A DNA stretch of 63,999 nucleotides, filler included, from Rozella allomycis CSF55 (GCA_000442015.1; 10 parts of 10 records of this genome joined end to end with filler, not necessarily neighbours in it), one strand, 5' to 3'. Numbered from the whole stretch's first letter, positions 1 to 63,999 are shown. The notes: generated by a model not told the origin, from the letters alone. A program made the numbers and translations.

Positions 1-3000
1 GTAAGATCAGCCTGTTTGTCGCTAATCTTAACTCCAACACTCCCCCTCAAACCGGCTGGTCTTTCGAGTATTCCCATTGATTCCCTATGCTTCTCAAATG
101 GTTCTCTGGCCAGTCCTTTAGTCAATGCATCCGCCACCATCTCTTTGGTGTTCACGTAATTTAAATAAATTCTTCCTTTTTCAATTTTATCTCTAATGAA
201 ATGGTATTTTTGCTCAATGTGTTTTGTCTTCTCATTTGATTCGTAAATTTGAGCTATTCTTATTGTACTTTGATTATCTTCATTTATCTTAAGTGCTCTC
301 GGTTTCCATCTCCTAGGTATTCTTAGTTCCTTGATTAATTTCATCATCCATAATCCTTCTCTTGCGGTATCGGCGAGTGCCATGTATTCAGCTTCCGCTG
401 TACTCAACGCATTCGTTTGTTGTTTTCTCGATTTCCAACTCACAAGGTTCCCGTCGAGGTAAATTAAATATCCTGTAGTGCTCTTCCTGTTGTCTCTATC
501 CGTGGCCCAATCTGCATCACTAAAACCTTCGACTTCTATTCTTTCATTTTCTTTTCGCACTGCGCCACCGTCACACTTGTACGTCAAACAGTACTTCTTA
601 GTCGCTTTTAAGTACCTCATAATTCTTTTCAGTAATTTCCAGTGCTCTTCTCCTGGGTTCTCTACAAATCGACTTGCGATGCTCACCGCACTACTAATAT
701 CTGGTCTGGTCATTGCTTGCAGCCATTGTAAGTTTCCTATTGCTTCTCTGTATGGGATACTGGCCATACGTGCCTTTTCTGTTTCGTTTTTCGGACTCTG
801 GTCCGCGCTATAGTAAATTCCCTTCTCCATCGGCGTTGCTATTCCCGCGCAATCTTCAAACCCAAACTTCCTCAATGTTTCATCAATAAATGCTTCTTGT
901 GACATTCGTATCTCTTTGTTTTTCTCATCTTGCTCAATGTGTACTCCCAAACACCAATTCAACTTTCCTAAATCCTTGATCTTGTATTGCTGGGCCAAGT
1001 ATTCTTTAGTCTCCTTTAAGAGTTCAGCGCAGTTTGCTGCTATGATGATATCATCAACGTAGAGCGCAATGATGATTATCTTGTCCCTCACTCTCTTCGT
1101 GTAAACACAATAGTCAGCCTTGCACCGCTTAAATCCCGCTCTCTTCAGATCTCTATCAATGCGCCTATTCCATTCTCTTCCAGCTTGCTTCAGCCCATAT
1201 AATGCTTTATTGATCTTGCATACCATGTCTTCGGCTCCCTTTGCCGCGAATCCCTCTGGTTGTTCCATGTAAAGTACTTCTCTCACTGTACCGTTCAGGT
1301 AAGCTGTTTCCACGTCCGCTTGATGTAGGATCCATCCATACTTCGCCGATAGAGCTATCATCGCTTTTATGGATGAGCTCTTTGCTACTGGTGCATAGGT
1401 CTCAAAGTAGTCCCTTCCTTTTACCTGTGTGTGGCCTCTGAATACCAATCGACATTTATATTTTATTAGGTTTCCATTTTCATCGTACTTCTTCGTGTTG
1501 ACCCATCTACTGGAGTGAACTTTCACGCCCTCCGGCCTCTTCACTAGCTCCCATGTCTTGTGTTCATTATGTGACGAAATCTCACGTTTCATTGCTTCAA
1601 ACCACTTTTCTGCATCGTCCGCGGACATGGCCTCGATAAAATTTCTTGGGAAGTTCTTTAGAGCCATGAATGCAACTTCCCTTGGTTCTTCATAGTTTGG
1701 TCTCTTAATGTCTCTTAATCCTCCATTGCTTCTACTTCGCATTGTCCCCTTGACTACTTTATTTGCGTCATTGTTCGTTTGCCTCGCCTTGAAAATTTCA
1801 ACTCCCTTCTTTTTGGTCTTGGCCTTCGATTTCTCCAATGCGGCTTTGATGCTACCTTCTTTCGCGATAATTTCATTCTTTATTTCCTCTATTATACTCC
1901 CCCTGGGGCGAGTATTTGATGGTTTCTCAATTCTCGGTTCATCGGTTTTCGACCCATCATGTGGCTTGAGCGTGGCTTGGGGTGATATCACCTGATTCAT
2001 TGAACTTTCCGTCATTGGTGTCAACTCCGTAATAGCCTTCTTTATAGTCTTTCTAGGTTCTTGGACTTGTGCCACTATCGTTTTCACCTGCTCCTTGCTG
2101 ATTTGCTTGTCGTCCTTCAGCTTCTCCCTCTCGAGTTTGAGTTTTGCTAATCTGGCCTGTAACGCCTCGAGTTTCGCACGCGCATCATCTTTTATTGTCG
2201 TGGTCAATAAATCCTCAAGTACTTCTAACTTATTCTCGTTTTCATCCTGGTCGACTATTTCTTTTATCCGGGTGTAGTATTCATCATCATCTTCTTCGTC
2301 TTCCTGTTCCATGTCCTCGTGGAACTTCACGTGTGCCGAGACTCTCACCTTATTCGTGTTTCCTACTCTCAGTCGATACATTCTGCTTCCATGCTCATAC
2401 CCAATGAGGTAGTGTAGTTCCGCCTTTCCATCCAACTTAAGTCTTTTTGATTTGCCAATGTGTACATAGCATGGAGCACCAATTTCTCTCATGTGTCTAA
2501 TATCGGGCTTCTTCCCACTATATACCTCCTCCGGGGTTTTCCCGCCTAAAATCTTAGTCGGAGTTCTGTTCTGGATATAACAGGCAGTATGAGCAATTTC
2601 ACCCCAGAAATCCTTTGGAAGATTGCCATCTTCTAATAAACATCTCACCTTTTCTATCAACGTTCGATTCATTCTCTCCGCAATTGGGTTCATCTCCGGA
2701 GTATGTGCATCGGTTCTTGTATGACGTATTCCTTTCATCGTCAGCATTCTTTTGAATTCCTTATCTAAGTATTCACCTCCATTGTCACTTCTGACTTCCA
2801 TGACTTTCTCCCCAGACTGAGTCTCGATTTCACATATCGTCTCCATTAGCTTGTCTTTAGTCTCCGACTTGTGCGATAATAGATGGATGAAGCATTTTCT
2901 AGAATGATCATCAATAATTGTTAATATGTATCTTTTCCCTGCCATAGTTTGTTTTTCCATCGGACCCATAAGGTCGGTATGTAATTTCCCACCAACTTTA

Positions 3001-4628
3001 TTTTCTCTCGGCATCTTTCCTTTGAATGATGCTCTTGTGGCCTTGTGCTTTGCACAAGTGTGACAGAAAGAGAGTTTTGCATCTCTTTTGAACTTAGGCA
3101 TTCCTGTGACACTTCCCTTTTCACTCATCTGTCTAAGATATGGTTCACATGCGTGTCCCAGTCTTCTATGCCAGACGTCCATCTCATTTTTGGTCTCCTT
3201 TGTGTTCAATGCTTTCGGTTGACGTCGCATAGTCTTAATGGTGAATAATTGTTTCTCAAGTTTCCCTCTCATGATCTCAGTTTCGTTCTTTCGGATGCTG
3301 CAGGTCTCACCTTCCATGACTACTGTAATCTCAGCGTTTCGCAAAAGTTTTGGAATAGATAATAAATTGGTATTCATGCTAGGAACGTACAAGACATTAT
3401 AGAGACGAACTTCTTTTATTTTTCCATCATTGGTTTGTACGCGTAGTGATACTTCACCTGAACCTTCGATCTTCATGCTGTCACCTCCCGCGGTTCCCAC
3501 GCTTCTTGAATCGTGTCTCTTTTGATAGTTTTCCAATAAATCACGTTGTGGAGTCATGTGAGAAGTTGCTCCTGAGTCAATAATCCATTCAATTTCTTCT
3601 TCCTCCGTGCTCAACATAGTTCTCTCTTCTTCGTCCACTATTTCCCTTGTCACTAGCGCAATCTCTTCTTCACTTGATGTATATTCTTCAACGAAGTTTG
3701 CTTGTTCCTTGCTTCTCGCATGCTTCTTTAGATTGTTCTCTTGCATGGTGAACTTCTTCCATAATTCACATTCCCATTTCCCGTGACCCTCTTGGTCACA
3801 AATAAAACATTTTCTTTGAAATCTCCTTTGTCTTTCATCATTACCTCTTCCATCGTAGGTTCTTCTCGAATTTCCTTCATATTGATTTTCCCGCCTAAAT
3901 TGTTGCGGTCTATTTTGCTTGGCCATCATTGCCACATCATCTACATCCTTCATCTCTTCATTTTGCAATTTATTAATACTCTCTTGTCCAGCCTTCCATG
4001 CCTTCCTCAACTCAATGGTTCGATTTTGCGCTTCCTCTCTTTGGGCTACTTGGGATAGTAAGTTTCTCACAACATAAAAATCCTCCCTCTGGCTTGTGTC
4101 TTCGAATTTCAATTCAAGATAAAGCTTCTCTTGATTCATTGGTAAGAGTGTTTGATTCAACATGTTCACAAGTTCATACCCTTGTGCCTTACCTCCTACG
4201 TTCTTGAATTCGTTGTACACAGCATCGTATCTTCGCAAATAATCTACTAATGGTTCTTCTTCTTCTTGATAGAGATTGTTAATCTTCATTCGCAAGGCAT
4301 TCTGAAGCTGGAGATCTTTCTGACCGTACTTGTTCTTGAAGAAGATGACTATTTCACTTGGATGACTGATCGGCGGTAAGCTGTCCTTCTCAAAGTGGGA
4401 CAGTGTCAATTGAAGCATGGACGCTATCTGTCTTCCCGTCTTCTCTCTAGTTGCCTTCACCTCTGGCGACTCCTTCTCATCTCTCGTTTCTTTCACTACT
4501 GGCTTCTCTAGCCATTCTTCCATTCCCGCTGCCTCAAACGCAGTCTTCACATCTTGGTTCCACCTGAACCAGCTCGGTTGACCTTCGAGCTTTTCAAACG
4601 TCTTCTTACTCAACAGTCTCTCTAGCAT
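1..4628 (-). CDS. copia Gag-Pol polyprotein (>1540 aa, runs off the window edge)
   Basis: Hand translation gives zinc knuckle CFICDQEGHGKWEC (~3770-3812), protease WIIDSGATSHM (~3555-3590), integrase WHRRLGH/CHTC/LHTDLMGP/RSDNGGEY, RT LYVDD (~1050-1065) and RNase H MVADALTK (140-117). ATG 4628 is in frame with codon 140. There is no stop before position 1, which would explain its absence from the ORF track. Confidence 0.9.
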   Translation of the reverse strand, partial: MLERLLSKKTFEKLEGQPSWFRWNQDVKTAFEAAGMEEWLEKPVVKETRDEKESPEVKATREKTGRQIASMLQLTLSHFEKDSLPPISHPSEIVIFFKNKYGQKDLQLQNALRMKINNLYQEEEEPLVDYLRRYDAVYNEFKNVGGKAQGYELVNMLNQTLLPMNQEKLYLELKFEDTSQREDFYVVRNLLSQVAQREEAQNRTIELRKAWKAGQESINKLQNEEMKDVDDVAMMAKQNRPQQFRRENQYEGNSRRTYDGRGNDERQRRFQRKCFICDQEGHGKWECELWKKFTMQENNLKKHARSKEQANFVEEYTSSEEEIALVTREIVDEEERTMLSTEEEEIEWIIDSGATSHMTPQRDLLENYQKRHDSRSVGTAGGDSMKIEGSGEVSLRVQTNDGKIKEVRLYNVLYVPSMNTNLLSIPKLLRNAEITVVMEGETCSIRKNETEIMRGKLEKQLFTIKTMRRQPKALNTKETKNEMDVWHRRLGHACEPYLRQMSEKGSVTGMPKFKRDAKLSFCHTCAKHKATRASFKGKMPRENKVGGKLHTDLMGPMEKQTMAGKRYILTIIDDHSRKCFIHLLSHKSETKDKLMETICEIETQSGEKVMEVRSDNGGEYLDKEFKRMLTMKGIRHTRTDAHTPEMNPIAERMNRTLIEKVRCLLEDGNLPKDFWGEIAHTACYIQNRTPTKILGGKTPEEVYSGKKPDIRHMREIGAPCYVHIGKSKRLKLDGKAELHYLIGYEHGSRMYRLRVGNTNKVRVSAHVKFHEDMEQEDEEDDDEYYTRIKEIVDQDENENKLEVLEDLLTTTIKDDARAKLEALQARLAKLKLEREKLKDDKQISKEQVKTIVAQVQEPRKTIKKAITELTPMTESSMNQVISPQATLKPHDGSKTDEPRIEKPSNTRPRGSIIEEIKNEIIAKEGSIKAALEKSKAKTKKKGVEIFKARQTNNDANKVVKGTMRSRSNGGLRDIKRPNYEEPREVAFMALKNFPRNFIEAMSADDAEKWFEAMKREISSHNEHKTWELVKRPEGVKVHSSRWVNTKKYDENGNLIKYKCRLVFRGHTQVKGRDYFETYAPVAKSSSIKAMIALSAKYGWILHQADVETAYLNGTVREVLYMEQPEGFAAKGAEDMVCKINKALYGLKQAGREWNRRIDRDLKRAGFKRCKADYCVYTKRVRDKIIIIALYVDDIIIAANCAELLKETKEYLAQQYKIKDLGKLNWCLGVHIEQDEKNKEIRMSQEAFIDETLRKFGFEDCAGIATPMEKGIYYSADQSPKNETEKARMASIPYREAIGNLQWLQAMTRPDISSAVSIASRFVENPGEEHWKLLKRIMRYLKATKKYCLTYKCDGGAVRKENERIEVEGFSDADWATDRDNRKSTTGYLIYLDGNLVSWKSRKQQTNALSTAEAEYMALADTAREGLWMMKLIKELRIPRRWKPRALKINEDNQSTIRIAQIYESNEKTKHIEQKYHFIRDKIEKGRIYLNYVNTKEMVADALTKGLAREPFEKHRESMGILERPAGLRGSVGVKISDKQADL

Positions 4629-4708
4629 AGCTATCTCTTGGTTTCCTGCCACTGGGCTCATAACTCTCAAATTAGTAAATAAAGATAAAACTTAAGTTAA
4701 GAGTAAAG
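1..4708 (-). mobile_element. Ty1/copia LTR retrotransposon; both LTRs truncated (window edge and contig gap)
   Basis: Minus strand shows PBS GTTATGAGCCCAG (~4652-4664), gag-PR-IN-RT-RH domain order, and PPT TGAGGGGGAG (49-40) followed directly by the LTR start TGTTGG at 39. Confidence 0.95.
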
Positions 4709-4808
4709 NNNNNNNNNNNNNNNNNNNNNNNNNNNNNNNNNNNNNNNNNNNNTTAATTAATTAANNNNNNNNNNNNNNNNNNNNNNNNNNNNNNNNNNNN
4801 NNNNNNNN
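4709..4808. other. Artificial contig linker (N44-TTAATTAATTAA-N44); also at 33720, 34915, 37114, 54138, 55313, 59522, 61372 and 62874
   Basis: Identical 100-nt N-run with a six-frame-stop spacer, nine times in the window. Confidence 0.97.
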
Positions 4809-4848
4809 CGCTTGGAAGGCGAAAATTCTACCATTGAACCACGAATGC
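4809..4848 (-). tRNA. tRNA-Gly(TCC), 5' half (rest lost in the gap)
   Basis: Reverse complement GCATTCGTGGTTCAATGGTAGAATTTTCGCCTTCCAAGCG has an acceptor 5' strand, a D-arm/A-box and anticodon loop CTTCCAA closed by CGC/GCG. Confidence 0.85.
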
Positions 4849-4932
4849 GGTTGAGAAGATTATTTAGAAATCACACTTAAAAGAGACACATTTTCATATA
4901 TTGACTTGGATACAGCTAAAATCTCCGTAACA

Positions 4933-7900
4933 ATGAATCCGCCATCTAATTTGTCTCAGGATGAAGATAGAGTTGGAGTTTTAAAGCAGGCTGATTCTGT
5001 CGCTATTGATAAAGATCCTCTTGTAGGTCCTTCAAATATTCCAGAATCTAATTCGGAGTCCGCCATAAGGCATTCAAATCCAATACAATCAGACCAAGAT
5101 TCCAAAAGTACAGTTCAATCAGAGAGCAAAGACAACGACAAAGAATTGCCTACGTTTGTGTTTGTTAGTCCATCTGATCCAATTTTAGTAGATAAGACAC
5201 AATCACCATCCGCTCCTATCAAAGAACAAACAAAGCCCAACTCGATGCCGTTAAAAACAATTAAAGAAAGTTCTTCCACAATTTCTGTTGAAAATAAGGG
5301 ATTCAAAGCAGCGATCAGTCTAGATGAACTTAAAAGTGTGCCAAACAATGTTCTGTCAATTATTCCATCCTTTGTACCAACCCATGTTAGAAGATTCTTC
5401 GAGACTAAATCTAAATTACTAAATAGCGCCGTAAGTGAAGAAAAGTTTGGGGCGGTTGTAATGGCCGATGTTAGTGGCTACAGTACTTTAGCTGCTAAAT
5501 TAGCAGAAAGAGGACAAATAGGCGCTGAAATTTTGTCAAAGACTATGAACGCATTTATGGAAAAGGTATTATTTTAAATGCAATTGAAAAAGGCTGTACA
5601 AATAGTTCTTTCTCACGGTGGTGACGTTATTAAATTTGCTGGAGACGCCATAGTTCTTTGTTGGAGAACGGAAAGCGAAGACGAAAATGAAAGAGGTGAA
5701 TATGTGTTACAAGCTTGTGAATGTTGTCTTGCGTTGCTAAAAAAGTTGTCAAATTTTCCGACTAATATCCCTGATTGTGATATTACACATCTTAATGTTC
5801 ATCTTGGCGTTGGTGCCGGTCCCATGTTTGATGTTCACGTAGGAGGTCCTCCTGGGCGATGGGAACATTTTATTGCAGGCGAATCAATAAATCAGCTAGC
5901 CATTGTACTTGATTTAGCTAAGCCTGGTAATTCACTTAACAAAATTTAATTAGGGCAATTAGCAGTATCACATTTCGCACTAAAATACTTAAGTCGGGTT
6001 GTAGAAGTAGCCTCTCTTCAGCTTGGTTCATATGACAAGCGATGTATTATCTTGAATGCGTTGGAAAACAAAAAGAGAACTAGACCAAAATTAGAATTTC
6101 CAGAAGAAACACCTTTACAAGATTTCACACTAGAAAAATGCCGCCTTTACCAAAGCTATGTAAGCAATGCTGCTGTTTATCGCATACTTTCCGGAGGGAA
6201 TGATCCTCTTCTTGTCAACGAGTTCAGAAAAATAAGCACTATATTTATCAAAATTAAGTCAATTACCTTTAAAACAGAACATTGTCTACCAAACTCACAA
6301 GCCGCTATGAATGCTATTCAAACAGCTCTCTCTAAATACGAAGGAACATTGCGACAATTTATTGTAGACGATAAAGGATCTGTTATACTCTCATATTTCG
6401 GTTTACCTCCATTCGCTCATGAAAATGACCCAATGATTGCGTTGAAAGCAGCCATCGAAATCCGAAATAGATTGAAGCCAATTTTTGAGGATGGTTTTGC
6501 AATAGGAGTTGCCACTGGTATGGTTTATTGTGGCCTTATAGGCGGCGTGGAACGTGCAGACTACACAGTGACAGGTGACAGTGTGAATATGGCTGCAAGA
6601 TTAATGTCTAATTCACTGGCGAAACATGAAGTGTTGTGCGATGAAGAAACATATCAATCAAGTTTAAATTATTTAGAATTTGAAGCGATGGGGAAGATTA
6701 AAGTAAAGGGTAAAGTGCATCCAATATCTGTTTATAAACCTGTAAGGTCAAAGAAAGCATCTGTTTTGGGAGCCTCTAGTGCTTTGCCTTTACAGCAAGA
6801 AATAGATTGCGGAAGGGATAAAGAAAAAGAAGCTTTAAAAAGCGCTTTTAGTGGAATGGTTAGTGGAAAGAGGAAAATGATAGTAGTTGAAGAGCATACG
6901 AATCAAGGAATTATGGATTTAGGTAGATTCATATGTGAAGAAGCGACAAGGCATTACTTTACTATAGTGTAAATCATTTTTTGTTCTAAATATTAGCAAT
7001 GCACAAGGTACAGAAACTGAAAGAGCTACACCCTATTGGTGCTTTAAGTCGGCATTGGAAGATCTCACAAATAATTTAAAGCTTGATTCTGCAGAAAAAA
7101 GAAGATCGTCAAGTAGTTCTGAACAACTGAAGAATAATAGCAGAAGAGGCTCATCTAGTATCCCTATAGCACACACTTCAAATATTCGTAGACCATCTTT
7201 AGCAGCATTAAAGGAGAGTGAAACATCAATGCAATCCCTTTCAAACTCAAGAAAGCATTCTATTACACAAGCTAGTTATGTTGATTTTGAGAAAAAAGTT
7301 CTCGGTGGGTTGCAAGTAATGGGAATAGAAAACAAAGGAATGTCATCAATTAATTTATTTATGAATACATCAAAATCAGATACAGAACTTCGTAATGTCG
7401 TCATTGATGAGCATCCTATTTATGCACAAAAGATCAAAAAGTTTCAAGATATTGTAATACAAATGATGCTAACAGCTTCAGAAAAAGGGCCGATTTTGCT
7501 TCTGGCATCTGAATTCCACTGGGCGGATTTCTATTCTTGGGATCTCTTACATAAAATTGAGATGAGCTGTGAAAATGTGTACATTATACTTATCTCTAGA
7601 AGTCCAAAAGACTTTTTTGACTTAAAATGTGCCCAAATAGCGCAAAACATGATTAACGATAAAAGCACCTTGATTATTGAGAAGCATAAAATGAATAAAG
7701 AAGAATTAAGACAGTTAATAAAAAGGAATTGTAGCGCCGATGTTGTTGTAAATGACAAAATTGTGAACATTATCCTGAAAAGATCGGAGGGAGATGAATT
7801 ATTTGCACAGAATCTAATACAGCAATTATTGCATGAAAATAAACTAACAATTCAAGACGGAGAGCTTATTACATCTAGCAACTTCGATCTATCTGAAACA

Positions 7901-9790
7901 TTACCGGCAAATATGAAATCTATGATTACGACACAAATGGATAAATTAGATCAAACCTTTCAACTTATTCTTAGAGTCTCATCTGTTCTTGGAATGCATT
8001 TTAATCTAAATGATATCAAAAAACTTGCTAAAATTGACATAGACACTGAAGAACTAGGAAAAAGCATCTTAGATTGGGATAAGTATGGATTTCTTTTAAC
8101 CGATGAAAATGACAACAGACCTTTTAGTTACTATTTTAGGTCAAGCATGATTAAAGATTGTATTTATAGTATGATTTTATATAATCTACGCCTTGAAATA
8201 CATAAACAGATTGCTCATGACATTCAAAATCAAATGAACGATTCCAATACATCTGAGCTGCTACCTATTCTATGTTATCATTATAGTCACACTGATCTAT
8301 ACGCAGAAAGACTTGTCACACTGGAAAAAATAGCTCGATTTTCAAGTTCTGAAGGGGACTATTCTTCTGCCTTAAAATACTACGAACAATTACAAAGTTT
8401 CAGCAATTCAAAAGAGCTTACAAAAGTTTTTTGCGTGTCTCCTATTCAAAGATGTTCATGGTTTCGTGAAGAGGGTGAAGTATATATGTTATCAGGGAAC
8501 TCGGATGGTGCCATGAAAAAATTTCTTTCAAGTCTTGAAGTTATTGGAATAGAAGTCGCGGTTGGCTCTTTGAGTACTAGATTGACGAAGAAAATTGGAA
8601 AGCTGGCTACGTGCCATTGTTCTTCACCGGCTCATGAGTTGTCTGACCAACCAGAATATCATCTGGAACATTGTCTAGTGATTAAGTCAATGATATTAAA
8701 TTCTTTTTCCAGTGGTAGGGTTAAGTTAGCGAAGGATTTGATTGATCATGCCTTTACGATAAAGAGAATGGATGCAAGATTGATTGCAGTTGTTGCTTAC
8801 GTCGCAGAATCGATTCGGCAAAGTGATCAAGCGAAGAGAGCTATAGAAATCCTTGATCAAATGTTACCCACTTTGAAAACAGAATCTTTAGATATGTTAG
8901 AAACTCTTGAATATAGTACTCTGGTGAGATTTTTACAATTAAATCATACAAAATTCGAGAAAGAATCAAAAACTTTGTTGGACATGCTCTGGGGAAAAGG
9001 GTTAATAGAGAAATGGGAAAGTTTAAATCTGTTGATATCAACTGAATCTTTATTTGTAGGACAGTTATCTAGGATAGATGAATGCGCAGAAATGTTTTTG
9101 GAGAAAGGGAAACAAATACAAAATGAAGATTTTCTTAGATGGCACCAATTGCTAAAGACAGTGTTGTTAATATCTAAAGGAGAACTTCAAAAAGCAATTG
9201 AAATCTTATCAACAGTACAATATGAACTAAATAACATGGATCCGACTTTAATATCTTTACCCCAGGACCTCTTATTAGAAGCAATGCTTATGGAAGTATG
9301 CGTACGGATTCAAAAAGGCAAATATAACCTTACTCAAGGTTTAAAAAATGGTATGGAAACCATTAAGCAGATGCAAAACGTTCATTACGTAGGATTTATG
9401 CCGATGTTCTACTACGTGCGAACATTAACTTTCGTAATGCAGAATCTACCAGATCTTGTCCAATCTCACCATTCAACAATAGTTTTATCTTTAGAAACCA
9501 CAAAAAATCTGATAGAGAATCTTAAAGGATTTGCCCTTGCTACACCCATGTTTCATTTTTGTGAGGGACTTCTCGCTTTAGTTCAAAATAAAGAGGCATT
9601 AGCTCTTGATAATTTCAGTCGCGGCCTTAAGACTAGAGCTGAAATTGACCAATTGAAATATTTGGATGCCCTTTTGTACACATTTTTCATTGGAAAAGAC
9701 CACGCGAAAGTTGGAAAAAATGCGAAAGAGGAAGCGAAGAATTTATTAAAGAAAATCGGAGCAACTTATGAATCTGACTTACTGGCATAG
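4933..9790 (+). CDS. Soluble adenylyl cyclase, ADCY10/sAC-like (two class III cyclase domains, STAND-like ATPase region, helical repeats); 3 short introns
   Basis: C1 VMADVSGY and GGDVIKFAGDA; C2 FIVDDKG and YTVTGDSVNMAARLM; later EFHWAD and RSEGDELF. Introns at 5566-5592, ~5927-5953 and ~6969-6996 join the ORFs in frame. Confidence 0.88.
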
Positions 9791-9840
9791 TTAAATAAAT
9801 AATCATTTGGGTATCACTTTATTTTGTCGACTTGAGAGTA

Positions 9841-10220
9841 TCAATTTGATGGGTATTTGTAAAGAGACCGCCTTTCTATTTGTAAAAGAATATTTACCTG
9901 CAAACTCAAAAAAACTAAACTTAGCATGGATTTAAAAGTTGTTTGATTGCAAAATTCATTGTCAAGCGCACTACAGGAAAATACCTCCAAGGAATTTTCC
10001 ATTGCGCACGAAAGCAACGCTTGAGATACTATTAGGAAAACGGTAATCACGATATACTATTCTGTATTCTTTATCATGCTTACGAAAAGATAAATGTATG
10101 AGTGGAATTTTTTCCCTATCAATGGCAATGTTGTAATCACCATTGCGGACAAAATTATTTGAAGCATTATACATATATTTGACTGAAAAGCAGAAGGCAT
10201 GGAGGATTCAAGCGCGCTCC
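9841..10220 (-). CDS. Small hypothetical membrane protein (5' end uncertain)
   Basis: Hydrophobic ORF 9841-10050 joins an upstream frame through a 27-nt GT-AG intron (~10047-10073). Confidence 0.35.
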
Positions 10221-10656
10221 CATAGAATAAATAAATGATTATTGATGAGATCGATTGTTACGTCAAAGATATTTTACCAAGGAACATAAAACAGATATGT
10301 AACTGATGTGTCCAATATGACTTTGGTACAATTTCTTTACTTTTATGATTCTTTTATGCATTATCTATTTAAAAAATCATGCAATTTCTACGTGACTGAA
10401 GTGCGAAATTTGTGAACTAATTTTCGTTTGTTTCCTCGAAAATTCTGACATGAAGGAGTAATGACGATGATGTCAATAAACTTCGCGTCTGATGTTAGTT
10501 ACCATGGAAAACAGCGTACCGAAAATTGTTGCTTCTTTGATGAAGGTAGATGATAATTTCCCATAAATGTTTTTTTCTGAGATTGAATAGATGACAGCTG
10601 TTCCAGCTTTATTTAATATAAACCTTCATGTCCAATGTTATTGTCGATTGTAAACA

Positions 10657-13041
10657 ATGGCTTCCGTGAAACAATTTCACAAAATCTCACCAAGAGCGAA
10701 CGACGACTTAGATTCACAGTTGGGTCAAATTAATAAGCAGATAAAATCACTTTCCTTGGAACTCTCAGTAATGCCACTAGTTTGTTTTGAGGTTTAGACC
10801 ATGGAAAAGTCATTTAAACAGGCAGTCAACTTTAAGTGGAGTCAACTTTCTCCTTTAATCCATTTTGATCAGGAATATTCAAATCATGCTGCTGCCACAA
10901 ATGACTCCCAATTGAAGGAAAACATGATCAATATGGCGCTGTCATTGATGGCTGAATCTCATGAAAACAAGATCAAAGAAGAAAAAAATAAAGTAATTCT
11001 CATATTTTCTTTTGACAAGATCGGTAGATTGCAGGACCATCAGACGAGTGTTTTAAAGGCTGTTGAAGATAAGAAAAATGAATATAAGATCAAAAACAGT
11101 TTAATTGATGGTAAATTTTTGATTTGCCTGATTTCGGCTTGTCCTAAATTTGTATACAACCTATTTTCATCGTATGGGGATATTGTCCATGTGCACTCTA
11201 TTCAAGACAGCAAATTTCTCGTTTTCACAGGAAATGGATGCATTGGTAATAATTTATACAAATATAGAAAGAACTGTGGGAACTCATTGAAACGAAAGAC
11301 GGGAGTGGAGATATAAAAGGTAGAGAAATGGCCTTGCTGGACTTTCAGGTCCTATTTTATGATGACACTATAACGAATGTTCTTAGACTCCCGGAAATAT
11401 CAGACGTTCAGTTTACNAAAATATAGAAAGAATTGTGGGAATTCATTGAAACTAAAGACGGGAGTGGGGATATAAAAGGTACAGAAATGGCCTTACTGGA
11501 TTTCCAGGTCCTATTTTATGATGAAACTATAACGAATGTTCTTAGACTCCCGGAAATATCAGACGTTCAGTTTACAAATACTCCAAAAATTGTACTTCCT
11601 GATTCTAGCATTCCAGGTTCCCTAGATTCTCTTACGGCGAAGAAAGCAACTAAAATGAAATCCAACCTAAAATTTAACATTGAAGAGACAATTGAAGAGG
11701 AGAAAGATGGCGATAAAGATAAAGATAAAAATAGAATGGCGAGCCAAGAGAGTATGACGAACGACCCGACTCCTAACGACAGTTGCCCTTCATTTTTCTT
11801 AGGCACCAAGTCTGGAACAGGATACATATTGCAATTATCAATTGAACTGAAAGACAATAGTATAATTCTAAATGTTGATATGAAGCATACGAAGAAAGAT
11901 TTAAGTCTCAGTCCAATATTAGCTACATCATTTTTGAGACATCCATTTCCTATCATTCTCGTTGCTTGTTCTCAATATGGGATTACAAAATCTGCTGCAA
12001 CCAGTGGTTTGCAATCCGTGATTACTGGTATCGATGGTTTGAGTGGCGATATTCTTATGTTTTGGTCTTTAGCGACGCAGACTGTAGATCGTGTTGTGTC
12101 CGCCAATAAAAAGACCCGGGTCCTTGGAAAGGCAATTGTTGCGAATAAAGGACCATTGAGACTCCCAGATAAGAATAGTAAGAGATCTTTATTATGAATA
12201 CAAGTCTTGAGTGTTTATTGCGACTTTGAAAAACCACACATTTACATATCATCAAATGAAGGTGATGTTTTCAAGCTGAATGTTCACAAAAATGAAAAGG
12301 ATGCCATCTTCGACCATAATTTAAAGGTAGAAATATAGTGCGTAGAATTTAAAGAAATCATCATCCATAGTTTGGAATAAGTTTTCAGAATACGACATAT
12401 CAAGCGAGAAAATTTGCAAGGTATGTTTAATTATCAATAATTCAAAGGTGAAAGAGAAAAATTTTGATGACAATATCTTTTGTTCAAACCAAGAACAATA
12501 CCGAAGGTAGACATAGTTAACTGTTTTAACCTGTAGAAGATAAGAACAATTTGAATCCAGTCAACGTGAACAGTCTATTAGTTTTTGAAAATCACCGCAC
12601 AAATAGAAAGAACATGGCACTCGGATGTGAAGACGGCACTATTCGCATCATAAATTTGGACGATCCACAAAACGAGTCATTCAGCACTGATTACACAGCC
12701 AGTTCATGTGGTCCAACTTATCTGTCAAGTATGGTGGTTAAAAAGACAACACTTGTGATATCAATCAATGGAAATGGTAATTATTTTGTTTGGACTTGAA
12801 AGGTTTAATGCAGATTACTGCGCCTGAGAAGAGAATGGTGTTATACGACATTAACACCCTTCTGAACCGCCAGTCAATTGCCGATCAAGAGTCGGAGGAA
12901 AAAGGATCTAAAAGACGCTCATTGCATAAATCTATTCATATCTTAAGCCTCAAACCGCCGACGATAGCGGTAACTGTAGGCAATGAATGGTCGATTGTTT
13001 CTCTAGAAAAGCTACAAGAATGGCTCAAAAACTCTTCATAA
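10657..13041 (+). CDS. Multi-exon hypothetical protein with N-terminal coiled coil and WD40-like beta repeats
   Basis: Chain of ORFs linked by ~27-30 nt introns; WD-like LGCEDGTIRIINL. Assembly duplication around N 11417. Confidence 0.55.
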
Positions 13042-13122
13042 CTCTATAAACACCAAAAACTAAAATTTCTTTATGATCGATTTACAAATTTTATTGTGAT
13101 TTAATGCAATTATTTTTAATCA

Positions 13123-13933
13123 TTATTCTTCATTCTTCCCTTCTAATTCCAATTTCATTTGCTCCGCCAATTTTTTCGTCAGCCTCTTCCCTCTCTTCTT
13201 TTTACACTCTTCCTCCCCCTCATTCTTCTTCTTCTTACACGACAGCGGATTCGGATTCCCCGGCACTTTCCTCTTCACTCCGACCTTCTCCACCTTCTTC
13301 TTCACATTCAATTCCTTCTCCAACCTCCTAATCTGCATCCTATCATGCTCCGTCAGTCCCGTCTTCTCTCTCGCAATCTATCCACCTTTTCACAACCTCG
13401 TACCTGGTCAATCCTCCTCATCGTCGTCTCCGACACAGGCTCCAAAATAAACGCCGCCTTATTATAATACACCAGCGGCACCGCCGGCAACTCCCTCAGC
13501 ACCCGCCTCAACGCCCGATCCTGCGTCGCCACCGTATACCGATTCTCATTGCGCTCGCCTATCCCACCAACCAAACACACTTACCAATCAAATGCTTGAT
13601 ACACTCACAAGCCGATAACACGCCCTCGTGCTGGCACTTGCGAATTTCGAAGCGACGCGCTGCAGCGGCCGATGCACCGAACCCCTCGCCCAGCGCCTTG
13701 AGCTCGGTGATTATGCAGTCGGTGACTATCAGCTTGCATTCCTCCTGCAAAAGTTTAGGGAGCGCTTCTCTGAGGATGATCTTGTTTTGGACCGCGTGGT
13801 GGATCAGATTGCCGTCGACTGGGTAAAGGAGTGTATAGTTGTTACCGATCACTTGGAATGGCTGGTAGAATCCAAACGTGTGGATATATACGGACATTTG
13901 CTTTTTTGTGCGTTTCGTTCGTTTTGATTTCAT
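13123..13933 (-). CDS. UTP23: rRNA-processing PIN-domain protein Utp23
   Basis: MKSKRTKR..FGFYQPFQV..DGN, VTDCIITEL, YTVATQD and PGNPNPLSCKKKK; three short introns. Confidence 0.9.
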
Positions 13934-14075
13934 TAGTGCCCAAGCCACACAGTTTTGACGATTCTATTTAAATGACTAATGTATCAAGAATAACAATGAA
14001 AAAAAATTAAAATATCTTATATGATTATATCCAACTACAACTTTTATAATATCTCACATAAAAGTTTAATCCAAT

Positions 14076-17000
14076 TTATTTAAATACTGTATACTTCCCT
14101 GCCCACTGCACAACAGCGCCCAACACATCCATCTGATAAACCTCGGCCACAGATTTCAGCACCCTAACTCTTCTCATCACAACCTCTTCTTTCAAGCTAT
14201 TCGCAAAACTGCCGCTGCACTGGCAATGATCAGTCAAATTAGTATTCGCGACCATCCTGCACTTGCCACACACTAAATCCTGCACCTGATAATTCTTCAA
14301 CAAATCGTAAAACTGCATGACGAGAGTTTGCTGGATGAGCTGCTTGTCGAACAAATGCGCACAAGCTGCGCACGCAAAGTCGGTGTCCCTGCAGATGTCG
14401 AGATCGCTGATACTGTTGCAGGATGCGCAGAACATGTTTGGCAGGATGAGCGACTCTGAGGGGTTCGTGAAGACGGTTGATGGATCGAATTCTTTGATTG
14501 AGAGGAGCGTTAGGAGGTGTCTTCTGAGTAGGAGGACGAGATGCTTGAGATCTGCTTCGAGAGCGAATATGGCGCAGATTGATTTGATGAATTCCAACGG
14601 CCCGTATTTGAGATCGAGATGTGAGCCTGGCAAAGTTGGAAAGAGACACGAGTCGTCGTCGTGGTGGGCGAACTTTGTTTGCATTTCGCGGACGATTGAG
14701 AGGATTGATGAATTGAATTTTTCGAAAAACTCTTTTTGGTTTCTGAATAGACCTATGATTGTGAGGGGATGTGGGGGTACCTGAAGATTCGTAGAGATCC
14801 GATTCAGAGAACATTTGGTTGCTTGAGTGGGATGATTCAGAAGGAGGCAATCTGTTTTCTCTAGTGTCGTCGATGCAAGAGTAAATGTAGGTGATGAATT
14901 CAGCAACTGTTTGATGGAAAGTGTTTTGAATTGCAGGAGGTAAAAAGTTTTGAATGTGCCAATTCATTACCAGTTGAGAATTTAAAGAGTTTACAGAATC
15001 CAACTGTTGAGAGTGTTGATAATCAAAGTCTATTGAATCTAATTCAATTATTTCTACTATAGTTACCAATGTCAGTAATGTAACCAGCATAATTATTTTT
15101 ATCCAACCAAAGCAAATAATTGTAATATTTTACAATTCTAAATTCAATCCAACAAAACAAATCTTTTGAATTTGTTTCTTTTAAAAGGAAATCAACAAAG
15201 GGGATAGCATTGAAGATTGATTGTTTTGATGTTTGTAGAATAATCTTGTTAAAGTTTGCAAAGATGATTTTGACACCAAGTGATTTGAATTCATTTAATA
15301 GTTGAATGAATAGTTTGTTCATTAGTTGATTAATGTGATTGAACATTAGAGGATCGTATAGTTTGCTGCTTGGAGATTTAATCCAACGATAGAAATTAGC
15401 CAGAAGAGAATCAGCTTCATAGTTTCCAAATCTAGCTACATCTTGAGACCAAGAGAGCACAAGATTTTTCAAAGCCAAAAAGTGGTCTTTATTTAAAGTA
15501 TTTTCATTCAACAAATTCAAAGCCTTAGACAAATGATGCGCACGAGTAGCACTAGTAGTAGCATTAGTTTGAGTGGTAGTTTGGGTTGAACTAGATATCC
15601 CTTTACTCTCAATCCCTTTACTCTCAATCCCTTTACTCTCAATGCCATTAACACTTCCACCTTTACTCTCAATCCCTTTACTGCTTTCAATCCCTTTACT
15701 ACCTTCACCAACTCCTATACTATCGTCACCCTTTGATTCAATGATAGTGTTGATGCACAGATTAGCAACATTTAACTCCACACAAATAGATTTAAAAGAC
15801 CCAGAAACAGACACATCAAAAGAATTATCAACAAAATTAAAATGATTATCAAATTCCCTTCCACTCAAATCAGGAGACTCATTTTCAGAATACCACAAGA
15901 GAAACCCCTGTTGTTTTAAACATCTAGCGTATAAAACATCACTTGAGAGAATAGAAATATCGCCCTTTAGATTACCAATTGGAATTTTAGAATATTTTGA
16001 TAATTCTAATAAAGATTCAAACCAACTATTTAATTCAAAATATCTTTTAATGAATTTAGTTAGAATTAATTGATTCCAATCCAATGATCTTATTTGTTTA
16101 AAGTTGAATGGAATGTTTATTATTGGACCCTCTAAATTCAACATTGAAGAAATTCTTTCATTTTTATTAACAAAACTTTCAAGAATTATTAAATCTTGTT
16201 TATTAGCTAGAAATTTATTAAGTAATCTAGTTAATTCTTTTAAATTTGAAACTGAATGAATTTCATAGATTGGATTTGCTGAATAAATAAAAAATTCATT
16301 TAAATAATCTTTTTCTTTTGATTCAAATTTGATGTAATTTTCATTGTAAATCTTTTTCACTAAATTTATTGAAATTGTTGCATTTATAAAACAAATAAAT
16401 ATTTTATTATTCAAAACACATCCAACAAATCTCTTTTTATCTATAAATGAATCAAACAAGAAGCAAAAATTTATTCCATCCAACCCACTCAAATACGAGG
16501 GGGTTAAACTCATACTAGTATTAGTATTAGTTTTAATGATGACTGTCGATTCAAGTTGATTGAGATTCAATACATTCAACAAATTATTTCTAATCTTACA
16601 TTTATTACCAATCTGCATGATAATCTTAAAATCCAATGGAACATTCAACTCATACACTCCAATAACACTCGGATGATTAAACAACACTTGCAACTCTCTC
16701 TGCTTCAACTCAAACTCTTTCTCTGTCATTTCCACTTGATACAAATTCACAACTGAATGGTTTCTAGGCAATTTATATTCAACTCTTTTAATCTCTTTAA
16801 CATCAACTCTATCTACCCTTAAATCTTCAGAGTTCAATTCAAACAATGAATTAATATAAAACACTCTAGGAACACAAACAAGAACACTCTTTATTTGATT
16901 ATTAATCAATGAAATTATTTTATATTCTCCCTTGTTAAATGTTTCTACTATTTGGATAATCTCCCATTCATTCTTTTTAAATATCTCATTCTGCTTATCA

Positions 17001-20000
17001 AACAAACTTTTCTTTTCATTCTTCTTTTTATTATTCCATCTCTTTTTCATCCCTTCTATCCATTTACTAAAATCATTAAACATCAACGACACTGGTGGGC
17101 ATTTATTCACTGTTAATTTAGCAGTTGATTTATTAGTTGAAAGATTAGAAGATTTATTAAGTTTATTTCTTGGTTTGATCAAACTACTTTCATCCTTTAT
17201 TTCTAATTCTCTCATCTTTTCTTTCAATTCATCTTCAACTTTACCCAAATCTTCAATATCAACTTCTATTTCTCCCCTCTCTTCAACCTCCAACTCATCA
17301 ACCCCCAACTCTTCCACCTCATCATCTTTAACCTTGTAATACTCTTTAATACTCTTCTGCTTCCTACTCCACTTCCTCTCCCTAATCCTCCTCTCCAGCC
17401 ACTCTGGATGCCTAATCCTCGGCACAGGATTCTCCACATTCTGCATCGCTGCAGGTATAGTAATAATCTTCTGAATAGCAGACGCCAACCTCTCAATATA
17501 ATACTCCCAATCAAGCAAACTCCTAATATCAAAATCTTCAATCAATGGATCCTTCAACCACTTGCGCAAATAAAAATGCTTCACACTCTCCTCGGTAGAA
17601 AATATCGCTATTGGTATCGCTCGATCAGTAACCGCACTGCCAACTGGCTTGCTACAAATAACAAACTGACACGCCAACCCCTTGTCCTTTATCATGTCTG
17701 AGCCTAGAAACTCTGCTAGCCTTTTCGCTGTTGAAATGGATGTCGACTTGCCAGCATACTCTTCAACTGATCTGCTCATACTCTTCTTTTCCGAAATCAA
17801 ATCAAACAACTCTTCATCAGTCAGCTTTTCGCCCTTGGAATACAATATATTCAACCAATGGTTAGCTACCACAGACACACTCTCATAACACTCCTTCAAA
17901 TTGCTTCCCTTTAAAAAATTATTAAAAATCTCNACCCTTGGAATACAATATATTCAACCAATGGTTAGCCACAACAGACACACTTTCATAACACTCCTTC
18001 AAATTGCTTCCCTTTAAAAAATTATTAAAAATCTCTGATTGGAAATACTTTATCAACTTCAACTCTCCCCTCCTCTTCACTTCAAACCCCTTCAATTCTG
18101 CCAACGTATCATCTTGCATACACTCATAAACAACTACTTACCTTTATTAAACACTGCATATCTCTTCTTCAACAATTTATCCTGCTCTTTAGACGCCGGC
18201 AGTATCATAGCTTTATACGGCCCATCAATCTCAAAAAATATTGAATTTTCACTCTTCCTCTTATACTCTCCACTCTCAACATCCAAATCTTCATATTGAT
18301 CATTCGTAAACTTATCATACACCAAATAATTCAACATCACACACGGATACGATATCACAATCTCTTTGCCATTCTTCAACCTAAACTTGAAATTCTCTGG
18401 AAACCTCTCTGGCAATATACACCATATCCCATCAGTATCCAACTCCAACGGCCTTCCTATCATTTCAATCAACTCGCGCGCCATCCTAATAATCATCGCT
18501 CCAGTATGACACACAATCCCTATCTCAATATCACAACAAATCATATACCTGCCATCTCCATCGAATACCATCTCGCTCCCTTCCTCATCACATACCCATA
18601 AAACGAATTCAAAATACACTTGTGCGCCAGCTGCAGCGAATCATACAATATAATCATCTTCTTGCTCTCCTCAACCCTTCCCAAATCACCCTGCTTGACA
18701 GCCTCTTCCATCTCCTTTTTCCATTTCTTATGCAGCCCCTTATACTCATACCGTCTGTCCCTAAAACATTTCACAGTATCAACATAAAACGGATTCTCCC
18801 GCTGACACACAATACTCGTCTTCTTCACAATCTCATGCTCATGGTTCTTCCGATACACCTTCCTGCAATACTGCCCCAACCGCTTCTCAATCAGATTCTG
18901 CTGCTCATTCTTGCTCAGCTCGTAAAAACTCTTATTGTCAAACTTTTCACTCTCCAACTGGTTCTTGATCATCCTATACTCGTTCTTCCGCGCAGGCATA
19001 TACTCGCCACGCCAGTCCCACTCCATCCTCCTCTGACACGTCTTGCCAGGCTTATTAAAATCACAAGACGCACACATCTTCTCATCCACGATCGCTGGAG
19101 GCTGCAGCCGATTAGTCAGGATAATGTTCGGATACATCGCTGCTACATCCAAATGGTAAATCAAAGGACATTCTACACTCTCACTCCTAGCCTCCAGCTC
19201 TTCCAATCTCCTCTTTATATCCTCATACACCTCTGCATAATTCTCAACTTGCTCAAAATCAATCTTCATCTCCACCCTCAACGCAAACTTCAACGCATCA
19301 TCCAGCTCATTAATCAATCTTCTAAACGCCTTTGGATTCATCTTAAATTCAGTCTCAATATCAGATCTAAACACTCCACTCTCNCGACGCACACATCTTC
19401 TCATCCACGATCGCAGGAGGCTGCAGCCGATTAGTCAAAATAATGTTCGGATACATCGCTGCTACATCCAAATGGTAAATCAAAGGACATTCTACACTCT
19501 CACTCCTAGCCTCCAGCTCTTCCAATCTCCTCTTTATATCCTCATACACCTCTGCATAATTCTCAACTTGCTCAAAATCAATCTTCATCTCCACCCTCAA
19601 CGCAAACTTCAACGCTTCATCAAGCTCATTAATCAACCTTCTAAAAGCTTTCGGATTCATCTTAAATTCAGTCTCAATATCAGATCTAAACACTCCACTC
19701 TCCAAAGCCTCCACATGTCCACCAACATACGTCTCATTCTCCAACAAATGACCCTTGTAAAACTTTCCTCTAGTTTCAACATGTCTATTAGGCATCAAAA
19801 CATTCGCTTTAAACGATTCAACCATCAGCAACGTCTCACACAACGTTCCAGATCCTTTCCTCAAAACCTCATCAGGGTTCAATGGGATTATATTGCAGAG
19901 CGAAAAGATAAACGGATGCACATACTTCATGTACAGATAATACGTCGCAACTGCATCAGAAACTGAATACGTCGCCAACACTTGTGGCTTCTCGCGTGCA

Positions 20001-22279
20001 AACGGTGTCATATCTTCAGGATCCAGTTCCATAGGATTATATCCAAGCTTTGCACTCGTTACAGCCTCATTTAATTAAATTCATCTTGTTACCTTTAAAC
20101 CGTGGCTTCCTACTGGTAAATATGAATCTCTCTTTACCCATCTAAAACAATCCATATGAATACAATATGTTGATTTATATTCATCACTTGAATCCTTTTG
20201 AAATCCAATCATCTTTTCTCTAATTCATTGTTATCTTACTTCAAACATTGACATTCCATTTATTTTTGCTCTTTCTTCCACGNACCAATCATCTTTTCTA
20301 TTATTCATTGTGATCTTACTTCAAACATTGACATTCCATTTATTTTTGCTCTTTCTTCCACGAATGGCCAATCGAAAGAATCACCATTGTATGTTGCTAT
20401 AACTGTAGGTCTCACTTGCTGAATATGTTCAAAAAACCTTTCAAGTAAACATTTCTATATCTTTAAACTAATTCTGATACCTCATTCTCTTCATTAAATA
20501 TTATAAATGGACCTTCAAATTCTGGTNCCCAAGCTTTGCACTCGTTACAGCCTCTTTTAATAAAATTAATGCTGTTACCTTTAAACCGTGACTTCCTACT
20601 GGTAAATATGAATCTCTCTTTACCCATCTAAAACAATCCATGTGAATACAATATGTTGATTTATATTCATCACTTGAATCCTTTTGAAAACCAATCATCT
20701 TTTCTATTATTCATTGTGATCTTACTTCAAACATTGACATTCCATTTATTTTTGCTCTTTCTTCCACGAATGGCCAATCGAAAGAATCACCATTGTATGT
20801 TGCTATAACTGTAGGTCTCACTTGCTGAATATGTTCAAAAAACCTTTCAAGTAAACATTTCTATATCTTCAAACTACTCTTAATACCTCATTCTCTTCAT
20901 TAAATATTATAAATGGACCTTCAAATTCTGGTTTGGGTGTATATTCAAAATCTTCAATGTCTTCAGATATAATATCTCTGTTGGTAATCAAATATCCCTT
21001 TCATTAACATAATTTGTATCTACTTGTCCATCAATCATATAAGAAATCATCATTATTGAATCAATTTGTGCATCTGGAAATTTTAATGGTAATTTAGTTG
21101 TTTCAATATCAAACGCCATCACAACAGGATCAGCTCTAACCTTCCATTAAACCATCTAAAATCTCTCACCTGCTTTTCCAAATCTCTTTCCAACTTTATA
21201 TTTCCATTAATTGCTTTNACCCTTAAACCATCTCAAATCTCTTACCTGCTTTTCCAAATCTCTTTCCAACTTTATATTTCCATTAATTGCTTTGGCTGTA
21301 TACCAATACCCAATTCTAATATCATGATCAATTGAAACTCTCAAATGATACGAAATATCATGCTCTCTCAACTCTATAACACTCTCCAACCCTCCATTCA
21401 TGGCATAATTCACTTTATTCTCCACAACATCTTCCATCGGATCAATACTAACCAGCTCATTCCCTCCACCGCCTCCTTCAAACCTCTCACTAGACATCAT
21501 CCTCTCCTTATTCTGTTCAGCCGCAGGCATCAGCACCTTCCTCACAGATATCAAATCAGCCGTATTCCTAAACACAAGCTTCACAACCCTCTGCTTCTCA
21601 CTCACCAAATGATTCGCCTATCATTGCCATCCAACAATCTTACCAGCGCCAAATCCTCCTTTTCCCCAATCTCAATCCTCTCCACAATACTCCCAAACTT
21701 TCTCTTCACAAACTCTTCAAACTCAACCTGCATCCCCTTCTAAACACCACCATAAATCCCACGTACCTTTGTCACCACATAAAAATACGGAGACTCCACA
21801 AAAGTCGCCTTGAAACTACCACCATCCTCCTGCAAAAAATACAAATCAACCGCAGACCGTCCGCCAGCCCAACTGTCGTCCTTGACAAGCGTCGAATGCA
21901 TATTCACCAACCATCCATACTTGGACACCCCCTCAGTATACCTACAATACAGCTGATTTACATATGTACCGGTCAAATCCCATCGATTGGTCAATCGTGT
22001 CCAGCTTGCGGATCTCNCCCATACTTGGACACCCCCTCAGTATACCTACACTACAGCTGGTTTACATACATACCGGTCAAATCCCATCGATTGGTCAATC
22101 GTGTCCAGCTTGCGGATCTCGTCGAATCGCTCATGCAGACTCGCTAGATCAACACTCGGCGTGAATTCGTCCACTTGAGACGCTGGTGTTTTCTCAGAAC
22201 GCACTTTTTTCGTAGAGACTGAATGGCCTGACGCAAAGTTGCGGCGTTTTCCAAACTTTGACCGTTTTTGATAGGTCAT
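14076..22279 (-). CDS. POL2: DNA polymerase epsilon catalytic subunit (many introns; 5' half broken by haplotype duplications)
   Basis: Exonuclease [16 protein letters not shown]; polymerase [31 protein letters not shown] and ELDTDGIW; C-terminal CysA/CysB (CASC..CAAC, CGKC..CQC). Confidence 0.97.
15596..15710. repeat. 15-nt tandem repeat (CCTTTACTCTCAATC) encoding an SKGIE insertion in Pol2
   Basis: About five copies visible; protein reads [33 protein letters not shown]. Confidence 0.85.
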
Positions 22280-22548
22280 TTGGGAATTTTCAGGGTACCG
22301 GGAATTGTGTGGTTATTTGGCAATTGAAGAATGACTTTTGATTAGAGTACATTAGGAGGTAATTGTAAAAATGGAATTAGTTGAGATTCGAGTAATTACA
22401 GCAAATCGCAAGAATGTTTGCGTTGTACAATTTGTATAGATTATCATTGGAAGTTAATGTTATTCTCTCCGTAGTTTTTTATCTTAGAGTTAATAAGTTA
22501 TCATTTCCTTGCCCTTTTAACACAATGACATTGTGAAATCAGAATTTC

Positions 22549-23405
22549 ATGAATTTGGAATTTCAACTTGAAAAGTTACTCGACCGCAGCGAAAAATTAA
22601 TAGAAGATGGAGCCCTTGAAGACGAAATCCATCGCCAAAAATTTAATCATGTACCCCATCCCATCCAAAAATATGTAGTATCACAAAACGATGAAAGAAA
22701 TGCTGGCAAATATAGAAGCCCAGCAAATGGACAACAACGAGTCACAAGGTAATCGTATATACTTGCAATTTAAATGAATCAAAGTTGCACCACAAGGCGA
22801 GGCTGCATGAATTGTCACGACGAGTGATGAGATTTGCGTCATTTTTGGAGACAGACGAGAGTGTATGTGTTTATTTGTAGTATTAATCAGAAATTGGGCA
22901 GGCCATTGTCGCTTGCATCGATACCGTCGGGATCAATGTCGGGATTGACGAGACAGGCGAGTATCCAGCTGATGGTAAAGAATAAAACTGGCAAATCGAC
23001 TTTGAGTGAATTGATGGGTGTTTCTGAATCTGGCACGCGGAATAGAAACATAGTGTCGGATGTGCCAAGCGACCAGTTGGTGCGCGAAGAAAACTTGCAT
23101 GAGGATATGACTGGTGAAATGCTGAAAATGGTGGAAATATTGAAATCCAATGCCAAGGCTGTCGAAAAAATTTTGGAGACCGATGAAAGAGTATGATGTA
23201 CGAGATTTTTTAGAGTAAGGTTATGAATGAGGGCCAACATCTTTTGGGTGATAATTTGAACAGATTAGTGGGTGAATCGAAAAGACTAAAGTTATTTAGC
23301 AGCCAGAGTGGACGCACAACATTGGCTATTTGGATTCTTTTGTTTTTTGTGTGCATGCTTTTTGTATTAGCGTTTATGATGATCCGAGTGTTTCCAAAGC
23401 AATAA
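22549..23405 (+). CDS. USE1: ER SNARE Use1-like tail-anchored protein
   Basis: SNARE-like coiled coil HEDMTGEMLKMVEILKSNA and C-terminal TM ending IRVFPK; about four short introns. Confidence 0.7.
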
Positions 23406-23501
23406 ATAATTTAAATATGATTAAACATGCATTAATTGAATTATTTTTATCTATTTTCATTTTTGAATTAATTGAATGAAATTTGCACCCTTGTTTGAGT
23501 A

Positions 23502-26353
23502 ATGTCGAAAAGAAGACTGCAAGGTGAATCACCCGACGGCAGTGACAGGGAGGTGGAGAGAGAAGATACCCCACCTCCATTTTCGAGTGATGATGAGGAG
23601 GAAGAGATAGTGGAAGAGGTTGTGCAAAATGAGGAAGAGGAAGGCGAGGATCTTTTTGGCGACGACATGTTGCGGTAAGATAAGATAAAGGGTGTAAAAA
23701 GGGATTACCAAGAAATGCCTCGTTTGGACCGCTACGATGGACGCATGGTGGATGATGCTGAATATGAGGATATGGATGATGCTGAGAGAAGGATGATTGA
23801 TCAAATGCTGAATAGAAGAGATAGAGAGCAGGCTGTGTTGGAGGGAAGACTGCCGGAAGCGTTTTTGAGTGATGATATGGAGGAAGGGCCTGGATTGACT
23901 CAATTTGGGAAATTTAGGTTTGGAAGAGACGATGGAACTGATTTAATGGAAGCTGAAGATGCGGTAAATAGGATTAAAGGGTGTTAATAGGCTGCTGTTG
24001 CATTGACTGATGCGGAATCAGCGAATTATTCGTTGCAAGAGTTTGTGATGATGGAGAACTATAGAAGAAGAATAGCATATGATTATAGAACATTTTTAAC
24101 CACGTATTTGAATGAGGAAGGAGCTCCAGTGTATAATCAAAAGATCAGAGCTATGTGTGCAGGTAAATGTGCTTTGTGAATATCAATATAGCTAATTTGG
24201 AGAGTTTAGAAGTGAGTTATAATCATTTAGCTGATTCTAATGCATTTTTAGCAAAATTGTTGGCGAATGTACCAGGGGAGATATTGAAGATCTTTGATGA
24301 GACGACGATGAGTATAGTTTTAGAACAATTTGAAGATTATGGAAGAATCCAAAATGAGATTCATGTTAGAATAATTGATTATCCTACAGTTGATAGATTG
24401 TGTGATTTAAGAAATAATCATTTGAATGCCATGATAAGAGTTAGTGGAGTTGTGACTAGAAGAACTGGAGTGTTTCCTCACATGAAGTTGGTTAAATTTG
24501 ATTGTTCTAAATGTGGGAAAGAATTGGGACCCTTTACACAAGATTTGAATTCAGAATTTAAAGTTTCAAGTTGTAATAATTGTGATTCAAAAGGTCCATT
24601 TACTGTGAATACTCAAAAAGTAACAAAATAGATTTTAATTGATAAAGACAATTTATGAAAATTATCAAAAGGTGACTTTACAAGAGAGTCCAGGGACTGT
24701 TAGTGCAGGAAGACTTCCAAGACACAAAGAAGTTGTGTTGTTAGCTGATTTAATTGACTGTGCAAGACCAGGAGAAGAAATTGAAGTTACTGGGATTTAT
24801 AAAAACAACTTTTCTATTGCAATGAATAATAAACATGGGTTTCCTGTATTTGAAACCATTATTGAAGCTAACTATGTTTGTAAGAAACAAGACTTGTTTG
24901 CATCAACGCGTTTGACTGAAGATGATCAACAAGAAATAAGAAAATTATCATCAGATCCCAACATTGGTCAACGAATAATAAAATCTATCGCACCTTCAAT
25001 TTATGGCCATGAAAATATTAAAACTGCGATTGCTTTATCAATGTTTGGTGGTCAACCTAAAAATATTCAAAACAAGCACAGAGTTCGTGGTGATATAAAT
25101 GTTTTACTATTGGGAGATCCTGGTAATCAAATTTAATTGTTTTGATCAAAGGAACTGCAAAATCTCAATTTTTAAAATATATTGAGAAAACTGCTCATAG
25201 GGCTGTTTATACAACTGGGCAGGGTGCGTCAGCTGTTGGTTTAACTGCTTCTGTTCATAAAGACCCTGTCACTAAAGAATGGACATTGGAAGGCGGTGCT
25301 TTAGTTTTAGCTGACAATGGAATTTGTTTAATTGATGAGTTTGATAAAATGAATGACACTGACAGAACAAGTATTCACGAAGCCATGGAACAACAATCCA
25401 TTTCCATTTCAAAAGCTGGTATTGTTACTACCCTTCAAGCACGCTGTGCAATCATTGCTGCTGCCAATCCAATTCGCGGTAGATACAACCCTTCAATCCC
25501 ATTCAATCAAAACGTTGAATTAACTGAACCCATTCTATCTAGATTTGATGTCCTCTGTGTCGTTAAAGACAACGTTGATCCTGTCACTGATGAAGCTTTG
25601 GCTAAATTTGTTGTTTCTTCTCACATGAAATCCCATCCTGATTTTGATCCTCAAGACATTGGTGAATTCATTCGCGACTTTCAAGGTCTTCGCGCCTCTT
25701 TTGATGAACAATATCTCTTAACTCAAGACCAATTAAAGAAATACGTACTATACGCTAAATCACATTGCCATCCAAAGATTAGTGACGTTGATAGCACCAA
25801 AATTGCTAAATTATACGCTGATCTCAGAAAGGAATCTCTAAACAATGGGGGTATTCCAATCACTGTTCGTCATTTGGAATCTATCGTTAGATTAGCTGAA
25901 GCGCACGCTAGAATGCATCTACGAGACACCGTTCGCGCTGATGACGTTGATTTAGCCATTAGAGTCATGTTGGAGAGTTTTATTTCATCCCAGAAATATT
26001 CAGTCATGAAACAATTGAAGAAAGTAATCATTTTATTTCTGATTCAATTAGGGATTTGCCAAATACGTCACTTATCGTAGAGATCATTATGAATTGTTAT
26101 TGTTTTTGGTTCAAGAAAGCTTGCGTGAAACTTTACGTTACTATCACTACAGATTTGGTGACGATAACATGCCGCCAGTTGCTGAAATAGAAGCTGAAGA
26201 TTTTGAAAGCAAAGTACTTAATTAACTTCATTGTAACGTTAGGCTAAAGAATTGGGTATCAATGACGTCCAATCATTCTATTCCTCTAAATTGTTCACTG
26301 GAAATGGATTTAGATACAATCCAACAAGCCATCAAATTGAAAAAGATATTTAA
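23502..26353 (+). CDS. MCM2: DNA replication licensing factor Mcm2
   Basis: Acidic N-terminus [13 protein letters not shown], zinc finger CSKC..CNNC, GDPGTAKSQ, IDEFDKM and SRFD; about seven 27-29 nt introns. Confidence 0.97.
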
Positions 26354-26423
26354 TAAATAAATTGTTTTAAAACGGCCAATCTGTTCATTTGCTCTGATTT
26401 GAGAAATTTTGCAATTGTCAAAA

Positions 26424-27230
26424 ATGAATGGAAAATATGAACCACTCGTAGATGTGCCAATTACAAATGCAGAAACTGCTAATTCTCCCAAATCCAAACT
26501 ACCAGGTTTCGGTCCCACCGACATTCCTTCAACCTCCTCCAATCAAAAACAAACTCCAATAGCACCACGTCTCAGCACACTTGATGAGCCAGTTTCAGCA
26601 ACTCTAGTACTAAAATCCACCCTCTAAAATAGAAACGCGATTTATTCGCCATCTGGAAAAAGATTACAGTAGTCCTCATTCCAAGAGGCTCAGAGAACAT
26701 CCTAAAAGACTGTAACGACCTTACTATTTCCAAAACCAGGGGATCTATGGGGCCCATTGCTGCTATGTCTCATGCTCGCAACGTAAAAGTTTCATGAATT
26801 ATTTACAGGACAATGAGCGTCGCAGCGGCATCGTCGCAGAAAACGGAATACGTCTTTACACTTGTATTCGTCATTGTATGGATCGGATCGGCAATCGTTA
26901 CGGTGAATGCGTCGCTGCTCGGCGGCAAAATGTAAGATGCTGCTTGTATTATTAAAGATCGTTTTTTCAGAGCGTTTGCGCGCTGGGATACTGCCTGTTT
27001 CCACTGAATGTGGCATCTTTGGTCGCAGCGTTTGTAGGAACGATCATTGTTAGAGGGCCGGTGGCATTGGCATCACTCTTTTGGTCAGTCACGGGTAAAT
27101 TGTTGAGATGGCTATGTTAGCGTCTATAAAGTTTTTGGGCGAGACTAATTTAAATAATAGAAAGATATTGGCGGTTTATCCATTGTTCCTGTTTTATTTT
27201 ATCCTGTCGTGGTTAATTTTGATATCTTAG
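26424..27230 (+). CDS. Yip1-domain Golgi protein (YIPF6/Yip4-like)
   Basis: Spliced translation STLDEPVSATLKRDL..LKDWDLWGPLLLCL..GYCLFPL..LAVYPLFLFYF. Confidence 0.85.
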
Positions 27231-27548
27231 TGTAATGATTTAATAAATTGTTGTTCTTTATTGATAATTTGATTGCAACTTGCAATCGGCGACTTTTTCA
27301 TGGTGGTTAGGTGGTATTTATGAGAATAAGACTCTTGAAGATGTTGAACAATACGGTCTTTAATCTTTCTATCTTGAAGCTAACCCTTTTTCCTTCTATT
27401 TGCGTCGTTTGAACCTTACTCTTGAAAAGATGAACCGGCCCTATGCTTTAGAAGATTCAAGAAAAGAATTAACGCATAAATAGGTTAACATAGCTTATCA
27501 GCTCCAATTTAAATTTCGTGCAATACTGATAACCAAAGCCACAAAAGC

Positions 27549-28868
27549 ATGTTTAAATTTACCCCGCATGCCGATGGCAGAAATGATGGAAATAATGAAG
27601 GAAGCCATATACTTCTACAATTAGAGGAACACCATGACGATTTAGTATGTTTTATAGCATAATTTATTCTAGACGTATACTTCAGATTCTACAGTGGCAG
27701 CTGAAGACAATTTGAAAGAGAAACCTGTCTATCCGTGTTTTATGACTCATTCAGAGTTTATGGATGTATTAAATCAAGTGAAACAAGCTATAAAGGAAGG
27801 CATTCATCCTGTTAGAATCAGGCAGGGGTCATCAGGATCCTACTTTGTTCGAAACACATCAGGCGAGATTGTTGGAGTTTTTAAGCCAAAAAATGAGGAG
27901 CCTTATGGTAAGCTTAATCCAAAATGGACAAAATGGCTCCATAAAACTTGCTTGCCCTGTTGCTTTGGACGGAGTTGGTAATGAATAGCGCAGTCATGAA
28001 TTTAGTCTTGTTCCTAATTTGGGATACGTCTCAGAAGCGTCTGCAAGTATTGTGGACAGAAGATTAAAGTTGAATATTGTTCCAAGAACTGAAATTGTTG
28101 AATTGGCTTCGGAAGCCTTCTATTATGGGCCAATTGACAGGAGTCAAGCAAAATCCAAGGGATACCCAAATAAAATAGGCTCTTTACAAATATTTCTTAA
28201 GGGATTTAAAAATTCCAATGTTCAAATGAAGAAAATTGCCAATGTTAATTTAACAAAGGAAAGCCAATTAAAATTTCAAACTAATTTTGAAAAACTTGTT
28301 ATTCTAGATTACGTGATAAGAAATACAGGTAAAACTATTTTTACAAAGTAATCTTGATAGAGGATTAGACAATTGGATGATTTATTACGAGCCATTAGAA
28401 ATGGAAGAAGATTTGGAAGATAAAACTACCGCAGATATTTACATTACAGCCATAGATCACGGCTTAGCCTTTCCATTTAAACATCCAGATAATTGGAGGT
28501 CATATCCATTTGGTTGGTACTTTCTATCAGCAGCCAAGGTACCCTTCTCTCAACAAACAATAGACCTGTATTTGCCAATATTAAAGGACAACAAAACTAT
28601 AACGACAATGATAAAAGAATTAAAAGAAGTCGCCAAAGCCGACGCTCATTTCGATAGTAATATTTTTCAGCGTCAGATGGCATTAATGCGCGGGCAAATC
28701 CATAACTTAATTAGAACTTTTGAAGATAGGGGATCTCCTGTTGATTTAGTTCAAAAACCTCTTTTGATGATTCATGAGAGTTCAGATCAAATGAATTCAT
28801 TATCAGAAAGGACTCGCAAGAAAATAATTGAATTTGTAAATTCTAATCCATGTTTTTCAAGTTGTTAA
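27549..28868 (+). CDS. LSB6: Type II phosphatidylinositol 4-kinase (Lsb6/PI4K2-like)
   Basis: QGSSGSYF, VFKPKNEEPYG, LDYVIRNTDRGLDNW (across an intron) and AIDHGLAFPFKHPDNWRSYPFGW. Confidence 0.92.
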
Positions 28869-28910
28869 AACGCATAAATTTCATTATCTATAAAATTTTT
28901 ATTAATGAAT

Positions 28911-29495
28911 TTAAAAACGATACTTGAAAATGATTTTGGAACATTCTACTTTCTTTAATGGAACGGTAGAAGGATAAATTGTGAGTGTTAAAGGCCCTAT
29001 TGTTGATTGAACTAATGCTTTTGTAGTGAGTTTAGTCCTTTCTAGAGTCTTTTTAAACTGCAGCACTTGATTTTCTTTATCCCCCTTCTTTGGTGTACAG
29101 GAATCGCTGCTGAGTTTTGTGTAGGCTTTTTTGGGCGGCAAAATGGGAGTCGATGATTTCGGTATCGGCGGTTTTTTAAACTCTGGGGTATTGTATTCTT
29201 TATTTCTTAAATTATTATTTAATAATACATTCAACGCTATATTGTTATTAGTCAGTAGCATTAAAGGTTTTCGCGCTCTTTCACTTCCAAAAGTTTCCTT
29301 CTCGTTATCTTCAATCTTCCGCCGATTTTTATTCTCTTTACTTACATTTGCGACGCATTTTCTTTGGGGACGATCCACAACTTCTTTGTGATTTATATGT
29401 AAAGGAGACTCTGCTATTGCTGTATTCGGACGTTGTTTCTTTAGTATTATTATTTTCGAGGGGTTTTCTGATGGTTTCGTTAAAGTATTTGACAT
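28911..29495 (-). CDS. Basic, low-complexity hypothetical protein with KEN and D-box-like degrons
   Basis: 194-aa ORF containing KEN twice, RKPLMLLTN and TPKK. Confidence 0.6.
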   Translation of the reverse strand: MSNTLTKPSENPSKIIILKKQRPNTAIAESPLHINHKEVVDRPQRKCVANVSKENKNRRKIEDNEKETFGSERARKPLMLLTNNNIALNVLLNNNLRNKEYNTPEFKKPPIPKSSTPILPPKKAYTKLSSDSCTPKKGDKENQVLQFKKTLERTKLTTKALVQSTIGPLTLTIYPSTVPLKKVECSKIIFKYRF

Positions 29496-29553
29496 TCAAA
29501 ATTGGCGGTATTCTCAAAACCCCTAGCAATTGCCCGGAATTTACAGAGTAACT

Positions 29554-29562
29554 TTTCGCGCC
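29554..29562. promoter_or_regulatory. E2F-consensus site TTTCGCGCC
   Basis: Exact TTTSSCGC match about 60 nt upstream of the 29495 start in very AT-rich DNA. Confidence 0.45.
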
Positions 29563-30666
29563 AATTTCTTGGTGTACTTTACAAAAATATAAATCTAAAC
29601 GAGTTTATTTCAGTAGAGAGAATTTAGTATTATATATATTATATGATTTTAACTTTAATACTATAAAGGCACTGTACCTAAATATTATTACGGATAGTTT
29701 TGGTTTTGTGATAACTCTTCATGCGATCATTAGGACTCGCATTTACGTTCCATTTAAGGTCAAAGAGTCAAAGAGAAATAACCATAAGAGAATTTTGTTG
29801 GTGAAAGCCGTTCTTGTATGCGGTAGGAACATTAAATAACATTTTAATTCATAATGAATTATATTAAGTTATTAACCATTTAAAAATAAAAAAACTTAAA
29901 CTTATGTAGTTTTATTCATATTTTAAATATTGAGTTCTGTCTCTCCATAGCTTATAGTATCTTAATCCTCATAAATTGAATAGTAATTTTAAAGAATAAT
30001 GAATAAAAGAGAAGTCGAATGAGAACGGATTATCTTCGATTGTTTTTCTCAGAATTTATAGTGTAGGTAACTACTAACTTGGTTCTTCCTATAAAAGAAT
30101 AGAGATCCGCTAGGATTAAGAGATCCTTTGAGGATGATGACTACTCTCTATGATAATTATTATAAGAAGTGGGATGAGAATCCCTTGTACGACAAGTTCA
30201 ATTAAATTTGACATTGAAAAGTTCTATGAAGTGAAAAATTGACAATTTCAAATTAAATTATCGAGCGAGTAATATTAAATAAATATCAATTAGCATTAGC
30301 ATTTGTGATTTGGAAGATTGTACTGCCCACTCCACCAGCATTTTACTTCGATTTATAAAGCACATACCTTTAGACCTTTTCTGGTTAAGGTGTAATAATT
30401 TTTGACACAAAAAAATTCAATTAATCCTTTTCTCTTAAGTTGAATTACTATTGCAATGACGCTTTATCAGGGCTTAACAACCTCTAAGTACATTTCATTT
30501 TGCATGTAATTGTCCTTGTTGGTGATAAAATTGTTCCCTGATCTGGCGACAAATAATTTTTAAAATATCTTTTTCATTGTGGTAGTGGTGGTAGGGACCA
30601 CAATGTTGCAGGATCTACGAAATTTTCACATTCGAAAACGTGCTCGAGAGGCCCTGGCTTGACAAA

Positions 30667-32082
30667 ATGCTACCAACACTCTTTGTGTTACTGTTTCTCG
30701 CATGCTATTTGGTCAACTGCTACAAGATTATTGTTCCCGTTGTCTACGATAAGGGTACTGGAGTTATAGCAAAATCGGACATTCAAAACATCATCTACCC
30801 TGAAACCCTTAGGAAAGTGTTGCTCGGCAACAATTCAGGGCAAAATTATGTTCATGAAGAGGCCTTAGTATGTTATCGAACGGTTTTCGCGCTTCATTCA
30901 GCTTATTCTTGGCCTACATTTTCAGGGAGCTTAGAGGAGGTCATTGAAAAGTTTAAACAAGTAAAAGTTCCTATAACTGGCAACTACGGGGTTTTTCCAT
31001 TTCCTGTTCCATCTACCTTCTATGAGTTGTTTTCATTATCTGAGATCACTCGTATGGAGTTTAGAGGTGAAAATCCAGGAAGTAATGACCACAAATATTC
31101 GTATGCTATGACAAAAGATCACCCTGATAGAATAAAGTTTCTCGAACAATGGGAAAAGCGCCTCCACAGAGACATGTTGCATCAAATAGCTCTTACATTG
31201 TCTGGAAAGAAAATAGGCGATTTTAGGACGGAATCATTTTTAAACGACCTCATTATCTGGAATTTAAATCATTTGATCAAAATTAGAGACTTTGTCACCG
31301 GATTTGAATCGCATGGAATAGAATTTTCGGATTTCATTAAGAAATTTGAACCACATGTATTAAGGCTTCAAGTTAATCATGACTCCTATCAGATTATCTT
31401 AGAATCTATGTATTCGCGAACTCAACTCTTTAAATGGCCTGCCTCGTTAAAGTTTATCAATGAGTTGATTTTATTTGACGGAGAACATTCGTTTGACGTT
31501 TTCATAGANACCTCGTTAAAGTTTATTAATGAGTTGATTTTATTTGACGGAGAACATTCGTTTGACGTTTTCATAGAAAGAGAGTGGAAGTCAATTGTCA
31601 ATAATAAGATATTGATGTATCATATTTCCTCAATAGGTATGACTTTAGAATCAACTCCTGCAAAATCTGAACAAATATATTCCCTCGATGACAATGCGGC
31701 ACAAGCTTGGATAGATCATATTAAGAATGGCTTAAGATACACTTTAATGTCGGGATTCTATAAAGAAGGTCAAGGCATAATTAGTTCCTTGGATGTCATA
31801 TCACAGGTTATGGGGAATAATAACGTTCTAAAATACGTCAATTCAAGTGGTCTTACTTCATACATTTATGGCTTACCTACTACTATAATGGAATTTGATG
31901 AACATGATTTTAATATATATTTTAAATTGGGGAATAAACCTAGTCATACTCTGTACATGTGCGATAATCATGTTCCGCAACTCTGGCTCGATAATTTTCA
32001 AAATCCCAAAGAGTCTTTGAATCACCTCATAAAGCTAATTTATCCTATCGAAGAGCCTAAAGAAGTGATTGATAATAATTAA
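30667..32082 (+). CDS. Intronless hypothetical secreted protein
   Basis: Signal-peptide-like MLPTLFVLLFLACYLVNC; the internal repeat at N 31509 is an assembly duplication. Confidence 0.65.
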   Translation: MLPTLFVLLFLACYLVNCYKIIVPVVYDKGTGVIAKSDIQNIIYPETLRKVLLGNNSGQNYVHEEALVCYRTVFALHSAYSWPTFSGSLEEVIEKFKQVKVPITGNYGVFPFPVPSTFYELFSLSEITRMEFRGENPGSNDHKYSYAMTKDHPDRIKFLEQWEKRLHRDMLHQIALTLSGKKIGDFRTESFLNDLIIWNLNHLIKIRDFVTGFESHGIEFSDFIKKFEPHVLRLQVNHDSYQIILESMYSRTQLFKWPASLKFINELILFDGEHSFDVFIXTSLKFINELILFDGEHSFDVFIEREWKSIVNNKILMYHISSIGMTLESTPAKSEQIYSLDDNAAQAWIDHIKNGLRYTLMSGFYKEGQGIISSLDVISQVMGNNNVLKYVNSSGLTSYIYGLPTTIMEFDEHDFNIYFKLGNKPSHTLYMCDNHVPQLWLDNFQNPKESLNHLIKLIYPIEEPKEVIDNN

Positions 32083-32435
32083 TAAAGTCAAATAATAAAT
32101 ATCTATTACAATAATTAAAATCAACAACCCGTTTAATAACCGGTTGGAAATCCATTTCTGTAATCATCTGTAAATTAAATACCTGTAAACAATATACGTC
32201 GCTCAAGCATATATCAAAGAATCNGGAAGAGCCTCAAAGAAGTGATTGATAATAATTAATAAAGTCCAGTAATAAATATCTATTACAATAATTAAAATCA
32301 ACAACCCGTTTAATAACTGTTTTAAATCCATTTCTATTAAATACCTGTAAACAATATACGTCGCTCAAGCATATATCAAAGAATCTGTGAAAGGGGCTAA
32401 GTCTGAATTTCAGAATATTTTTTGTTTTGCTCAAA

Positions 32436-33293
32436 ATGAATTTGGATTCTGGAAAGGGCACTACTGCTGATAAAAACAATCTATTAACACTATTTGTTAC
32501 CAATTTTGGAACAGGTATTTTCGAAACAGAGCTCGAAAATTTGTTCTCCCCGTTCGGAAAAGTACTCTATACCTTGATACATATTAGTTAACCAATATAG
32601 ATTTATTACGTGAATATGACACTGGCATCTCTAAAGGTTATGCCTTTGTTACGTATTCCGCTGCGGAAGAAGCAGAAGAAGCCAGATCCAATCTGAACGG
32701 CCATGAAATTGCAGAAGGGTTACGTCTAAGAGTCGAGATTGTAATTTATAGTTTCCTACTTACACTAGTCAAAGCGTGGAAGACCTCGTACACCTGTGTT
32801 TAAAAAGGAATCACATCGTGGCAAATCTACTGGTGGCGATCATTATGCTCCACCTCCTAAATCACAAAAAAATCCGCCTTTATTAGGCAAAAATAAAACT
32901 AAAGGCCGAAAGAGAAAATTAGAAACTAAGAAGAATAAAGGTGGACGTGCCTCAAAAAGAACTCCTCATCAACAGCATGAATCAGCAGCACCAGCTTCAG
33001 AGTATATGTATACCCCTCAACAAAATGCACAGCCTTTTGGGTATAATTCATACTATTCTAACCAAGTTGGCCAACATGCTTGGATGCATCATATGACCAT
33101 GCCTCCTGCGTCCTACACGCAAGTGCCCAATAATCGATATAATGGGCCTACTCAAAGGAGAGCTGATTATTCTCAAAGCCCTTTTTACTCACCTAACCAA
33201 AATCCGGTGGGTCAAAACGCATTCTATCAACAAGGAGTATCGTCATACCCCTTTATGTATTCTCAAGGAGGCCAAAATAACCAGAATAGCTAA
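32436..33293 (+). CDS. RRM RNA-binding protein with Q/Y/N-rich tail (Tra2-like C-flank)
   Basis: RNP2 LFVTNF, RNP1 KGYAFVTY, then SKRGRPRTP; two short introns. Confidence 0.75.
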
Positions 33294-33310
33294 CATTTTT
33301 ATTCATAAAA

Positions 33311-33719
33311 TCATTCTATTTTATCGGCCTTCATAATAACATTTATGCGATGAACTATTTCTTTTGAGAGAAGGATTCCAATCATAAAAACGAATATTAT
33401 CGCTGGAATTAATTGAGCAACAGTATAAGGTATTATTCCGGCAACTTTCTGATCATAAATCACGTCAAAAAGAGCTACTCTTTTATCTATTGTTCCCCTA
33501 TAAGTTTTGGCCACAACCCCAGTAAATTCAAAAGACACTTCTAGTATCAATTCACTATTCCAATTCACAACTCTCATCGTAAAATTCAAAGGAATCTAAT
33601 CGTTACGACTAGACAATTTTACGTAGGCTGGATAGCATATTCGAATTTCAGCACTAAATGGATTCAGTGTTCTAATGTATAAGGGTGAATTCGTACTGTT
33701 CACCAGCATTCTCGTATGA
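33311..33719 (-). CDS. Partial membrane protein, possibly Pga1-like (GPI mannosyltransferase II co-factor)
   Basis: Spliced EIRICYPAY-IPLNF motif and a C-terminal TM helix; 5' end lies in the gap. Confidence 0.35.
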
Positions 33720-34049
33720 NNNNNNNNNNNNNNNNNNNNNNNNNNNNNNNNNNNNNNNNNNNNTTAATTAATTAANNNNNNNNNNNNNNNNNNNNNNNNN
33801 NNNNNNNNNNNNNNNNNNNAAAAAAATGACATGCAATACGTTAAATATTTCAAAGAATTTTGTGCGACTACCAGTGTGCGCTATTAACTTTAGTGTCGTT
33901 GAAAATCTCGAACAAAAGGTATTAATTATAGGAACAAACTACATGTAAATCGGTTATAAATCTTTACTCAAGGATTGTCTAAAATATTAAGTACCTATTA
34001 TCAATTGCTACCTGAACTAAAAAAAGAAAATCTCCGCATTGTCTCGCTG

Positions 34050-34889
34050 ATGGATCTTGAAACTGTCATAACGATCACACAACAGGTAAGCCTTGTGAAT
34101 GGTGTCTTTTTCGCATCATTCATTGTTGGTATTTGCTTTCTGATAGTTACGTTGGCAATATCAATTGGTAAAATGATTCCTCTCACATACATCACAATCG
34201 TACATTATGTACTTTCCTTGGTAAGTGCATTCGTTCCATTCCTCTTAAATATCGTGCCTTCTACAGATTGCAAGTCCCTACCAGTTAGCTGCGCATTCTA
34301 CTACATCTCAAAGTGCATTGCATGGTACGTCTCCAGTCTCAGGTTAAATGCTCTATATAATTATGACAATCGGATCCTCAAAACTACACAAATACTCTTC
34401 GTCTTGAATGTTATCTTTGGCATTTGCTCGTGCTCTTTTGTCGTTCCCTTTCGTCCTGTTCCATTCCAATGCGCGCCCGTCATCGATCAAACTTGGAACT
34501 ACATTCAACGATTTGTATTTTTCTTTTCGGATATATACGTGATTATAATGTACATGAAGAAATGGAACAAACTCACAAATATTGCATCTACCTTAAGCGG
34601 CTCAAATAACAACTCGTTCGCAAAACAAATTCTCGCCATTGTATTTCAAACAGGAATCTTACACTCTCTTAATATCGTCACATTTGTGTTGAATGTCTTT
34701 GTGTATACAGAAGGAATCATGTATGTATTGATTGTGTATATCGTTCAAATATTAACCGATGTCATTACATTCTTAATCTACATCAAATCTAGAAGAGAGG
34801 AGGGCACAACAAGTGACCTAGAATCCAAAAGACGAACATCAACTGCGCTAAAAGGAACCAATATAAAAGCTTCAGCGCCCATTTCATAG
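34050..34889 (+). CDS. Intronless seven-TM (GPCR-like) protein
   Basis: About seven hydrophobic segments, Cys near TM3 and in the second outer loop, Ser/Thr/Lys-rich tail. Confidence 0.6.
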   Translation: MDLETVITITQQVSLVNGVFFASFIVGICFLIVTLAISIGKMIPLTYITIVHYVLSLVSAFVPFLLNIVPSTDCKSLPVSCAFYYISKCIAWYVSSLRLNALYNYDNRILKTTQILFVLNVIFGICSCSFVVPFRPVPFQCAPVIDQTWNYIQRFVFFFSDIYVIIMYMKKWNKLTNIASTLSGSNNNSFAKQILAIVFQTGILHSLNIVTFVLNVFVYTEGIMYVLIVYIVQILTDVITFLIYIKSRREEGTTSDLESKRRTSTALKGTNIKASAPIS

Positions 34890-35014
34890 ATAATTAATAA
34901 ATTGATGTTACAAANNNNNNNNNNNNNNNNNNNNNNNNNNNNNNNNNNNNNNNNNNNNTTAATTAATTAANNNNNNNNNNNNNNNNNNNNNNNNNNNNNN
35001 NNNNNNNNNNNNNN

Positions 35015-35625
35015 TGTTGATCCATAGAGCCACAAGCTTAGTATCATCAAATCACAGAAAAACTATTAGAATTTTCTATTACATGCTCTGTTTTTCAGGT
35101 GTCCTTTCAGTTCTTTATTCAATAGTTGTTAAAATACCAATGGTATTTGGGGATTCGTGCGGAGCACTTTATGATGTCACAAGTAATGTGACTGGAAAAA
35201 TAATTCTATGCGTTTTGTACATTCTTTTAATTATTACATTCATTGCGCCAGCATTAAAGCACATAAGGACTGCCAATTCATTGTCAACGAATTATCTTCT
35301 CGACATCATATTTAGTGTTACCTTTAGGATAGTCATAGCTATATTGGGCTATTTGATTACGGTGGCTCTTTCATTTGCTGGGGTGTGGGGTAATCTTTTC
35401 ATTGTCGAATTCACGGTCCAAAATTATTGCGCAATCATAGCGTCCACGGCAAGCTTTAAACACGGGGAATCTTCTACGTCAAAACTCGATCAAACTCGAT
35501 CAGGACAAGGCTAAAATATTCCTCAACGAGCAGATAGCACTTCCAAAGGAGCGAAAGGCCAAGTGAAAAATAGCAGTGGCCATATAAAGCCAGTGGTTAA
35601 GAAGTCAGTAATAATTGATCAATAA
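35015..35625 (+). CDS. Partial multi-TM (GPCR-like) protein; 3' end present as two haplotype copies
   Basis: Four TM segments and a polar tail; copy 1 has TAA at 35512 where copy 2 (after N 35716) reads TCC. Confidence 0.5.
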
Positions 35626-35961
35626 CAAAATAAAATACATTATTAATATTTTATCTGATGTGGGCCTTGACACCCTTGTTCATGAAAAGGGGACTTCGTT
35701 CTTTAACCCCAATTTNGTAGCTTCCACGGCAAGCTTTAAACATGGGGAATCTTCTACGTCAAAACGCGATCAAACTCGCTCAGGACAAGGCTCCGTTATT
35801 CCCCAACGAGCAGATAGCACTTCCAAAGGAGCGAAAGGCCAAGTGAAAAATAGCAGTGGCCATATAAAGCCAGTGGTTAAGAAGTCAGTAATAATTGATC
35901 AATAACAAAATAAAATACATTATTAATATTTTATCTGATGTGGGACTTGACACCCTTGTTC

Positions 35962-36763
35962 ATGAAAAGGGGACTTCGTTCTTTAACCCCAATTTCCGCA
36001 CAGAAAAGATTCATGTCTGCATATAATGTAACTTTCGACATTTTATCCAAGGAACTACAGGAAATTTCAAATCCTAAACGTGCCCAGTCATCTAGACGAT
36101 TCTTTAAAGTAGGCGAAAATAGCTACTCAAGCGGAGATGTGTTTATTGGTATATCTGTCCCAGATTTAAGAAAATATATTGTAGCTAAACTCCCTCGAAT
36201 GATAGATGTATCTGTTTTGCATTCGCTGTTCCAATCATCTGTCCACGAGCACCGACTTGCTGCGATTTTATGTCTCGTCGAGCTATTCCAGAAGCCTTCT
36301 AGATATTATGAACAATTTTGGGCCTGTACCGATGACTACACTTTCCGCATGAAGGTTATATCATGCTACAAACAAAATATCGCCCAAATAAATAATTGGG
36401 ACTTGGTAGACACTGGATGTTATAAGATTTTAGGATCCGCTTTGGTATTGTACCATAGAAAAGAGCTAGACGAATTTGTACTCGAGATGGAATCAAAGGT
36501 CACATCAAAAGATACATCACTACAGCGCCTTAAAGCAGTGTTACCCAGTTGGTACTCTGATTTGCTAAATTAATGACAGAGTGTTTGAAGACCACGATTT
36601 AATAAATAAAGCAATCGGTTGGGTGTTACGAGAAGCTGGCAAGGCAAATGAATCAATGCTAATAGATTTTTTGGAAAGAAATTGGAAAATCATGGCCAAA
36701 ATCTCCGTGTCATATGCGGTGGAAAAATTAGAACCAAAGCCAGCCTTTTTAAAGAAACTATAA
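35962..36763 (+). CDS. AlkD-like DNA alkylation repair protein, reading frame broken at ~36571
   Basis: GDVFIGISVPDLR, VHEHRL, INNWDLVD and HDLINKAIGWVLREAGK; Arg/Ser-rich N-terminus resembling a mitochondrial presequence. Confidence 0.8.
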
Positions 36764-36769
36764 ATACTT

Positions 36770-37113
36770 TTATTTTGTTTTCAACTTCTTCGACTTTTTT
36801 TCGCCTTTAACATGGTCCGTTTTAGTTCTCTTTTTTGAAAGTTCGACAGAGTGGGAACCAAAGGGTACGAAGGGTTTTCCCTGAACATTGGAATTTGTAT
36901 AAGGACGAGTATCCAATTTTTTCAATCCCTTTTCTATATAAAATTGATAATCGATGTCTTTAAGTTCATTTGAAGCAAGTACTTTAAATCTATGCTTGAT
37001 TGATTCTTTCAAAAATGTCCAATATTCTTACTTAGTTGCAAACGACCATTATCACTTTGAACTAAAGCCTTTGTTTCAGTTTCTAGACTGTTTTCAGTGA
37101 TATTTAAAAACAT
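36770..37113 (-). CDS. Partial small basic protein (possibly LYR-motif family)
   Basis: IKHRFK..DI..YIEKGLKKL resembles a LYR C-terminal half; 5' end lies in the gap. Confidence 0.3.
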
Positions 37114-37213
37114 NNNNNNNNNNNNNNNNNNNNNNNNNNNNNNNNNNNNNNNNNNNNTTAATTAATTAANNNNNNNNNNNNNNNNNNNNNNNNNNNNNNN
37201 NNNNNNNNNNNNN

Positions 37214-37700
37214 TTATAATCAGATTATTTACAACTTTAATTGAAGCTGGAATTGCTAATAGGGACTTATCCATCACTAGAGCTGTCTTAGGGCTTTTTT
37301 CAGCAACTTTTGTTATAAAAAATTGATATCTATTCTTGTAATTTATGACAGCACGATCTTTGGAACTCTTTATTCTGTCAGCCATATCTTTCACAATCGG
37401 TTCAACTTCTGGTCTCAAATAGGTTAACACAACTTCTCCAAACCTAAATGACATTACTCCTACCGATAAAGAACAGTCCATTGTATATTTTATAGTTCTC
37501 CAAGACCATTTTGAAAAATTAATTGTTAGGTTCTTCCCCTCTTCTACCACATATCTCTTCATAGTCTCGGCAGGTATTTCACCTCTTTTCGCTTTTTGAT
37601 AAACATCCGCGACTGTCTCTATTTCAGCTGAAATAGTACGAGAAAACCGCTGTGATTGTGTTATAGAATCCCTTTTCAATTTTTTGACCAGAATTGGCAA
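37214..37700 (-). CDS. Hypothetical protein, 3' truncated by the gap
   Basis: Open frame of more than 160 codons; no family recognised. Confidence 0.45.
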
Positions 37701-38055
37701 CAGTTCCTTCCAAGAAGAATTTGATACCTTAATGAATGGCAGTATTAAATGTTACAACCAAAATATGCTCTGGTCGCATTGGAGAATAAAATCGTCTAAA
37801 CGGTAACATTAATTGCATAAAATCCTGAAATTTCAAAAATCATTTTTCAAAAAACTTATCCAATCCTGAGGTATGTGATCCAATTTGTAACTCGTAAATC
37901 ATTTGGAGGATTGTTTTAGACTTTCTGCCATTTCATTTCCTGACACTTACTTCAATACCCAAAAATAAATAAGGTCAAAGTCTCAAAAGTAGGAATAATG
38001 AAGTCAATTTACTTTTTTCTAAGTAGAAGTGTGGGTCCAGGGCAAAGGCAAACAA

Positions 38056-39630
38056 TTAATTTATTGAATTGGTTATTTCGTAAATGACACCGCAAAGGTT
38101 TTTTGAGTCCTCAAGACAACAGTCTTCAGATTGTCTTTGCTCTTCGGTGTTTAATGAAAACAGTTTAGAATTGCGAAACATATAGCGATATTTGTTTGGA
38201 TATATCGTAAACATGCTTTCAGCAATATTTTTTGCAGATATTGGATAGACGTAGTTTCTTTCCATTATCGATAAAACGGTTTCATAAAATTCAATATTCA
38301 ATTTTCTAAAAGCTTTGCTAACGAAACTTAGATAGGCCAAAAACATTTTATAATCCAACAACACATCATTTGGTAGGTTTGATAATGCTTGGAAATAAGC
38401 AACTATTATACGTTCTTGTACTTTGGGCTTCACTTTAAAATCCTTTAAAATATTAATTAACTTAAGCAAGTTTGAATTTGAATTATTATCCGAAAGGCTT
38501 GAAAGTTTTTTGAGATACTCTTCCACAAATGTGAGATTAAATTGCTGGTTAAATGAATTAGCCAAAGATCGCGTAACATTCTCTATAACAAAGGGATGCA
38601 ATACAAAATTTTTCTTGTCTAAAGCTGTGATTAACATTTTTATTTTCGTATCCTCCACTTTGTTCAACAAACAAGGGTCCATTAATGTTCCCGCCAATAG
38701 CAACGGGTTAATTTTCCCTTCATCTATACAAATTTCAGCAGCTTCAGTCAAATTCTTTCTTTTCTTTATATGATTATTAAAATAACTTAGATAAATAGAA
38801 TTTAAGTCAACAGCTGCCAATGGATCAAGCTCTTCAATCTGTTTGTTAATGTTTATCACTTTGCGCAATGATTCTTTGTCGTTATTTATATTTTCATATA
38901 CCATCGATATCAGAGTTTTGTGTGGAATTTGATTATTACACACTAATGAGGTTAGCAAACCAAAGCCAGACTGAAATGCTTTTTGTTTTATAAAATGAGC
39001 AAGCATGACATTATCAATCTCCTTATTCAATGTTGCATTATTTAATTCTTTTATTTTTTCGTAAAATAATTTAGCGCATTCCTGTTTTGAAGGAAACTGA
39101 TGCTGACTATCTAAAACAAATTTTAGAGCTACAACAAAACTCTCCATACAAACTTCTTCATCAAAAGACGATGTAACCCGGTTAATTAATTTGCCTATAT
39201 GTTCTGATATGTTATCACACGTTGAATTGATAAGTGACATGAATAAACTCTTGCCAACAATCTCCGATGACCAGCAACATCCTTTGCTTAAAAACGATTT
39301 TATCATTTCCAACCCCGCAAGATCTTCTCCGTCCAGTTTGCTGGTCATGGCCATCACATGTTCTTCGGAAGGTGGGGATAGAACCATGGACCAAACTTTC
39401 TCTGTTGTCGCATGGATCGCTGCACCCAATAAATTATTCAAAATAGTTGCATTTAATGATAATGGACGTGTACTCTGAATACTTTGAAATAAGGATATAG
39501 CACTTTTGCTGTCCCTAAATTTAGCACACTTATAAGAAAGCTCAGCATCCGATTCCAAATAGAGGTTCGTTGAAAAGAGCCTGAACGAAAGCGCTCTTGA
39601 CCTTGTAAATTGGTAAAGCTTCGAATTCAT
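38056..39630 (-). CDS. Hypothetical helical protein with a mitochondrial-presequence-like N-terminus
   Basis: 524-aa intronless ORF starting MNSKLYQFTRSRALSFRLFS. Confidence 0.65.
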   Translation of the reverse strand: MNSKLYQFTRSRALSFRLFSTNLYLESDAELSYKCAKFRDSKSAISLFQSIQSTRPLSLNATILNNLLGAAIHATTEKVWSMVLSPPSEEHVMAMTSKLDGEDLAGLEMIKSFLSKGCCWSSEIVGKSLFMSLINSTCDNISEHIGKLINRVTSSFDEEVCMESFVVALKFVLDSQHQFPSKQECAKLFYEKIKELNNATLNKEIDNVMLAHFIKQKAFQSGFGLLTSLVCNNQIPHKTLISMVYENINNDKESLRKVININKQIEELDPLAAVDLNSIYLSYFNNHIKKRKNLTEAAEICIDEGKINPLLLAGTLMDPCLLNKVEDTKIKMLITALDKKNFVLHPFVIENVTRSLANSFNQQFNLTFVEEYLKKLSSLSDNNSNSNLLKLINILKDFKVKPKVQERIIVAYFQALSNLPNDVLLDYKMFLAYLSFVSKAFRKLNIEFYETVLSIMERNYVYPISAKNIAESMFTIYPNKYRYMFRNSKLFSLNTEEQRQSEDCCLEDSKNLCGVIYEITNSIN

Positions 39631-39808
39631 TCGTAATTAGTGAATTGGAATTTTCCAATCTCTAAAAATCAAATCTATAGAATCTAAATATCTCAAAAAA
39701 TTATCCATACTAACCCATATAAAAAGGTATCAAAAATTTTATTGATATCCTAAATTAATTCCTATTAAAGCTTTAAACCAACGGTGGCTTGACCACTATA
39801 TTTTTTCC

Positions 39809-40085
39809 ATGGCACAAGGCTTGATTAAGAAAATAAAACCGTCAAATCAAAATGCTAAAAAAGGTAACTATTTATATTATATTTTAAAAAGGCAAGAAAG
39901 TCTTGAAACCAAAATCTACAACCGCCTTGAAGACTTTGAAAATGCAACAAAAGCTATCCGCACAAATTAATAACAATTTAGAAAAAGTAATGGCGCAAAG
40001 AGCAGGCGCTTGTGGAAAATTGAATATTATCAAGGTGGACAAAAAGGCAGACGATTCAAAGAAAGGAAAGAAGGGTAAGAAATAA
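39809..40085 (+). CDS. UPF0390/DUF2462 (Leydig cell tumor 10 kDa-like) small basic protein
   Basis: MAQGLIKK..QQKLSAQINNNLEKVMAQRAG..GKLNIIK; one short intron. Confidence 0.7.
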
Positions 40086-40216
40086 GCAACCCAAGTTTAA
40101 TCTGAAATCTTGCTATCAATATAAGATTATATAATAAATTAACTTCAAAGTACAAAGAGTTCTAACGCTTTTGTTTATTTTAGGGCAATTGCCAATCCAG
40201 GGGTTCGATAACATAG

Positions 40217-40574
40217 TTAATTCATTATTTCATCTATGTCTACCTCCTTTTTCTGCCTTTTGATTTTATTGGAAAGAACAGAATTAGCGGCAGCCGTCAA
40301 TGAACCGTGTAAGCTTGGGTTTCTGCGAGCGAGCAAGCGAACGTCATCCATCGACACAGTACCTCGTTTCGCATGTCTAATTATAATAGGATCAAATACG
40401 ACGTTTTACTTTGAAAAAGCTTCTAAATCGATAGAAACCAAGTTTAGTTGCTTTTCCAACAATACCGCCAAAGATATCTGTTTTAAAGAAAAAATAAGTA
40501 AACACTTTAAATGAATCTGAAAACGCATGATCTGGAGGTAGTAGAGAGTCTACTATAGAGATGAAATTATCCAT
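40217..40574 (-). CDS. MHF1: CENP-S/MHF1 histone-fold protein
   Basis: Spliced DLEAFSRHAKRGTVSMDDVRLLARRNPSL. Confidence 0.8.
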
Positions 40575-40619
40575 TAAAAACTAGAACTGAAATTTCAGGA
40601 ATAAAGTTAGAAAATTACA

Positions 40620-40720
40620 AAGTAGAATACTTAGAAATAGAAATAGAAATAATAGATGAATAGAAATAGAATAGATAAAGTAAAAAGAAAATAGATGAAT
40701 AGAAAATACATTGAATAGAT
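40620..40720. repeat. Degenerate (TAGAAA)n purine-rich intergenic tract
   Basis: tagaaatagaaatagaaataatagatgaatagaaatagaatagat; almost no C on the + strand. Confidence 0.6.
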
Positions 40721-42515
40721 TAAAAGCCTTCAGCCACATGTCTTAGAGGTCTTTTTTGAAAAGCATCTTCCATTCTAGCAGCAAGTTCTTTCCCAAGTTC
40801 GGTTTCAAATTCATCACCGTCTTTCCAACGGGAAACATCACAGAGATCATTTAAAGAATCAAAAGGTAAATCCACACTTGATAAAGATAACGATAAAAAA
40901 TTACTTTTGAAGCCACTCAATTTCAAAGAAGCCACCAGGGGGGACGTATTCAGGAGTTCCCCTTGGATAATGAGGTTTAACGATGCCTTTCATTTTGGCA
41001 AAACCTTTATACAAGAAAAAGAATTGAAAATACCATGAAGGCAACCGCTTTTATCAGTTGTAAAGAAAAGATAAACAATTCTACTCGTACGAAACGCATT
41101 TGAAAGTTCAGCAGCAAATGGCCCTTTAAATGTTGTCCAAAAATTCTTTTAATCCAATTTAATAAAAACTATTACATTTTGTCGACTTTTAACGTAATAT
41201 TCTAATTCACTTGTAGAAAGATAAAAATAACGTTCAGGACAAGATCTTGAAATTTCTGATAAAGATTTAACAAAGAGAAATTACTAGAATCGATTAGATG
41301 AGTAGAAAACTTATAATTAGATTTAGAAGAAGAAATCGTCTTTTTGTGTTCTTCGTCTCTATTAGATGGACTTGAATCACGTGGCCTTTTTACTACCATT
41401 GGACTCTTGTAGTGATGCTCATAGTCTTCATTTTGTCCTTTAAAATACTTTTGCTTATCTTCAAAATTATCCACGCGGTTTTTATCGTGAAAATTTTCAT
41501 ATCGCTTTTCATGCCATTTTTTAGGCGTCTCAAACTGATTTCTAAATTCGTGAAATTTCGGATTGTCAAATTTCTGAAAGTTGTTTTCTCTATTATAATA
41601 AGGTTTTGATTGATGGTATTTTTCTTGATGTTCAAATTGACCCTCGTGTCGATTTTCATGTGGACGATGATGCCACTCTTTTTGAAACCCATGTTCAGAT
41701 CTCTTATTTTCATCCCAATTTGGCTTATGATGAAAATACGGCTTTGAATAAAACGGCTTATTTTCATAAGGCTTGTCATGATGATGTTTATTGTATGGAG
41801 TCTTATGATAAAACTCACGGTCTTTTTCATAATGTTTCTCGTATGGTTTATTCATCTTATAATCTTCTTGTTTTTCATTTGGATATCCATAAGAAGATTG
41901 ATATCTAGGCTTGGTATGATAACCACGATTTTGGTAGTCTTTATCATACCCTGCCTTTTCATAACCAGGCTTTTCATAATTGGGTTTTTCATAATGTGGT
42001 TTCTCGTAATTTGGTCTTTCATATCCATGCTTTTCGTATCCGTGCTTTTCGTAACCAGACTTTTCATAGTTAGGCTTTTCATATCCCTTATCATAACCAC
42101 CCTTGTCATAGCTCTTTTCGTAATGAAAGCTTTTTTCCTTATCATAGTTATAATTCCTTTCTTTATCATAACCATAATTTCTTTCATTATACTTTGCACC
42201 ATACTCTGGGTTTTGAACATACCTTTTCTTCGAATACTCATACCTTGGTTTGGACTCCCATTGTCCTTCACCGATACTCTCTCTTCTATCACCTTCACTT
42301 GGCTCCATTTTTTCTCTGCCGCCATTATCTTTATAATCACGTCCATTATCACTGCCTTCCCTTTGGGAATCATTAACGTCACGTCCGTTATTGTCATCAC
42401 TTTTCACATCTCTATTGGTCTCCTCTTTACTAGCGTTTCTTTTTTTAAAGCTTTGAAACACTTACCTCTCGTTGCTATAGCCTGCTTCGTCAGAATCATA
42501 AAGCACTTCCTCCAT
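40720..42515 (-). CDS. YTH-domain RNA-binding protein with a long Y/H/E/K low-complexity N-terminus
   Basis: After removing four 28-30 nt introns the C-terminus reads RYFYLSTSELEYYVKSRQNNFWTT..ELSNAF..VYLFFTTDKSGCLHGFAKM..PGGFFEIEW..LPF..DGDEFETELGKEL, matching the YTH pattern. Confidence 0.8.
41940..42140 (-). repeat. Coding pentapeptide repeat (YEKxx / YDKxx)
   Basis: YEKPNYEKSGYEKHGYEKHGYERPNYEKPHYEKPNYEKPGYEKAGYDK in the YTH protein. Confidence 0.8.
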
Positions 42516-42822
42516 AATAAAACCAGGGTCCACATTTAGGGAAAGTCCAAATGGTGTTGATCGAGAAACAAAATAAAATAGAATAGTTCAAATTTAAAGT
42601 GAATGAGGATAGAATACTTTAAGTGAATCTTTATTGGCTTGCATGCTTTATGCGAAATACGGCGATTATGCCGACTGTCGACTGGTAGTTGCCACTGAAG
42701 GCCATGATGATCCTCATATTCTTCTAACTTATCGCGGTTTTCGCTTTGAGGAATGACAGTAATCAGTAACTCAAAGTGGCATAGCACACTAAAGTTTGGA
42801 TTCCACTTTTCACTAAAAAGAA

Positions 42823-45800
42823 ATGAATGAGACAGGAAATCAATCGATTTCAAAAATCGATTCAAAATCAGATAAGCTCAAGGAACAGTTGGAGCTGGAA
42901 ATGAAAATATATGATGGGTTCACTGCAATGTTGAAAGTTTATGAAAATACAGACTATGTGAAAGAAGACACAATAAAACAAGTGAAACTTCAAGTATCGA
43001 TAAATATGTATGCTATTATAGATAGAGTCATCCAATAAAAAGATAGACTCTTTAAAGAGCAGGTTAAAACAGCAAGAAATAGATGGTGGGACAGATCTGA
43101 ATTTGAATATTGTAATGAAACATTGATAATTTGTTGCTAGAAGCGAATGAGCAAAAACAGGTTGTCCACTGAAACAATAGTTAAATCCATTAGCACTTCA
43201 AATATTGTGGGAATGAGAAGAGGCCATACCAGGACAGAATCTGCTGACCAAAGCGATTACAAGGGCATAAAATTGTTGGTTGATTCCGAATCAATAAATC
43301 TTAGAATTATAGAAATTATGAACAATTTGAATAGTGCTAATCAAAACTATTTACCAGATTTAAATGGGCTTGTTGAACATTTGAAGATAATAAAGAGAAT
43401 TGAAACTTTCTATCCGATAGAAAACGCATTGAAAATGTAAAATTACTTTATTGCATGAATTTGAGATTAAGGAAGCTTTTAAGGCATAAGCGTAGTGAAG
43501 TTAGAGCTGCAACAATCCGAGTATTGCGATACATAATTCAAGATGACGAGGCATTAAAATTTGTAATTTTATTTTCAATCGACATTCTTATCTACCAATC
43601 ACTCTTTCTTGACAATCGCCATGATCTTGAAAGAAGTCAGGCGTTAAATTTTGTTCAGCATTTATTGACCATTGGAAATAAAAATATTCCCAGATTGTTG
43701 ATTATGGGAGTAGTTAGCATTTCAGAGAACTTGGAGGACAACATGCACCAAGCATGCCTGGTTATCCTCGCAGAAATGGCAATTAGGCATCCCCAATTAG
43801 CGGCTAGCACAAATGCTATAAATTCTATTTTGAAAAACTCATTAAAAGGATCGGAAAAGCTATTTGAAATTCCTATTTTTGTCTCAGTCTACTTGCTTGA
43901 TTTCCCACAAACAAGACTTTATTTACGTCAGTCAGTTGAATTTGGAGTAAAAATCTTTTTAAATTTTGTTAGTTTGTTTTCGCTTCTTTTACTAATTTCA
44001 CCAGCGAAGATGTCGAATCAATAAACAACATAAAGATCTGTTGTCAAACAATAATTGAGCTACTGAAAACATGGCCTGGTATTTGTCACTTCTCTTTTAC
44101 GATAGGATTGACCTTTATGTGCTCTCATCAAAATTCAACCATAAAGTCAATGATTGAATCGTTATCTTTACCATTTCAAAGTGTGCAAGTGAAATTTATT
44201 GATATTTTCAAATTTAGAGCTATTTAATTGATTCTCTATACAGTTTGTTTGATTTCAACATCAATGAAGTCAACGAAGAGTATAGTCGAATGATTAAGAA
44301 CTACTTTGGACTATTGGCAATTATATTTATTAAAAATAATTTTCTGAAGGTATTTGTATTATTATAGTTCTTTTTAGGCTCTAGTTCAATTAATTTCTTC
44401 AAGCTCAGAAGACATTGCAAAAAAGGCTGTATCCTTGCTGGGAAAATTTTCTGATATTTGTTTTCAAATTCTTCCATCGCACTATGTTGTTTCAGTTCAA
44501 GTATATATAACTTCTAATCTTTTTAGTCACTTCCTGAACTGTTTGAAATGGCTGCCTCGTTTTTTGGCGATCGTAATCGACATTTGGCCACTTCTGCTTT
44601 AACTCATATTGATTCAGTATTCCAATTTTATTCAAAAAATGCCGTGGAAAATGTTCCAAAATTTAGGCAGCAGGGGCATTTTGATCCATTAAAGTTTCGC
44701 GCTCTGATTAATGATTCACAAGTATTTTTGTTGTTTGAATGTATTCAGGTTTTAGTTTCAAAAGATTATCGTGAATGGGATTGGAATGTGATTGTAGAAT
44801 TGCTGCAAGGGTATTTGCAGAATTCAAAGAGAGTAAAAGAAGTCATTCAAAACACGAAATTTATTAAAAGATTATTGTCATTTTTAAGACCTTCAAATAA
44901 GCAATTTTCCAAACTATCGTCAGGAGAAGGCACAGGTCTGATTGTCAAGTGTTGTCTAGAATTGATAAACATTTTAGCATCATCGACAGATGATGGTGTA
45001 CCAATTTTAATGGATAATTCTCTATTTCAAGAGATATCAATAGCATTGGAAGATTTAGACCCCATTAAAGGAAGTGTTTCACAAGATCATATGTTCTCAA
45101 GTGTAAGTTTGGAAATGACTATATCAAGCCAATACTTTTCCTTTATTGGTATAGTTAGCAAATGCAGCGAAGCATTAAAGTAAAATTCTTGATCATTATT
45201 GAACAAGGGTGTTAGAAAAATATAGAATATTCTCCTTATTGTATCAATTAACTGAATTAAATAGTCGCGAAGACATTGTAAAATATATTATAAGCAACTT
45301 GGATTATTCTTTGTACGAAATGAATATTATTATAATTAATAGGGATGGTCATTCTAGGCTAATTCTGGCAAAGACTTTAGTCTCCTCGTTCAGAGTAATA
45401 TTATAAGAATGTTAAATATAGAACACTCGCTTATATGCTACAAAAGAAATGTTAAGAATAGGAAATGACTATTCAGACTTTGATTGGGGAATTGAATTGC
45501 TGGTCAATCAATTATTTGATACATCAATAGAAGTCAGCAAGACTGCTTCATTTGTCCTTTCAAAACTATCAGTGAATCATAATTGCTTGGACATTTTGAT
45601 TAGCCAAAAACCACCTCTACATTTAATCAACAATATATCATCAGAATTAATTCTTTGGTAAAAATTAAAAATGTTTAGTTTAGCTTTGTTTCCTGAGATC
45701 TCCCGCTGGGTTTTCGTATCTAATGGATTTAAATCTTTTAGATAAAGTTGTTGACGAATGGCTAATGTCCAATAACACAAAGTTTATGGCTCAGTTGGAA

Positions 45801-46947
45801 TTAGACTTTGATAAAGTAATTTTTAAAAGAGGCAATGTTGAATATGCGGAAAACAATAATTTGTGGTCATGTTTAGTGCAAACAGACCAAGGAGTGCATT
45901 ACATACAAAAATCAGGAGTGTTCCAGAAGTATTTCGAAACTGTTTCACATTTTGGAATAAAATGTGAAATTGATTTTGTAAAGAATTTTAAAGCGGCTAT
46001 TTGGGCTTTGGTATTCAATACATCATTGTTTAACGAAAGGGATATATGGGCTCGACTGAAAAAGGCTTTCAATTGTTCCGAGACCAGGATGTTGATAAAC
46101 TTTTTGAGATCGCTAAGAATTCTACGATTTCAACTGTCAAGGGGTAAATTTTCATACAAAGATGTTAAAGAACATTCTTCTTCGCCTTTGGCTTATTCGC
46201 AAAACATGAACTTGGATTCAAGCAATTGTCAAGAGTTGGATGGGACTGTGTCTTGACTATTGACAACACCTTCCCTGGAATTTGTTTCCCAAAGGAAATT
46301 AATTCATTCTTCATTGTAAAAAATATATTTTAAATTATTCAGATAAACAACGAGTTCAATTTAAATGCAAAGTTTGAAGATCTTGGCTTGGACCAATCAA
46401 TTACAGCCAAAGTTTCGAATCCAAATATTTTGAAGCTAATTGGAAATCTTGGCAATCAAATTACATTAAATAGCTCAATCAAATCTTTAACAAAGTATGA
46501 CTAATACTTTTCCATCTTAGAATTAAGCTAGAGAACCCTGAGCAGTTATGTAACTTACCAATGTTCATTTACGCCCACGAATTTATGAGTTTTTATACTT
46601 ATAAAGCATCGTCTCGAAAGTTCATAATTTCACTCTTTGAAAATTTTCATTTAAACTTTGATGAAATTGGCGATGAATTAGACTCGCTGCGAAAAGAAGT
46701 ACTGGAATTAAACAAGCCAAAATTAATTTCTACATCAAATTCAAATCTTAATTTAAGAAGACATTCATTTGATCTACTCGGCTCAAGAGAAATTGTGTCT
46801 AATCAATCAAGCACACAATTGAGTGGCATTTCTCATAGCGCCCCAAGTTCTTTCAAGAATATGGTATTGCCATTCCTTAAAAACAGCCCTCTGCCAAATT
46901 CTACACTAAAGTACAAACGAGTAATAGGATTCAGTAGTGAATCTTAA
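42823..46947 (+). CDS. RICTOR: TORC2 subunit RICTOR/Avo3/Ste20, about 15 short introns
   Basis: N-terminal HR1-like helix, ERSQALNFV, KDYREWDWNVIVELLQG, NLDYS..GHSRLIL, DWGIELLVNQLFD and AAIWALGDMGST-like segment. Confidence 0.85.
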
Positions 46948-46991
46948 ACAACACAAATAAATTTGTTTTTTTAAATGACATTAATGTTTAT

Positions 46992-47483
46992 TTAAAATTT
47001 TTGGAATTTCTTGGATCCTCCGACTTGCTTTTGGACCTTGAGAACGTTGAAACGAACAGTCTTGGAAAGTGGGCGGCATTGTCCAACAGTGACAACATCT
47101 CCATTCTTGACTCCAATAAAGCATGGTGACAAGTGTGCAGCAAGATTCTTGTGACGTTTTTCATAACGATTGTATTTAGTAATATAGTGAAGGTATTCAC
47201 GACGAAGGATGATAGTTCTCTTCATTTTTGTGGAAACAACAACTCCAGTAAGGATACGTCCGCGAATAGAAACATCTCCAGTAAATGGGCATTTCTTGTC
47301 AATGTAATGTCCGTTGATGGCTTCAGCTGGAGTCTTAAATCCTAAACCGACATCCTTGTACCAACGACGGTGAGCTCCAGCTTTTGGCATTTGACGCTTT
47401 GGGTCTTGAAAAATTCCAACTTGCTTTTGAAAGGCTTTTTCAGTCTAAAGTTCAAAGTATAACCAACTTTTTACTTGTTCCAT
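46992..47483 (-). CDS. RPS11: 40S ribosomal protein S11 (uS17)
   Basis: [42 protein letters not shown]; one 30-nt intron. Confidence 0.97.
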
Positions 47484-47746
47484 AATACCAGGGGTAAAAA
47501 AAGTTATTCCGGAAATTTCAAAATGAGCCAAATCCTTAAACCACATTAACAATGTACTAAAAGAAATCAAAAAAGCTTGAGGTATACACTATTCCACATA
47601 TGTCTATATTATTTGATGAACGAAAAATTTCAAATGAAAAAAGAAAAATCAGTAATTGATATCTTATAAATCAAATATCATTTATTAGCCAATATTAAAT
47701 GGCCATTTTGGAATTTGAGTAGCAAATTATTCTGAAATCGAATCTG

Positions 47747-48925
47747 ATGATCGTGACACTGACGCCACTCATGAAAATTAAGACTTTTTTGTGGCATATT
47801 TTCACAGATCCGTTTTTCGCAACCTTTTGTGCCAGTATTTTAGGCTATTCAATATTTCACATCGCTGCGTTTACTAGACCGATAACTGAAGCAAATTTTC
47901 CAGAAAAGAATCTATTTCAACCCAATTTCATAAATCCAGATCATTCCATACAAAGTATAGCATACCTTTTGATGGCTCATGATCGAAAATCCATGAAAGG
48001 TTTGCTGCGAATTGTTAACTCTTTGTATCATCCGAAGCATTTCTTCTTCTTCCATATAGATGCCAAAGTAGAATTAGATGAATTTAATGATTTTAAAAAT
48101 ACTATTTTATCAAATTATGGAAATTCAAACGTGATTTTTGACGTTCAAAGAGTAGATGTCAAATGGGGTTCATTTGAAATAGTCCAGGCGGAAATTAACC
48201 TATTAGAAAGCGCGGTAAATTTGAACAAAAAGATGCATTTCACAGAAAAATGGACTCGTGCACATTTTCTGTGTGGTTACACAATTCCTTTACATTCTCG
48301 GGAATACATCGACATGAAGTTCGCGAATTTTCCAGCAGAGTCAAACATTGTATTTGACTTTCAAGGAAATTTCAGTGTCTGTGAAAAAACACCCTTTGAT
48401 CCTTGTAATCGAACACCGGCAAGATGTCTAGATCGACTTTGTACACAAATGCACATGACTCCAAACAATGGAGTCATTTACAAAGGTCAGCAATGGGTAT
48501 CTCTAAGTCAAAGTTTTGCGGAGTTCCTCTTTGGTGAAGGCCGAGCATATTTTGAAGGTTGGATATCATTTTTTAAATCATATTGCACATTTGCGCCAGA
48601 CGAACTATTTTTTCAAACATTGTTAATGAATTCAAGATACAGAGAGACTGCCGCCTTGTCCTATAATAGAAAGATTTCAGGTTATAAAACATTGCCCTTA
48701 CTTTATGTTCGCTGGAACGACTGTAAAAGTTTCAAATCGGCACGTTCGCAAGCTGGAGAATCTCCATGTGATTTAGGCATTGATGACATAGATTCTATTG
48801 ACTTCAATTTCCTTTTTGCCAGAAAAGTCGCTGTAGATGACGATGATAGACTCTACAGATTCATAAATGAGAGAATAATCAAGATTGAAACAACGAGATC
48901 TAAAAATCCGGCGGAGTACGTATAG
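47747..48925 (+). CDS. Core-2/I-branching (GT14) glycosyltransferase, type II membrane protein
   Basis: IAYLLMAH, HIDAK, RVDVKWGSFEIVQAE, YKGQQWVSLS, PDELFFQT and LFARK. Confidence 0.85.
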   Translation: MIVTLTPLMKIKTFLWHIFTDPFFATFCASILGYSIFHIAAFTRPITEANFPEKNLFQPNFINPDHSIQSIAYLLMAHDRKSMKGLLRIVNSLYHPKHFFFFHIDAKVELDEFNDFKNTILSNYGNSNVIFDVQRVDVKWGSFEIVQAEINLLESAVNLNKKMHFTEKWTRAHFLCGYTIPLHSREYIDMKFANFPAESNIVFDFQGNFSVCEKTPFDPCNRTPARCLDRLCTQMHMTPNNGVIYKGQQWVSLSQSFAEFLFGEGRAYFEGWISFFKSYCTFAPDELFFQTLLMNSRYRETAALSYNRKISGYKTLPLLYVRWNDCKSFKSARSQAGESPCDLGIDDIDSIDFNFLFARKVAVDDDDRLYRFINERIIKIETTRSKNPAEYV

Positions 48926-48970
48926 CTAAATAAATTAAAGCTTTTAAAATATGAAATATATTTATTTTGC

Positions 48971-49695
48971 TTAACGTGAAAAACCCTTTGAGGCTCTACG
49001 TCCACGAGCCTTTTCAAACTTGCGACCCTTAGAGCGAACATATGGTTTAACGTGAGAGCCTGGTTGACCTGGAATACCAAAGTGCTTAACAGCTTCACGG
49101 GCATTCTTCTTTCCTCTCAAGAGAACAGTTTTTTCTCCAGTTGGTGAGCGAAGAGCGAGTTGGTCAAGAGTAATAGCTTCACCACCAGCCTTTACAATTC
49201 TTGCACGAGCAGTCTTGGTAAAACGAAGAGCAGCAATAGTCAACTTAGGAAATTCTAAAAGACGGACATCGTCAGTAACAGTGCCAACCAAGACAGCAAT
49301 TTTATCTTCTTGACCAGACATTTGTTTTGCGACTCCAGAAAGACTCATTGGTGCACGGTTGATGCGAGACATAAATAAACGTTTAAGAATGATGTTGTTA
49401 AACTTTGCCCCAGTACGACGTGCTAAAAAGCGGTACAACTAATATTAGAAATGTCCATAAAAACATATTAAATTAGAAGTGATCAGAGAAAGATTTTTCA
49501 ACAGAAATATTCTGATGTCCCTATTCTTTCTAAATCATCATTATTAAAACAAACTCAAGAGTGAAAAGAACGTACCTTAACCAAGAGAAGCAAATATGGG
49601 TCTTCGCTTTTTGGAGCAACACGACGGTTCTTCTTTACGTGATGACGGTCGATATCGATACCCTACAAATAAAATTTTTAGTTTGCTTTTACCAT
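48971..49695 (-). CDS. RPL18: 60S ribosomal protein L18 (eL18)
   Basis: [40 protein letters not shown]; introns of 30 and 137 nt. Confidence 0.97.
49480..49545 (-). ncRNA. Box C/D snoRNA, snR64/SNORD74-like, in RPL18 intron 2
   Basis: Box C ATGATGA (49541-49535), guide ATAGGGACA followed by D' CAGA, box D CTGA (49486-49483). The guide is antisense to the conserved LSU rRNA UGUCCCUAU. Confidence 0.8.
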
Positions 49696-50005
49696 TTCCT
49701 TTTTTCAGACAGGGGTCACTTTCTGAAAATTTCAACTTTTTGGAAAAGCCACCGAACAAAAATCCCGAATCTTGAAAGACTTGTGCTTCTCCTCGGTTAG
49801 AATTTTTCTAATGTGCAATTACTTCAAACATTAGCTTTATCTCCATAAATATTGTAACATTGTTTTCGAAGATTAATGCCCATGAATAAATTTCATGTGT
49901 TGCATAGTTAGTTTTTGACAATGAAAAGAGTAAATATAAATAAACTATAGTTTTATTGGCTCAAATTTTGTGTGGCGCAGGATAACCCCTGCAACAGCTA
50001 GAAAA

Positions 50006-50693
50006 ATGGATAACAGCGACAACGCTAATATGAGCATCAATTCAACTTCACCAACATCAGCCATTGCATCATCTCCATCAATGGCATATCATGACTCATC
50101 AGACAGTGCCACACACTCCCCATACATTTCACGACGAAAAGCCCTTCATCCTATGCGTGCAGTTAAGCCAGTCGATAATGTTTATGAAAGAAAAGCACTG
50201 GGGATAATTCCTTTGGACTTTAGTTTTAAAAACAACGAAACTCGTGAAGCAATTCCCGTATCACCAAAAAAACGCCCATCAACGCCTGTCGCTGACTTGA
50301 CTTCGTTTGGTGTTGTCAGTTCTAAATTTTCTTTTGACCCCGAGATTTCAGTGAATGAGATGATTAACAAAGCTCATTTGAAACAACTTGGCTTGTTGGC
50401 AAAGAAAGGTACCAGTCTTTTATCTTGATCATATAGGCAAATTCGGCTCTCCTATGGATATAACGAGAATGGAAGGAGTAGATGACTTAAATGACGAAGA
50501 ATTTCATCTTTGTACCATTTTGCGAATCACTCCCAAACAATATCTCCAGGCCAGAGAAGTTTTACTTCACGAATATCAAGTTAGAGGCTTTTATAAGAAG
50601 AGTGCTGCACAGAAAATGCTTCGTATGGATGTCAATAAAACAGGAAAGCTTTATGACTATTTTCAGGAGCTAGGATGGCTGCCACGCATGTGA
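50006..50693 (+). CDS. SWIRM-domain protein (Fun19/Ada2-type SWIRM)
   Basis: EEFHLCTILRITPKQYL..KSAAQKMLRMDVNKTGKLYDYF..GWL; one intron. Confidence 0.85.
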
Positions 50694-50891
50694 AGCGCTT
50701 TTGGTAATTTTGAATAACTAACGAATGCATTAATAAAAATTTTATTTTTTCGACGAAAAATGTACATCATTTTCTTTAGCTGAACGTAAACTGAGTTTTA
50801 GATTAGGTAGTACCTGAGTTCAGCAAGGGTTAAATACTCCGTAATAACACATAACAGAACATGTGCAGCATGTAAAAATATGCACTTTATT

Positions 50892-51872
50892 TTAGTTAAG
50901 AACGGCTTCAGGAGGAATGGCAAAAGTCAGCGGAGCAGGTTCTGTTTCACTAAACCGAACCTTCTTAAAATTCCTTTCATCATCATCTCCAGTTAATATA
51001 TGAGGAGGTAGGAATCGAATAAGGTTTTCAGGTATTATATCTTTTATGTCCCGAAAATTGACATTTGTAAGTCCCATTTGTTGCAAAACGTCCGTGTCTT
51101 CGTTCATGGCAAAAGGAGCATCAAACTCAAAGTAGTACTCTGACCTAAAAGTGATGCGTAAACAGTATTTTTACCTATCTTCGAGCATTTCACAATTAAT
51201 TTGGCAATGTCTGGGCGCGTTAATTAAAATAAATGGTAGTTCGAGTCTGTCGTGAACATTTGCAGCACCATCGGTATGAGCCTGTTGATTCCTTTTGATT
51301 AAGTTATAAAGGGCAATTTTCTATCTATTTATAGAGCTGAAAATTACTCGTAAGAGTAGGTCTTGGATATTTTGTTTTTTGGCAGCAATTCTTTTTTCTC
51401 TTTCTCTGATGTCGTCCTATAATCGTTTACGCAGTGTTTTACTTGATAGGCTCTGATCGCCTGCTCAGAGTCAGACGGTAAACCGAGCCATCTTATTTCT
51501 TTCTTATTTTTATCCTTTTCAATGATATCCATGGCCATTAACACATTCAAAGCGTCATAGACTCTTCTACGTATGTTCTTTTGATCTAGCGATCCGCCAG
51601 TTCCACTTAATTCAACCACAAGATCGTCGGCAACCTTGATCATCAAAATTTGTTTACAGTACTTCCGAATATGTGGTTCTTCCTTTTTGTTCTACCTTTT
51701 GCATAACTAACAACGAAAAATGTCGCAACCCTTTTTGATTATTTTCTCGCCCGCGCTTTCCAGTTGTTTGCCTTCTTACATAAATGACTCATATTTGTCT
51801 TTACGTTGAAGAAGGAGAAGAAGACGCGGTCGACCTGATGGCTCTTTCCGGAGTGTTAGCTTGACCCAACAT
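50892..51872 (-). CDS. Transcription factor DP (E2F dimerisation partner)
   Basis: [59 protein letters not shown], followed by the DP domain LELPFILIN. Confidence 0.92.
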
Positions 51873-52152
51873 ACTTGTCACAAAAGATTTTTCGTAAATG
51901 AATATTTGGAATACCATTCTTAAACCTTTTCATCTGAGTCTTAAGTTCTCAAAAGGTAAAACGTAACTTAACCATGGCTATACTTCACAAAGGTCACCCA
52001 AATTTATGTGACAGATCAGGTATATAATTCAATGAAATAAATTGTAAAACCATATGAGTGTTCATTAAAAAATTAATTAACAGGAATATACCTTATACGA
52101 AAGATACTCTATCACAATTTCAGACTGATTGCCTTATTGTTACCCCTGTAAA

Positions 52153-53120
52153 ATGAACGCAAGACAATTCAAGCAGATTGCAGGAGGGTCTTCTTTGGTC
52201 TTTGCCTTGTGCGCAGCCGGAATAGGACTTAATTCGTCACTTTATAATGGTACGCATTTTTCTTTTGTGAGAGTAGTTGATGGAGGGTATAGAGCAATCA
52301 AATTCTCACGAATTTGGGGAGTCATTGATAAAGTCTACAGTGAAGGTATTTCAAATTGTGATTTTTTAAAAGGAACTCATATTCGTTTGCCATGGTTAGA
52401 AAGGCCTATCATTTATGATGCGAGAGCGAAACCAAGAAACATTGCATCATTGACAGGCACTAAAGACTTACAAATGGTTAATATAACTGTGAGAGTATTA
52501 TCAAAGCCTAATATTGAAAAATTACCAAAGATTTATCGCGAACTTGGTATGTTGAATTTAGCAAAATGAAAAGGTACTGATTACGACGAGCGAGTCCTTC
52601 CATCTATTGTAAACGAAGTTTTAAAAAGTGTTGTCGCCCAATTTAACGCGTCGCAATTGATTACGCAGAGAGAAAAAGTTAGTCAACTTGTTAGACAAAG
52701 ACTCACAGAAAGGGCTTCAAACTTTGATATTGTTTTGGTATTAAAAAGTTAATGAGCATGAGTTTAGGATGATGTTTCCATTACGCATGTTAAGTTCGGG
52801 CCTGAATTTACCGCGGCTGTTGAAGCTAAACAAATCGGTAATGACTATTAACATTGAATATTATAGCTCAACAAGAAGCGCAAAGAGCTGCTTTTGTAGT
52901 AGAAAGGGCTATTCAAGAGAAACAATCTATTATAGTTCGTGCTGAAGGAGAAGCGCAGTCAGCAAAAATGATTGGAGAAGCAGTTGCCCAAAATCCAGCT
53001 TTTATTGAATTAAGAAAGATTGAAGCAGCTAGGGACATAGCACAAACGGTATCAAAATCCAATAATAGGGTATTTTTGAATTCTGAAGCTTTGTTATTGA
53101 ATCCCAGTTCAAGTAAATAG
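52153..53120 (+). CDS. PHB2: Prohibitin-2
   Basis: [42 protein letters not shown] and [10 protein letters not shown]; five short introns. Confidence 0.95.
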
Positions 53121-53206
53121 CAAAGAAAATAAATTAATTATTTCTATTGTTACATTTGAATATTTTTGCAAAGAAGCGGGCAAACCTGAAAACTAAGCCT
53201 CTCTGT

Positions 53207-54137
53207 ATGCTTTCCGCCAATACAGGTCCGAGTAAGGCACTAGAAAAGCTGAAAAGACTGACTTTTACGACAATTACACCTATCCCACATGCAGGTAAAA
53301 TAGTTTTTTTTGACAAAGATAGCATTTTTTATGAATGGGGAGAGCAAGCGGACCTGGTTAGACAAGTCTGAAGAGGATAAAACAGTTGATGAAGGCCTTT
53401 TTAAAGATTTCATTTGTCACGCTTTGGCTGATGTAGAGAGTTTTAAATGGACGAAGAGTGTACAAGAAATGGAAAAAGTTGAGTTTGAAAAATTATGTGA
53501 TTACATGGAGATTGAAGAAAATGAAACTGAAAAATATGAATATTTGAGTTTTAATGAATGCATTTCACGGTTGATGAATAGCAGTCAGAGTGGGAACGAA
53601 GAGAGTGAATTGATTGATGATAATGGTAATAATGATAACAATGATGATGATCAAATGATAAAAAACGATGATTATTGTAATGACAAAACGAGCAGTTGTA
53701 ATGAAACAGATGAAAGCTACCATGAGGGTACAGAGGATAGTAAATCAATAGAGAACAGGGAAGATATTGAGTCAATAGAGAACAGGGAAGATATTGAGTC
53801 AATAGAGAAGATAAATTATATTGAGTCAATACAGAAGATGGATGATATTGAATCAACAAAAGATATTGAGCCATTAGAGAAAGTTGATGACATTGAATCA
53901 TCACTTGGACAACTAGAGATTAAAATAGAGGTTAAAGAATTGCATAATCTTACCAATGAAATTGAGAAAGCCAAACAAGAGTTAAAAGTAGAGGAGAAAA
54001 GTAGCATTGAAGTGAAGACGCCTTTGAATAAGAAATATTTGACCCCAGAGAAAACGATTAAGAGAGAAAGAATTAATGATTCCACGTTGATGATTACAAA
54101 GATGCTAAAATCAAATAAGATTAAAGAAAGTCAAATG
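53207..54137 (+). CDS. Acidic hypothetical protein with 9-aa repeats (SIENREDIE); 3' truncated
   Basis: A 28-nt intron joins the 53207 exon to the long ORF; 27-nt tandem repeat at ~53745-53900. Confidence 0.55.
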
Positions 54138-54654
54138 NNNNNNNNNNNNNNNNNNNNNNNNNNNNNNNNNNNNNNNNNNNNTTAATTAATTAANNNNNNN
54201 NNNNNNNNNNNNNNNNNNNNNNNNNNNNNNNNNNNNNTAACCGGTATACCCCCGTTAAATGAATTTCATTTCAGTCCCAAAGCAACCAATACCATAAACA
54301 ATATACGTTTGTGACCAAAATAATTACAAGGAGAACAACATTCATCAATTGAACAATGAACAAGTACTAGTCGTCGTCTAGAGATTCCACGAATCTTGAC
54401 TATGTTACTGTCTGAAAGATTCCTTGACACATTTTTTTAAATATATCAACTTTTTTATTGATTAATTAAAGCTTCCGAGTGGATCAAGGCAATGACATGA
54501 TTCACGGACAAATTAAAAAGTAACATAGAGTCATAGACCAGATTTCTGAAAATTGAAATCTCTTGCTATTAGCATTTTGGTTTCAAAAGTTCATTAAAAC
54601 TTTGCGTGAATTTTCAATTACAATCAATTGTAGGTCCTCAGTCGCAAGGGTATA

Positions 54655-55312
54655 ATGGAAGCGACCCTGTCAACACCAGATTCAAAATCCTTCAACTATG
54701 CTTTCCACAAAGCAGGTCTCCAGTCTGTTGATTTTACCGCCATAAAAAAGAAAATAGAAGAGGTTTCAAAAGTAAAAACTATCAGCGACTGAAAGAGGGG
54801 TCGAAATTTTACCTGCGAGAACAGCAGCGACAAGAATCATGGCGCCAGCAAGTGAAGCAATTAGAGCCAAAATACCACGAGTTGCTGCGAAACCGTGAGC
54901 TGTATATCCAGCTTGAAAGGGAAATCGATGAGTATCTAGATTTGATTGTGCAGGATGCGGATTTCAGCAAGACCTTTGTGCATATCGATATGGATGCCTT
55001 TTACGCTGCTGTTGAGATGCGCGATAATCCGGCATTGCGGGATAAGCCGATGGCGGTGGGTGGCATGTCGATGTTGTCTACGGCGAATTACGAGGCCAGA
55101 AAGTTTGGAGTGTCGGCTGCCATTCCTGGCTATATTGCGAAAAAGCTTTGTCCTGAATTAGTTATTGTGGAGCTTCATTTTGAAAAGTACAGAAGGGTTA
55201 GCGAACAAATTCAAAAAATATTTGCGGTATAGTGAAATGCTTTGATTCAATATAGAAATATGATCCAAAATTCCGCGCTATGAGTTTGGATGAGGCTTAT
55301 TTAGATCTTACG
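54655..55312 (+). CDS. POLK: DNA polymerase kappa (DinB, Y family), 5' part
   Basis: KAGLQSVD..GSKFY N-clasp, VHIDMDAFYAAVE, STANYEARKFGV and MSLDEAYLD. Confidence 0.92.
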
Positions 55313-55718
55313 NNNNNNNNNNNNNNNNNNNNNNNNNNNNNNNNNNNNNNNNNNNNTTAATTAATTAANNNNNNNNNNNNNNNNNNNNNNNNNNNNNNNN
55401 NNNNNNNNNNNNAATGACACATTTTGAGAGCATATTCGTGAGCCCTGTAACAATTATACTTTCTGATTTCTCGGTCGTAGGTAGGTAATGTTGGTGAAGA
55501 TGTTTGTTGAGATACGGGAGGGCCAGTGGCGAAACAAGTAAGCTCCCTGTGAATTAGGAGTTTCTGGGAAAATGTTATTCAAGTTCTTTTTGAAAAAGAT
55601 TCGAAATCGAAAAACCTATGAAACACTGTTTCGTCTTCGCTTAACGCCATAAATAGGAATCCAATTTCCATAAATTTGCCTTAGGCACGTGTAATTGACA
55701 ATTATACGCACAGCCACT

Positions 55719-56483
55719 ATGCTGAAGAAATTTATACCTACCGTTTTAATTATCCAGTCTGTACTCTGTTCCACTATTCCTCAAAGAAAATCTGTTGCAG
55801 AAGTTCCTCGTTTTTTGGAATCCTTACTGAATCTGAACCAAATTTCAGACGACGATTCACTTGTCCAAGCACATTCTTCTCAAGAACTGGCAGGCCAACC
55901 TCTGTCTATATCGTCGCGTGATGAAGAGTTCAACCCTCGCATCATGTCTAATGCGCAGTATATCGTTGATGTTTTAAATAGGGGCAAAATTGGCAGACGA
56001 GCGCAGGAAAAGCGTGAATATGAAAAAGCAAGGAAAATGTTAAATGATCTAGGATGCCGCCGTAAAGTCAGAGCCGCTCTTTACAAAGTAAAATACTTCC
56101 TGAGTTCCAAATTGCAAATGAAATATCGGGATGTCTTGGCGTCACCGGGATTTTTTAGTGACCAAGAAAAAGATAAAATAAATGAATTATTTCTACAAGT
56201 CGGATATAGTGAAATTATAGATGAACTCAATAAGGACATTTCATGGACACGACCTGTTAGCCCGCGAACTCTTAAGATTGTACTATCATCAACTAAATAC
56301 TATTCTGTAGCAGAGAGGCAAAAAGTAGTTGGTCTATTTCGTGGAGGGTCAAAAGATGCAATACTGCAAACAAGGAAAGAAGTTCGAAAACTACTCGAGG
56401 AAGATTCTTCCTGGACTCGACCTGTTAGAGATGATGCTCTCAAGCAAATTGAAGAAGATTTAGCAATGGAGCTTATGAGATGA
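55719..56483 (+). CDS. Secreted protein, paralog A
   Basis: Signal-peptide-like MLKKFIPTVLIIQSVLC; clear similarity to 58261-59259. Confidence 0.75.
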   Translation: MLKKFIPTVLIIQSVLCSTIPQRKSVAEVPRFLESLLNLNQISDDDSLVQAHSSQELAGQPLSISSRDEEFNPRIMSNAQYIVDVLNRGKIGRRAQEKREYEKARKMLNDLGCRRKVRAALYKVKYFLSSKLQMKYRDVLASPGFFSDQEKDKINELFLQVGYSEIIDELNKDISWTRPVSPRTLKIVLSSTKYYSVAERQKVVGLFRGGSKDAILQTRKEVRKLLEEDSSWTRPVRDDALKQIEEDLAMELMR

Positions 56484-56834
56484 AAATAAAGCTTTAGATT
56501 TGATTATGTTTGTGACTATTTTGACCTTTGAATATGCTGTATTTGAAACATCATATGCTGTATCGCGGTTTGCTTTGAAAAGCTATACGCAGATAACTAT
56601 AAAACTCATATATACTTTTAAAAAAATTACTTAATGGTTAAATTTTTCTTCCTTTTAAGGCTTCCCTGGGTTTAATGTTTCAAAGAACATGATGTATACT
56701 GATAGACTGATCTCTTGTAATTGAATAATTACTTTTTCATTTTAAATGTATGTAATGCATAGATTGTATAGTGCTTCTAGTATATACGATTTACGAAATA
56801 TTCAAAGTTCAAACCACAAACCACAACTAGTTCA

Positions 56835-57300
56835 ATTCAAACGGAGCAAGAAAGACGCCTAACAGCTCTCGAAACACTCAGCACACCATGTCTAGACCCT
56901 CTCGGCCGCCTGGAGAAACTCGAGCGCCAAATTATTGCGAATCCAGTGTACACAAAAATCCGCGACACAGTGCATCGAATTCCCGTTGACTATGAAGAGT
57001 GGTTGAGTGTATTAGAGTTGAAAGAGTACTATGTAAATACTGTTGAGCGTTTGAAAGAGTTGCGTGAGATTGAGGGACGGGTGAGGGTTGAAGAGTTGAT
57101 GGGAGATGCGAGGAGGTAGAGATGTGTTTTGGAATATAGGGATGGCTGGGAAGATTGAGGAGGGATGGAAGAGGCATGTGGAGATTAGGGAGAAGGTTGA
57201 GAGGAATAGGAGGAGGTTTGAGAGGCTGATGGAGACTTATAGGAGGTTTATTGATTTTTGTTCTGTTGAAATGGCAAGGGAATATATGAATAGGAAGTAG
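56835..57300 (+). pseudogene. Small coiled-coil gene copy lacking an ATG (ATT where the copy at 59446 has ATG); weak dynactin-p24-like appearance
   Basis: QTEQERRL.ALETLSTPCLDPLGR is shared with 59446-59521; frame change near 57115. Confidence 0.35.
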
Positions 57301-58260
57301 AAAGATATTTTGTTTAAACGTGTCAAAAAGTATTATTAATGGAAACTATTTTAGGGAAATAAATCAAATACCTCTCATTATTGTCATCATGGAAGGTTCA
57401 ATTATATTCGTAACACCTAATTAGCATGGCAACTCCGCTTTACGCTCGCATTAAAAAATTAAATATGTTCGTGATTTTTCACAAAGCATCGTATGATTTT
57501 GGAATTTCATAGGCGTCTTACTCCATATTTGTGCCTTACTAAAAGCATTTTGTTTCTAGCGGTTGTGATCGCATTCGCTTCGCTCACATTAATAGATCTA
57601 TATACATCCGGGTTCACGCGCTAAGTAGCACATACGGCCGGGTTCTCACCACATTGATCCATACTCCATAGTTAGTGTTGGTACTCGCTTCCCTCGCATT
57701 CATGTTGAAAAATACCTTTTGTAGACTATTGCCTTGAAGCAAAGGCGAGACTAACAAATAGAATATTATTTATTTGCACAATGCACATTCCATTTTACCC
57801 ACATCCGAAACGCTTATANCACAACTCATCGCACTCGCTATAACAAATAGGCCCACTCAGCTTCATATCAGGTGATCAATTCTATTGTTGACATTGACAA
57901 CCGCTAACTACCATGGCAACACCGCTTTTAGTGTTACAGATTCGCTTAGTTAGACATTTGTTTGCTATCTACTTACCTTTATCTTAATATTACTACAATA
58001 TTTATGGAGACTTAAGTTTGAAAGTTCAATGACACCAGAATTCTATAAGGAAATAGAAAGGGATTTGACAGTCCATAAATTTCTACCGGCATTTTCATGC
58101 GTTGAAAAACTAAACCTTCTAATGTATCGTGCATGTTTGTAGATTTTTATTTTTTTAAACCAATTAATACGTTTTGAAAACTTTTCGTGAAAATAGAAAT
58201 GGCCCTAACAAATATGAATCCAATTTTCATGAAGCACGTGTAATTGTGCACTCAGCCACT

Positions 58261-59259
58261 ATGCTGAAGAAATTTCTACCTCTCGTTTTAATTTTAAAGT
58301 CTATAATCTGTTCCACTATTCCTCAACGAGGATCTGTCGCAGAAGTTCCTCGTTTTTTGGAATCCTTACTGAATGCGGACCAGATTTCAGATGACGATTC
58401 ACGTGTGACCTTCGAAGACGAGCAAGATGTGGAATCTCAAGATGATCGCGACATGATCACGGAAATAGACTATGCACATGTTAATCCTCTTGCCCATGGT
58501 AACTATGAAGAATATCAGTCCCACCAGCCAGGAAATCCTTCTTATCAATCTATTTCTGATAATCATGACAGTATCCAAGATTTTGCAACTGGAACTATTC
58601 CTTTTCATCAGTCTCATTCTGATGCTAATAATATAGCGAATACTATCAGGGCAAAGTCTTGTCGTGGAACTTCGAACGATGAAGATTTTACGCCTCGTAT
58701 TATTGCCAACGTGCAGTATATTGTTTCTGTTTTCCAAAGAGCTAATGTTGGCAGAAGACCCGGGGAAAAGAATGAATATAGAAAGGCTAGAAAAATGTTA
58801 AATGACCTCTTTCTAGAATTAGGATCCCACCGTAAAGTCAGAGCTGCCTTTTTGAAAGTTAAAACCTCGATTGATCCCAGATTGGAAAAGCAATATCGGA
58901 ATGTCTTGGCTTCCGCAGAATTTTTAAGAGAAGAGGAAAAAGATAAGATAAATGAATTATTTCTTCAAGTCGGATATAATGGAATTATAGCGGTTCTCAA
59001 AAATGACAGTTCTTGGACACGACCCATATACGAACGCACTCTTGATGCTGTATTGTCATCACCTAAATACTATACTGCAGCAGAAAGAAAAATAGTAGCT
59101 GATCATTTTCGCGCTGGTTTAAATGATGCAATACTGCAAACAAGGAAAGAAGTTCGAAAACTCCTCGAGGAAGATTCTTCCTGGACTCGACCTGTTAGAG
59201 ATGATGCTCTCAAGCAAATTGAAGAAGATTTAGCAATGGAGCTTATGGGATGGAAATAA
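58261..59259 (+). CDS. Secreted protein, paralog B
   Basis: MLKKFLPLVLILKSIIC signal; same architecture as paralog A plus an acidic insertion. Confidence 0.75.
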   Translation: MLKKFLPLVLILKSIICSTIPQRGSVAEVPRFLESLLNADQISDDDSRVTFEDEQDVESQDDRDMITEIDYAHVNPLAHGNYEEYQSHQPGNPSYQSISDNHDSIQDFATGTIPFHQSHSDANNIANTIRAKSCRGTSNDEDFTPRIIANVQYIVSVFQRANVGRRPGEKNEYRKARKMLNDLFLELGSHRKVRAAFLKVKTSIDPRLEKQYRNVLASAEFLREEEKDKINELFLQVGYNGIIAVLKNDSSWTRPIYERTLDAVLSSPKYYTAAERKIVADHFRAGLNDAILQTRKEVRKLLEEDSSWTRPVRDDALKQIEEDLAMELMGWK

Positions 59260-59621
59260 AGATTTAGATTTGATTATCTTGACGATTTTTTGACATTTCA
59301 GTAAATTTTATATGTTGCTGTATTGAAACATCGTAAGCAGCATCACCGTTTCTTTGAAAACCTGCAATTGCAACACACGATTAACTGTGAAACAATTAAA
59401 CACGCAAAACCATGAATACGAAAAATCGCAAATCCAAACTTGTCAATGCAAACAGAGCAAGAAAGACGCTTATCAGCTCTGGAAACACTCAGCACACCAT
59501 GTCTAGACCCTCTCGGCCGCCNNNNNNNNNNNNNNNNNNNNNNNNNNNNNNNNNNNNNNNNNNNNTTAATTAATTAANNNNNNNNNNNNNNNNNNNNNNN
59601 NNNNNNNNNNNNNNNNNNNNN

Positions 59622-61371
59622 GACTCTCTTGAAAAGTACTTTAAGATGGCTGTTCGCATGGATGAACATCTCCGCCAACGCAAGTCTGATAAAATGGTTA
59701 ACTTTAATCTGTCAAGACAAAATGATCCACCTGCTGCCGATAATGAAGCAATGATTCTTGACGCTGCGCAAATTAGGGAAGTTGCCCAAGACAAAGATGC
59801 ATACAGACGAGAAGGCAGATGCTTTAACTGTGGACGCCATGGACACATTTCCCGTACATGTCGAAGAATAAAAAATGTTCAAGCTTATTCTGTTTTTCCC
59901 TCTCGTAACACTACTCATTTAATAGTGCCTTTGAAGGTAGGTAACCGACACGTCGATGCATTAGTTGACAGTGGAGCATCTTTGTCATTTGTCGACAGTA
60001 TATTTGCCAACAAAATAGGTCTACAGAAATGGAACGAAACAAAGGAAATCATAGCAGAAACAATTGATGGACGAACTTTGTCTTCAGGAACTATAAGATA
60101 CTATTCCCAACCGAAAATGCAATTGAACGGACATTGTTTTCAACCCAAGCTCAGACACATCCAATCACCTCATTTCAATATTATTCTTGGCATGGACTGG
60201 CTTATTGACAACAACCCATTTATTCACTGGAAGACCAGAACGTTAGATTTCAAACGCCCGACATATTTTGCTTGTAATGTAACACTGACAAATGAACTCA
60301 AAGAAACTTGTAACCAATGGACCTTTTTTGATAGATTTTATAGTGACTACCGAAATGTTTTCTCCAAAGAAGAGGCTGAAGTATTGCCGGAACATAGGCC
60401 GTACGATATAACAATCGATTTGATAGAAGGTAGGTCGCCACCCTTTGGACCTATTAAAATNTTTTATTGACAGATTTTATAGTGACTACCGAAACGTTTT
60501 CTCCAAAGACGAGGCTGAAGTATTGCCGGAACATAGGCCGCATGATATGACAATCGATTTGATAGAAGGTAGGTCGCCACCCTTTGGACCTATTTATAAT
60601 TCTAGTGAACCAGAAAGAATCGAACTTCAGAAGTATATTAATGAAAATTTGAAAAAGGGTTTTATAACCCACAGTAAATCCCCAGCTGGCGCCCCGTGCT
60701 TTTTGTAAAGAAGAAAGACGGATCTCTCCACATGTGTGTGGATTACCGTGGCTTGAATGCAGAAACAGTTAAGAATAGATATCCCCTCCCGCTCATATCG
60801 TCTCTTATCGACAGGTTCAAAAATGCCAAGATATTTACTAAATTAGATTTGCGGGGGGCATACAATCTAGTTCGTATCGCTGGGCCAGATCAATGGCAAC
60901 CTGCGTTTCGCACGCGCTACGGACATTACGAATACCGCGTAATGCCTTTTGGACTCACTAACGCGCCGGCTGTATTCCAAGGTCTCATGCAAGACATTTT
61001 CAAAGAGTATGTGGATGATTTTGTGGTTGTGTATCTTGATGATAGCTTAATATACTCTGAAAATGAAGAACAGCACAAAGCTCATGTCCAAAAGGTACTC
61101 CAGAGACTCCAAGAACACAAACTTTATGCGAAGATTGAGACATGCCACTTGCATACAACGGCCACCGACTTCCTTGGAATTTCTTTATCACCTGATGGCA
61201 TCGCCATGGACAAGACAAAGTTGAATGCAATATTAGACTGGCAAGCACCGAAGACGACAAAGGGAGTTCAGAGATTTTTAGGATTGACCAATTTTTATCG
61301 GAAGTTTATTAGGACCTATTCGGAGTTGACACTGCCACTAACCGATCTATTAAAGAAACATGTTAAATTTG
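59622..61371 (+). mobile_element. Ty3/gypsy (Tf2-like) gag-pol fragment, frameshifted
   Basis: CFNCGRHGHISRTC knuckle, ALVDSGA protease, RT MCVDYRGLN, MPFGLTNAPAVFQ and YLDD; 1-nt frameshift in GAPVLFV at ~60695; gaps on both sides. Confidence 0.92.
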
Positions 61372-61989
61372 NNNNNNNNNNNNNNNNNNNNNNNNNNNNN
61401 NNNNNNNNNNNNNNNTTAATTAATTAANNNNNNNNNNNNNNNNNNNNNNNNNNNNNNNNNNNNNNNNNNNNGCTTCCAACATTATCCAAGAGCCCTTTAA
61501 CTTCTTTTCTAACTTTGCTCGTGGCGCAATTTAAGAATTTCACAGTCAATGTTATCTGTTGGTACATTAAAGTATATTTTTGAATTGGATTAGTAAAATG
61601 CTGTTTGCTTGTTGAAATCCTTTACTTGATTTGTTAAATTCATCAAACTTTCAACTCAGCAGGGATTCAATTAACTCGATTATTCAGATTCACATCCTTG
61701 TGATTCCTCAATCCTCATTGATACCTACATGTTAAACCTAGCTATCGTCTGCGTGATATGGTATACCAGCATGTACATACACATCAAAAAGTTCCAAGTT
61801 TGGATCCCAGTGATTAGCAACTAGCAATATTAGGACGGATACGGCGCTCCATCTATGAATTCACAAGTGACTGATTGTTAAAACAATAAACTATAATGTC
61901 AGGCCAAAGGTTTTCCCTTTCTGTATGGAATCATCNAAAAGTTATAGTTAAAATTGGTTGTATTTATTTATGTGTTTTAAACTTTAAAT

Positions 61990-62873
61990 TTAACTTTGAA
62001 TAGCATATGGATCGATTGTGATACTTTTAGTGGCATTGTGAGTTTTGTATATACCAACTAGTCTGTTTGCTAGTTCAAACATGTTATTTCTCAGACTGAT
62101 GATTATAAATTGAGCGTTTCTAGTTCTTTCTTTAATGTAATTTGCAACGATTGAAACATTTCTAAAGTCCAAGGCCGCATCGATTTCGTCCATGACATAT
62201 AAAGGAGTTGGTTTGTAGTGATGTAGAGCGAATACTAAAGCTAGAGAGCTTAGAGTCTAATTGAGAGTAAATAAAAAAAGTACTTTTTCTCCCCCGGAAA
62301 GATTGCTAATATTTTTCCAACTTTTCTTTGGCGGCATGACACTGAAAATGATACCTTCAGAGAAAGGATCCAGACTGTCTACTAGTTCTAATTCAGCGTT
62401 ACCACCTAGAGTGATTAATTGATACATTTCTTTTAATTTTTGAGAGATTAAAGAAAACCCATGCATGAATTCGTCGTATCTCTTTTTAACAAGGGAATCA
62501 TAGTTTGCTTTTGCATTGTCACATTTTAGTTGAAATTCAGTTAAATTTTTAGAGAGATTTAAATATTCAAGATTCTTCTTTTTGTATTCATTGAGAACAC
62601 TTAAATTTGGATTTAAAGATTTAATTTTTTCTTCAAGAGAATTTATTTCTCTTCCAAGTTTAACATCATTAAAACTCTCCAATTCATCATTTGTGTAAAT
62701 TTTGAATGTTTCTTCAATGTCACTTTTAAAATAATTAATCTATTTTCTTACTTTATTGGTTGAAGAGATAACTTCTTTAATTTGGTTTTGAATATTTGTA
62801 AATCTTTTTCTAGATTAGTAAATTTCTTTTCTAGATCTTGTAATCTTAAATTTAATTCCATCTATTTAAAACA
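61990..62873 (-). CDS. SMC4: Condensin subunit Smc4, C-terminal part
   Basis: LELVDSLDPFSEG..PPKKSWKNISNLSGGEK|TLSSLALVFALHHYKPTPLYVMDEIDAALDFRNVSIV. Confidence 0.95.
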
Positions 62874-62973
62874 NNNNNNNNNNNNNNNNNNNNNNNNNNN
62901 NNNNNNNNNNNNNNNNNTTAATTAATTAANNNNNNNNNNNNNNNNNNNNNNNNNNNNNNNNNNNNNNNNNNNN

Positions 62974-63281
62974 TTGTGCGTTATTCGAATAAAAAGAGAC
63001 ATTGGGAAATAGAGCATAACGCGGGAATTCAGTTGCGTGAACTTATAAAAGAACAAGGTTGGAGTATTTCTTTTCTCCTTAGCAGTTTGCTAGAAACTGC
63101 CAAAACGAGAAATGTAATAGAGAACGACATGAAGAGAAAATTAAATCGGATGCGTGAGCGTCTTACCGAAGCATTGCTTACAAAAATAAGAGGCATTGAC
63201 AATTCAATCATGAGCATTGTAGATTTCCAACATCATCCACAATATGGTCTTAAGCATTGGCCTCAACACATTTCAGTATAA
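62974..63281 (+). CDS. Partial hypothetical protein
   Basis: Open frame running out of the gap; no family recognised. Confidence 0.3.
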
Positions 63282-63367
63282 CCATCCACATGGTCTACAG
63301 ATGACATGATCTTTTTAGAACGCATAATAGATTTAATCGAAGTCCAATTTTTAGAATAAAGATATCT

Positions 63368-63999
63368 TTATTTTTCCAACTGTTTTATAAACATCGATAG
63401 CCCTTTTAATTCTATCGTCGAGATCATCTCATGATATAGATCGTTCGCGGTTTGCTTTAGAATGGCAATATCATTAACTTTCTTTGCTATCATTTCTTGA
63501 TGTCGAGGTAGATTAAACGATATGATGGGGACTTCATACTTCATGATACGCTTTAAATCATTAACGCGAAATTCTAATTCTTCAAAGTGCTTCCATAAAT
63601 CCACATTATTTTTAAGTTTCACATCTTCAATTAATATATCTAAATGAGATAATATAAATTCTTCGGATAAATGATTGCAAGTGGGCTGCATGCTATTGTA
63701 CGAGTTGATTTGGGCATTGAGGGTCTTCTTTGTTTCCTTCAGTTCCTTTTTATAGTATTGAAGCGCTTTAGTGCCTATACGTTTATTTAATTTTGCATAA
63801 GTTTCCTTTATCTTCACAGAACTAAGTCTGATTTCTTCGAGGATGTCATTAGATATTCCAGGTGACACTAGAGTCATACGCCGATTGTCACGCCTCTTAG
63901 ACAATTGCTTTTGAACTTCTTTATAACTAGGCAAATCTTTGTATAAATGAGAGGATAAAAAATTTAATGATTTAGTAATTCTATTTTTAATAGGTGTCA
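63368..63999 (-). CDS. Hypothetical coiled-coil protein, 5' end probably beyond an intron or the window edge
   Basis: 188-aa Lys/Glu-rich ORF. Confidence 0.45.
   Translation of the reverse strand, partial: TPIKNRITKSLNFLSSHLYKDLPSYKEVQKQLSKRRDNRRMTLVSPGISNDILEEIRLSSVKIKETYAKLNKRIGTKALQYYKKELKETKKTLNAQINSYNSMQPTCNHLSEEFILSHLDILIEDVKLKNNVDLWKHFEELEFRVNDLKRIMKYEVPIISFNLPRHQEMIAKKVNDIAILKQTANDLYHEMISTIELKGLSMFIKQLEK

Follow-up and report, generated by a model that had tools for sequence, protein, structure and literature searches.

Strand-skew blocks in a Rozella allomycis DNA stretch mostly follow gene sense, suggesting a strong and patchy transcription-linked bias

The + strand at 13-25 kb of the window, a 64-kb stretch of Rozella allomycis CSF55 DNA joined from 10 parts, alternates between C-rich and G-rich blocks with skews of up to 0.8, and the polarity of nearly all the strong blocks follows the sense strand of the genes. 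We judge the skew to be of the transcription-linked kind, in a form that is very strong and patchy. We give an even chance to the reading that the blocks reflect a strand-asymmetric bias tied to transcription units, with a reversed polarity at the 5' ends and with footprints of antisense transcription, rather than a process acting at fixed positions. The composition, its presence at silent sites, its polarity relative to genes and its limits at gene ends are observed, and the substitution types, the tie to transcription and the antisense RNAs are inferred from them. All counts below were made within the window. The genes and blocks concerned, several of which had been pointed out in an earlier note on this DNA, are as follows (skew values are those of the + strand).

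13060..13720: + strand C-rich block over the UTP23 body, where the sense strand is G-rich; skew -0.35 to -0.83, ending ~60-100 nt past the stop codon
13123..13933, - strand: UTP23-like gene (Fcf1/PIN family), three exons, introns at 13559-13584 and 13378-13403
13720..13930: short + strand G-rich arm, the C-rich sense strand of the UTP23 5' end; skew +0.23 to +0.31
13934..14075: AT-rich spacer separating the POL2 stop codon from the start of UTP23; GC content 0.18-0.29, containing a G-to-C switch
13960..14350: + strand C-rich block, the G-rich POL2 sense strand, covering the last ~280 nt of the gene and ~100 nt past its stop codon; skew -0.14 to -0.60
14076..22279, - strand: POL2 (DNA polymerase epsilon catalytic subunit), with Pfam POL2_thumb, DUF1744 and zf-DPOE; rough gene model
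14350..15400: reversed block, + strand G-rich and POL2 sense strand C-rich; skew +0.31 to +0.53, with a dip at 15040-15159
15580..22230: main + strand C-rich block, the G/T-rich and C-poor POL2 sense strand; skew mostly -0.3 to -0.7
15597..15700: in-frame tandem repeat of POL2 with a 15-nt unit and 6.7 copies, located at the G-to-C edge of the reversed block
22280..22548: divergent POL2/USE1 spacer, + strand G-rich (C-rich in POL2 sense); skew +0.28 to +0.57
22549..23405, + strand: USE1-like gene, with a Pfam Use1 match (E 2.1e-5) on a 100-aa exon that is below the curated cut-off; 5' exon models provisional
23502..26353, + strand: MCM2, eight exons, with homologue matches
26424..27230, + strand: YIPF6-like gene (label from the earlier note), six-exon model

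The Pfam Fcf1 match lies on exon 1 of UTP23 (E 1.2e-11). In 120-nt windows, the + strand crosses from C-rich to G-rich at ~13720, 14350, 22230, 22770 and 26800 and from G-rich to C-rich at ~13930, 15400-15580 and 25340, reproducing the alternation and the switch points of the earlier note; two more G-to-C crossings, at ~22500 and ~27350, are absent from it. A recount of two POL2 segments gave base counts identical to its hand counts (C24/G9 at 14101-14160 and G24/C5 at 14461-14520). The absolute skew exceeds 0.5 in 24% of the 200-nt windows in 13000-27300, compared with 0% in 1-13000 and 1.6% in 27300-64000. The + strand has G84 and C247 in the run 13001-13700, G206 and C101 in 14351-15050, and G223 and C702 in the block 17651-19900. 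The dip at 15040-15159 is short and has a GC content of 0.23, and the main POL2 block approaches zero skew only in the very AT-rich 15950-16400. GC content peaks locally at the C-to-G switches, reaching 0.44-0.58, and 14 CpG were read by eye in 13600-13719. This bears out the GC richness claimed earlier for the switches, but their CpG richness is partly trivial because C and G both occur only at a switch. The strong blocks are limited to ~8 genes of the window. On another contig, the skew of the gene at 56781-57300 (+ strand) rises from neutral to +0.8. The process also differs between parts of the genome. On the contig that carries the blocks, the neighbours of the affected genes, at 5-12 kb and 27-33 kb, have an ordinary skew, and the reading proposed here gives no reason why POL2, UTP23, USE1 and half of MCM2 are affected and their neighbours are not.

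The assembly has visible flaws. POL2 is lengthened by ~1.1 kb through five tandem near-identical duplications, left unmerged at single-N joins, the read depth is very uneven between the sequencing runs, and one run has an internal skip of 3.2 kb. These flaws could mean that inverted chimeras, deamination damage or a similar artefact arose during single-cell amplification, sequencing or assembly. However, the duplicates merely repeat sequence that is already skewed, and the reading frames continue intact through every switch. Comparisons with contigs from four runs of four studies showed agreement with the window sequence to within a few letters across the switches, and one contig covers 13874-15626, bridging two switches, with a single difference. 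Because contigs of four independent runs share the sequence, the skew is not an assembly artefact, and misassembled inversions, raised in the earlier note as a possible source of the switches, find no support. An artefactual origin of any of these kinds is extremely unlikely. The differences between runs and between duplicated copies showed no clear strand bias in small, unpolarised counts.

The blocks were compared with the genes for the 15 runs that are at least 350 nt long and have an absolute skew above 0.3. In 14 of them, the sense strand is the G-rich strand, the polarity expected of an asymmetry coupled to the transcribed strand. The 14 runs are spread over 8 genes and 4 contigs of the window, and one of them (56901-57400) is assigned through ORFs that have no family match. 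The sole exception is the run 14351-15050 inside POL2. Thus, the claim that the blocks alternate regardless of gene strand, and that transcription direction does not explain them, is not supported overall; what stands of it is the one reversed block that breaks the sense of its gene. The blocks end ~60-150 nt beyond the stop codons of UTP23, POL2 and YIPF6, and the skew is at most about +0.15 in three of the four intergenic spacers (13900-14019, 23340-23519 and 26240-26479). Unlike these three, the divergent POL2/USE1 spacer remains skewed and is asymmetric, being G-rich on the + strand throughout.

Within the genes, four of the five C-to-G switches sit 80-400 nt behind a start codon. The first ~210 nt of the UTP23 sense strand are mildly C-rich and the remainder up to the stop codon is strongly G-rich. 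Similarly, USE1 is slightly C-rich (-0.2) in sense for the first ~200 nt and G-rich from ~22770, and YIPF6 is C-rich (-0.23 to -0.54) for the first ~380 nt and then G-rich until ~150 nt beyond the stop codon. Together with POL2, which is C-rich in its upstream spacer and G-rich in its last 280 nt, four of the five genes have a C-rich sense strand at or upstream of the 5' end and a G-rich one toward the 3' end (UTP23, POL2, USE1 and YIPF6 in both cases). MCM2 has neither. From its start to ~24900, the gene is G-rich in sense (+0.3 to +0.69), without a C-rich 5' end, and the skew is lost halfway along the gene.

The earlier note had proposed fixed bidirectional origins, or nick or break sites. 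In this model, they would lie at the C-to-G switches, and single-strand damage to the lagging-strand template would produce G-rich strands leading away from each site. The C-to-G polarity matches that of bacterial origins and of the asymmetry described around human CpG islands (PMC2817419), the switches are GC-rich, and the presence of a reversed block within a gene means that gene sense is not the whole story. However, 13.2 kb of DNA holds five such switches, with shortest arms of only 200-370 nt, and the polarity tracks gene sense in all but one of the strong runs. The switches fall in GC-rich coding DNA behind the start codons, and it is the AT-rich spacers that carry the opposite, G-to-C switch. 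The blocks also stop at gene ends, and most of the window, including other parts of the same contig, is free of such domains. We know of no nuclear genome with an origin spacing anywhere near five per 13.2 kb. Thus, origins or nick sites at fixed positions are very unlikely to be the source of the blocks.

Third codon positions and introns carry the strongest skew. In the POL2 exon 19385-20074, the third-position frequencies are 0.41 for G, 0.05 for C, 0.17 for A and 0.37 for T, a third-position skew of +0.79. The typical values of the window ORFs are ~0.16, ~0.14, ~0.35 and ~0.35, respectively, with C and G each at ~0.12-0.19 and a skew within about +/-0.2. The antisense-shadow ORFs 13332-13823, 18493-19383, 21572-22015, 22890-23264, 23377-23913 and 56935-57345 were left out of this comparison. 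Among 26 introns counted by hand, all 18 inside strongly skewed blocks match the polarity of their block. The seven POL2 introns of the main block sum to C8/G57, and the first two MCM2 introns have no C. The other eight introns lie in weak or neutral zones and have little bias, MCM2 intron 6 being slightly opposite to its own zone. In 1-kb windows, the skew of POL2 orthologues from three unrelated metagenome contigs does not go beyond +/-0.23. The skew is therefore not a property of the protein. These results bear out the earlier view that protein coding does not explain the skew and that introns follow the local block; rather than vanishing at silent and intronic sites, where its loss would have spoken against the blocks, the skew is retained there. 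Since third positions are the most strongly affected and introns share the skew, the reasonable reading is a strand-specific bias that acts on either the DNA or the RNA precursor.

The base changes behind such a bias would be of two kinds. In the main POL2 block, G is accompanied by T at third positions (AT skew -0.21 to -0.38), and the POL2 and MCM2 exons with a third-position GC skew of +0.47 to +0.79 have an AT skew of -0.15 to -0.38 at the same positions. The gene-body sense strand in some genes would thus have been pushed toward G and T at all weakly constrained sites, both inside the gene (third codon positions and introns) and over the ~100 nt that follow the stop codon, with C almost gone. 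Relative to the ordinary genes of the window, this would take an excess of A-to-G plus C-to-T changes on the sense strand. The A-to-G component is needed because G rises from ~0.16 to 0.41 and A falls from ~0.35 to 0.17 at third positions. Deamination of C alone, as proposed in the earlier note, cannot explain the blocks because their GC content is higher, not lower (0.39-0.58, compared with 0.19-0.31 in the unskewed parts of the same gene). Both changes would be expected if one strand spent more time single-stranded or was repaired less well, for example in transcription bubbles, in R-loops or through transcription-coupled repair. Near the 5' end or promoter, the polarity would be inverted, leaving the sense strand C-rich and placing the C-to-G switch 80-400 nt inside the gene. 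Two known mutational processes were also considered as classes for the blocks. Kataegis-like hypermutation by a cytosine deaminase was rejected on the same GC contents and the third-position G of 0.41, and fungal repeat-induced point mutation was rejected since GC is higher in the blocks, which lie in single-copy essential genes with intact frames.

The bias could also arise from selection on the RNA rather than from mutation, with C avoided, for example because CTP is scarce, or G-C pairing avoided, and with the C-rich 5' end tuning elongation. Such an adaptive explanation is already in print for the skew pattern of fungi (PMC3315797). Consistent with it, the bias extends to the introns and to the initial ~100 nt of the 3' UTRs, which are parts of the primary transcript, and a strand nearly without G or nearly without C cannot pair with itself by G-C. 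However, the POL2 mRNA is C-rich and G-poor over 1.2 kb, the YIPF6 mRNA is C-rich in its first 380 nt, two introns included, and the neighbouring genes are not C-poor. A third-position C frequency of 0.05 over 6 kb of a gene that would not be expected to be highly expressed also makes selection hard to credit. Selection at the RNA level is thus an improbable source of the skew.

The reversed POL2 block is ~1.2 kb long and lies 280-1500 nt before the POL2 stop codon. Codons in this block end in C or A, and the intron at 14753-14780 has C13/G2. Leucine codons of the last POL2 exon, counted by hand, are CTC 14, CTA 3, CTG 1 and TTG 2 in the first 143 codons, and TTG 6, TTA 1, CTC 2 and CTG 1 in the last 81, showing that codon choice reverses within a single exon. 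A weaker reversal is found in the 3' third of MCM2, where 25340-25820 is weakly C-rich in sense (-0.17 to -0.32), the remainder past ~24900 is neutral, and the exon 25127-26077 has a third-position skew of -0.34. However, T still exceeds A at the third positions of this exon, so the MCM2 reversal is not a clean mirror image. Both reversed blocks immediately precede the promoter of the following same-strand gene; for POL2, this is the presumed UTP23 promoter, placed by its position in the spacer 13934..14075. Such a block precedes the second promoter in two of the three same-strand gene pairs, the USE1-MCM2 pair being the one without.

Because the reversed POL2 block adjoins the promoter of UTP23, antisense transcription is suggested as its source, a prediction from position. 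Under the transcription-linked reading, the long POL2 block and the weaker MCM2 segment would be footprints of divergent antisense transcription from the next same-strand promoters. In yeast, start sites of antisense non-coding transcripts just upstream of a poly(A) site tend to co-occur with the next coding start ~200 nt away (PMC7618759), and POL2 and UTP23 are proposed here to be arranged in this way. The reversal could instead stem from single-strand damage at DNA breaks centred on promoters or repeats, on top of a gene-body skew. The short inverted arms at promoters would be explained in this way, and a break at the 15-nt repeat would give the 1.2 kb reversed POL2 block. In the standard model of 5'-to-3' resection, the 3'-ending strand is left single-stranded on each side. 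Deamination of that strand (A-to-G and C-to-T) would leave the + strand with a G-rich left flank and a C-rich right flank, and hence with a G-to-C switch at the break. Such G-to-C switches, with arms of 200-400 nt, are present at three of the four AT-rich promoter spacers (13930, 22500 and 26400, the last with a weak left side). The other G-to-C boundary of the reversed block is the tandem repeat itself, the copy number of which differs between runs, one contig of run X2 omitting 86 nt there. However, breaks leave unexplained both the 6.6 kb POL2 block and the rule of a G-rich sense strand, the skew stays level within the blocks and does not decay away from a presumed break, and the MCM2 promoter is without such a switch. 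A contribution of this kind is therefore unlikely.

Comparisons with known systems showed partial likenesses to each of them. In mammals, transcription-associated mutational asymmetry leaves the sense strand of introns enriched in G+T, with skews of a few percent. The present blocks likewise have G above C and T above A in sense at neutral sites, may be confined to transcribed DNA and would imply A-to-G changes in excess of T-to-C, plus a C-to-T component. However, the silent-site skews here are 60-80%, and the reversed 5' segment has no place in the mammalian picture. The asymmetry of the heavy strand in animal mitochondria, ascribed to deamination, A-to-G and C-to-T, on the strand that is single-stranded in replication, has a comparable amplitude, the same silent-site signature of G+T against A+C, and a similarly rewritten codon usage. 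In contrast to mitochondrial DNA, the present DNA is nuclear, has spliceosomal introns and flips its polarity every few hundred to few thousand bases.

As in bacterial replichores and around human CpG islands, where a replication-linked strand asymmetry has been described (PMC2817419), G/T-rich strands diverge from the C-to-G switch. However, replication-linked skew extends over tens of kb to Mb, compared with hundreds of bases to a few kb here, where the polarity follows the genes. Skew jumps at replication origins, which act at replicon scale and independently of gene orientation, were accordingly rejected as a class for five switches in 13.2 kb with 14 of 15 runs following the genes. CpG-island promoters and terminators have G-rich non-template strands and an inverted skew at bidirectional promoters, with a proposed tie to R-loops and antisense transcription (PMC3882496). 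These three features are shared with the present blocks, the link of skew to R-loops and antisense transcription again as a proposal. However, in mammalian R-loop skew the strand is G-rich right after the start site, whereas here the gene bodies are G-rich and the first 80-400 nt, measured from start codons, are C-rich or neutral in sense in four of the five genes, which does not fit the R-loop type of promoter skew.

The closest likeness is to the within-gene change from a C-rich 5' end to a G-rich body, which is already known from yeasts and other unicellular fungi (PMC3315797). The comparison is apt because the best named MCM2 matches are early-diverging fungi, with 70-74% identity. [quoted passage not shown] The present genes resemble this profile in the 5' C-bias and in the G-bias that continues past the stop codon, each in four of the five genes, and in the sharing of the bias by third positions, introns and non-coding flanks. 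They depart from it in a far larger amplitude (third-position skew up to +0.79 and C at 0.05, with ordinary neighbours), in switches that are abrupt rather than gradual, in the association of G with T, so that the positive correlation of AT and GC skews fails at third positions, and in the 1.2 kb of fully reversed sequence within one gene.

Fine skew profiles of G against C on the + strand placed the switches where they had been claimed: C-rich sequence gives way to G-rich sequence at ~13720, 14350, 22230, 22770 and 26800, and the reverse crossings lie at ~13930, 15400-15580 and 25340, with two more at ~22500 and ~27350. The two 60-nt base counts of the earlier note were exact on recount. The absolute skew exceeds 0.5 in 24% of the 200-nt windows here vs. 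0% and 1.6% in two flanks, and the neighbouring genes on the same contig have ordinary skew. The genes concerned are separated by intergenic spacers just 70-270 nt long:

13123-13933, - strand: UTP23-like gene, two 26-nt introns, Pfam Fcf1 match on exon 1
14076-22279, - strand: POL2, catalytic subunit of DNA polymerase epsilon, Pfam matches to the thumb, DUF1744 and both zinc-finger modules
22549-23405, + strand: USE1-like gene, weak Use1 match on one exon
23502-26353, + strand: MCM2, seven introns of 27-29 nt
26424-27230, + strand: YIPF6-like gene (name as in the earlier note), five introns of 26-28 nt

The POL2 intron at 14753-14780 is required to connect two open frames. The 5' part of USE1 (22549-22800) yielded no clean exon-intron path: none is built solely of GTA...AG introns, and the choice among the other paths is ambiguous. 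An assembly frameshift or an unusual intron may be the reason, and the intron proposed at 22651-22678 is plausible. The best named matches of the MCM2 core are to early-diverging fungi (70-74% identity), with plants and red algae a few points lower, giving only a hint of the lineage. Searches for structured RNAs and tRNAs found none within the 64-kb window. Nine 100-base linkers (4709-4808, 33720-33819, 34915-35014, 37114-37213, 54138-54237, 55313-55412, 59522-59621, 61372-61471 and 62874-62973), each with a 12-letter motif, stopping all six frames, between two stretches of 44 N, show that the window comprises at least 10 separate contigs and that proximity across a linker carries no meaning. 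The skewed region described here belongs to the contig at 4809-33719.

Inversions and chimeras were ruled out as the source of the switches, since the open reading frame passes through every one of them and independent contigs bridge them. Contigs with the same sequence were found in four sequencing runs from four studies, and one of these covers 13874-15626 with a single difference, crossing two switches. The window contains 13 single N, 11 of which are flanked by tandem copies of 67-404 nt that are 1.5-6% apart; tandem copies were not found at 57819 and 61936. The flanked positions are as follows:

11417, 17933, 19384, 20283, 20527, 21218, 22017, 31509, 32224, 35716 and 60461: single N with tandem copies

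Six of these pairs fall within POL2, whose protein thereby gains false repeats. The contig of one independent run (X1) leaves out four of the POL2 copies exactly (17830>17934, 19120>19440, 20232>20719 and 21167>21244). Thus, the tandem pairs are unmerged allelic or between-cell variants, which inflate POL2 by ~1.1 kb. The sequence that they duplicate is itself skewed beforehand, and the copies are not the source of the pattern. In another run (X6), a contig fuses 15296 to 18539 and omits 3242 nt of POL2; this junction is absent in the other runs and probably arose as a chimera during amplification or by deletion in the cell concerned.

Third codon positions and introns both carry the skew, which excludes protein coding and amino-acid composition as its cause, in agreement with the earlier note. 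In the POL2 exon at 19385-20074, third positions have G 0.41, C 0.05, A 0.17 and T 0.37, compared with G ~0.16, C ~0.14, A ~0.35 and T ~0.35 in the ordinary ORFs of the window. Synonymous codon choice flips within the last exon of POL2, where hand counts of leucine codons gave CTC 14, CTA 3, CTG 1 and TTG 2 in the first 143 codons and TTG 6, TTA 1, CTC 2 and CTG 1 in the last 81. The claim that introns follow the local block is borne out by all 18 introns located in strong blocks, among 26 counted by hand; the other 8 lie in weak zones and have little bias. The POL2 orthologues on three unrelated metagenome contigs, taken as controls from 80 kept loci, stay inside a skew of +/-0.23. A search of metagenome contigs for DNA of a close relative gave 295 pattern matches and no relatives with the POL2 C-terminus as query; with the POL2 catalytic exon, 476 stretches were obtained, 451 of them relatives, the best just 68% identical.

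Comparison of the blocks with the gene models showed that the G-rich strand is the sense strand in 14 of the 15 runs that are 350 nt or longer and have an absolute skew above 0.3, contrary to the claim that transcription direction does not explain the skew. The one exception is POL2 14351-15050. The runs fall in eight genes on four contigs:

3-4691, - strand: copia-type retrotransposon ORF
13123-13933, - strand: UTP23
14076-22279, - strand: POL2 (eight runs)
22549-23405, + strand: USE1
23502-26353, + strand: MCM2
41202-42461: repeat-rich ORF
53304-54137: acidic ORF
56781-57300, + strand: probable gene

The blocks stop 60-150 nt past the stop codons of UTP23, POL2 and YIPF6, and the skew falls to ~+0.15 or lower in three of the four spacers. 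The USE1-MCM2 spacer is nearly neutral, so that an apparent single G-rich domain resolves into two gene-body blocks. In four of five cases, the C-to-G switch follows a start codon at a distance of 80-400 nt. The sense strand is C-rich at the 5' end (in POL2, over the upstream spacer) and G-rich over the remainder of the gene. In MCM2, the skew is confined to the first half and the 5' end is without C-richness.

The copia-type ORF runs uninterrupted for 1563 codons and spans the entire first contig, with Pfam matches to gag-pre-integrase, integrase core, RVT_2 and others and an A/G-rich sense strand. The strongest skew of the window lies on another contig at 56900-57400 (+0.81 in 57050-57349), in the 3' part of the probable small + strand gene, the 5' part of which is neutral, as in the profile described here. 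Two neighbouring + strand ORFs, 55695-56483 (262 codons) and 58168-59259 (363 codons), match no Pfam family and are almost identical to each other over an N-terminal (signal-like) and a C-terminal stretch; they look like a locally duplicated pair encoding an unknown protein. Antisense open frames of 125-297 codons occur on the + strand at 13332-13823, 18493-19383 and 21572-22015 and on the - strand at 22890-23264, 23377-23913 and 56935-57345, because a G- or C-poor strand holds few stop codons.

The within-gene switches have a counterpart in unicellular fungi. McLean and Tirosh (PMC3315797) describe a coding strand with C bias at the promoter and 5' end and with G bias along most of the gene as well as at its 3' end; fourfold sites, promoters and UTRs show it, in many but not all genes. 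The order of C-rich 5' end and then G-rich sequence is the same here, so that the switches are a known kind of feature rather than evidence for position-fixed sites. The earlier note had instead suggested fixed bidirectional origins or nick/break sites, and a C-to-G switch does have the polarity of an origin. However, this would need five origins within 13 kb and arms 200-370 nt long; all the C-to-G switches lie in GC-rich coding DNA, whereas the AT-rich spacers hold the opposite switch; and the polarity follows the genes. Fixed initiation or nick sites every few kilobases are thus very improbable. The CpG-rich character of the switches is present but largely a by-product, since C and G are frequent together only at a switch. 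As a candidate shared motif, the palindrome ATTTAAAT from several spacers occurs 13 times vs. 8.4 expected; 7 of 100 shuffles reach 13, and it is not enriched.

The composition of the blocks constrains the process behind the gene-directed skew. In the main block (15580-22230), G is raised on the sense strand at the expense of A, and C is lowered, relative to ordinary genes; its introns are G/T-rich and the reversed-block intron is C/A-rich. Gain of G from A together with loss of C requires both A-to-G and C-to-T changes on one strand. C deamination, suggested in the earlier note, was rejected as the lone process, and so was repeat-induced point mutation, because GC is higher in the skewed blocks (0.39-0.58) than in unskewed parts of the same gene (0.19-0.31). 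GC-biased gene conversion alone was rejected because it is strand-symmetric whereas C is lost. The mirror symmetry is imperfect, as third-position T exceeds A in the weakly reversed MCM2 exon. Among the few, unpolarised transitions between runs or duplicated copies, pyrimidine transitions are somewhat commoner than purine ones in C-rich and G-rich blocks alike.

The reversed block (14350 to ~15400-15580) is the stretch of POL2 in which the sense strand is C-rich and G-poor, with codons ending in C or A and an intron of C13/G2. It begins ~280 nt upstream of the POL2 stop codon and ~420 nt from the start codon of UTP23, which is the following gene on this strand. Read outward from the UTP23 spacer, the + strand is C-rich for ~300 nt and then G-rich, like the profile of a gene. 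In yeast, one study (PMC7618759) reports that antisense non-coding starts just upstream of a poly(A) site tend to co-occur with the coding start of the next gene, ~200 nt off. Given this precedent and the gene-like profile, the reversed block may be the footprint of a divergent antisense transcript. The 3' third of MCM2, which precedes the YIPF6 promoter, holds a weaker echo (third-position skew -0.34 over 25127-26077; -0.17 to -0.32 at 25340-25820 in the fine profile); upstream of the MCM2 promoter, the profile has no such reversal. As a candidate overlapping gene on the + strand, the ORF at 14311-14781 matches no Pfam family and resembles a shadow frame. At its far end, the reversed block borders on a 15-nt in-frame tandem repeat (15597-15700, 6.7 copies), at which the contig of one run (X2) omits 86 nt, suggesting that the repeat varies in copy number. 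The position of this repeat exactly at the boundary leaves a break-centred explanation of the reversed block as a less likely alternative.

Within this one window, the blocks are best described as an unusually strong, patchy variant of a known transcription-linked skew. The earlier interpretation stands in part: coding does not account for the bias, which is nevertheless tied to gene direction rather than to fixed origins. As to mechanism, a tentative reading, possible rather than probable, is that in this compact nuclear genome a process coupled to transcription, in which R-loops probably take part, damages the displaced strand (A-to-G plus C-to-T) with a strength known otherwise solely from organelle DNA, and so rewrites codon usage over kilobases at a time. 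In that case, the skew map would preserve sense and antisense transcription units like a fossil record, among them an unannotated antisense RNA some 1.2-1.5 kb long over the 3' end of POL2, and pervasive transcription could be read from DNA alone, here from amplified single-cell-like data. Provided that the blocks record the exposed strand, composition alone could map transcription units in unculturable organisms, and the blocks would show the reach of neutral strand bias on nuclear codon usage and even amino-acid choice. Gene finders, codon-usage measures and substitution models rest on assumptions that such blocks violate: codon choice is opposite in the two halves of one exon, and the long spurious ORFs antisense to skewed blocks would mislead ORF-based gene calling. 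A lineage with an effect several times stronger would be good ground for testing rival causes of the fungal 5'/3' skew; in the open-access literature searched, no earlier report was found of nuclear-genome skew blocks this strong. The signature of G+T against A+C is that of the transcription-associated asymmetry of mammals and also of the mitochondrial heavy strand, and it is the heavy strand that the blocks resemble in amplitude.
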